Below are positions 1 to 64,000 of a stretch of 64,000 bases of DNA, piece after piece. The first letter of the stretch is position 1, and every line of letters starts with the position of its first letter. The stretch comes from Macrostomum lignano (taxonomy: Eukaryota): contig NIVC01001902.1 in NCBI GenBank assembly GCA_002269645.1, forward strand, positions 1-64,000, given 5' to 3'. A program made the translations under genes and the position numbers. The notes under the pieces were generated by a model. The model was not told the origin of the DNA, ran no database searches, and saw only the letters and a list, made by a program, of their open reading frames with translations.

Positions 1-201
1 GAGGACAACAGTCGCTACTGCATCTGCCACGACGTCTCGCACGGCGAGATGATCGCCTGCGAGAATCCCGCCTGCCCGTTTGAATGGTTCCACTTTGCCT
101 GCGTTGGATTGACGGTGGCGCCTAGGGGTCCTGGTACTGTCGAGGTGCAAGTCGGCCGGGGTGAAACCGGCAGCGGCTCAAGTGACCAAGCGGGAAGCTG
201 A
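1..201 (+). CDS. 3' end of ING-family (inhibitor of growth) gene, PHD finger; 5' part outside window; apparent 1-bp frameshifts at ~130, ~141 and possibly ~192-194
   Basis: Frame 1 reads [43 protein letters not shown] (ING PHD pattern YC-C..VSYGEMI-C-N..C..EWFHF-CVGL...PRG). Adding one C at 130-131 and one at 141 restores PWYCPRCK. TGA at 199-201; AATAAA at 230-235. Paralog not assignable. Confidence 0.85.
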
Positions 202-257
202 TTGGCCCAGTGCTTGTATAGTATTTTTAAATAAAGTTAGTCAGTTGCTAATAGGGT

Positions 258-296
258 GGGTTTGGACAGTCTGCAGGGCCAGACAGACTGGCAGAG

Positions 297-330
<34 letters not shown>

Positions 331-428
331 GGCAGACAGACTGGCAGAGAGACAGACAGATAGACAGACAGACAAACAGACAGGGCAGACAGACTGGCAG
401 ACAGACAGACAGGAGCAGACAGACTGGC

Positions 429-460
<32 letters not shown>

Positions 461-600
461 TGGCAGACAGACAGACAGACAGACAGACAAGCAGACAAGC
501 AGACAGAGAAACTAGGACACACTAAGAGAGACAGCCAGACGAAAAAAATTAAGGACTGGCAGACGTGAATATTTACATTACAGACAGACAGACACTGCGA
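258..600. repeat. (GACA)n microsatellite
   Basis: Direct inspection. Confidence 0.95.
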
Positions 601-1185
601 TGCACACTTAAATGTATTCTGTTACAAGCTATATTGTTTTAAATTGCTACAATAAGTATATTGTGGGCATTGAAGAATATTCAGTGATTTTATTTGGCTC
701 CGCAAGTTCTGTTGTGTTTTGTGTTCAGTGCATTATTCAGAAACATTGTACTGCAGACACTGTCTTAAAAGTACGTCACAGTTGTACTTTGATTAGATTT
801 GCATACCCTGCTGGCAATCATTGTGCTAATCAATTAATCAATAAGTTAAACTATATAATAATAACATTTGTTGCATTTTGCTCTTAATTTGTAGCTAGCT
901 AATGTACTCGTAATTCATATAAGTTGGCTGATTACAACTACTGTCCTAAAATATAAAATCTATTGTAAATTTCATAATTGTAATTGTATAGCTCTACTGT
1001 CTCCAATTTTCTCAGTCTCTCATGTTTTTGACTCTGTCTGAACTGAAAGTAAAGTTGAATTTTACGTAATTCGCTAGCATGACTACTAATTTGTCGGCGT
1101 TTGTTTACAAAATGATTATCCAAAATTGTTTATTGAAATCTTTTTTATTGAAAATTAGGCCTTAGTTAAGCTTAGTTGACCACTG

Positions 1186-1625
1186 AGAGTCATCCAGTGA
1201 ATCTCACTCAACCCCAGAGAGAGTCATCCAGTGAATCTCACTCAACCCCAGAGAGAGTCATCCAGTGAATCTCACTCAACCCAGAGAGAGTCATCCAGTG
1301 AATCTCACTCAACCCCAGAGAGAGTCATCCAGTGAATCTCACTCAACCATTGAGAATGAAGCAGTGAATCTCACTCAACCATTGAGAATGAAGCAGTGAA
1401 TCTCACTCAACCATTGAGAATGAAGCAGTGAATCTCACTCAACCATTGAGAGAATCACCCAGTGAATCTCACTCAACCATTGAGAATGAAGCAGTGAATC
1501 TCACTCAACCATTGAGAGAATCATCCAGTGAATCTCACTCAATCACTGAGAATCAAGCAGTGAATCTCACCCAATCCCTGAGAATCAAGCAGTGAATCTC
1601 ACCCAATCCCTGAGAATCAAGCAGT
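1186..1625. repeat. ~30-35 bp minisatellite (CAGTGAATCTCACTCAACC core)
   Basis: Direct inspection, more than 10 units. Confidence 0.9.
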
Positions 1626-1761
1626 GAAGCATATTTATCGCATCTTCCGGCTGGCAACGGCGGCCAGTCCAACCGGTGACACCGCCGCGGCGGCTGTCCC
1701 AAACTCTTCGCCGTCGTCTGTACGACAGCGTCGCTCTCCGCAGCACCGCAGTTCTCAACAG

Positions 1762-12736
<10,975 letters not shown>

Positions 12737-12747
12737 AGTGAAATTCT

Positions 12748-13645
12748 GACGATGAGATAGAATCCGATGAGATATAATCTGATGAGATATAATCTGATGA
12801 GATAGAATCTGATGAGATAGAATCTGATGAGATATAATCGGATGAGATAGAATCTGATGAGATATAATCGGATGAGATAGAATCTGATGAGATAGAATCC
12901 GATGAGATAGAATCTGATTAGATAGAATCCGATGAGATAGAATCTGATGAGATAGAATCTGATGAGATAGAATCTGATGAGATAGAATCCGATGAGATAG
13001 AATCCGATGAGATAGAATCTGATGAGATAGAATCCGATGAGATAGAATCTGATTAGATAGAATCCGATGAGATAGAATCTGATGAGATAGAATCCGATGA
13101 GATAGAATCTGATGAGATAGAATCCGATGAGATAGAATCTGATGAGATAGAATCTGATGAGATAGAATCTGATGAGATAGAATCCGATGAGATAGAATCC
13201 GATGAGATAGAATCTGATGAGATAGAATCTGATGAGATAGAATCCGATGAGATAGAATCTGATGAGATAGAATCCGATGAGATAGAATCTGATGAGATAG
13301 AATCTGATGAGATAGAATCCGATGAGATAGAATCTGATTAGATAGAATCCGATGAGATAGAATCTGATTAGATAGAATCCGATGAGATAGAATCTGATGA
13401 GATAGAATCCGATGAGATAGAATCTGATTAGATAGAATCCGATGAGATAGAATCTGATGAGATAGAATCCGATGAGATAGAATCTGATGAGATAGAATCC
13501 GATGAGATAGAATCTGATGAGATAGAATCTGATGAGATAGAATCTGATGAGATAGAATCCGATGAGATAGAATCCGATGAGATAGAATCTGATGAGATAG
13601 AATCTGATGAGATAGAATCCGATGAGATAGAATCCGTTGACAGAA
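12748..13645. repeat. 15-bp minisatellite (GATGAGATAGAATCY) starting just after the ACK stop codon
   Basis: About 60 units. Confidence 0.95.
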
Positions 13646-14299
13646 TCTCACAGACTGATAAATATGTAAGGATTATATGTGTGAAATATGTAATAGCGTT
13701 AGATATGCTTTTATTTCTCTCGCCCGCATTTGCTGATCAAAAATAGATTTGCAACTCTGCTTTCACAAGCGCCTATGTTCTTGCAATTGCGTGCGTGTGG
13801 GGTGGCGGTGCGTTCTCCAGCTTGCTAGCTGTCGTGGAGGACAAACTTTTACTCGTTATATTGTTGTCCGTTGGTTAATTATCAAACGGCATTTGTTGCA
13901 TATATTACTACTACTACTTGGCTATTATCAGTAGTCTGCATGAACGATGCAAGTGTAAAATGATAATTGCATGAAATTTTGCAACCCCCGCTATACAAAA
14001 TGCTGCTTTTATTACCTTCGTATTGAAACCTGTTTTTGCCTGGTGTTAAATGGGTCAGTCATTATCAACTATATGATATCTATTACTTAATTGCTACGAT
14101 TGTGCTTCTAATGACCAGATATCCAGATTAATTGCCAGAATACGCACCTGCTATGACCTAAATGGTAAAATGGTAAAAAATGTTAAATGGTAAAATTAAT
14201 AAACTGTGTAACGGAGTGGACCAGACTAAACTTTCCCATTCTCCACACTGAATACGGCTTTTTAACACTGCTGTTTCGTGCATTTTTTCGTGCATCTTC

Positions 14300-15620
14300 C
14301 CAACCCAGAAGAATCGTCCCCCCCCCCAACCCAGAAGAATCGCCCCCCCCCCAACCCATGAGAATCGCCCCCCCCCCAACCCAGAAGAATTGCCCCCCAC
14401 CCAACCCATGAGAATCACCCCCCAACCCAGAAGAATTGCCCCCACCCAACCCATGAGAATCGCCCCCCCCAACCCATGAGAATCGCCCCCCCAACCCAGA
14501 AGAATTGCCCCCACCCAACCCATGAGAATCGCCCCCCCCAACCCAGAAGAATTGCCCCCCACCCAACCCATGAGAATCGCCCCCCCCCAACCCATGAGAA
14601 TCGCCCCCCCCCAACCCAGAAGAATTGCCCCCACCCAACCCATGAGAATCGCCCCCCCCCCAACCCAGAAGAATTGCCCCCCACCCAACCCATGAGAATC
14701 GCCCCCCCCAACCCAGAAGAATTGCCCCCACCCAACCCATGAGAATCGCCCCCCCCAACCCAGAAGAATTGCCCCCCACCCAACCCATGAGAATCGCCTC
14801 CAACCCAGGAGAATCGCCCCCAACCCCAACCCAGGAGAATCGCCCCCAACCCCAACCCAGGAGAATCGCCCCCAACCCCAACCCAGGAGAATCGCCCCCA
14901 ACCCAGGAAAATCGCCTTCAACCCAGGAAAATCGCCTTCAACCCAGGAAAATCGCCTTCAACCCTGGAGAATCGCCCCCAACCCCAACCCAGGAGAATCG
15001 CCCCCCCAACCCCAACCCAGAAGAATCGCTCCCAAGCCAGGAGAATTGCCTTCAACCCAGGAGAATCGCCCCCAACCCAGGAGAATCGCCCCCCCCCCAA
15101 CCCCAACCCAGAAGAATCGCTCCCAAGCCAGGAGAATCGACCCAAGCCAGGAGAATCGCTCCCAAGCCAGGAGAATCGCCCCCCAACCCAGGAGAATCGC
15201 CCCAACCCAGGAGAATCGCCCCCAACCCCAACCCAGGAGAATCGCCCCCCAACCCCAACCCAGAAGAATCGCTCCCAAGCCAGGAGAATCGCCCCAAGCC
15301 AGGAGAATCGCCTTCAACCCAGGAGAATCGCCCCCCAACCCCAACCCAGAAGAATCGCTCCCAAGCCAGGAGAATCGCCCTCAAGCCAGGAGAATCGCCT
15401 TCAACCCAGGAGAATCGCCCCCCAACCCAAACCCAGAAGAATCGCTCCCAAGCCAGGAGAATCGCCTTCAACCCAGGAGAATCGCCCCCCCAACCCAGGA
15501 GAATCGCCCCCAACCCCAACCCAGAAGAATCGCTCCCAACCCAGAAGAATCGCACCCAAGCCAGGAGAATCGCCCCCAAGCCAGGAGAATTGCCCCCGAG
15601 AATCGCCCCCAACCCAGAAT
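14300..15620. repeat. ~20-bp C-rich minisatellite (CCAACCCAGGAGAATCGCC)
   Basis: Direct inspection. Confidence 0.92.
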
Positions 15621-15671
15621 TAATAATCTCCGCAGCCCATAAAATGGCGCCCACCCCATCGCAGCCCGAGC

Positions 15672-17910
15672 ATGACAACCGACTTAGCCAACAAGCCGGT
15701 CCAATTAAACGGCACTTCAAAAGACGCCGCTGATAAAACATCAAAGGATGCCGCCGCTGTCCCAGAAAATAAAGCTAATAATTGCGATGAGGCGCAGCAG
15801 CAGGAGGCTGAGTTCTACACTGATGCGGAGCGCTACTGGGCCACCGTGGAGGCCACCGAGGCTGGCATGATGGGCGGCAACGACAGCCTCGATGAGATCG
15901 AAATCTCTTCATCACGGATGTTCCTGACCAGAGCTGCCGAGCTGGCCGGGCTGAGGCAGCTCAACCGGGCTCTGGATTGCGGCTCCGGCATCGGCCGGGT
16001 TACCAAGAAGCTCCTGCTGCCGATGTTTGCCACGGTTGACATGGCCGAGGTGACGAGCCACTTCCTGGCCAAGTCCAGGGAGTACATTGGGGAGCCAGAT
16101 GCCTCCCGGGTGGGCGACAGTTCTACTGCGGCCTGCAGGTGAATGGGATGGCCGGGTTTTGATGGGAAGATTTGGGATTTTTTATGATTTGGGATTCTTG
16201 ATGAGGAAGATTTGGGATTTTTTATGGGAAGATTTGGGATTTTTGATGGCGAATATTTGGGATTTTTGATGGCGAAGATTTGGGATTTTTATGGGTAAAG
16301 ATTTTTATGGGGATGGTTTGGGATTTTTTTTGGGAAAGATGTGGGATTTTTTGGCGAAGATTTGGGATTTATTATGGCGAAGATTTGGGATTTTTGATGG
16401 GGAAGATTTGGGATTTTTATGGGGATGGTTTGGGATTTTTTATGGGGAAGATTTGGGATTTTTGGCGAAGATTTGGGATTTATTATGGCGAAGATTCGGG
16501 ATTTTTATGGGGATGATTTGGGATTTTTTATGGGGAAGATTTGGGATTTTTTATGGGGAAGATTTGAGATTTTTGATGGCGAAGATTTGGGATTTTTGAT
16601 GGCGAATATTTGGGATTTTTTATGGGGAATATTTGGGATTTTTTATGGGGAATATTTAGGATTTTTGATGGCGAAGATTTGGGATTTTTGATGGCGAAGA
16701 TTTGGGATTTTTTATGGGGAATATTTGGAATTTTTTATGGGGAATATTTGGGATTTTTGATGGCGAAGATTTGGGATTATGATGAGGAAGATTTGGGATT
16801 TTTGATGGGGAATATTTGGGATTTTTTATGGGGAATATTTGGGATTTTTTATGGGAATATTTGGGATTTTTTATGGGGAATATTTGGGATTTTTTATGGG
16901 GAATATTTGGGATTTTTGATGGCGAAGATTTGGGATTTTTGATGGCGAAGATTTGGGATTTTTTATGGGGAATATTTGGGATTTTTGATGGCGAAGATTT
17001 GGGATTATGATGAGGAAGATTTGGGATTTTTGATGGGAAGATTTGGGATTTTTGATGGGGAATATTTGATTTGTTTATGTCGAGGATTTGGGATTTTTAT
17101 GAGATTTTTTAGATTTTTTGATAGTGGAGATTAAAGATTTTTCCATAAGGAAAATTTGGGATTTTTTATGGAAATATTTGGGATTTTTTATGGAAATAAT
17201 TGGGATTTTTATATCCTGGCAAATTAGAAATGTTTCGATGGAGATGATTTGAGATTTTTGATTGCGAGATTATAAAATTTTTGTTGAGAAGATTTTGGGT
17301 TTATGTACGAGTGAGTAAAAGATTGAACTCGTCGATGGGAAGTAAGATCGTGGGATATTTGGTGGAATTTCTAAAGAGCGGCTATTAGAAACTTTGATGA
17401 TGGTTGAAGGTTAGGTTTGAATATACATATATCAACCAGTCACTTGATAATTTCGAAGATTTCCTAATTTATAAACGCAAAATTATTTTATTGCTACTCT
17501 TAGTAGAGTAAATTGAAAATGCATTGAACGAAATAAATTAAACTCTATTAATTAATTACCCGCAGGACCTGACATTCCCAGCCGAGACCCGCTACGACCT
17601 GGTCTGGGTTCAGTGGGTCATCGGCCATCTGCGCGACGCTCATCTGGTGGACTTTCTGCGCCGAGCCGCCGCCTCGCTCAGCCCCTGCGGCATGATCGGC
17701 GTCAAGGACAATGTCATCACCGCCCGGGACGACTCCGAGTACGACTTTGACGAGCAGGACAGCAGCGTCTGCCGGCCGCGGCGCTCCCTGCTGAACCTGT
17801 TCAACCAGGCCGGCCTGATCGTCCTGCTGGAGGAGACTCAGGAGGGCTTCCCGGATGCCCTGTACCCGGTGCTGTCCTTCGCTCTGGTGCCCAAGGGCCG
17901 CTGCGTTTGA
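15672..17910 (+). CDS. NTMT1: N-terminal Xaa-Pro-Lys methyltransferase (NTMT1/METTL11A-like); exons 15672-16138 and 17566-17910; apparent 1-bp deletion at ~16118-16120
   Basis: FYTDAERYW, GMMGG, ALDCGSGIGRVTKKLLLP, VWVQWVIGHL, IGVKDNV, DEQDSSVCR. The expected FYCGLQ|D is present one base out of frame just before the GT donor at 16139; acceptor CGCAG at 17561-17565. Confidence 0.92.
16160..17240. repeat. ~22-bp G/T-rich minisatellite in the NTMT1 intron (GAAGATTTGGGATTTTT)
   Basis: Direct inspection. Confidence 0.9.
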
Positions 17911-18400
17911 CACTGTTTGAGTGTCAGACTGTTTGAGTGTCAGACTGTATGAGTGTCAGACTGTTTGAGTGTCAGACTGTTTGAGTGTCAGACTGTATGA
18001 GTGTCAGACTGTTTGAGTGTCAGACTGTTTGAGTGTCAGACTGTTTGAGTGGCAGACTGCTTGAGTGTCAGACTGTTTGAGTGTCAGACTGTTTGAGTGT
18101 CAGACTGTTTGAGTGTCAGACTGTATGAGTGTCAGACTGTTTGAGTGTCAGACTGTTTGAGTGTCAGACTGTTTGAGTGGCAGACTGCTTGAGTGTCAGA
18201 CTGTTTGAGTGTCAGACTGAGTCTCAGACGACTGTTTAAGTGTCAGACTGAGTGTCAGACTGTTTTAAGTGTCAGACTGCTTTTAAGTGTCAGACTGTTT
18301 TCAGGTGTCAGACTGAGCGTCAGACTGAGTGTCAGACTGTTTTTAAGCGTCAGACTGAGTGTCAGACTGTTTTTAAGCGTCAGACTGCCTCAGTGTCTGT
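17910..18400. repeat. 16-bp minisatellite (CAGACTGTTTGAGTGT) directly after the NTMT1 stop
   Basis: Direct inspection. Confidence 0.92.
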
Positions 18401-18737
18401 CTGTCTGTCTGTCTTTATCTATCCCTGTTTATCTGTTCTATATTTGTTCTCCTAAATATACTCGTATAAATGCGCTGCCTGTTACAAGCTCATCTTGTTC
18501 CTTGATTGCTTACCTTAATGTAAGTTTTTATGTAATGCATTTCGTTCTGTTTGCGCTGTCGTTTTAGCGCTGAAGGCAGTGACTTTGTTTACGCAACTTC
18601 CTCTCTTAGTTTTTGTTTGTTACTTCTTTCTGATCTCTATAACGTATTTATCAGAGGAGCCCATAAATTATTAAAGAATTCCCTATTATAACTTGCCGCA
18701 AGCCTTCATGCAGTAACAACCTCTTTAAGGATCGCCA

Positions 18738-18920
18738 CCCACCAATCACAAACCATTCCAAAACTACAAACCAATCAGAAACCATCCTATAAACCGCCAA
18801 CCAATCAGAAACCATCCTATAAACCGCCAGCAAATCAGAAACCGTCAACCAATCAAAAACCGTCCTGAGAAGCGCCAAACAATCAGAAACCTCCCTTTAG
18901 ACCGCCAACCAATCAAAAAC
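18738..18920 (+). promoter_or_regulatory. Array of CCAAT-box-like motifs (AACCAATCAGAA), ~30-40 bp spacing, upstream of the PCS-like ATG
   Basis: Five to seven exact or near-exact copies 60-240 bp upstream of ATG 18980; function inferred only. Confidence 0.4.
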
Positions 18921-18979
18921 AATCTACCTGGTAAAATTTGTCATCCAATCGGCAGCCACTTGAGAAAATCTCTCATTGC

Positions 18980-19963
18980 ATGTCATCCGACCGCTTGCTG
19001 GTGACCTTTCTGGACAGCGACGAAGGCCGACGCCGCCTCTTGGAAGCGTCGCCAATTCGTCCTGCCACGGTTGAAGGATTCTGCAAGAAGCTGCGCTGCG
19101 CCAGCTGCGGCATGGCCTCGATTTCGCTGGTGATGCGGGCGCAGACTGGGGATCAGGTGACCTATGCTGAAGACTTCATCTACGACAGGTTTGTTTGTAC
19201 GAAAAATGCAGATAACCGGACGTAATCAAACTGCAGATAACCGGAAGTAATAAAAATGTAGATAACCGGAAGTAATCAAAAATGCAGATAACCAGAAGTA
19301 ATCAAACTAGATTACCGGAAGTAATCAAACTGTAGATTACCGGAAGTAATCAAACTGCAGATAACTGGAAGTAATAAAAATGTAGATAACCGGAAGTAAT
19401 AAAAAAAGTAGATAACCGGAAGTAATAAAAATGTAGATAACTGGAAGTAATAAAAATGTAGATAACTGGAAGTAATAAAAATGTAGATAACTGGAAGTAA
19501 TAAAAATGTAGATAACCGGTAGTAATAAAAAAGTAGATAACCGGAAGTTAATCAAATCTCAATTCCCAGACTCTCCGACATCAAACCACTGTCTGATTTG
19601 GATCAGCGCGGCATGACAGCCGACGATGTGGCCGCCTGCCTGCTGCGTCTCGGCGCCGCCGCCTCGGTGCGGCGTCCTGGCAGCGCCGACGAGCTCCGCG
19701 ATCTGGCTCTGACTCGCCTGGCTCAAGAGTCATCGTCTATCATTGCCAATTTCCATCTGAAAAGCTTGGGCTTTCCCTCCGAATGGGGTCACCTGTCCCC
19801 TGTGGCAGCCTACCATCGCGACTCAGACAGTGTGCTCATAATGGACAATGACCCCAAGCCTAACGACCCCTTCTGGGTCACCATGCAGGACCTCTACGAA
19901 TCGATGCGGCCAGCGGACCCGGAATCTGGACTGCCCAGAGGACTCATTTTGGCGGAGTTTTAA
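18980..19963 (+). CDS. Single-domain phytochelatin-synthase-like papain-fold enzyme, 200 aa; exons 18980-19188 and 19570-19963
   Basis: GT-AG phase-2 intron joins a 603-nt ORF. Motifs SDEG..LL, C43-GMAS, GMT-DD, G-H144-LSPVAAY, LIM-D162, WV...DLY-SM...D..SG..RG match the PCS catalytic domain; His-Asp spacing of 18 as in AtPCS1/NsPCS. Confidence 0.85.
19205..19555. repeat. ~25-bp minisatellite (TAGATAACCGGAAGTAATAAAAATG) filling the PCS-like intron
   Basis: About 14 units. Confidence 0.92.
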
Positions 19964-20309
19964 CCAAAGTCTACCGATATGTTGTGTAGTTAATTTTATG
20001 AACGTTTTATGACTATTGTGCCTGTCTACATATTTCAATAGGAAGCCTTTTACTTGTCTTAAAGTATAATGCAGTCGAACTTATACTTTGAAAAAATATA
20101 AAACGCACATTTTCTACTTTAAGTAGCTTCATGAATTTGTATATTAAGCGAATGTCGACATTACCGAAAAACAAACTGGCTTTTGTTTGATTGACAGCTC
20201 AGATTCCGAAATTTCTTCATTATCGACACAGATGAAAGCCAGAAGTGCTGACTGTATATGCGCCATGTGCTCATGGCGAGATTTGAAACTGGTGATATAA
20301 TATATGGGT

Positions 20310-21760
20310 GAGATTCGGAACCAATTATCTCATGTGTGAGATTTGGAACTAATTATCTCATCTCATGGGTGATATTCGGAATCAATCATCTCATGGGTGA
20401 TATTCGGAACCAAATCATCTCATAGGTGATATTCGGAACCAATCATCTCATCTCATGGGTGATATTCGGAACCAAATCATCTCATAGGTGATATTCGGAA
20501 CCAATCATCTCATCTCATGGGTGATATTCGGAACCAAATCATCTCATAGGTGATATTCGGAACCAATCATCTCATGGGTGAGATTCGGAACCAATTATCT
20601 CATCTCATGGGTGATATTCGGAACCAATCATCTCATCTCATGGGTGATATTCGGAACCAAATCATCTCATCTCATGGGTGATATTCGGAACCAAATCATC
20701 TCATAGGTGATATTCGGAACCAATCATCTCATCTCATGGGTGATATTCGGAACCAAATCATCTCATAGGTGATATTCGGAACCAATCATCTCATGGGTGA
20801 GATTCGGAACCAATTATCTCATCTCATGGGTGAGATTCGGAACCAATTATCTCATCTCATGGGTGATATTCGGAACCAAATCATCTCATAGGTGATATTC
20901 GGAACCAAATCATCTCATAGGTGAGATTCGGAACCAATTATCTCATCTCATGGGTGATATTCGGAACCAATCATCTCATCTCATGGGTGATATTCGGAAC
21001 CAAATCATCTCATAGGTGATATTCGGAACCAATCATCTCATGGGTGAGATTCGGAACCAATTATCTCATCTCATGGGTGATATTCGGAACCAATCATCTC
21101 ATCTCATGGGTGATATTCGGAACCAAATCATCTCATCTCATGGGTGATATTCGGAACCAAATCATCTCATAGGTGATATTCGGAACCAATCATCTCATCT
21201 CATGGGTGATATTCGGAACCAAATCATCTCATAGGTGATATTCGGAACCAATCATCTCATGGGTGAGATTCGGAACCAATTATCTCATCTCATGGGTGAG
21301 ATTCGGAACCAATTATCTCATCTCATGGGTGATATTCGGAACCAAATCATCTCATAGGTGATATTCGGAACCAAATCATCTCATAGGTGAGATTCGGAAC
21401 CAATTATCTCATCTCATGGGTGATATTCGGAACCAATCATCTCATCTCATGGGTGATATTCGGAACCAAATCATCTCATCTCATGGGTGATATTCGGAAC
21501 CAAATCATCTCATAGGTGATATTCGGAACCAATCATCTCATCTCATGGGTGATATTCGGAACCAAATCATCTCATGGGTGAGATTCGGAACCAATTATCT
21601 CATCTCATGGGTGAGATTCGGAACCAATTATCTCATCTCATGGGTGATATTCGGAACCAAATCATCTCATAGGTGATATTCGGAACCAAATCATCTCATA
21701 GGTGACATTCGGAACTAATTATATTAAATCATCTCATCACATAGGTGACATTCGGAAATA
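20310..21760. repeat. 28-33 bp minisatellite (GGTGATATTCGGAACCAATCATCTCAT)
   Basis: Direct inspection. Confidence 0.93.
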
Positions 21761-22010
21761 ATTATCTCATCTCGTGGAATTTCATCCGTGGCAGTCGTAC
21801 AGTTGGATTGCGAACAGCTATAAATTGGATTTCAAAGTCCGTTCATCCTCTTGCTATTGGTGCCAACACCCGATTGGCTGATCGAACCCCGTTCCGGTGC
21901 GGAAACTTACAAACTTCCCATCTCCGAGCTTCTTCAATAAGTCGGCAGTTCCCCAGCTATTCTGTTGAAATTTTTCATTTGAATTTGTCGTCGCCCACTC
22001 GTTCGACGAA

Positions 22011-23198
22011 ATGTCGAAATCAAGCAAGTCGCTGAGTGCCAAGGCGAAGCAGCAGCAGCAGCAGCAGCAGGAGGACCGCGGCTCCACCTCCACGGGCACC
22101 GAGGATGACGAAGGAGAGGATGGCAATGAAGGTCGCCGTCAGAAGTCTGAGTCCCGCAAGCGGCTGCAGCGGTCGTTCTCGCTGGTTCCGGAGCGACTTG
22201 CCGTCGGCGGCAAAGGAGGCGGCGGCAGCGGCGGCGGGCTGTTCAGGAAGTCCGCCAGCCGGATGCAGCTGTGCGAGGCCGTCCTGCAGGTGCTCATTGT
22301 TGGCCTGGTGGTGGCAACCTTCCCGTTCTCGCTGCTGCTGTGCCTGAAGGTGGTGGCCCAGTACGAGCGGGCGGTGATCTTCCGTCTGGGCCGGATCCGC
22401 AGCTCCGAGGCCAGCGGGCCCGGCATGATCTTCCTGCTGCCCGGCATCGACTCCATGAAGCTGGTGGACCTGCGCACCATGACATTCGACGTGCCCACCC
22501 AGGAGGTGCTGACTAAAGACTCTGTGACCGTGGCGGTTGAGGCCGTGGTGTACTACAGGATCTTCGACCCGGTCATGTCGGTTGTCAACGTCGAGGACTG
22601 CAGCCGCTCCACGAAGCTGCTCGCCCAGACAACACTGCGCAACGTCCTTGGCACGGCCAGTCTCTACCAGCTGCTGGCCGGCCGGGACGAATCCACCCTG
22701 CTGATGCAGGAGACTCTGGACGCCGCCACCGACACATGGGGCGTCAAGGTGGAGCGAGTGGAGATCAAGGATGTCCGCCTGCCGACTCAGCTGCAGCGGG
22801 CGATGGCCGCCGAGGCGGAGGCGGCCCGCGAGGCCCGGGCGAAGGTGATCGCGGCCGAGGGCGAGCAGAAGGCCAGCAAAGCGTTGAAGGCGGCCGCCAT
22901 CGAGCTGTCCGAGTGCGGAGTCGCCCTGCAGCTGCGCTACCTGCAGACTCTGTGCAGCATCTCGGCTGAGAAGAACTCAACAATCATCTTCCCGCTGCCC
23001 ATCGAGATGCTGCAGATGTTCCAGACCGAGCAGCAGCAGCCGCCGCCGCAGTCCACCGATGATTCTGACGCCACGGCACCGACTTCCTGTGCCAGGCCGG
23101 TGATCACCACCAGCCGAAAGTCGACGACGCATCCGCAGACCCAGCAGCAGATGGGAGCTGCTTCCGGTGCGAACAGCAGCTTGGAGTCCGGCTGCTGA
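22011..23198 (+). CDS. Stomatin/MEC-2-like SPFH (band 7) membrane protein, 395 aa, intronless
   Basis: Hydrophobic hairpin with TFPFS, [127 protein letters not shown]. Confidence 0.95.
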   Translation: [395 protein letters not shown]

Positions 23199-23344
23199 TT
23201 GAAGGCTTTGAAGTGGGCTGACTGGGCTGCTTGACGGCCGTAGCAACTATGATGCAGACTTGCGGGTCCTGTTTGTGTTTTGAGCAAAATTTCACTGGGT
23301 CTGTGAGACGGTAGTTGTCACCCTCCTGTTAAACACGAGTGGCC

Positions 23345-23822
23345 CCTGTTAGACAGGAATGTCACCTGTTAGACAGGAATGTCACCTGTTAGACAGGAAT
23401 GTCACCTGTTAGACAGGAGTGGCACCTGTTAGACAGGAATGTCACCTGTTAGACAGGAGTGGCACCTGTTAGACAGGGATGGCACCTGTTAGACAGGAGT
23501 GGCACCTGTTAGACAGGGATGGCACCTGTTAGACAGGAGTGGCACCTGTTAGACAGGATTGCACCACCTGTTAGACCGGATGGCACCTGTTAGATAGGAT
23601 TGCACCACCTGTTAGACAGGAGTGGCACCTGTTAGACAGGGATGGCACCTGTTAGATAGGGGTGGCACCTGTTAGACAGGGGTAGCACCTGTTAGATAGG
23701 ATTGTGGCACCTGTTAGACAGGAATGTCACCTGTTAGAGAGGAATGTCACCTGTTGGACAAGATTGGAACCTGTTACACAGGGGTGACACCTGTTAGACA
23801 GGGGTAGCACTGGTTACACAGG
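23345..23822. repeat. 20-bp minisatellite (CACCTGTTAGACAGGAATGT)
   Basis: Direct inspection. Confidence 0.9.
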
Positions 23823-24147
23823 TTTCTTTCTTAATTCTCATATGCAACTGCGCTCTAATAATAATCTATATTTATAGCAAAAGGAAATATAATTAACCGC
23901 TTGGCAATGCAAACTGTTTAAGATTGACATGTACTTTATTCAAATCCTTCAACCGTGCTTTTAGCTGGGTCACGAATTTCATATCGTTCACCTATTAATT
24001 AATCAATCAATCAATCAACAATAATGAATTTCCACCACTCAGAGATCAGTTGCTGCTCGGCTGTCCCCCACCGTCTGCTTAAGAAGCAGGCAGGGAAAAA
24101 ACTTTAAGATAAAATCTTGATTGAAATTTTTATAATCCGCGTCTGCT

Positions 24148-26725
24148 CTGACTGTCACTCTCCCGCTCACTGTCACTCTCCCGCTCACCGTCACTCTCCC
24201 GCTCACTGTCACTCTCCCGCTCACTGTCACTCTCCCGCTCACTGTCACTCTCCCGCTCACCGTCACTCTCCCGCTCACTGTCACTCTCCCGCTCACTGTC
24301 ACTCTCCCGCTCACCGTCACTCTCCCGCTCACTGTCACTCTCCCGCTCACCGTCACTCTCCCGCTCACTGTCACTCTCCCGCTCACTGTCACTCTCCCGC
24401 TCACTGTCACTCTCCCGCTCACTGTCACTCTCCCGCTCACTGTCACTCTCCCGCTCACTGTCACTCTCCCGCTCACTGTCACTCTCCCGCTCACTGTCAC
24501 TCTCCGCTCACTGTCACTCTCCCGCTCACCGTCACTCTCCCGCTCACTGTCACTCTCCCGCTCACTGTCACTCTCCCGCTCACTGTCACTCTCCCGCTCA
24601 CTGTCACTCTCCCGCTCACTGTCACTCTCCCGCTCACTGTCACTCTCCCGCTCACTGTCACTCTCCCGCTCACTGTCACTCTCCCGCTCACTGTCACTCT
24701 CCCGCTCACTGTCACTCTCCCGCTCACTGTCACTCTCCCGCTCACTGTCACTCTCCCGCTCACTGTCACTCTCCCGCTCACTGTCACTCTCCCGCTCACT
24801 GTCACTCTCCCGCTCACTGTCACTCTCCCGCTCACTGTCACTCTCCCGCTCACTGTCACTCTCCCGCTCACCGTCACTCTCTACTCACTGTCATTCTCTA
24901 CTCACTCATTCTCTACTCACTCTCCCGCTCACTCTCCCGCTCACTGTCACTCTCCCGCTCACTGTCACTCTCCCGCTCACTGTCACTCTCCCGCTCACTG
25001 TCACTCTCCCGCTCACTGTCACTCTCCCGCTCACTGTCACTCTCCCGCTCACTGTCACTCTCCCGCTCACTGTCACTCTCCCGCTCACTGTCACTCTCCC
25101 GCTCACTGTCACTCTCCCGCTCACCGTCACTCTCTACTCACTGTCATTCTCTACTCACTCATTCTCTACTCACTCATTCTCTACTCACTGTCACTCTCTA
25201 CTCACTGTCACTCTCTACTCACTGTCACTCTCCCGCTCACCGTCACTCTCCCGCTCACTGTCCCTCTCCCGCTCACTGTCACTCTCCCGCTCACTGTCAC
25301 TCTCCCGCTCACTGTCACTCTCCCGCTCACTGTCACTCTCCCGCTCACTGTCACTCTCCCGCTCACTGTCACTCTCCCGCTCACTGTCACTCTCCCGCTC
25401 ACCGTCACTCTCCCGCTCACTGTCACTCTCCCGCTCACTGTCACTCTCCCGCTCACTGTCACTCTCCCGCTCACTGTCACTCTCCCGCTCACTGTCACTC
25501 TCCCGCTCACTGTCACTCTCCGCTCACTGTCACTCTCCCGCTCACTGTCACTCTCCCGCTCACCGTCACTCTCCCGCTCACTGTCACTCTCCCGCTCACT
25601 GTCACTCTCCCGCTCACTGTCACTCTCCCGCTCACTGTCACTCTCCCGCTCACTGTCACTCTCCCGCTCACTGTCACTCTCCCGCTCACTGTCACTCTCC
25701 CGCTCACTGTCACTCTCCCGCTCACTGTCACTCTCCCGCTCACTGTCACTCTCCCGCTCACCGTCACTCTCTACTCACTGTCATTCTCTACTCACTCATT
25801 CTCTACTCACTAATTCTCTACTCACTGTCACTCTCTACTCACTGTCACTCTCTACTCACTGTCACTCTCCCGCTCACCGTCACTCTCCCGCTCACTGTCA
25901 CTCTCCCGCTCACCGTCACTCTCTACTCACTCATTCTCTACTCACTGTCACTCTCTACTCACTGTCACTCTCCCGCTCACTGTCACTCTCTACTCACTGT
26001 CACTCTCTACTCACTGTCACTCTCCCGCTCACTGTCACTCTCTACTCACTGTCACTCTCTACTCACTGTCACTCTCCCGCTCACTGTCACTCTCTACTCA
26101 CTGTCACTCTCTACTCACTGTCACTCTCTACTCACTGTCACTCTCTACTCACTGTCACTCTCTACTCACTGTCACTCTCTACTCACTGTCACTCTCTACT
26201 CACTGTCACTCTCTACTCACTGTCACTCCACGCACTGTCACTCCACTCACTGTCACTCCACTCACTGTCACTCCACTCACTGTCACTCCACTCACTGTCA
26301 CTCCACTCACTGTCACTCCACTCACTGTCACTCCACTCACTGTCACTCTCTACTCACTGTCACTCCACTCACTGTCACTCCACTCACTGTCACTCCACTC
26401 ACTGTCACTCCACTCACTGTCACTCCACTCACTGTCACTCCACTCACTGTCACTCCACTCACTGTCACTCTCTACTCACTGTCACTCTCTACTCACTGTC
26501 ACTCTCTACTCACTGTCACTCTCTACTCACTGTCACTCTCTACTCACTGTCACTCTCTACTCACTGTCACTCTCTACTCACTGTCACTCCACGCACTGTC
26601 ACTCCACTCACTGTCACTCCACTCACTGTCACTCCACTCACTGTCACTCCACTCACTGTCACTCCACTCACTGTCACTCCACTCACTGTCACTCCACTCA
26701 CTGTCACTCCACTCACTGTCACTCT
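24148..26725. repeat. 18-bp minisatellite (CTGTCACTCTCCCGCTCA) grading into 15-17 bp variants
   Basis: More than 100 units; source of the spurious 915-aa ORF. Confidence 0.95.
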
Positions 26726-27659
26726 CTGTACTCACTATCGCTGCTCAGTTACTGTCACTCCTAACTTACAGGAACCTCTCATCTTACCTTTGATACTTCT
26801 GTACCCTAATTCTATGACTCCACTAAGAAAAATGCGTCAGTTCTCTCAAACTGCTCGTTACTGAGCGAATTTTCCTCAACTCCCACAGGATCCCCCCAGT
26901 CAACAAAAATCTGTCGCCTTGAGATTGGCGGGAGAAAAGGGGATTTTTACGATCGCCTCAATCCTCGATCGCCTCGGTCAATTTTCCAGCTAGAGAGGAG
27001 AGGAGGCGTGAAAATCGTTGAAAAAAGGCACTTGCTCTTTTTCTGTCTAAGTGGCGTTTTTTATTTCCTTCCACCTCTGCTCAAAGCTGCTCAGTCCGGC
27101 CACTCACAGCCCCTTAGAATTATTTATGACAACCTGCAACGAGGAGTTGGGAGGGGATGAGGCGCCCTGAGACTGGCACGGTGTGGCAAGGCCAAGCCTG
27201 ACATTTGCGGGCGGCCCGATGATGGAGGAACTTGAAGTCTGCGCAATCATATGGATGCTGGGGGCTGGATGCGTACAGTTGAGTTAAGAGTTAATCTCTC
27301 AGGCTAATCTCACACTCCTGGCGATTGTGTGTGTGCGCTCTGACACAGCTCAAGTTAATGCCAGTCTGTGGAGCAGTATTGTGGAGAATCAGTCAATTGA
27401 GTGACTATACTCAAACACTCACATACAGACTGGGATTGCTGATAAAGCTGATTATATAGGTAGTTACAGTTCCGCTTGGGCTTGAGAAAATTCAACAAAA
27501 CCGCTGTAGTATTTAAAAACTCGATAAAATGTTCGATTTAAAGTAATAGCTAAACCGATGGTCTTAATGTCTAACAGGAAAGTTAAGAATCGATTCTCTT
27601 TCTTAGAAAGCGACAGTTAAAAATCTGGTTTCTTTCTTAGACACAAGTACGAGCGTAAT

Positions 27660-28300
27660 CAAAAACCTTGTCTCTTTCTTAGAAACTGGTGATATTAAAA
27701 CCTTGTCTCTTTCTTAGAAACTGGTGATCAAAAACCTTGTCCCTTTCTTAGAAACTGGTGATTAAAACATGGTCCCTTTCTTAGAAACTGGTGATTAAAA
27801 CATGGTCCCTTTCTTAGAAACTGGTGATTAAAACATGGTCCCTTTCTTAGAAACTGGTGATTAAGGACCTTGTCCCTTTCTTAGAAACTGGTGATTAAAA
27901 CCTTGTCTCTTTCTTAGAAACTGGTGATCAAAAACCTTGTCCCTTTCTTAGAAACTGGTGATTAAAACATGGTCCCTTTCTTAGAAACTGGTGATTAAAA
28001 CATGGTCCCTTTCTTAGAAACTGGTGATTAAAACATGGTCCCTTTCTTAGAAACTGGTGATTAAAACCTTGTCCCTCTTTCTTAGAAACTGGTGATTAAA
28101 ACCTTGTCCCTCTTTCTTAGAAACTGGTGATTAAGACCTTGTCCCTTTCTTAGAAACTGGTGATTAAAACCTTGTCTCTTTCTTAGAAACTGGTGATTAA
28201 AACCTTGTCCCTCTTTCTTAGAAACTGGTGATTAAGACCTTGTCCCTTTCTTAGAAACTGGTGATTAAAACCTTGTCTCTTTCTTAGAAACTGGTGATGA
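27660..28300. repeat. ~35-bp minisatellite (CTTAGAAACTGGTGATTAAAACCTTGTCCCTTT)
   Basis: Direct inspection. Confidence 0.92.
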
Positions 28301-28710
28301 TAAAACAGTCTGGTACCTTTCTTATAATACTACCAAACTCCATCTCGATTGCAATGTTGGCCTTTTCAACAGTATGTAATCTCGCTGCGAGAACAGGTTA
28401 GTCCGATAATAAAACCTCTGATTTCTGTTCTACTTTTACTTTTTTATTCATTCAAACCGGATTTCATGCTGAAACTACAGCGTAAAGTTAAAGCAAAAAT
28501 ACATGGACATAATATTAAAGGAAACAAGTGGCATTTTCTATTATTATAATCTATCTATTATAATCTCAAATTGCGGTCTCTAAAGTTGTCAATAATTTCT
28601 GGTTTCTTTATTCAGATAAAATCTGGACAAAACTCAAAAAAAATCTGGTAGCACGAGATCCACAAAATCCGTCTCGATCAGTTTTTTTATGACACCACGA
28701 GCAGATGTGC

Positions 28711-29017
28711 AACCGACAGCTCAGCCGCAGCTACTGCGCGGCGCATCTGAAGACTGCGTACGGCTGTTCAGTCCAAGGACTGGGGGTCGCCACACACAAC
28801 CTCAATTACCCCAGCTAATGCTGGCACCCATTTCACAGCTGGGTGAACTGAAGCAATGCAGTGAGTTAAGTGTTCTGCTCAAGGACACAAATTGTTCCAG
28901 TGGGATCGGGAATCGAACCCCCGGCCTTTCAGTCGTGAGTCAGTCGCTCTAACCCGGGAGATTGTGCTTCTCTGGCCGGTTGTCGCTGTCGCATAAGCTC
29001 CACTAGGCTACAACCCC
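28711..29017 (-). mobile_element. tRNA-derived SINE family B (CORE-like), copy 1
   Basis: Minus strand A box TAGCCTAGTG(G) and B box GGTTCGATTCC; body shared with 37166-37427; extra ~45-bp insert in the head. Confidence 0.8.
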
Positions 29018-29457
29018 ATTTTATCAGTAAAACAGGCCAAAATGCTTGTCTCAATCGATTCCCGCAGTCCCGATTCCCAGATCCCGTCCAAAGATGGATA
29101 AAATGGTAGCCAATATTATTGGCACTTATAGGGCTCAAATTCCACCACCATCAAGACAAAACGCCTCCCACTCGATTTGTTAAATGTATTTTTCGATACA
29201 TATCGGATCGGCAATATCTTTGTTTAGAAAAAGTTATATCGCTTTAACAAGGCCGGCCGATCTCGGCCAAGTGGCAGTGATGGAGCGGATTTTCTCTCCC
29301 CCACCCCAGCGCAAAAGATTCTGGCTTAATTTTCGATTTTTTTCTCACAGTCTTCCCTTTCTCCAATCTGTCTCGCTCTGAAGTCCGCCGGCTTTCCTGG
29401 GCCGGTTCTTGGTTTTCGATTTTTACCGAATTTTCGAACATTTCCAATTCTATTGGG

Positions 29458-30110
29458 CTTATCCATCTCTATCCACCTCTATCCACCACTATCCACTTCT
29501 ATCCGTCTCTATCCATCTCTATCTACCTCTATCCACTTCTATCCGTCTCTATCCATCTCTATCTACCTCTATCCACTCCTATCCATCTCTATCTACCTCT
29601 ATCCACTCCTATCCGTCTCTATCCGTCTCTATCCACCAATCTATCTATGTCTATCAGACTCTATACACTTCTCTATCCATCTCTATCCATCTCTATCTAC
29701 CTCTATCCACTTCTATCCGTCTCTATCCATCTCTATCCACCTCTATCCACTTCTATCCGTCTCTATCTACCTCTATCCACTCCTATCCGTCTCTATCCGT
29801 CTCTATCCACCTATCTATCATGTCTAGCAGACTCTATACACTTCTCTATCCATCTCTATCCATCTCTATCTACCTCTATCCACTTCTATCCGTCTCTATC
29901 CATCTCTATCCACCTCTATCCACTTCTATCCGTCTCTATCCATCTCTATCCACCTCTATCCACTTCTATTTGTCTCTATCCATCTCTATCCACCTCTATC
30001 CACTTCTATCCGTCTCTATCCACTTCTATCCGTCTCTATCCACCTATCTATCTATGTCTATCAGACTCTATACTAGAGTCAGACTCTATCCGTCTTTATC
30101 GGTCTCTATC
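29458..30110. repeat. (CTATCC/CTCTATC)-type degenerate simple repeat
   Basis: Direct inspection. Confidence 0.9.
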
Positions 30111-31074
30111 AGCCATTTTCTATCTCTAACCAGTACATCCATATCTATAATTATCCATTGATATCTATATCTGTAGCAGTATCTAAGTGCATCTCTCCTT
30201 CTCTGTGTACCTCTATCTGTCTGTATCGCACTTATTCCAATCAATAATATCCATATTGATTGACCTCTATCACTATAAGCAACCTCTTTTTAGCTCTTTG
30301 ATGCTGCAGTGAGTGCGTACACACTGCTTGATTAGAAAGCCAGCAAGCTTTAAAAATTGTCTCCAGCTGCCGGTCCTTGCGCCTCATCCTCTGCTGACAG
30401 CTGTTAAACCTTTACCGGGCAAATGTTTACCAACTGGAACTCTGCACCTACGCGTATTTGCGGGCCAGATGCCTTCTTCGCTTCGCCATGGACAGCGATG
30501 TCTTGGGCGGGGGGGGGCGATCTGGAATGGAACAATAGGAAACATTATACTAACTATTTGATTATATTTTCCAGAATCTCAGTACGTGTTGTTTTTTTGT
30601 GCAGGCTGGACTTTTTATTGGTGTTGCACTTTTCGAAGAATTTTGTGTGAGTCATACAAGTCATACGCCGTATGGCAATCACGGCGGCGATCAGTGCAGT
30701 TCCGCAGTGTCTGTGCAGTCCTGGGCGCGCCATGCACAGATCCTGGCTTTTTTGCTGCGGCACTAAGGTCTAGCATAGCTGTAGCCTCTTTGTGTGCGCG
30801 GTCTGCAGGGGATAAAATCTCCTAACTCCAAGTCCGAAGCTGAAATCCGCTGCGCTTAGATAAGCAAGCGGGTTGGCTTAGTTACCAAGGTGGAAGGTGG
30901 CCTGCTAGCGAATAACTCCGGCCACTGTCCGAGGGACCGCAGAGGTGCGCTGGGGGGGGGGGACCGAGGAGAACTGAAAAGTGAATCCTGCTACTGCTTT
31001 ACTAAATCCATGTTTTCATTTTTCAAGACACTAAAAAGTTAATTGCAAAGAGTTTTCACGCAGTTTGCACACAG

Positions 31075-32000
31075 TATGGCAATCTGTCTGTCTATAGCAA
31101 TCTGTCTGTCTATAGCAATCTGTCTGTCTATGGCAATTTGTCTGTCTATGGCAATCTGTCTGTCTATGGCAGTCTGTCTGTCTATAGCAATCTGTCTGTC
31201 TATAGCAATCTGTCTGTCTATGGCAATCTGTCTGTCTATGGCAATCTGTCTGTCTATGGCAATCTGTCTGTCTATGGCAATCTGTCTGACTATCGGCGAT
31301 CTGCCTGTCTATGGCAATCCGTCTGTCTATGGCAATCTGTCTGACTATCGGCGATCTGCCTGTCTATGGCAATCCGTCTGTCTATTGCAGTCTGCCTGTC
31401 TATGGCAATCCGTCTGTCTATGGCAATTTGTCTGTCTATGGCAATCTCTCTGTCTATGGCAATCTGTCCGTCTATGGCAATCTGTCTGTCTATGGCAATC
31501 TGTCTGACTATCGGCGATCTGCCTGTCTATGGCAATCCGTCTGTCTATGGCAATCTGTCTGACTATCGGCGATCTGCCTGTCTATGGCAATCCGTCTGTC
31601 TATTGCAGTCTGCCTGTCTATGGCAATCCGTCTGTCTATGGCAATTTGTCTGTCTATGGCAATCTCTCTGTCTATGGCAATCTGTCCGTCTATGGCAATC
31701 TGTCTGTCTATGGCAATCTGTCTGACTATCGGCGATCTGCCTGTCTATGGCAATCCGTCTGTCTATGGCAATCTGTCTGACTATCGGCGATCTGCCTGTC
31801 TATGGCAATCCGTCTGTCTATGGCAATCTGTCTGACTATCGGCGATCTGCCTGTCTATGGCAATCCGTCTGTCTATTGCAGTCTGTCTGTCTATAGCAAT
31901 CTGTCTGTCTATGGCAATTTGTCTGTCTATGGCAATCTCTCTGTCTATGGCAATCTGTCCGTCTATGGCAATCTGTCTGTCTATGGCGATCTGTCTGTCT
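31075..32000. repeat. 18-bp minisatellite (ATGGCAATCTGTCTGTCT) with higher-order repeats
   Basis: Direct inspection. Confidence 0.92.
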
Positions 32001-32431
32001 ATGGTCTTTGCTAATCCAGACGATGGCTCAGATTCTCCTTGGTTTGCACATCCTGCCCCTCAGCTAGAAATAATAACAGCAAAAAGTGCTGCATCAGGGT
32101 GCCACAGCTTGTAGGGGTCCCAGCTTCCTGCATCATCGCTGCTCCACCCTCAATCTGTGTGTTGCTAGGATGGTTATGTTGCCACTGAATTTGGTCCCTG
32201 ATTTTCCTACCTGCATTTGGGGATAGCTGTTCCAGTTCTTTAGCCAAGTGGGGGGGATTATTGCAGGAAAAACCTAGGGATTTGGGCTTCTGATGCCTTT
32301 TTCCTTCCAATGATGAAGGAAATGGAAGCTGTTTCACCTCCTCATTAACTCTCCGTGTCTCTGCTGTCGTTTTTTGCCTCTGGTACCGTTCCAGTCATGA
32401 TGACTTTCGAGTAGTGTGAACTTCTTCAACT

Positions 32432-33105
32432 GGGTGAGTGGGTGAGTGAGTGAGTGACTGAGTGACTGAGTGACTGAGTTACTGAGTGACTGAGTGACTG
32501 AGTGACTGAGTGACTGAGTGACTGAGTGACTGAGTGACTGAGGGAGTTAGTGACTGAGTGACTGAGTGAGTTAGTGGCTGAGTGACTGAGTGAGTTAGTG
32601 ACTGAGCGACTGAGTGAGTAAGTGACTGAGTGACTGAGTGACTGACTCAGTAAGTGACTGAGTGACTGAGTGACTGAGTCAGTAAGTGACTGAGTGACTG
32701 AGTGACTGAGGGAGTTAGTGACTGAGTGACTGAGTGAGTTAGTGGCTGAGTGACTGAGTGAGTTAGTGACTGAGTGACTGAGTGACTGAGTCAGTAAGTG
32801 ACTGAGTGACTGAGTGACTGAGTCAGTAAGTGACTGAGTGACTGAGTGAGTTAGTGACTGAGCGACTGAGTGAGTAAGTGACTGAGTGAGTGAGTGAGTG
32901 AGTGACTGAGTGAATTAGTGAGTAAATTAGTGAGTAAATTAGTGAGTGAGTGAGTGAGTGAGTGAGTGAGTGAGTGAGTGAGTGAGTGAGTGAGTGAGTG
33001 AGTGAGTGAGTGAGTGAGTGAGTGAGTGAGTGAGTGAGTGAGTGAGTGAGTGAGTGAGTGAGTGAGTGAGTGAGTGAGTGAGTGAGTAAGTAAGTAAGTG
33101 AGTGA
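32432..33105. repeat. (TGAG)n/(TGACTGAG)n microsatellite
   Basis: Direct inspection. Confidence 0.93.
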
Positions 33106-33944
33106 ACCTGTGACTTATATTCAACTGTAATCAGTTGTTAAAATTTGTGCTAATCAACTCCATAGTCGCATTGAAACTATGGGATAAATGAAGCAAAATC
33201 AATCATTCTGCCAGGGACCAATTTGGACTACCGGAAGCATTCTGTTCTTAACCTCCCTGATGGAGCCTGATTGATTGATTGATCAAATCAACTTTAGCTA
33301 TAGGAGAGAGTGAGATACAGTGGTTCAACCGTCTGCTTCAGCTGGGTTTTTCAGCTTCTTCTAAAAGCAGACTTACGCCGCTGCATCAGGATGTGCCCCG
33401 GCAGCTGACCCGTCCGTTCCGAACAAAATGACACGAGAGAGAGCGTTGCAAAAGGAAAAATTAAGGATTTTTTTAGTTAAAAGCGCATGGAATACTGCTG
33501 CATATTTTTAGGTTAATCATCGCTTATTGCAGATTTCCAATCCAGATTGCTAGGCCTAGAAGTCCATGGGTTTTGTTGTTGAACTGGCGCGTGCAGCTGT
33601 TCGGTTCAATATAACTAGGAATCCGAACTGGGAGGGGAAAGCCAGTTTCTATTCATTGGCGCTGATTTTGCTGCTTCTACTAGCGCTAAAGCTAGTTGAT
33701 TGCGTCTGATCTCTGATCTCTGATGCCAGCTATGCTGTTAGCTGGTGCCAATTCCTGGCCTCCTCATCGCCAGAAACCAGCCTTATCTAAGCACTCTATC
33801 TCTTCTACTTCAACGAAGTACTACTGTAAATGAAACAGTGTAGACTGGGTTTTTGATTATGCACCATCATTGGGTTGAACTTAAGTGGGCAGATCTTTAG
33901 TGCAGTGTGTGTGTACATTGCCTGATAATAAGAGAATCAGGGCC

Positions 33945-34585
33945 GCTGTGAGACAGGGGCGCCCACCAAGAGACAGGGGCGCCGACCTAGAGACAGGGGC
34001 GCCGACAACCAAGAGACAGGGGCGCCGACCACCAAGAGACAGGGGCGCCCACCAAGAGACCGGGGCGCCGACCACCAAGAGACAGGGGCGCCCAGCAAGA
34101 GACAGGGGCGCCGACCACCAAGAGACAGGGGCGCCCAGCAAGATACAGGGGCGCCCACCAAGAGACAGGGGCGCCCACCAAAAAACAGGGGCGCCCACCA
34201 AGAGACAGGGGCGCCCACCAAGAGACAGGGGCGCCCAGCAAGAGACAGGGGCGCCCAGCAAGAGACAGGGGCGCCCACCAAGAGACAGGGGCGCCCACCA
34301 AGAGACAGGGGCGCCCAGCAAGAGACAGGGGCGCCCACCAAGAGACCGGGGCGCCGACCACCAAGAGACAGGGGCGCCCAGCAAGAGACAGGGGCGCCGA
34401 CCACCAAGAGACAGGGGCGCCCACCAAGAGACAGGGGCGCCCAGCAAGAGACAGGGGCGCCCAGCAAGAGACAGGGGCGCCCACCAAGAGACAGGGGCGC
34501 CCACCAAGAGACAGGGGCGCCCACCAAGAGACAGGGGCGCCCACCAAGAGACAGGGGCGCCGACCACGAAAAGACAGGGGCGCTC
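33945..34585. repeat. 21-24 bp GC-rich minisatellite (CAAGAGACAGGGGCGCCCAC)
   Basis: Direct inspection. Confidence 0.93.
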
Positions 34586-35287
34586 CTGTCTCATGTTTGG
34601 CAGCAACTTTTCCCTCCGTTCTGTGTTTTGTTTTTAATTTCTAAAAGAATATTCTTCAAATTAAAAGCCGTCTCTAAAATGGATCTTTCGCATTTTTTAA
34701 TGCGCAGCAGCAGAAAAAATTGCAACGCAAATCGAAATTTGACCCAGGAAAGAATTGTGTCCGTTTTGAATGCGGTTTGTGTTTTCTGTCTGTCTGCCTG
34801 CTTACCTTTGCCTAGCGGGAGAGGCCGGGACAATCAAGTCGAACTTGTGTGTGTGTGGGGGGGGGTCCCCACGCGACCGCCTGCCTTCGACTTCCAAGTG
34901 GTTGACAACCGAACTTCCTAGTTCCACGGCTCGAATAGTTTTGTCCCCCGGTTTCCAAGCGGGGGGGTGTTTCTGCACGAGTCCCTGTGCTGGTTTATTC
35001 GCAATCGAATAGCTCGAAGTTTCGAGGTAGGAAACTGGAAGAGTTTTCTGTCATCTCTGTCACCGAACGAATGCCAGTGCGGCCACACGGCTTTTATTTT
35101 TCTCGTACGCATTTTTCCCTAAAGCATTCGTGGGCGTAAAATTCGTTCTGATTTTTATGAAGCTCCCCGACCTCTGATGGGGTCTGGCATGCAGCTCCAT
35201 CCAAAGCAGGTGAAGGGGGCAAGGGGGTCGTTGCCCCCTCCCCAGAGTGTCCCTGCTGCCAGTGCCCTGTCAAAGGAAATGGCGTAT

Positions 35288-35730
<443 letters not shown>

Positions 35731-36574
35731 GTAAGTGATTGTCGATTTCGAGTTTTTTAGCTATTACAAGACACTACTTTTCAGTTGAGCGTCTGTTGCG
35801 AGTTTTTTGCTAAAATTTGCGCCAAACAAAAAACTTCACAGCCAAGCAGGTCGTGTCTGAGCCTGCAAATTCGTTGGTTTGTTGCAAATCCTGATTAAAT
35901 GCTCAAATGAATTTAAGAGCGTATGAGCAGAGCTGCATGTGCATGAGTAGGCTGAACCATTTGGAAGCCAAATTCCTGCACCGCAGGCCATACCGAAACG
36001 GCCCAAAAACCCAGAGATTGAAAAAATGTCAGTGGGATCAAAAAGCATCTCCCGATCACTACAGCAAGTGCCCAGTATGGCCTGATGTGCAGGTCATGAC
36101 TGATTTAAGGAAGTCCATTGCGCATTTCCATTACGTTTTCACTCAAATGTTAAAGGTGAAATAAAGGTGTGGGAATTCAACGTGTCTCATGCCAGATCCT
36201 GAAGCATGACGCATGGCTGCAGCAGAATACTGTCTTCTTAGCTGGAACGTCAGGTTTCAAAGAGAAACTTTTCATCTCGGCCTGCAGACAGTCCAGCAGG
36301 CAATTTCGTGGGTAGGAAGGTTTGAACAGGAGCTAGCAGAAAAACTTTGTGGTATACTTTACTTCTGGGCTTTTAGGCTGAGCACACGATTCAGCAAAAA
36401 AGACAAATTTGTCTTTGGGTTGCTTTGCAGGCCTTTGGGTTTTTAAGCGATCTGACGGAATCAAGCTTGGGCGCGAATAGTTTTTCATCATTCAGTTTTT
36501 CATATTTTGACTAATCTAATTTTTACACCATTTGGCGTAACTCCAGTCTTCTTTAAGATACATCCCAATGAGAT

Positions 36575-36830
36575 AGTCACTGTGACAGACACTGTGACAG
36601 ACACTGTGACAGACACTGTGACAGACACTGAGGCAGACACTGAGACAGACACTGAGGCAGACACTGAGACAGACACTGAGGCAGACACTGAGACAGACAC
36701 TGAGGCAGACACTGAGACAGACACTGAGGCAGACACTGTGACAGACACTGAGGCAGACACTAGGACAGACACTATGACAGACACTGAGGCAGACACTGAG
36801 ATACACACTGAGGCAGACACTATGGCAGGT
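36575..36830. repeat. 12-bp minisatellite (AGACACTGWGRC)
   Basis: Direct inspection. Confidence 0.9.
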
Positions 36831-37165
36831 AAGCCATTGGCCCTATTTTAGTGTCTGCCTGTCCGCATCTTAACATTTTCACACTGAGAGCTGAATGCAT
36901 GTGCAAATAAATTCTTTATCAGTGAGCCAAGCAGCGGTGCTGTGAAGAATTCGTGCATTTTATGGAAGCAGATAAAATTTGCATGTATCTATACATCAGC
37001 AGAGTTGCTTCTGAAGCCAGGGGACTCTTCAAGGCTCCAAGTGACTCTTCAATGAGACTGCCGGGGTTCTGCTGTGGTGAGCAGCAGAGCTGCAAATAAT
37101 TGTTCAAAATTGTAGTTGGCACTCAAATCAGCAATAAATTCCTAATGTGTCTACTGGACTTTCAA

Positions 37166-37427
37166 TACTAATAATAATATAATATTGGTTATACCTGCCA
37201 CCGACAGCTCAGCCGCAGCTATTGCGCGGCGCAACTGAAGGCTGCGTACGGCTGTCCAGTCCAAGGACTGGGGGTCGCCACACACAGCCTCAATCACCCC
37301 AGCTAATGCTGGCACCCATTTTACAGCTGAGTGAACTGAAGCAATGCAGAGTTAAGTGTCTTGCTCAAGGACACAAATTGTTCCAGTGGGATCGAGAATC
37401 GAACCCCTAACCACTAGGCTACAACCC
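37166..37427 (-). mobile_element. tRNA-derived SINE family B (CORE-like), copy 2; head partly deleted
   Basis: Homologous to 28711-29017; (AAT)n-type tail; B box GGTTCGATTC. Confidence 0.8.
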
Positions 37428-37909
37428 ACACTTACGGTGGACTGACTTTCCTGCATTTCCAATCGTCAGACATGTACTGTCTCTGTGCCTTGGAGGTTGG
37501 CCCTCAAGGCGTCATGGTTTTAAACATAGGCAGCTGAAGTGGAAGGAAGCTAAACTCGACTTTCTTAGAAATGAGCTGAAGCCCTGCGGGGAACGTATGT
37601 TTTCAATGGCCGGCTTTGCCTTAAACGAAGTTGGTATAAAATAATCCTCTCTAATTCGTACGCTCAATTTTACTAAGTGGAATCCATTAGCAATCAATTT
37701 TAAAGCTAAAAATTCAAAAAATTTAAATCCCCTCTGAGTCCTCTCCCCTCATCCGCTTGAGCCGCTCATTGTTGCTAGGCAATGAGCCAGGTAAATAGAA
37801 TTTCACTCCCCAGTGTTTTAAGGCATCGCAGCGGATTGCAGAGCCTCCCAGAACATCATCACACGAAGTAAAAGCTGCGGACTCAAAGCCAACTGCTACC
37901 AACGGCACA

Positions 37910-38912
37910 ATGCTCTCTCTGCTCATCATCTGGATTGTCATGGCAGCGGCTGCCACGGCTGAGAAGTCCTGCTGGAGTCTCCAGCGAGGCGACCTCGCCG
38001 AGTACCGGGTGCTGGCGGTGAAGCTGGCGGTCAACGACATTCACTGCGTGACTTCTGCTGAGAACGCGGAAGCCGTCCGCTTCGACGCGGCCTCGGGCTC
38101 CTGCTCGCTGCTGGCGTGCGATCGGGGAGCGATGGACGCCTGCAGGAAGTGCCGGCACGCCAGCGACTCCAGCCTGCCTCAGCTGTGGGTGAGTGAGCTG
38201 GGCTTTGCTTTGCGGCTTCTGCACTTTGCAGAAAGCAGAGCATCAATATGCGTGCACGAAATGCAGCACCGCATCAATATGCGTGCACGAAATGCAGCAC
38301 CGCATCAATATGCGTGCACAAAATGCAGCACCGCATCGCCCATTGCAGATGAGGAAGCCGGTGAAGTGCTGGACGACCTTCCAGCACAGAGTCGACGGCT
38401 CCATCAGCTTCAACCGGAACTGGGCGGACTACGCGAGCGGATTCGGTCAGGGCGAGAGTCTCAACTACTGGATGGGACTGGAGCAGCTCCACCAGCTCAC
38501 CGCCACTGGAGTGTGGAGAGTCCGCTGGGAGTTCAGCGACTGGAACGGCACCTGGTACTGGGCTGAGAATGCTCCGTTCTCTGTTGGTCCAGCGAGCGAC
38601 AAGTACAGGTGCTCGATGGGACCTCTGGACGCGAGCAGGTCGAGTGTCGGACAGCGGACTGAAGCGAACTTCTCGCCGAACAACTGGCAGTTCAGCACTC
38701 CGGACTCCGACAACGACAACTGGAGCGGTGGCAGCTGCGCACAGGAAAGGCAGGCTGGGTGGTGGTACGGCTGGTGTGCATTCATTGACCCGAACGCAGT
38801 CTACAAAGAGTACCCCAACACACAGGGGCTTTACTATTACCTTAAAGGCTCGGCTAGCAATCTGATCATTCTTTACTCGATGAAGACTTTTGAGTGTCTG
38901 ATTTTTAATTGA
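37910..38912 (+). CDS. Secreted fibrinogen-related (FBG/FReD) protein copy A, 280 aa; exons 37910-38188 and 38349-38912
   Basis: Signal peptide, Cys-containing N-terminal domain (PAN/apple-like, tentative), FBG motifs WTTFQHRVDGSISFNRNWADYASGFG, YWMGLEQLHQLT, FSTPDSDND, GWWYGWC; phase-0 GT-AG intron. Confidence 0.88.
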
Positions 38913-39199
38913 GTTGCTTAGAATTACATTTCAAGGTTTGTAATATTGCGTCATTTTTTACCAGCCATACGAACTTTTAGCGTCACACTCTAAGTTTTTA
39001 GCAGTGTGCACAGCATGAAAATTGGCTGTTTTTCCCTTATAGTCATCGTGCAGTTTCTCTGAAACAACAGAGAACGCTCTATTGTGTAACGTGTAATTAC
39101 CTAAGCTTTTTTCGTAGAGCCGTTCCAATGCGGAGAATTTTAACCCAATGCAGTACTTTTTGTGCTATCGTAAGTAATACAGAAAAATACCCTTCCCCG

Positions 39200-41750
39200 A
39201 TTCTTAAAATCACATTTATTCGCAAGCAGCAATCAAATGCTACTTTGACTTACTTGACTTAGCTGCAGGGGGGCTCCGTGCATCCGGATGCAGCGAGGAG
39301 GCGTTGCTGCCCATTTCGCTAACCCCTGGTGACCACGGGCAGCTGTTGCTGCGGTGGCGCGCAGGGAGATCCGGTGGTGACGGTTTCCGCAGCGCGGTCC
39401 CCCTTTGGGGAGTCCAGGAGTTGTAATGTCGCTCGCCCGGTAGTTCTTGGTAGCGGACGAGCTGGTAGAGATGATTCTCGGGCCTGAAAATGTGGGAGAG
39501 GTCCGGGTTTGGGCCGAGGTAGGTGAGCCTTTCCTGAGTAAAGGCGGGGCATTCACAGATGAAATGCTCCGTATTCTAGACAGCGGAGAGGCAGAATGGA
39601 CATTCCTCGCTGAGGATTTTTCCCTGGAGGTGACGATGCCTGGCAAAACAGCCATGACTCGAGAGGCCATGGTCACCGCCCTGATGTCCTTGCGGTTGAG
39701 TCCAAGCAGGGCCTTGCGCAGGGCGGAGGAAGGACAGGGGACAGCCCATCTCTCCTTGTGCTTTGAGGCCTGCATCCACTGGTTGATCCGATTGGTGACA
39801 ACGGCGCTGGGGGGGGGGGACCACGGGCAGGGGACCACTAAAAGAACCGGTCGAGCCAGCCTTGGCCAGGCGATCGGCCAATTCGTTGCCGGGTGGCCCG
39901 GGGATCCACCTTAGGGATCACCTTGTTGTAGTGTACTTCAGTGCGATGCACAATATTAGTCACGCGTTGCAATGTATTACGTAAGACGCATGCGCACGCA
40001 AGAACTTCGATCTGGAAGACGGTGGAGCAGGTGTCGGTGCGCTGGGAGAAGGTCGCCACGGTTCTCCCTCCAGACACGATGCAGTAGCCGTAGCCAGAGG
40101 CGGAGTTGATTCGGGATCCGTCAGTGAAGCAGTGGATTTCACAGTTGTCCCTCGCTTCATGACGTGGTGGAATGCTGGTTTTGAATTTGAGCGGAGGGCA
40201 GAGCGTGGATGGGATTCCGTCCGAGAGGGTCAGCAGGCCTCCCGCTGCTTCCAGCTCTCGCAGGCTGAGGTCGCCGTGCGGGCGGAGGCTCCGCTTTCTG
40301 AAAGCGAACTGCTTCTTGATTAGGACACCCGCGTCAAGCAGACGGCGGGTGGTCTTCATTGCCTCGCCTCTGACAAAGGGGTCAAGGGGGGCTGTCTAGG
40401 GAGTTCATGCCAGCAAAGGGCGTAGAGGGAGTCGCGCTCATGATAGCTCGACAAGCGCATCGTGCACCCTGTTAAGAGCCTCAAGAAACCCTTTCACCTC
40501 TAGGGCACTGTTCCAGATGAAGCCGGCGAATGAGATGGCTAACAATGGCTAACAATGGTAGTGTAAATCCACCAGAGGCGGCGGGGGTGAGCCCCAGGTA
40601 GCGCCGAAAGCTCTGCAGATCTGCGCGAGAGTCGCGAGAGCTTTGCGGGCTTTGGTTTGGGTGTATGGAGTCCAGCTCAACCTGTGGTCGAGGGTGACGC
40701 CAAGACATCTGGTTTGTTTCTCCATGGCAACGGGTTTGGAATTGAGGGAAGCGGTTCGATCCTCCAGTTTCGGCGGCTGGTGAACATGATAGCCACGGAA
40801 GAGGCAACCGCACCAGGAGCTTCGGCGGCACCTGACGCTTCCGAAGTTCTGACCGGCGCGCGGGGTCCGCTCCCTTGTCGGATGTCGGCTCCTCCGCGGG
40901 ATTCGCAGAGTTACCGGCACCCTCCTCAGAGGCAGCAGAAGAGGCGGCTTTCGCACTCCTCCGTTCCTCCGCTTTGCGCTGGAGAAAGGCTTTGTAGCGA
41001 GCAATGCTACGGGCCTTCTTTTTAGAGGTCTGAGGTCCGCTGTCCTGTTGTTTAGCCACTTCGGCAGTGTCCTGAGTGGCGGCAGGGGCTGACTGGGAGT
41101 CATCGGAGGTTCCGGTGTTTCGAATGTCCTGCTGGGCCGCGGTACCAACCTCGGTTGGCGCTCCAGCAGCTTTGAATACTCCATGAGTCGCTGAAAGGCG
41201 GATGGGGACTAGAGGTGAGAAGCTGCTGGGCCGTAACCCCAAACCCAACAGCCAGCCAAAAGATAGCGACCGGGGAGTGGCTTAAGCCCTTACCGGCCCG
41301 ACCGCTAGCAACCGAGAAACTCCCCGGCTAAGAGCCCGGCTTGGAAAAACCAGAGGCCGAATCAAAGGACCATCAGCGCGGTACTACACTGGGCCCTTGA
41401 GGGAAGCAGGAGGACTGCCTCCGGAGCCTGCGGACTGGCCGCATACCCTGTTAAGGTCAGAGGGTGGTACCTGTTCCTCAGAGCCGTGGCCAGAGGTACC
41501 TGAGACGCACAGGTGCACTAAGGAGCGGAGCCCGTACCCAAAGCGGCCAAGCCAAGGCCACGGATGGGCTGCCGCCGCCGGAGCTCAGTCAATCCAGCAG
41601 CCCTAGAACTGCCTTGAACACATGCGGGAGGTCAACCCCTGGGTCGGCTTGTGAGTCAGCTTGGAGAGAGTTCTCCTGCCATTCCTGCACCAGAATAGAG
41701 GGGGTGCAGGTGTATAGGATCGCAGACCTTAGCTCGTAGGCCTGGTCTGA
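39200..41750 (-). mobile_element. Degenerate, internally deleted non-LTR retrotransposon with RNase H (I/R1/LOA-like); boundaries approximate
   Basis: RT C-terminal segment (RCLGVTLDHRLSW..TKARKA..WG), RNase H (CFTDGS..GYG..STVFQIEVLA; ADRLAKAG), Cys/His knuckle remnant (CPFC), AATAAA at 39215-39220; several frameshifts. Confidence 0.78.
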
Positions 41751-42705
41751 CTCATGCTACACCAGGCATTTGCAAGACCGTTTCGTTCTAGCACTTACCT
41801 GCCTTACAGAATTATTATACGGCACAAATGGTCGGCCAGAACAAGAATTAGATAGGCATCTAAACAAAAAAGAACCGATTTCAATGTTTTTATGTTTTAT
41901 TTTACAATAAAGAAAGACAAGAAGTTAAAGTTAGTCCAAGTCCAAGGACAACGTAATTCCTTAGGAACGGTGAACTCTAGAATCATGGTGAAAAAAGTAT
42001 GAGGCTCGTTTAAAGGCATTGTTCAACTGCCAAGCCTTATAAAACCAGGAAAAGCCGAATAGCCACTTGGAAAGATGTCGTAACTTGCCCCTTGAAACCA
42101 TTTCTGTAGATTCACTGACTGGTGTTCTTGGTTCTGTAACGATGTCAACACCGGCTACTTCCTTCTTGAAAGTGATGTATCCTATAAAAGCACCAGAATC
42201 ATTTGTTGAGCGTTATAATTATGCATTACTGATTGGAATGAATATATCCAAAGCATGCCTTACCTGCAATATATAATAAATAGAAGCCTTTTCGGTCATG
42301 GATACATGTAGGTGCTTGATAGATTGCGGAATAGCATTCATTAAATGTTGAAAGCTCTTCTAGGCATCTGTGTATCGCAGTAAACCTTAGTGTGACGTCC
42401 ACTCATTTGGCGGTAAACACTGAACTCAGCTTCGAGCGGATCACTCTCTGAAGTTCAGCGATTAGAATGCACGCGCTGCTCCGGACCCAGCTAGCCGCCG
42501 TTCACACAGTTCCACAATGGCTCGAAGGGTATCACGTAAATTCGAAATGAGAGTCAAAACTTGCCGTCAAAATATTCGGACAACGAAACTCGCCATGCCT
42601 CGCGCTCTTTCAGATCATTCGGAATGAATAAACCGTCGTCTTCTCATGACTGCTATTGTAGTTTGAGCAGAAATTAAATAGGCTTTCTAGACATTGAATA
42701 TTCCT

Positions 42706-43458
42706 TTTTGCGGCCTAGTTGGTACTGCAAGCTTTCAATTTAATCGGAAATCAGACGGAAATCAGACTTGCGAGACTGACAATGTTCTGTCTATGGTCGA
42801 CACGCGCTGGCATAGCGGAGTTCAATTTAATCCTAGGGCATCAATTTGATAATTCTATGCATTCAATGCACATTTTTACTGTCATCGTAACTTACTTTTA
42901 ACTAGCTTGTTTTAATGAGTAATCCGGATGAGATGCTTGAATAGGGTGGCAGTGAGTGGAGTTTTGAAACTGCAAATAACGACATCGACCAGGCAAATTA
43001 CGACATCGACTAGCCAGCCACCCCAAGTACACCGCGGTCAGTAAAACAAGATTAGCGATGAGAAGTACGGTCTGATTGCAACCGCTTAAGAGTGCGGCGA
43101 TAGTCCGATGAAGTTTATTCGAGCGAAGTTTATGTTGAGGTTTATTCCAGCCTGCATCGCCGGACAGTCAGTCATCTAAACAATTTTTCGACTCGACGAC
43201 ATCCAGTGCTGAAGTGTTCATTTGTTTATTGTGTAGTTCTGTTTCCAGTTTTTCACAACGATAAGTAAACGACTTGTGTTCTAGCACAGGATATCTAAAG
43301 TTATATGATTAGAATGATCAAATTGATGCCCCAGGATTAAATTGAACTCCGCTATGCCAGCGCGTGTCGACCATAGACAGAACATTGTCAGTCTCGCAAG
43401 TCTGATTTCCGTATCTATGATTAAATTGAAAGCTTGCAGTACCAACTAGGCCGCAAAA
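42706..43458. mobile_element. MITE-like element with ~145-bp inverted repeats
   Basis: 42706-42850 is the reverse complement of 43317-43458 apart from one short variant segment and one substitution; TSD not identified. Confidence 0.8.
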
Positions 43459-44365
43459 ATATTTTCTGTCAAGGCCTCTTTATCCGCTTCTCCAGCACTC
43501 ACGTGCTACATTCGCGTGTAGCCGTATCTGCAGTTAGGCTTGGCCATAGACCAATGCTTTCAAACGAGCCCCATACTCTTTTCACCACCCAAGGACAACT
43601 TGATAACTCAGGACCGGAAACGAGCCAATTCATGGCGAAAAAAGTATGAGGCTCGTTTAAAAGCATTGTTCTATGGCCCATCCGTATGCGCATGCTTTCA
43701 GTTGCCAATGTATACTCGTATCATATTTGACTTTTTGATAGGCAGTCAGAAAGCGGGTGCACGGTCGGTTTTCTTAAATGTTGAATAGTTTTATTACATA
43801 AAGTAAACGTCGTGAAAATACACAATGGGAAAGCTGTACATGCAGCACATGTATAAGGAAACTCGAGAAAAATTTACGATTCTTTCTTCATCTGAACTAC
43901 AAATAGAGAGGAAAATAACAATCTCAGAACGGGACAAGAGCTGACTATGATAAATAGTGAACATCTGCTTCAGGGAAGTAAAACTCGCCAACGGCAGCAA
44001 ACAATTTCCGCACTCGCAAAGCACATGACGGTGATCGCAGCGAAATGAAGCATCCGAAACAGAGGCAAGCAAAGCCTCAGCAATCGTTATTTCCATCCAA
44101 GTTCAATATCCAATACCTGCACTGCAATATCCAAGCACGCATCTGAGTGTTTCGTTTCGACCCTATTTGATGGAGTGCAAATACGCTCGAATATTTGAAT
44201 TAAAGCAGTAGAACTTCACAAACCTTGTGTTTGAACGAGGCAGGACTGCGGGACTCCGTCGAAAACTGATGGTGGATGTAGCGGCCTTTCATTTCTTCCC
44301 TTTTTTATCATTGGTGCATCTTGAGGCCAGTGCTTAGCACACACGCCCATGTAGTCTGTCACGGT

Positions 44366-44584
44366 CTAAACAACAACAAAATTGTTAATGAATTCATGTG
44401 GCCAGGCTAAATCTGATTCACAAAGCACATTTGAAGAAAGTCTTACCGTCAGTTGATTAGGCAGAGACAGTCGCCAAGCCTCTCGTTCAGTTGCATCCTT
44501 AGGAAACAAAAATACTGCAACATTCCGATCACGGTTACGATTGTAGTTTGCACAACCATAGACAACGCTGCATTTTCTCGGCAT
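44366..44584 (-). pseudogene. Truncated THAP-domain ORF (DNA-transposon-derived remnant)
   Basis: MPRKCSVVYGC..VFLFPKD..REAW..LCE fits the THAP pattern, but the final His is missing. Confidence 0.6.
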
Positions 44585-44808
44585 GATATTTAGTTTCAGC
44601 GAGAATAAAAGTTCTCTCTCTCAATTGCAAGTGCATGCGAAGAACTCAATTTTAGCTCAGCTTTCTTCGCTTTCGTAGCTTTGGATGGGCCATAGAACAA
44701 TGCTTTTAAACGAGCCTCATACTTTTTTCGCCATGAATTGGCTCGTTTCCGGTCCTGAGTTATCAAGTTGTCCTTGTCACCACCATAATTTTCGAGTTTA
44801 CCGTCCAG

Positions 44809-45459
44809 GGGGGTCTTTCTCGAAAGCGACTTACGGTGTGCCATAGACGTAAGTTAGGGAGGAAGCACTTATGGTTTGCTCGAAAGGCTCGCAACTTGAC
44901 ACGAGGTACGATCAATCGCAACTTTACGAGCTCGTAACTTTACGCAAAAGACAGTTTCTCGAAAAGAGAGTAAGTCTATGGTCCTACTTAATATCGATCG
45001 TAAATCTGCGCCTGGTCGAGACCAAGCGTAAGTAGACATGAGCCCCCAACTTCATTCTCATCAGAGACTGGCGCAAGTTTAACTTTCCTAGTTTTAACCA
45101 AGGCTTTTTCTTTTTTACGAGTCACATAAAAAAGCTCTAAGAAGAATTTGACGAAGTCTTTGTCAAGTCTCAATCTTTTCCGCAAAAAATAAAACAGGTG
45201 CCCAATTCCTACTACTGTTAGGGGAAAATATAAAGCAAGAAATCCATAATACTAAAAATAGCATTTTAGATTCGATTTTTGCCTTCTCTCCCATAGACAA
45301 AATTTTATCGACCCAACTAGACTTACGAATTGCGTAAGTCACGCAAAGTCTAAGCGAGTTTTAAGAAACTGTCTTAGTATTGATCTTACGCAGAGCGTAA
45401 AGTTCTAACTTAAGATCGAACTTTCCATAGAACTTACGCAAATTTCGAGAAAGACCCCC
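44809..45459. mobile_element. Non-autonomous Harbinger-like element
   Basis: 17-bp perfect TIR GGGGGTCTTTCTCGAAA; CAG on both flanks (44806-44808, 45460-45462). Confidence 0.65.
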
Positions 45460-45462
45460 CAG

Positions 45463-46710
45463 CGCTTTAAGTATCTGCAGTTTGGAGTCAAATGAGCATT
45501 GGTCAATGACTTTGAAGCGCTCTTCGGGTTTGCAGTTGGAGCAACTATTACACTCTAAGAGATGGTTTTGGATAGCCGACGGTTTCAGCCAGTGCTCCCT
45601 GATTCTAGTGTGCAGGTGCCTTTTTGTCTTCCCCACGTAGGAGACGCTCTGGTCATCAGAGCAGCTGAACTGATAAACGACACCAGCACGAAGAGCACAG
45701 GGAACACGTGACTCTAACTGACCGAGAAAGTTGCCAACCTTAGCAGAACGAAAGATGACGCGGATGTTGCAATTAAGCGAGTTGCGAAATAATTCGCAGA
45801 TTTTATTTGTGAAGAGTTGAGAAGGATAGCCAAAGAAAGGCAGGACAAGAGTTGGTTCGTTGAGATCGATGCGATCAGCTTTAGCGCTAGGCTGATTGAC
45901 GAATTTCTTAGAGACGAATTTGTGAATGTGAGTATGGATAAACGCACGAGAATAACCATTTTGTTGAAAAAATTTGGTCAGAAAATTCACTTCTTGGGCA
46001 AAGTTGGTCCAGGTGTTGCAGACAGTGAAAGCTCTGTGGAGCAGACATCTGATCAGACCGGATTTCCACTGCCTTGGGCACAAAGCATTAAAGTTAAGGT
46101 GAGATTGGTAAACGTGCTTTGGTGGAGAAAAACTTTGGTGGAGAGGGTTCCGCAGTTAAAATCAATGTCGAGGTCAATGAACGGCCTCTGGTCGGAAGCA
46201 ACCTCAGAAGTGAACTGGATGTTAGTGTGTGTGGAGTTAAGAGCGTCGAAGAAGCGGTCAATTTTCTTCTAGAACCGTCGGCTATCCAAAACCATATCTT
46301 AGAGTGTAATAGTCGCTCCAACTGCAAACCCGAAGAGCGCTTCAAAGTCATTGACCAATGCTCATTAATTTGACTCCAAACTGCAGATGCTTGAAGCGCT
46401 GTACATTAAAGCGCATTCCTCCAACCTCAACACTGAACTCCATCACAGTGGCGCGGGCCATGTTCTCCATGTGTTCTGAGGGAGGGGGAACTGGCTGTAC
46501 ATTCTGTACTGCTGGCTGCATTGCTAATAAAGCGTCCCTGGACTTTGCCTCTCGATTTATGGACTAACAAATATTAAAATATTGATTAAATTTACATCCC
46601 AAAAATTTCGTATTTATTCACTTCCGATCTCTACACGTTTCTCTCGCTCAAAATAATATGGTAAACCTGAAGATGCACACTGTAGTGCGAAATGCGTCGG
46701 TTAACTAAAT
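45463..46710 (-). mobile_element. Penelope-like element: 5'-truncated RT end plus GIY-YIG (45463-46270, minus strand) joined to an inverted 3'/pLTR segment (46272-~46710, plus strand)
   Basis: LNSTHTNIQFT-E..PFIDLDI, KSGLIRCLLHRAF-VC, NGY, LVLPF, GVVYQFSC..SYVGKTKRHLHTRIREH. The plus-strand copy repeats PSAIQNH.. and ends LEALYI..LN..VF* at 46479. Confidence 0.9.
46660..46705 (+). ncRNA. Putative minimal type I hammerhead ribozyme in the Penelope pLTR (possibly degenerate)
   Basis: CTGAAGA (46667), stem II GCAC/GTGC, GAAA, short helix III, GTC cleavage triplet (46696-46698); stem I pairs 5 of 7 positions. Confidence 0.6.
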
Positions 46711-47554
46711 GAATGTTGATTTTCGCTCTTCTCTTCATCCTAATTGCCAAGCGAGCAACTTTACCTGAAAAATTAATATTTATCCCCCACTTGCCACGGG
46801 CGAACGTCTATGGTCTCAGTGTAAATTTCATTTATTTGCATCGGTGCAAATAAACGGTTTATTTCACTCGCCCAAAGACAATATTAAAACGCTGTTTCTA
46901 ACTGCTCACTTGGCTACATAGAGAGGATTGTCTGAAACATTCACCGCATGTCTGAATCTGCAGAATACGGTATAGAAATTCTGCTATAGACCATAGACAT
47001 CAAATCATTTTTTTAAAAATTGTCTCAACTTTCTTAAAGCGCCCCCTTGACCCCGCTTTCCCTGTTACGCTGTTTCTACTTTTAAGTGGTGGATACATCA
47101 CATATTTCCCGTTAATACCAAGTGTCTAGGGCAAAAATGCTTTATAAACCATATATATCATTGGGCTCGCAAGCACAGAACATATACAGTTCTGTGCTCC
47201 CAAGCCGTCTTCAGTAGTAGGAGTTGAGGCTCTAGACAGAACACAATGCAGAAGTCACTTTCGCGTCAGAACAAATGCTTTCTACGCTTGCCTCTCTAAT
47301 TCGTACGCTCAATTTTACTAAGTGGAATCCATTAGCAATCAATTTAAAAGCTAAAAATTCAAAAAATTAAAATCCCCTTTGAGTCCTCTCCCCTCATCCG
47401 CTTGAGCCGCTCATTGTTGCTAGGCAATGAGCCAGGTAAATAGAATTTCACTCCCCAGTGTTTTAAGGCATCGCAGCGGATTGCAGAGCCTCCCAGAACA
47501 TCATCACACGAAGTAAAAGCTGCGGACTCAAAGCCAACTGCTACCAACGGCACA

Positions 47555-48619
47555 ATGCTCTCTCTGCTCATCATCTGGATTGTCATGGCAGCGGCTGCCA
47601 CGGCTGAGAAGTCCTGCTGGAGTCTCCAGCGAGGCGACCTCGCCGAGTACCGGGTGCTGGCGGTGAAGCTGGCGGTCAACGACATTCACTGCGTGACTTC
47701 TGCTGAGAACGCGGAAGCCGTCCGCTTCGACGCGGCCTTGGGCTCCTGCTCGCTGCTGGCGTGCGATCGGGGAGCGATGGACGCCTGCAGGAAGTGCCGG
47801 CACGCCAGTGACTCCAGCCTGCCTCAGCTGTGGGTGAGTGAGCTGGGCTTTGCTTTGCGGCTTCTGCACTTTGCAGAAAGCAGAGCATCAATATGCGTGC
47901 ACGAAATGCAGCACCGCATCAATATGCGTGCACGAAATGCAGCACCGCATCAATATGCGTGCACGAAATGCAGCACCGCATCAATATGCGTGCACGAAAT
48001 GCAGCACCGCATCAATATGCGTGCACAAAATGCAGCACCGCATCGCCCATTGCAGATGAGGAAGCCGGTGAAGTGCTGGACAACCTTCCAGCACAGAGTC
48101 GACGGCTCCATCAGCTTCAACCGGAACTGGGCGGACTACGCGAGCGGATTCGGTCAGGGCGAGAGTCTCAACTACTGGATGGGACTGGAGCAGCTCCACC
48201 AGCTCACCGCCACTGGAGTGTGGAGAGTCCGCTGGGAGTTCAGCGACTGGAACGGCACCTGGTACTGGGCTGAGAATGCTCCGTTCTCTGTTGGTCCAGC
48301 GAGCGACAAGTACAGGTGCTCGATGGGACCTCTGGACGCGAGCAGGTCGAGTGTCGGACAGCGGACTGAAGCGAACTTCTCGCCGAACAACTGGCAGTTC
48401 AGCACTCCGGACTCCGACAACGACAACTGGAGCGGTGGAAGCTGCGCACAGGAAAGGCAGGCTGGGTGGTGGTACGGCTGGTGCTCATTCACAGACCCGA
48501 ACGCAGTCTACAAAGAGTATCCCAACACACAGGGGCTTTACTATTACCTTAAAGGCTCGGCTAGCAATCTGATCATTCTTTACTCGATGAAGACTTTTGA
48601 GTGTCTTATTTTTAATTGA
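47555..48619 (+). CDS. Secreted fibrinogen-related protein copy B, 280 aa when spliced; exons 47555-47833 and 48056-48619
   Basis: Near-identical to copy A; duplicated block 47291-48628 corresponds to 37646-38921. Confidence 0.88.
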   Translation: MLSLLIIWIVMAAAATAEKSCWSLQRGDLAEYRVLAVKLAVNDIHCVTSAENAEAVRFDAALGSCSLLACDRGAMDACRKCRHASDSSLPQLWVSELGFALRLLHFAESRASICVHEMQHRINMRARNAAPHQYACTKCSTASICVHEMQHRINMRAQNAAPHRPLQMRKPVKCWTTFQHRVDGSISFNRNWADYASGFGQGESLNYWMGLEQLHQLTATGVWRVRWEFSDWNGTWYWAENAPFSVGPASDKYRCSMGPLDASRSSVGQRTEANFSPNNWQFSTPDSDNDNWSGGSCAQERQAGWWYGWCSFTDPNAVYKEYPNTQGLYYYLKGSASNLIILYSMKTFECLIFN

Positions 48620-51327
48620 GTTGCTTAGTGCAGCTGTCGGCCGCTAGACTTCATCAGCTGGCCTGATCTCAATCTTGCACTCTAGAGTCCTTTCTTCACC
48701 CGTCACACATTCTTTACCTTCTACTCGTCAGTAGACGAACTCAGAAGTTTTTAATTGTGCACAAACATAAGAATGTCTGTTTCCTTTAGCAATCTGAAGT
48801 ACTTGGTGGTTTCCTGTCGCTACTTCCCAATCAATCACGTGAGCTGCCTACCTTGCGAGCTCTTCTGGGAAGTCTCCGGGTTGATCTAGTAGCGTTGGTA
48901 GTGCTGCCACCAGCTTCGCAGAGTCGCAGCCTTCGGTGAGGTGCTGAGCTCGTAGAAGCAAATAACTAAGACGAGAGAAAGAGACTCGCACTTCGTGCAG
49001 ATTTAGCAGTTCTCGCGCAGAGGTGCCCACCGTCAGCAGTCCCTGCCGGGCTGGTGCGGGGTGAGAGCGAAAGTGCTAGCTTCGGGCGATCCGAACTGGC
49101 CTGCTAATTGATAGCAGGAGCAATCAAAGGCAGTCACGCGCAAAGTCGGGAGTCTTGGAGTTTAAGTTTAACGGGCGCGTTCAGAGTTCTTTAATGGCAG
49201 AGAGGCAAAGGGTCGGCAGAAAAGGGTTCTGGAAAGGCTTGTCTGAGCCAAGCCATGAGAGGGGCTGCATTTATAGAGGATCGATTGCACCATAGCACGA
49301 AAGACCCCCGCTGAGAGTCATGAGTGACTCTGTTACTATTTTTAGCAACAAACAAGCGGGTCCTGCCTCAGAGGAGGCAAGGGGGTCCGGGCGCACGTGA
49401 TCTCCCCATGAACACGAGCCCAGCGTACAATGATGAAATCATTGCACTTTGGACTAAAGAAGGAAGAAGGCCTTGTCATGTGACTGACTCACATGACAAG
49501 GGGAAAAGGCCCACAAGTGAAGGCACTCGTGACCGTGGGACCGGAAAACAGGATAGCACTCCAAATTTGGAGATGCCTGACAGAGAACGAAACAGAGGCA
49601 GGCCAGACCAAGCTGTCTGGGCACTGCAAAAGGGAAAACGAAACAAAAGGGGCAAGCGAGGACAAACAGACAGACAAACGGGCAAAGGACAGGCGGGAGG
49701 ACAGGCGAGGAGGGACAGGCAACTGCCCAGCGGCAGACAGAAGCCTGGGGCGAGGGCGAGGGCAACAGCTGACTAGTGCGGCGCCTAACTAAACTAGCGA
49801 CTCACTACAAATCGTAGAGTACTTTATCGTGCAACTGTTACAATACGAGAATTCTAACGTAGTATGCTCTATACTTTTTGTATTGCTGTAAGGTACTATG
49901 CAATAAACTTTCCTCTGATCCTTAAAATCCCACTTAAATACAAGCAGCAATCCAGTAATGCTACGAGCGTATATGCATGTACACGTACGTATGTAAAGTA
50001 CTTGTCGACTTTTTTAATTTCGTTTATCAGGATGTTGCTGTCCTCTAGAAACTGGTAAGGATAGTGGGGTCGCATGCAGGCGTATAACAGTGATTTACAT
50101 GTACTGTCTGTGCTGTATGTGTACGTATGTACTGTCTGTGCTATACATGTGTACTGTCTGTGCTGTATGTGCTGTATGTGCTGCAATGTACCAAGGGCGA
50201 CGCCATGGATTTTATGGGGGTGAACAAAATCAAGAAATTCAAATGTACATGACTATAAATTCCTAAATTTCCATTATACGAGTGCTGTATGAGCTGTATG
50301 TGCTGTATGTGTATGTATACGTATTAACCCTAGGGACCCATAATGGGTAAATAATGCATTTTTACTGGCCATTATAATGACATTGAATGCCACTTAATGG
50401 CATTATAATTGCCACTTAATGGCATTATAATTGCCATTATAATGCAAATTCTATATATATAAAATGCATTTATAATGTGGTTGCAATTAATTAGAAATAA
50501 TGCATTTTTAGTCATCTTGCGAGCCATATATACTCGTATATATATGAATACATTGCACTTCGTACCTTCGTTTAAATCGGCTCATTAAAACCGTACTTAG
50601 TTCTATTCTGGTTTGTCTTACCAAACCATGGGCGATGTACACACAATAAGACACACTCAAAATAACACAATTGGTTAGTTTTATGTATAAGACAGGTCTC
50701 AACTAAGTGAGTGAGCCGAAAATGTAATATTTATTACCAAACAAAGAAGCCAAATGTAAAAAAAAAATTTGTGTCCCCGGAGTTTTACGTAAAAGCAATT
50801 AAACATAAAAAACTGCAAAAATGTGACAAAGAATTAGGTGTATCTAAACAAAGCGCACGGCATATGAGAGAAAACGTAAAACATAACATGTAGGATAAAT
50901 ATAGCTGAGCATTAGGCGCGCATGTTTTGTGAAAAAGGGCTTTTTAGTTTAGAAAAACTAACAAGAAACAAAGCTTGCTTAAGTACAAGTACTAGATGGT
51001 ACTGGGTCTACGATGTTAGCCAGCCGGCGTTTGCTAGCCGAAAGTTTGCCAGTTAGTGTCTCTTTCTTGGTCCCGTCTAATTCCCCAGTCATATTTTCTT
51101 CCTGTGTCCTAGCAATAGAGCTTTTAGAATAAGCCTAGCACACACACATCGGCTGGCTAACATCGACAAAAGCTACACAACAATAGCTACCCAGCAGATA
51201 AATCAGGAATACGTACCAGAAAAAATTTCATGCAATGATTACATTGACAACCAGGACTACTTACAGAATAGAAAACGAGACAAGACAATGACCCTGAAAA
51301 ACTGACGCGCGTTTGAAGTTATCTGAG

Positions 51328-53724
51328 CTAATCGTGCTCACACTCTTCCAACAGGGGTACCAGACAAAAACTGCCTGATGGCAAGTTCGGAAAGTTGACA
51401 TCGACTCGAATGCACCTCGCAGCCACATCAGTGAGACGTATGCAATTGTAATTTTCCCGAGTGGGTTCCTGACTCGTAAAGATAAGCATATTTCGGAGTG
51501 GAACATCAGATGTAAAAAAAGCAAGAAAGATTGCTTGTTCAGATGCACTAGCACCAATATTGGTAAAATCCGGAACAGCATTGAACAGTAAGTCGATTAA
51601 ACGACATTGTGGAGTCAGAAAAGAGCCAAAGATTTTGCTATCGGCAAAATGATTAATAGCAAAATATGAATTTGATACATCCAGGACATACGAACTACAT
51701 GTTTTTAAAGTGCAATCCGCAGAAGTGGTTGTTAAAATTTTACCCCCAGAAGCGCCTAGAGTTCGATTTTCGCGCTCAGGAGGATTGCAGTAGTGCTTAG
51801 CGATGACAAGGAGTGCATCAGAAATTGAGGGATTGGAGCCTGCAGCAGGTTGCAGTGAATACAATAGCACTTTTAGCCAGAAAAACTTTTCGGAAATTTG
51901 CTTTCCATGAAATCGACTGCCAAAATGAAGCATATTAAAGCCATGCATAGCTGACTCAAAGGGAAACATTGATGCACAATACAGAGGACCAAATCGTTCA
52001 TACTGGTCGGGTAGATGATAGAGAAGATGAAAATTAAGAAGCATAACACGTTCGCCAAAAAACTCAGGACACAGGTTAAGAAACATATTGCACAGACGTT
52101 TTAAAGTTGAAACACAAGAATTTTGCGAGTACAGCAAGTTATAAATAGAATTAAGAAGAAGGAGCAGGCCCCTAAGTTCGGGATTTTCGATTCGTGGAAG
52201 CAGAATTGATGGAAACAGATACAGAGCAAAAATCTTGTATGTTTTCGCTTTCCAAAGTGAGAGCTGACTAATTGGAGGAACATTGCTAATACCTTGGGGA
52301 AGTTTCAGTTGCATAATCTGAGAGTCGATTACATTGACAGATGCTGAGCCTAGCACACGGTAATGATTGGGATTGCAGCTTTTAGTCTTAGAATCAGTCA
52401 AGAAGGCTAGAATGTGTTTTACTTGACCTTCCCAGAGACAATGCATAGAATCAACAATGAAATTTTCTGGAAAACGAATGATTTTGAGAAGAGCAGTTTC
52501 GCGTTTGATTCCAAAATAATCCTTAAGCCCTTGAGCCTTGAGAACTGTGAGATGCTGCGCATGCATGGCATTAGTTCGAAGCGGAATTCCATGGACAGCG
52601 GGGAAGACACGAACTTGGCCTTTTTCTGACACCTTTAGAGACTTGCCAGGTAGGATGCATCTGGGACAAGCAAATTGTCCGTTGAATTGCTTGATTCCAA
52701 AAAGGTGAGATAAAGCGGGCAAATCGCAGGTAAAAAACGAGAAGTGAAGAAAAAACGTCACATTCCTTACTTTTACACACGAAGGCAAGCGATTTAAAAT
52801 AGTAGGCAAAAACTTTTCAAAATTCGGCTTTCCTCGATTGGTAAACAAAGCGATTGTGATAATGTTGACAAACTTCTGGCGTAATCTAACAGGCAAATTG
52901 AGGCACAGTGCACAGAAAGGCCACACAGACATTTCAGAAACTTTAAAGAAGTTTGCTCCGTCAGCCGAAAGAAGAAAATACAAGTGAAAAATGTCAGGAG
53001 ATGAGCCGGTTTCTAGTTCATTGCTAACAGCAGAGTTCAGAATGTCAGTTTGAAATCCTCGCCTTAGCTCACGCTGGTAAGATAAAATATCATTTAAATG
53101 CCTTTCAACTGTAAGCTCCACCTGATGGTTTACATTTAAGAGCCATAGTCCCTCGAAAGAGTCGACTGGATGTTCACTACAGTTTATAAGTAGACACGCT
53201 AAACAAACTTTCACAACGAAGTCCGGTTTTAAAATGAATGAACGAAGCAGAACCGCTTCCATTGCTTTGTAAGATGTAGGTAAAGCAGCGCGAGGAGACA
53301 GAATGGAAATGAGGCGAAGCATGTTTTTAACAGCTTTCTTGGAAACGTTCGACAAGATCATCCACAACATTAGAAGGGCACATTTGACCTCCATAGAGAT
53401 ACCTTGGATACAAAAGACAGAAAGAAGGTTACTATCCTCATCCGCAGAAAATATTTCAGGGTGCTCGATATCAGATGGACCAGCTGCCTGCACTTCATTC
53501 TCGTCATCAGCAGGAATTGCAATAGTCGGTTGCTCGCCGACGTTTGCTTGAATTGCAGCGGAAGAGCTCGAATCGCTGTATTCACCCATGGATGTGTCAA
53601 TCGAATGTGTACTTGAATCAACCGACATCGAGACATATGACGACCCAGAGGACAGACTTTCCGACGACCCAGAGGACAGACTTTCCGACGACCCAGAGGA
53701 CAGACTTTCCGACGACGAACTCAT
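51328..53724 (-). CDS. EnSpm/CMC-family DDE transposase, uninterrupted 798 aa
   Basis: SADG..SVWP..NLP..R..N, CDLPA..KQFNGQFACPRC, VDSMHC..G, WKA, NFHLLYHL..FGPL..SMFPFE; N-terminal 24-bp repeat encoding SSGSSESL. Confidence 0.9.
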   Translation of the reverse strand: MSSSSESLSSGSSESLSSGSSESLSSGSSYVSMSVDSSTHSIDTSMGEYSDSSSSAAIQANVGEQPTIAIPADDENEVQAAGPSDIEHPEIFSADEDSNLLSVFCIQGISMEVKCALLMLWMILSNVSKKAVKNMLRLISILSPRAALPTSYKAMEAVLLRSFILKPDFVVKVCLACLLINCSEHPVDSFEGLWLLNVNHQVELTVERHLNDILSYQRELRRGFQTDILNSAVSNELETGSSPDIFHLYFLLSADGANFFKVSEMSVWPFCALCLNLPVRLRQKFVNIITIALFTNRGKPNFEKFLPTILNRLPSCVKVRNVTFFLHFSFFTCDLPALSHLFGIKQFNGQFACPRCILPGKSLKVSEKGQVRVFPAVHGIPLRTNAMHAQHLTVLKAQGLKDYFGIKRETALLKIIRFPENFIVDSMHCLWEGQVKHILAFLTDSKTKSCNPNHYRVLGSASVNVIDSQIMQLKLPQGISNVPPISQLSLWKAKTYKIFALYLFPSILLPRIENPELRGLLLLLNSIYNLLYSQNSCVSTLKRLCNMFLNLCPEFFGERVMLLNFHLLYHLPDQYERFGPLYCASMFPFESAMHGFNMLHFGSRFHGKQISEKFFWLKVLLYSLQPAAGSNPSISDALLVIAKHYCNPPERENRTLGASGGKILTTTSADCTLKTCSSYVLDVSNSYFAINHFADSKIFGSFLTPQCRLIDLLFNAVPDFTNIGASASEQAIFLAFFTSDVPLRNMLIFTSQEPTRENYNCIRLTDVAARCIRVDVNFPNLPSGSFCLVPLLEECEHD

Positions 53725-54184
53725 AATTTCAACTTCAGTTCTACGAGTGTTAGGATAGACTGAAAAGTTTGGAGAAAATTACGTACCCGTGCCATCGAAA
53801 TAAGAATGTGCACCATCATCTATCGATAAATATGAAATGAAGTGGAATAAATTAGCTCGGTGGCGTTAAAGTTGAAGGAGTTTAGATTCTTCCACATATA
53901 TACATTTTGAACGACTACGGAAATCATTAAGGGTATCCTAACTACCCATACAAAGAGTGCCAACACTTTTCAAACGCAACAGTTATTATTCTAAAAAAAT
54001 AATTAAGGTAGTCGCTTCATTTTATATTAAAAAAACACTACAGAGTAAGAGTTTGACTTTAGCGCAGATAACGTAAAATAGGGATCGATTCAGTTCAAAA
54101 ACGTTATAGTTTGTTACATGTCGAATGGCAGTTGGGTGATTGCATCTTCAGTTAAAATATTGCGACACACGTTTAGCCGTCAGT

Positions 54185-57100
54185 CTAATCACCGGCCTTT
54201 CGCTTGCGGAAGGTTGACTCTGGACCAAGTCGATTCAGAGAGTCTTTGACGGCTGTCCACGCAGAAACCGTTTGATCCCTCGGGATATTGAAGGCCTTGT
54301 TCAGAATGCCTAGTTTTTTTTAAGAAAGATTTTATAGTAGCAGCAAATTCACACAAACATTTTCCAACAATGGAATGGCTACAGTGAGCCAGTTTGAATT
54401 TTTAGCTTTAAAAGACTATATAGAATGACCTGCATCCATCTAATGCCCACAATACTAAGTCAGTTGCCAAAAAACATTCAGTTGCAAAGAAATTGTATCG
54501 CTTACTCTTAAGATGGTCTTGCACTTCTCCTGGAGCCTTTGGCCTTTGTGTCGTGCCTTTGTACTCTCCGAAAACATGCGATTGCACATACTCGACGCCA
54601 TACCTCGCAGAAGCATATGCCCTGATGAACTTCGACGTCGTTGTACGAGGCAGATCTGAGAAATTGCAAACTCGCCCATCGTGGCCTTCAAATTCCTACG
54701 AAAAAGTACAAAGAAAATTGGTACTCAGGACCGATTGTTTGGATTATGTCATGATAAATGTCAGTGAAATGTGAAAACGTCAAGCCACATGAAGAAGAGC
54801 GAAAAATAAGAAAAACAGTAAAGTAAAATGGCAAAGTAAAGCATATAATAATTTTATAGTAAATGGTTAGTAAAGAAAGTAAATTAATTTGCACAGAAAC
54901 TGAGAAACCTACCTCCTTAAGGAAATCAGCTGATACCATTTGATGCAAGCTGGATGATGAAGTGCGAATCTTCCTCAGTTTGTGAGCGATGAACCGCTTC
55001 AAACTGTCTGAAACATTTGGTGTTTCACATTTGTACTATACTGATAGTGATTACATAAGCAGCACGAAATGCAGGATTTGTGAGTAAAAAAGTTGTATTA
55101 CACTGAGATAATGAGAATAAAGCATAAAAACAAAAGCACAAGAAAGAAATAATTAAACCTTACCCATTCCTTCCTGAAATTCAGCCAGTGTGAGAGGCTT
55201 GGAATTTGTGGGATCGTTTGCACTTGCTGCCTTTGCTGATTCATGAGCCTGAAGAACTTGAGGAAGTAGTTCCGGTGGTAAGGCACGCTGTTCCTCACTT
55301 GCAATTAAAGCCAATGATGCCTCAGAATTTTGGTGTCTGTCTTCAACATGAGTACCAGCTGTCCTTGGCCGCTTGTTTGCTAGACTGCCTTGAGATTGCT
55401 TCCTAGCACGAGAATGAGCAGCTGTAGGTGTCGAAACTGGACTTGGGCTTACAAAAGAAACCTGAGTAGGAGGCGGAGTAGGCTGCCAGGTCTCATCATC
55501 ATCCGAATCGTCAATATCACCTGCATCTTCATCACTTGAGTCTTCTTGTTGTCTCATGAAGACTTTCATATGAGACTGGACATGATCAGAGAGCTCGGAG
55601 TTCTCCTTGTTTTCAGTTATGAATGCATCAAGCTCCTTCTCAAGGTAGATCATTTTTGACCATGGTTCAGCTGCAATGAACATGCCATTGAAAATGCCAT
55701 CCTTGAGAGCAAGTGGGTAGTCCTCACCCTAAAATAAAAATGTGATTCATTATTAGATTTTGAGCTAATATTAGACCAAATTAATTTTTTAATTAAGAAT
55801 TATAAACAAACTAAATAGAAAATTCTTTTTAGAATAGTTAACAAAATAGATATAGCCTATTAGAAAGTTAGACAAACTAAACAAAAGAGTCCTTTAGAAA
55901 GATAGACAAGCTAAAGAGAATAAATCCATTGGAAAAATAGACAAACTTAACTAAAATAAAACTTTAGATAGCTTAATAGAGTTGGCAAATATAGCCTATT
56001 AAAATACTAGGAAAACTAAAAGTATAAGAAATATTAAAATAGAAAACTAAAGCACTGGACAATAGTTCAAATAGTAAACTTGCTATTGGATAGAATATAG
56101 GGCCTACCTTATCAGCAAATAGACCTTCCTATGAATTGAACACCTTAGGCTTAGCATAGGAATAAAATAGCTCATAGATAAATAGATATATAAACATACT
56201 GAGACCACTATATAAAATGTTATAAAAATCAATGAAGGCAGTCAAGTTTGAAAATGAATACATTATACAAAATATATATTAAAAAAATAGACAATAAGAC
56301 ATTTAAAAATGGCCAAAATTCTATTGGGTTGTTAGGAAAGTTCTGTCCGTTTTTTATTTTTCTATGCAGAGGATCATGAAGCTGTGTTGGATCCAATACT
56401 TGTGTATGCATATACAGCCAGAGTTGTGGTCATTCTAACCAAGTCATTTGCTTTTCAGCGCCCAATTATGGCCAGAAATTTTGAATTAAACAGCATCGCT
56501 CTAAGGCAGTGCATGCTATATGATTTTCTAGCAGGTATTACAGCAGCCGAATCGACTCGACGCCTGTGCAGTGCATTTGGCCAGGATGCTGTCTCTGACC
56601 GCACAGCCCGTCGTTGGTTTGATCGCTTTCGCAGCGGCGACTACAGCCTTGCTGACGAACCTCGCCCTGGACGCCCATCTGAGATAGACACTGAGCTGCT
56701 GCGGACACTTGTGGAGGCCAATCCGCACCAGACTACACGAGAGCTGGCAGCCACTCTTGGGTGCTCCCATGTGCAAGTCGCTGAACACCTGGCTGCCATG
56801 GGCAAGAAAAGCAAGCTCGGACAGTGGACCCCCCATGACCTGACTGACAGGGACCGTCAAAGCCGAGCAGACATTTGCACCTCACTGCTCTCCTACAAGA
56901 GAACAACAGACTGGCTGGCCTCAATACTCACTGGCGATGAGAAGTGGGTGATGTACGTTAATATACACCGCAAGCGCCAGTGGGTTGATGCCGGCAAACC
57001 GCCACAGCCAGAGCCAAAGGCCCCACTGCACCCTAAGAAGGTGATGCTCTGCTGTTGGTAGGACAGTGAAGGAGTTGTATACTTCGAGCTGCTGCCGCCC

Positions 57101-58334
57101 AACACCAGCATCACCGCCGAGCTCTACTGTAACCAGCTGCAGAATGTGGCCGACTGCCTCCACACACAGCGTCCAGGGCGTCAGCATGTTCGCTTCCTTC
57201 ATGACAACGCTCGGCCGCACACCGCCAATTTGACCCGACAAAAGCTGCTGGATCTGGGCTGGGAAGTGCTGCCCCACCCACCGTACAGCCCCGATCTGGC
57301 CCCTACAGACTACCATCTTTTTCGAGCGCTGCACCATCATCTGAAAGAGAAAACGTTTGAAGATGACAAAGGGGTCAAGGACTGCATTACTAACTTTTTT
57401 GAATCACAGCCCAAGGATTTCTACAGAGCTGGCATCCAAAGTCTGCCCTCTCGTTGGCAGAGGGTCATCGATTGCGATGGCAATTATTTTACTGAGTAAC
57501 ACTGCTGCATTCCTATAAAAACTCGCTCCAACATATTTTAGTCAAAACGGACAGAATTTTCCTAACAGCCCAATATATTCTCTCTATACTTAGAATAGAG
57601 AACATATAGAAAAGAAAGGAAAGCTAGCCAAACCAACCATAGTTCTTTATGCATGAGTTAGCTAATCATACTCTAACATTGATAGCAACTAAACAGCCTA
57701 TTTCAAGCACTAAAAAGTAGTCTTTTGCAAATTAAACAGCCTTGGCCTAGTATTACTAAAACTATAAAAAGATGAAATCTTAGAATAAGCCTAATTCACT
57801 AAAAAATACCTAACTAGTTCTATAGTTGGGCATCAGGGCCTACTCCCTACATGGCCTAAACTAGGCATATGGCTATAGAAGCCCAGCCTACTAGTAAAAC
57901 AATATAAAAAACTATTTAGCTTCATTTAACTTTAGGCCCTAATAAATATATTTGTAGGAGTTAATAGATATTTGATAGTTAGGCACACAAAACTACATTC
58001 ATTTTAAGCCATATGCACTCAAGCAATTTATTTATTTTTTCAAATCCTGCAGAATTTTGTATACAATATGCAATAGCATTTGTAACAATTACTAGGATTA
58101 GGCCTGGGCCTAGTAAGTAAGCAAAAAATTACTTACAAAAATGAATTTCACATCAGGCTCATTATGGCTAAGTGCAAGACTGCCACGGGAAAAGTTATGA
58201 TAAGTTCTTGTCTTTCGAATGAAGAATAGTAGGTACTTCGAATCATAAAATGACGCAGCAGAATTTGCCAATCGTTGCACTGGTTTCACTACTCTATTCG
58301 AAGAGCGCCTACTTGAACCAGCCGCAAGATCCAT
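54185..58334 (-). CDS. Transposon accessory gene, 390 aa, C-terminal BEN-like domain; exons 58334-58137, 55728-55164, 55007-54913, 54695-54506, 54309-54185
   Basis: Four GT-AG introns with consistent phases (0,1,0,1) give a 1173-nt ORF. Acidic/Ser-Pro linker, then TSKFIRAYASARYGVEYVQSHVFG..RPKAPGEVQDHLKSILNKAF..WTAVKDSLNRL..RKRK, resembling the BEN helical pattern (recognised by eye). Confidence 0.72.
56324..57573 (+). mobile_element. Full-length mariner (DD34D) element, 1250 bp
   Basis: ~30-bp TIRs (TTGGGTTGTTAGGAAAGTTCTGTCCGTTTT), TA TSD at 56322-56323 and 57574-57575. Confidence 0.95.
56468..57499 (+). pseudogene. Mariner transposase (343 codons) with a single premature stop at 57059-57061
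   Basis: HTH region, WTPHDL, TGDEKW, HDNARPH, YSPDLAPTDY. MLCCW-TAG-DSEG where Trp (TGG) is expected; frame continues unchanged after the stop. Confidence 0.92.
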
Positions 58335-60674
58335 TCAAGATCCACCAACTCTTAGTGTCTGAAGTCAATAAATTCAAACCTATAATAATAATATATTAAC
58401 TGAATTGGAATAATTAGAAATTGGAATAATTGTCACACCAGATTGATTAATGCAATTAAATTGTTGAGAGGATGTCATAAAATAGTGAAGAAAACAAAGC
58501 TTTTATTTCGACAATCAAAATCGATTGAACAAGCTATGTTATAGAGAAATAACAAAAGCGACCCAATTTTTGCGTACGAATGTAAGTTTGTTTGCTAGAT
58601 AAGAACCTGAAATAGAAATTTAATTACGAATTTCGCTTCGAGCAACAAAATAATCCAGCACGCAATTAGACCGCCATTTTAATTTCAATTTGTGATGGTC
58701 TAATTCGCTACGGCTGGATATAAAAAATGCATTTGTAATTTGATAATTGTTACAGAAAATAATGCATTTTTATCGCACCACGTTTTATTATTTGTTCTTC
58801 AAAGTTAGCAACGGAAGTATAATTTATAAATACACAGATGCGCAATAAAGCCAATCTTGAACTAAATTCATGCTTATTTTGTTAAATAGTGTAGATAGAA
58901 CTTTTACTAAAAATGCATTAAAAATGCACGTACATATAATGCACCAAGAATGCACTATTTTGTCATTAGATTCTGAAAATGCATTATTTGTCCATTTTGG
59001 GTCCCTAGGGAATATATGTATTAAGAATCGTGCTGTCAGCGTTCATTTTTGGCGCCGCAGGCACTCATTTTGGCGCCACAGCTGGGGACTCATTTTGGCG
59101 CCGTAGATACTCCTTTTGGCGCTATTTTTGCGCCGTGAAGAAAAATTATTGATAACAACACAACAGGTCACAATGTGGGGTGGTGGTGGGGGGACAAAGC
59201 ATTGGCATGTCCCCCATAGCTTTTACTGGGGGGAGGGACGTTCTTTTTCTTCACCCCCTCTCTCCTCTCCCTCTGCACCCATCAAAACTGTCATCAAAAA
59301 AGCAGACACCCAAAAAATCTGAGTCCGCAAAGCCAGTAGTTGATCCGAGAGCAGCTCTGCCGTGTTCAAGGATTCAATCAATGCAACTTTTTATGCCTTT
59401 TAAAAGCAGCCTCGGTTTATTAGTGATTCAACAGAGCATATTAATAGCAGATAGAATCCTCAGGTTTTCACACAGCTTCAGCAACATCAATATTGAATTA
59501 TATTGAATATATGAACATCGGGCCTAGGCGTTAAGAAAATATTGAACAAATAAGCAAATTGTGTCGAGAGCTGCAGGACTGCACGCAGTTTCCCGCGATG
59601 AAGCCACAAAGACAGAAAAATCAAATTTCAAATTTTTGCCTTTTCATTTTCAACACATTATTAAGCTGCAGAAGATTTCCAACCAGCAACATACAAAGTG
59701 AATATTTACTGCACATACTACTGATTTACAATTGCAAAAATACTGCTTTATAAAAATTGTTAACGAACGCATGAGAAAAGCTATCAGGCAAATATTAATA
59801 ATAATATATATATATATAATAGACAAAAGATAGGCTTAGATTTATATATGCATATACATATATAGTGTGCAGGCCGACCCTGATAATGGCATCACAATGG
59901 CATCAACATTCGCTAATTTAGCTTGCGTTGAAATTATGTACAATAGAAACAAAATTCGTTAACAATATTCGCATCACGCTACTGAACAAGTTAGAAACAG
60001 AATTAGAAAGGCTTATTATTAATTAAATTACAAAATTGGAAGTAGTAAAATTAGCTTGATGAGGATGAATTTATTCGGGGCATAGGCAATTTTGCCTACT
60101 AACTGTAGGCAGTAGCATCTGTAGGCTGAGGCAGATTGTAGGCTGCTGATAAAAACGTTTCTATATTTTTGCAACTGAGAAACAGAGCTGAGAAACAGTT
60201 ATGAGTAGTATGATGGGCATTTTTGTACAACACAAGTATAGAGAAAATGTCTATTCCCTACTAGTAGTAGTATGCGGAACCCTAAACATAGAAAGCTATA
60301 TATAATTTTATATGCTATGTAACTGTAATTTAATTAGCATAATTAATTACTAGATCAATTAATGTGCAATATTCAGCAGGCAAATTTGATGCAATAAAGA
60401 ATACAACGGCAGGTGAAGGATGAATGCAAATGATTTATTTTCAACAGAAATTGCAACTCAAATTGCGCCCAGTGTCAGTTCTGTGTCTGCGTGCAACTGG
60501 TGTGCTCACGCTCTGGGTTACACGAATGTCACATTTCTCGTGTCATAGGTGGGGTCGTCTTCAGTGGAATCGGCCGAGTCGCGGCCATCGTCAGCGTCGG
60601 CAGCTCGCTGCTGCTGGGGGCCCGCCGGCGCATCCGCGGGCAGCCTGCGGAAAGGTTGAAAAGGAAAAGAAAAA

Positions 60675-61295
60675 TTTAGCCGATATGTATGGAAAATTAC
60701 TTAAATATATACAAATTGCGTGTATTCTGTAGAGATCATTTAGGAAGACTGTCGATATGTATCGAATCGAAAGTAGACTTTGCAAATTACAATTTACGAA
60801 CGTTGCCGATATGTATCGAAAGAATATCTTTTGAAAATTAATATTTTATAGGACAGGGGATCAAAGCTATCAACCTTGCCGATATGTATAGAAAGTATAT
60901 TTTTTTGCAAATTAATACTTTGTGAGACAGCGGGTCTAATTTATCAACTTGCCGATATGTATCGAAAGTGACTTTTCGTAACTTACTATTCTATAGGACA
61001 GGGATCACTTTGTCAACCTTGCCGATATGTATCGAAAGTAAACTTTTAGCAAATTACTATTTTATTGGAAAGGGATCGAATTTATCAATATTGCAGACAT
61101 GCATAGAAAGTTTTTTTTAAGTATACAATTGCATACTGTAGTTAAATGCTAGAAAACTGCCGATATGTATCGAAAGTATACTTTGTTGTAGAGAAAATTT
61201 TCAAATTTTAGAGGATCAGATTTAGCAACAACGTAGCCAATATACAAGACTGGAGTAAAATATTTACAAATAAGCCGATATGTATCGAAAAAATA
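60675..61295. repeat. Degenerate ~55-75 bp tandem repeat with conserved core GCCGATATGTATCGAAAG
   Basis: About 10 cores; the intervening segments share motifs with each other. Confidence 0.8.
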
Positions 61296-61307
61296 CTTTC
61301 AAAACTC

Positions 61308-61916
61308 TCACCTATTGCCGCCAAGCAGCTGTTGAACTTCATCTTCAACATCCTCCCTGGTGGCCGGCATCGCCGCCGCCGGCTGCTGCTGCCGCTCAGG
61401 CCAGTAGAGCCGTTGCGACGGCCTGTAGGAGTTGTAGATGCTGCTGCCGCCGGCGCCGCCTCCGGCCAGTCTGTGCCGAGGGCCCGGCTGGGTGCCGTAG
61501 TTGTAGGCGGAGTCCGTGGCCTCGTAGACCCCAGTGCCGTAGCTGTCCGCCTCCGACGGAGGCACCCGACGCTGCTGTTGAGGCTGCTGCCTGCCGTTGT
61601 TGTTGTTGTTGTTGTTGTTGTTATTGTTGAAGCTCCGTCGGAACTGCTGCTGCTGTTGTTGCTGTTGCTGCGGCACTGAAGGGAGGGTGCCGTTGCGCGA
61701 CTTCGGCATGAGGCCGCCCGTCAGGGTCAGCGAGCGCTGCATGACGTCATCGATGCTCTCGTAGGTCTGCTCGGACTCCGCCATAGACGGCTGCCGGCGG
61801 TGCCGACCCAGCATCGGCGGCTGCGGCTGGCGGGACCGCGGATCGTCTGCGGGTTGGAAGGGCCAGGTTGAAGGACTGGATGGATGGTGGGGACAGACAG
61901 AGACAGACAGACAGAC

Positions 61917-61983
<67 letters not shown>

Positions 61984-61988
61984 TAAGC

Positions 61989-62027
<39 letters not shown>

Positions 62028-62048
62028 TAAGCAGACAGACAGGCAGGC

Positions 62049-62079
<31 letters not shown>

Positions 62080-62096
62080 TAAGCAGACAGAAAGGC

Positions 62097-62133
<37 letters not shown>

Positions 62134-62268
62134 CTAAGACAGACAGATAAGCAGACAGACAGACAGACAGACAGATAAGCAGACAGACAGGCAGACAGAC
62201 AGACAGAAAAACAGACGGATAAGCAGACAGACAGACAGACAGACGGACAGATAAGCAGACAGACAGGC

Positions 62269-62325
<57 letters not shown>

Positions 62326-62360
62326 GGTAAGCAGACAGACAGACAGACAGACAGATAAGC

Positions 62361-62405
<45 letters not shown>

Positions 62406-62452
62406 GCCAGACAGACAGGTAAGCAGACAGACAGACAGACAGACAGATAAGC

Positions 62453-62522
<70 letters not shown>

Positions 62523-62544
62523 GCAGACAGACAGACAAACAGGC

Positions 62545-62577
<33 letters not shown>

Positions 62578-62639
62578 CTAAGACAGACAGATAAGCAGAC
62601 AGACAGGCAGACAGACAGACAGACAGACAGACAGACAGG

Positions 62640-62675
<36 letters not shown>

Positions 62676-62712
62676 TAAGCAGACAGACAGACAGACAAAC
62701 AGACAGATAAGC

Positions 62713-62760
<48 letters not shown>

Positions 62761-64000
62761 GGCCAGTGGCTCACCCTGCTGGTACAGCGGCACCTCGCAG
62801 GTGGCATTGCGCAGCTCGTTGGGGTTGGGCGGCAGGTTGGTGAAGTTTCTGATCCCGGGATCCGTGGTCTCGCTGCTGCCTGAGTTCTCCTCGTACTCGG
62901 CCGTGTGCGCAGGCAGCGGATGGTGCATCGGCGCCAGCTGTTGCAGCAGCTGCTGCGTCCGGTAGGCATCAACCAGCTCCTCGTGGTTGCTGCTCAGAGT
63001 GGTGGCAGAGCTCATGTGGCTGGCGCGGACGCCGAGGCCCAGAGCCGGGTGCTGGTGGTGGCCGGAGGGCTGCAGCTGCGGGCCGCCCTTCGCGTAGGGC
63101 CCGCCACCCGCCAGAGTTGATGACTCGTTCTCGTACGGCGGCAGCTGCTGCTGTTGCAAAATCTGCTTTGGCTGCTTTGAGCCGCCGCCGCCGCCTCCGC
63201 CTGCTCCAGGGCCGTTGCGGACCGGCTTTGTTGCACCGTCAGCGTCGAAGGTGGCGTAGGCGCGGATGTTGCCCTTGGAGTCCACGGACTCGCGGTCGTC
63301 CTCGTCGTCTTCGTATGGCACCGCGGCTGGCGGCTTGCCGACCAGGACCTGCGGGGCCCTGATGCCTTTCTCGTGTTGTAGCAGCAGGTGCTGCTGCTGC
63401 TGGTACTGCTGATGGTAGTTGCTTCTGTGGGTTTAGGAGTCACACGGGTTCGCGAAGGGCTAGAAAAAATTCGTTAAGAGTTGGAAGGGCTGGAAGGGTT
63501 TGTGAAGGGTTGGAAGGGTTCGTGAAGGGTTGGAAGGGTTCGTGAAGGGTTGGAAGGGTTCGTGAAGGGTTGGAAGGGTTCGTGAAGGGTTGGAAGGGTT
63601 TGTGAAAGGTTGGAAGGGTTTTTGAAGGTTCGAAAGGGTTTTTGAAGGGTTGGAAGGGTTTGTGAAGCGTTGGAAGGGTTTAAGAAGGGTTGGAAAAGTT
63701 TGCAAAGTGCTGGAAGGTTTGTGAAGGGTTAGAAGGATTTGTGAAGGGTTGATAGGGTTTAAAAAGGGTTGGAAGTGTTTGTGAAGGGTTGGAAGGGTTT
63801 GTAAAGCGTTGGAAGGGTCCGTGAAGGGTTGGAAGGGTTCTTGAAGCGTTGCAAAGATTTTCCGGAGCTTCAAAAGAAAGTCTCTCACCTGTACTGCTGT
63901 TGCTGTTGGAGCAGCAAGTGCTGCTGATGAGGCGGAAGCAGGTGGTGCGGGGGCTGCTGCTGCAGTTGATCAACTGGAATTCCCGGCGAGTGCTGCTTGT
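61308..64000 (-). CDS. Dscam: Dscam-like cytoplasmic tail, last exons: >64000-63889, 63424-62775, 61846-61308; gene continues beyond window
   Basis: [16 protein letters not shown] and [19 protein letters not shown] resemble Dscam PYATF and vertebrate SSTYEELARAY / SEPGICRFTASPPKP (recalled from memory). GT-AG introns with consistent phases (2,1). Confidence 0.7.
61890..62760. repeat. (GACA)n microsatellite filling the last Dscam-like intron
   Basis: Direct inspection. Confidence 0.95.
63480..63850. repeat. 20-bp minisatellite (GAAGGGTTGGAAGGGTTYGT) in a Dscam-like intron
   Basis: Direct inspection. Confidence 0.88.

What the first reader, a model, noticed from the sequence alone, without database searches (positions are those of the whole stretch)
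18980..19963. Minimal bacterial-style phytochelatin-synthase homolog with an intact triad but altered substrate pocket
Seen: a 200-aa protein consisting only of the PCS catalytic domain, with Cys43-His144-Asp162 and one spliceosomal intron. Established: eukaryotic PCSs (plants, C. elegans, Schistosoma) have a C-terminal extension, whereas cyanobacterial NsPCS is half-size. Manual alignment from memory suggests the oxyanion Gln six residues before the Cys is Lys, the glutathione-binding Arg of NYLRK is Leu (NFHLK), DV-R-KY is DNDPKPN, and the nucleophile sits in a CxxC (C40-A-S-C43). Inference: a divergent, possibly horizontally acquired and intronised papain-fold enzyme acting on something other than glutathione.
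Basis: partly seen in the sequence, partly recalled or inferred. Interest (0 to 1): 0.7.

Follow-up and report, generated by a model that had tools for sequence, protein, structure and literature searches.

The report
Short divergent phytochelatin-synthase-like flatworm gene
This is an intact two-exon gene of the flatworm Macrostomum lignano for a 200-residue, catalytic-domain-only relative of phytochelatin synthase that keeps the Cys-His-Asp triad but has lost the residues needed to build phytochelatins, so it is more likely a small glutathione-type peptidase than a metal-detoxifying synthase.

Summary
Exon 1 (18980-19188), a GT..AG intron (19189-19569) and exon 2 (19570-19963) give a 200-aa protein. 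It matches Pfam PF05023 at 81.5 bits. Its model superposes on Nostoc NsPCS (Alr0975) at TM 0.88. C43, H144 and D162 align with the NsPCS triad.

The organism is Macrostomum lignano. The gene lies between ordinary animal genes and has their base composition.

The protein is excluded from the canonical PCS clade of animals, plants and amoebae (100% bootstrap). It scores best against a little-noticed eukaryotic group of short, Arg173-less PCS-like proteins found in Saccoglossus, sea urchins, a crinoid and marine protists. That placement is weak because the branch is long.

Being half-size and lacking the acceptor pocket is therefore not unique to this gene, and recent bacterial transfer is not supported. 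Three things are unique:
- the Lys at the otherwise invariant oxyanion Gln;
- the CxxC;
- the intron, since three homologues in Saccoglossus, Diadema and Antedon have no intron in the coding sequence.

The likely function is hydrolysis of glutathione or its conjugates, not phytochelatin synthesis. This is inferred, not shown.

The parts
18741..18920 (+). Upstream 30-nt tandem repeat carrying five exact CCAATCA motifs, 60-240 nt before the ATG. It may be a promoter element; this is inferred only.
   Evidence: Tandem Repeats Finder; motif positions 18742, 18771, 18801, 18849, 18909.
18980..19188 (+). Exon 1: ATG to the first two bases of codon 70. It encodes the N-terminal helix and B-loop 1 with K36-K37-L-R-C40-A-S-C43.
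   Evidence: aligned to NsPCS residues 37-~95.
19088..19090 (+). Codon AAG = K37, at the position of the oxyanion-hole Gln (NsPCS Gln64, AtPCS1 Gln50, papain Gln19).
   Evidence: Gln in 25/25 short-group, 18/18 canonical, 6/6 HKN-type and 11 of the 12 NsPCS-like sequences that have a residue in this column. It is Lys only here and in the M. lignano paralogues.
19097..19108 (+). C40-A41-S42-C43: the catalytic nucleophile Cys43 sits as the second Cys of a CxxC.
   Evidence: Only one other of about 130 aligned domains has Cys at -3.
19189..19569 (+). Single spliceosomal intron (GT..AG, phase 2, 381 nt, 31% GC).
   Evidence: The same junction is present in UniRef P0001. It is absent from the Saccoglossus, Diadema and Antedon homologues.
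19202..19556 (+). 25-nt minisatellite (14 copies) that fills almost the whole intron.
   Evidence: 14 matches, found nowhere else in the window.
19570..19963 (+). Exon 2: last base of codon 70 to the TAA stop. It encodes the beta-sheet half with NFHLK (L133 at 19757-19759), H144 (19790-19792), D162 (19844-19846), the DNDPKPN loop, D186 (19916-19918) and R193 (19937-19939).

Best explanation
The locus is a functional-looking nuclear gene of Macrostomum lignano. It encodes a cytosolic, stand-alone papain-fold domain of the phytochelatin-synthase superfamily (Pfam PF05023; by my own knowledge, MEROPS C83). It is a long-branch member, or sister, of a eukaryotic group of 200-250-aa PCS-like proteins that have lost the acceptor (second-substrate) pocket.

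Proposed mechanism (inferred):
- Cys43, activated by His144 and Asp162, attacks the Cys-Gly bond of glutathione or a glutathione S-conjugate. The gamma-glutamyl end would be held by the invariant Asp186 and Arg193.
- Gly is released and a gamma-Glu-Cys thioester forms.
- Arg173, Gln178, Arg204, Lys206 and Tyr207 are all replaced, so no second glutathione can be positioned. The thioester is then resolved by water.
- The result is a deglycinase (peptidase), not a phytochelatin polymerase.

Lys37 in place of the oxyanion Gln probably lowers or changes catalysis. The C40xxC43 pair could lock the nucleophile in a disulfide as a redox switch.

Shown: gene structure, family, fold, triad, substitutions, relatives. 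Inferred: substrate, hydrolase outcome, and the roles of K37 and the CxxC.
For: - Gene model and family.
- Fold: the AlphaFold model has pLDDT 92.5, and Foldseek gives TM 0.87-0.89 to Alr0975, including its acyl-enzyme forms.
- Organism and paralogues.
- Genuine animal neighbours on the same strand: an NTMT1-type methyltransferase (PF05891) upstream and a stomatin (Band_7) downstream. The composition is the same as theirs.
- Profile scores of the query: short Arg-less group 144.5 bits, NsPCS-like bacterial 134.7, HKN-type bacterial 108.2, canonical 92.4. With group sizes equalised: 121+/-4, 109+/-4, 108, 88+/-5.
- Features shared with the short group: Lys63, His172, non-Arg173, Pro204 and one extra residue before Gly-His.
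- Named members of that group: Saccoglossus kowalevskii XP_002730372.1, Strongylocentrotus purpuratus XP_003730583.1, Diadema XP_071476120.1, Antedon XP_071964499.1, and MMETSP protist transcripts.
- Asp225 and Arg232 are invariant in all groups and in the query.
- Literature: Gln64, Arg173, Lys206 and Tyr207 line the second-substrate cavity. AtPCS1 R152A/K/H and K185A/R/H retain less than 1% activity, and Q50N none (PMC3855540).
- PCS enzymes also act as peptidases on glutathione conjugates (PMC3561135 and bioRxiv 10.1101/568113).
Against: - Placement in the short group is weak. In one NJ run the group plus the query was recovered as an exact clade in 22% of bootstraps; in the run with named taxa in 3%.
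- In one search the query's nearest neighbours were short-group only in 35% of replicates, mixed short-group and bacterial in 28%, bacterial only in 19% and HKN-type in 5%.
- Signature columns do not discriminate: 3/9 for the short group against 3/10 for HKN-type.
- The best single-domain hit is a probably bacterial HKN-type protein (P0008, 87 bits, against 75-76 for short-group members).
- The Asp201-Trp211 loop has the bacterial or canonical length, not the one-residue deletion of the short group.
- Gln64 is invariant elsewhere and AtPCS1 Q50N is dead, so the protein may be catalytically poor or inactive.
- No expression, activity or structural geometry data were available. Model coordinates could not be inspected.
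- The gamma-Glu-binding role of Asp225 and Arg232 is from my memory of Vivares et al. 2005 and was not verified in the library.
Confidence: 0.5

Rival explanations
1. The gene was transferred independently from a bacterium (an HKN-type or NsPCS-like donor) into the Macrostomum lineage. It then adopted host composition and gained an intron.
For: - The top single-domain hit is an HKN-type protein (P0008, 38% identity, 87 bits). The HKN type is bacterial by gene context (P0028 lies beside sigma-54, HisKA and GGDEF genes).
- Asn at position 207 and the Pro-Phe-Trp ending of the loop are shared with the HKN type, as is the loop length.
- No orthologue above 38% identity exists outside M. lignano in either protein search.
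- The intron is lineage-specific and made of a minisatellite.
Against: - The query scores higher against the eukaryotic short-group profile than against the HKN profile: 144.5 against 108.2 bits, or 121 against 108 with sizes equalised.
- The query grouped with HKN alone in only 5-12% of bootstraps.
- It shares Lys63, Pro204 and the insertion before Gly-His with the short group and not with HKN.
- It has no N-terminal signal or extension, unlike P0008 and P0013.
- Composition and GC3 equal those of the neighbours.
- The low identity means any transfer would be old.
Confidence: 0.15
2. It is a pseudoenzyme or a decaying paralogue. The fold is kept, but catalysis is lost because the oxyanion Gln is Lys and the pocket is remodelled. 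The protein would then bind rather than cleave a thiol peptide, or have no function.
For: - Gln64 is invariant in all other groups, and AtPCS1 Q50N is inactive (PMC3855540).
- The branch is very long.
- Several M. lignano database models of this gene are frameshifted or truncated (P0002, P0004, P0005).
Against: - The triad and 15 family-invariant positions, including G143-H144, S146-P147, Y151, W172, D186 and R193-G194, are all intact.
- The ORF is intact across two exons, and K37 and the CxxC are identical in the paralogue models P0001-P0003.
- The frameshifted models come from an error-prone early assembly (my own knowledge), so they are weak evidence of decay.
- A Lys ammonium group could still stabilise an oxyanion.
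Confidence: 0.2
3. It is a bona fide phytochelatin synthase, the flatworm's metal-detoxification enzyme, only shortened.
For: UniRef and NCBI pipelines name it and its relatives 'glutathione gamma-glutamylcysteinyltransferase'. NsPCS, also half-size, makes a little PC2 (PMC3855540).
Against: - It is excluded from the canonical clade in 100% of bootstraps.
- It lacks Gln64, Arg173, Gln178, Arg204, Lys206 and Tyr207, each essential in AtPCS1 mutagenesis.
Confidence: 0.04

Closest known systems
NsPCS / Alr0975 of Nostoc sp. PCC 7120, the 'primitive' half-size PCS-like glutathione hydrolase (PDB 2BTW, 2BU3, 6TH5, 6THO, 6TJL)
   Same: Single catalytic domain of similar size. Same fold (TM 0.87-0.89). 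Same Cys-His-Asp triad, and Asp225 and Arg232 are conserved. Its main activity is Gly removal from glutathione, which is the activity proposed here.
   Different: Only 24-25% identity. Gln64 is Lys, Arg173 is Leu, Gln178 is Phe, Arg204 is Pro, Lys206 is Pro and Tyr207 is Asn. There is a CxxC at the nucleophile. There is no N-terminal leader; the mature and full-length Alr0975 entries differ by about 30 residues. The gene is eukaryotic and has an intron.
Uncharacterised short PCS-like proteins of Ambulacraria and marine protists (Saccoglossus XP_002730372.1, S. purpuratus XP_003730583.1, Diadema XP_071476120.1, Antedon XP_071964499.1, MMETSP transcripts)
   Same: 200-250 aa with a single domain and no leader. 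Lys63, His172, Met or Leu instead of Arg173, Pro204, one extra residue before Gly-His, and no Lys206 or Tyr207. This group gives the best profile score for the query.
   Different: They keep Gln64 (25/25), mostly keep Gln178, have Trp203 and a one-residue deletion at 205, and have intronless coding sequences. Identity to the query is only 26-33%, and the grouping has weak bootstrap support.
Canonical eukaryotic phytochelatin synthases (AtPCS1, and by my own knowledge C. elegans PCS-1 and Schistosoma mansoni PCS; here represented by Hydra, Owenia, Mytilus, Haliotis and scallop sequences)
   Same: Same superfamily domain and triad.
   Different: They are 400-600 aa with a Cys-rich C-terminal domain, a strictly conserved Thr-Gln...Arg...Gln...Arg-Phe-Lys-Tyr pocket and a WRWF...DCC segment. 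They form a clade that excludes the query in 100% of bootstraps.
Half-size 'PCS-like' proteins of eukaryotic algae (diatoms, red algae, prasinophytes, extremophile green algae)
   Same: They are precedent that eukaryotes carry C-terminal-less PCS-like proteins, for some of which horizontal transfer has been proposed (PMC11314372).
   Different: Those described are NsPCS-like, defined by an Asn near the catalytic Cys. The paper says nothing about an Arg173-less type. No animal members are discussed there.

Membership tests
Phytochelatin synthase superfamily (Pfam PF05023; MEROPS C83 from my own knowledge; papain fold) | Sequence match above the curated threshold | tested here: met
   81.5 bits against a cutoff of 24.9, covering residues 31-194 of the protein and profile positions 38-209 of 210.
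Phytochelatin synthase superfamily (Pfam PF05023; MEROPS C83 from my own knowledge; papain fold) | Cys-His-Asp catalytic triad in register | tested here: met
   C43, H144 and D162 align with Cys70, His183 and Asp201 of NsPCS. These positions are invariant in all groups.
Phytochelatin synthase superfamily (Pfam PF05023; MEROPS C83 from my own knowledge; papain fold) | NsPCS-type three-dimensional fold | tested here: met
   Model pLDDT 92.5 and pTM 0.90. Foldseek top nine hits are all Alr0975, with TM 0.87-0.89 and E about 1e-16.
Phytochelatin synthase superfamily (Pfam PF05023; MEROPS C83 from my own knowledge; papain fold) | Oxyanion-hole Gln six residues before the nucleophile | tested here: not met
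   K37 (AAG). Gln is present in every short-group, canonical and HKN-type sequence compared, and in 11 of the 12 NsPCS-like ones with a residue in this column.
Canonical phytochelatin synthase (EC 2.3.2.15) | C-terminal Cys-rich domain (PF09328), total length of about 400-600 aa | tested here: not met
   Stop after residue 200. Only minisatellite sequence lies between 19964 and 22010.
Canonical phytochelatin synthase (EC 2.3.2.15) | Second-substrate cavity residues Arg152, Gln157, Arg183, Phe184, Lys185 and Tyr186 (AtPCS1 numbering) | tested here: not met
   The query has L133, F138, P165, K166, P167 and N168. The residues are essential in AtPCS1 (PMC3855540).
Canonical phytochelatin synthase (EC 2.3.2.15) | Groups with canonical plant, animal and amoebozoan PCSs in a tree | tested here: not met
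   The canonical clade is recovered without the query in 100/100 NJ bootstraps, and canonical animals are monophyletic in 94/100.
Canonical phytochelatin synthase (EC 2.3.2.15) | Metal-activated synthesis of (gamma-Glu-Cys)n-Gly | not testable with these tools
   Needs an enzyme assay.
Prokaryote-type half-size PCS-like (NsPCS-like) | Single domain with a conserved Gln64, Arg173, Lys206 and Tyr207 pocket | tested here: not met
   It is a single domain, but all four residues are replaced. The profile score is 134.7 bits, second to the short eukaryotic group.
Short Arg173-less eukaryotic PCS-like group (informal, delimited here) | 200-250 aa, no leader, Met or Leu at 173, Lys63, His172, Pro204, one extra residue before Gly-His | tested here: met
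   200 aa, L133, K36, H132, P165, and GFPSEWGH has the group's loop length.
Short Arg173-less eukaryotic PCS-like group (informal, delimited here) | Gln64, Trp203, deletion of residue 205, Thr207 | tested here: not met
   The query has K37, D164, K166 present (no deletion) and N168.
Short Arg173-less eukaryotic PCS-like group (informal, delimited here) | Phylogenetic grouping | tested here: inconclusive
   It gives the best profile score, and the query sits at the base of the group in the NJ point estimate. The exact clade is recovered in only 3-22% of bootstraps, and signature columns match 3/9 against 3/10 for the HKN type.

The most novel reading that the evidence does not exclude
The short Arg173-less proteins of ambulacrarians, marine protists and this flatworm form an unrecognised eukaryotic enzyme family derived from PCS. 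Under this reading the family no longer makes phytochelatins and instead processes a different thiol peptide or conjugate. The Macrostomum member would be a further innovation, with a Lys oxyanion residue and a CxxC redox or metal switch (C35, C40, C43) at the nucleophile. Its single intron would have been created recently by a minisatellite insertion into an ancestrally intronless gene.
Probability: 0.2. Interest if true: 0.6.

Novelty: new variant of a known kind. Interest (0 to 1): 0.4.

Why it matters
Phytochelatin synthases are the textbook route to metal-binding peptides. Their presence in animals is used to infer metal-handling capacity. Annotation pipelines label this gene and its sea-urchin and hemichordate relatives 'glutathione gamma-glutamylcysteinyltransferase'. 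Yet they lack the residues that mutagenesis shows are indispensable for synthesis.

Recognising a separate half-size, acceptor-pocket-less group in eukaryotes would correct those annotations. It would also point to an unstudied glutathione or conjugate peptidase in marine invertebrates.

M. lignano is a laboratory model flatworm in which gene knockdown is in use (PMC12732829, listed). By my own knowledge RNAi, in situ hybridisation and transgenesis are routine there. The function could therefore be tested directly.

On its own the gene is a modest curiosity, not a new kind of system.

Tried and rejected
1. A single-sequence AlphaFold run gave pLDDT 50 and was useless. It was replaced by a run with alignment A1.
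2. NCBIfam gave no hit.
I therefore obtained no transcript or paralogue DNA and could not compute dN/dS.
Whether any bacterium carries the Arg-less type was judged only from the contexts of a few members.
5. The third protein search was meant to reveal a canonical PCS in M. lignano. It listed only the best 120 of 2195 hits and none was from Macrostomum. Whether the worm also has a canonical PCS stays open.
6. The signature-column test did not discriminate between the short group and the HKN type.
7. Literature searches for Macrostomum PCS, or for animal half-size PCS-like proteins, found nothing.
8. Contamination was considered and rejected. The gene is flanked on one contig by animal genes, has an intron and has host composition.
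9. Retrocopy origin was considered and rejected. Only 8 nt upstream match the spliced leader, and the intron is present.

Full report
**1. What is in the sequence**

Between 18980 and 19963 on the + strand there is a two-exon gene.
- Exon 1 runs from an ATG at 18980 to 19188.
- A donor (CAG|GTTTGT) opens a 381-nt intron that closes with TTCCCAG| at 19569.
- Exon 2 runs from 19570 to a TAA at 19961-19963.

The spliced CDS is 603 nt, giving 200 aa. Without splicing the frame stops after 12 intron codons, and the His and Asp of the active site would be lost.

The intron has 31% GC against 60% in both exons. It consists almost entirely of 14 copies of a 25-nt minisatellite found nowhere else in the window.

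tblastn of the protein against the window finds only these two exons. The 2 kb between the stop and the next gene is a 33-nt satellite with no coding potential. There are therefore no hidden downstream exons.

**2. Family, fold and active site**

The protein matches Pfam PF05023 (Phytochelatin) at 81.5 bits, E 6e-23, against a cutoff of 24.9. The only solved structures it matches by sequence are the Nostoc Alr0975/NsPCS entries, at E about 5e-14.

An AlphaFold model built with 23 homologues has pLDDT 92.5. [quoted passage not shown] The next-best folds are other papain-like peptidases at TM 0.64 or lower.

The triad aligns as C43 = Cys70, H144 = His183 and D162 = Asp201.

| NsPCS residue | This protein |
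|---|---|
| Gln64 | K37 |
| Gln67 | C40 (giving C40-A-S-C43) |
| Tyr69 | S42 |
| Arg173 | L133 |
| Gln178 | F138 |
| Arg204 | P165 |
| Tyr205 | K166 |
| Lys206 | P167 |
| Tyr207 | N168 |

According to PMC3855540, Gln64, Arg173, Lys206 and Tyr207 (AtPCS1 Gln50, Arg152, Lys185, Tyr186) line the second-substrate cavity and are strictly conserved in PCSs. AtPCS1 R152A/K/H and K185A/R/H keep less than 1% activity. Q50N, the oxyanion residue, keeps none.

By contrast Asp225 and Arg232 (D186 and R193 here) are invariant in all groups I compared. My recollection of the NsPCS structure paper is that these two hold the gamma-glutamyl alpha-amino and alpha-carboxylate groups. I could not verify this in the library.

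**3. Organism and genomic setting**

A 98%-identical 202-aa UniRef protein, and three poorer models, all come from Macrostomum lignano.

The neighbours on the same strand are ordinary animal genes:
- an NTMT1-type N-terminal methyltransferase (exons 15672-16142 and about 17560-17910; PF05891);
- a stomatin (22011-23198; Band_7);
- further away, a tyrosine kinase, fibrinogen-domain genes and transposon remains.

Exon GC is 0.60 and GC3 is 0.70. This matches the neighbours, which have GC 0.59-0.65 and GC3 0.71-0.86. The gene is therefore resident in the flatworm genome and not a contaminant. It carries no compositional trace of recent transfer.

**4. Relatives**

An exhaustive HMMER search of 1.84 billion representative proteins gave 1692 hits at E<1e-3. 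Only M. lignano sequences exceeded 50% identity, and everything else was at most 38%.

Aligning the top 150 hits showed four recognisable types:
- canonical long PCSs (SYSR..GQTG.GHFSP...LDVARFKYPPHWV);
- NsPCS-like bacterial proteins;
- a bacterial 'HKN' type (NYHGRT...LDTAAHKNxPFW), in bacterial gene context;
- a set of 200-250-aa single-domain proteins with NYH(M/L)..LGQ, one extra residue before Gly-His, and D(T/V)W-P.T(E) in place of DVARFKY.

Named members of the last set are from Saccoglossus kowalevskii (two genes), Strongylocentrotus purpuratus, Diadema antillarum and D. setosum, Antedon mediterranea, and MMETSP protist transcriptomes. Unnamed members lie on eukaryote-like contigs, one of them next to an ABCE1 gene.

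The query scores 144.5 bits against a profile of this short group. It scores 134.7 against NsPCS-like, 108.2 against HKN and 92.4 against canonical. With group sizes equalised the scores are 121+/-4, 109+/-4, 108 and 88+/-5.

The query shares the group's Lys63, His172, non-Arg173, Pro204 and the insertion.

In NJ trees with named sequences, the canonical clade (Hydra, Owenia, molluscs, plants, amoebozoans, some cyanobacteria) is recovered without the query in 100/100 bootstraps. Canonical animals are monophyletic in 94/100.

The query sits at the base of the short group on a long branch, but that position is weakly supported:
- The exact clade was recovered in 22% of replicates in one run and 3% in the run with named taxa.
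- Its nearest neighbours in the named run were short-group only in 35% of replicates, mixed short-group and bacterial in 28%, bacterial in 19% and HKN in 5%.
- A signature-column count does not separate the short group (3/9) from HKN (3/10).
- The best single-domain hit is an HKN-type protein (87 bits).
- The 201-211 loop has the bacterial length.

I therefore treat the assignment as the best available, not as settled.

**5. What is and is not special**

Being half-size, eukaryotic and without the acceptor pocket is not special. Hemichordates, echinoderms and protists have such proteins, and half-size PCS-like proteins in algae are in the literature (PMC11314372).

Three things are special to the Macrostomum protein:
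- **Lys at the oxyanion position.** Gln is found in 25/25 short-group, 18/18 canonical and 6/6 HKN sequences. The Lys is present in the paralogue models too, so it is not a read error.
- **Cys at -3, making a CxxC with the nucleophile.** Together with C35 this puts three Cys within nine residues. Only one other of about 130 domains has Cys at -3.
- **An intron.** The Saccoglossus, Diadema and Antedon genes have uninterrupted coding sequences, as do the protist-type members examined. The Macrostomum intron is thus lineage-specific and was plausibly created around a minisatellite.

**6. Mechanism**

Shown: the fold, the triad and the conserved Asp186 and Arg193.

Inferred: Cys43 forms a thioester with a gamma-Glu-Cys-type acyl group after release of the C-terminal residue. 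With no acceptor pocket the thioester is hydrolysed. The enzyme would then be a deglycinase of glutathione or glutathione conjugates, as NsPCS mainly is and as PCSs are towards conjugates, rather than a phytochelatin polymerase.

K37 may weaken or retune transition-state stabilisation. C40-C43 may be a redox switch.

My estimates:
- about 0.7 that it is not a phytochelatin synthase;
- about 0.4 that it is a glutathione or conjugate peptidase;
- about 0.2 that it is catalytically dead.

**7. Origin**

Recent bacterial transfer is not supported, given the low identity to everything, the host composition and the host neighbours.

An old transfer, either of the whole short group into eukaryotes or separately into Macrostomum, cannot be excluded with these tools. 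The intronless state of the animal homologues keeps that door open.

Whether M. lignano also has a canonical PCS was not resolved.

**8. Verdict**

This is a new variant of a known kind. It is already present in databases under an automatic and probably misleading enzyme name, and it is uncharacterised in the literature I could search. Interest is moderate.

Noticed in passing
window 18972-18982: The 8 nt ending in the start codon (ATTGCATG) are identical to the 3' end of the M. lignano spliced leader (CGGTCTCTTACTGCGAAGACTCAATTTATTGCATG, PMC8629364). The paralogue models P0001 and P0002 begin 'HFQSSDRL' with no Met, as if their genomic sequence read ...CATTTTCAG|TCATCC. That would be a trans-splice acceptor with the AUG donated by the leader. 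Upstream of these 8 nt the window does not resemble the leader (4/19 matches).
   Followed up: partly
window 18741-18920: A 30-nt tandem repeat directly upstream of the gene carries five exact CCAATCA motifs plus variants. CCAAT followed by CA/G is, from my own knowledge, the NF-Y box consensus. This may be a repeat-borne promoter.
   Followed up: partly
window 15672-23198: Three same-strand genes lie in a row: NTMT1-type methyltransferase, PCS-like, stomatin. They are separated by 1.1 and 2.0 kb of satellite. UniRef model P0005 fuses a degraded PCS-like N-terminus to the stomatin of a paralogous locus. The gene order is therefore conserved between homeologous copies, and read-through or polycistronic transcription is possible.
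   Followed up: no
window 37646-38921 and 47291-48628: Two copies of a fibrinogen-C-domain gene (PF00147) are 98-99% identical and about 9.6 kb apart. Between them lie large ORFs I did not scan (39233-41248, read by eye as retroelement-like) and an ORF with a GIY-YIG domain (45361-46083; possibly Penelope-like, from my own knowledge).
   Followed up: partly
window 56384-57499 (+): A mariner/Mos1-type transposase (HTH_48 plus a partial DDE domain) is split over two frames, and is probably a decayed copy. A 798-aa ORF with DUF1258 lies at 51328-53724 (-).
   Followed up: partly
whole window, e.g. 1553-2910, 5133-7412, 7740-9346, 12470-13651, 14158-15744, 16157-17212, 20304-21719, 24039-26864, 61308-62972: The density of mini- and microsatellite arrays is extraordinary. 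They generate long spurious ORFs of up to 915 aa on both strands. Introns and intergenic spacers of the real genes are largely made of them.
   Followed up: no
L001 (Logan SRR29645014 contig, 1025 nt): Among the single-domain proteins of the short group, the one that scored highest against the query is P0010 (37% identity, NFHLKTFGYGPVWGH). The true start of its ORF is probably the upstream ATG at 257, giving MSDRIALESMEGKKLLEE. That resembles the query's MSSDRLLVTFLDSDEGRRRLLE. The source organism is unknown.
   Followed up: partly
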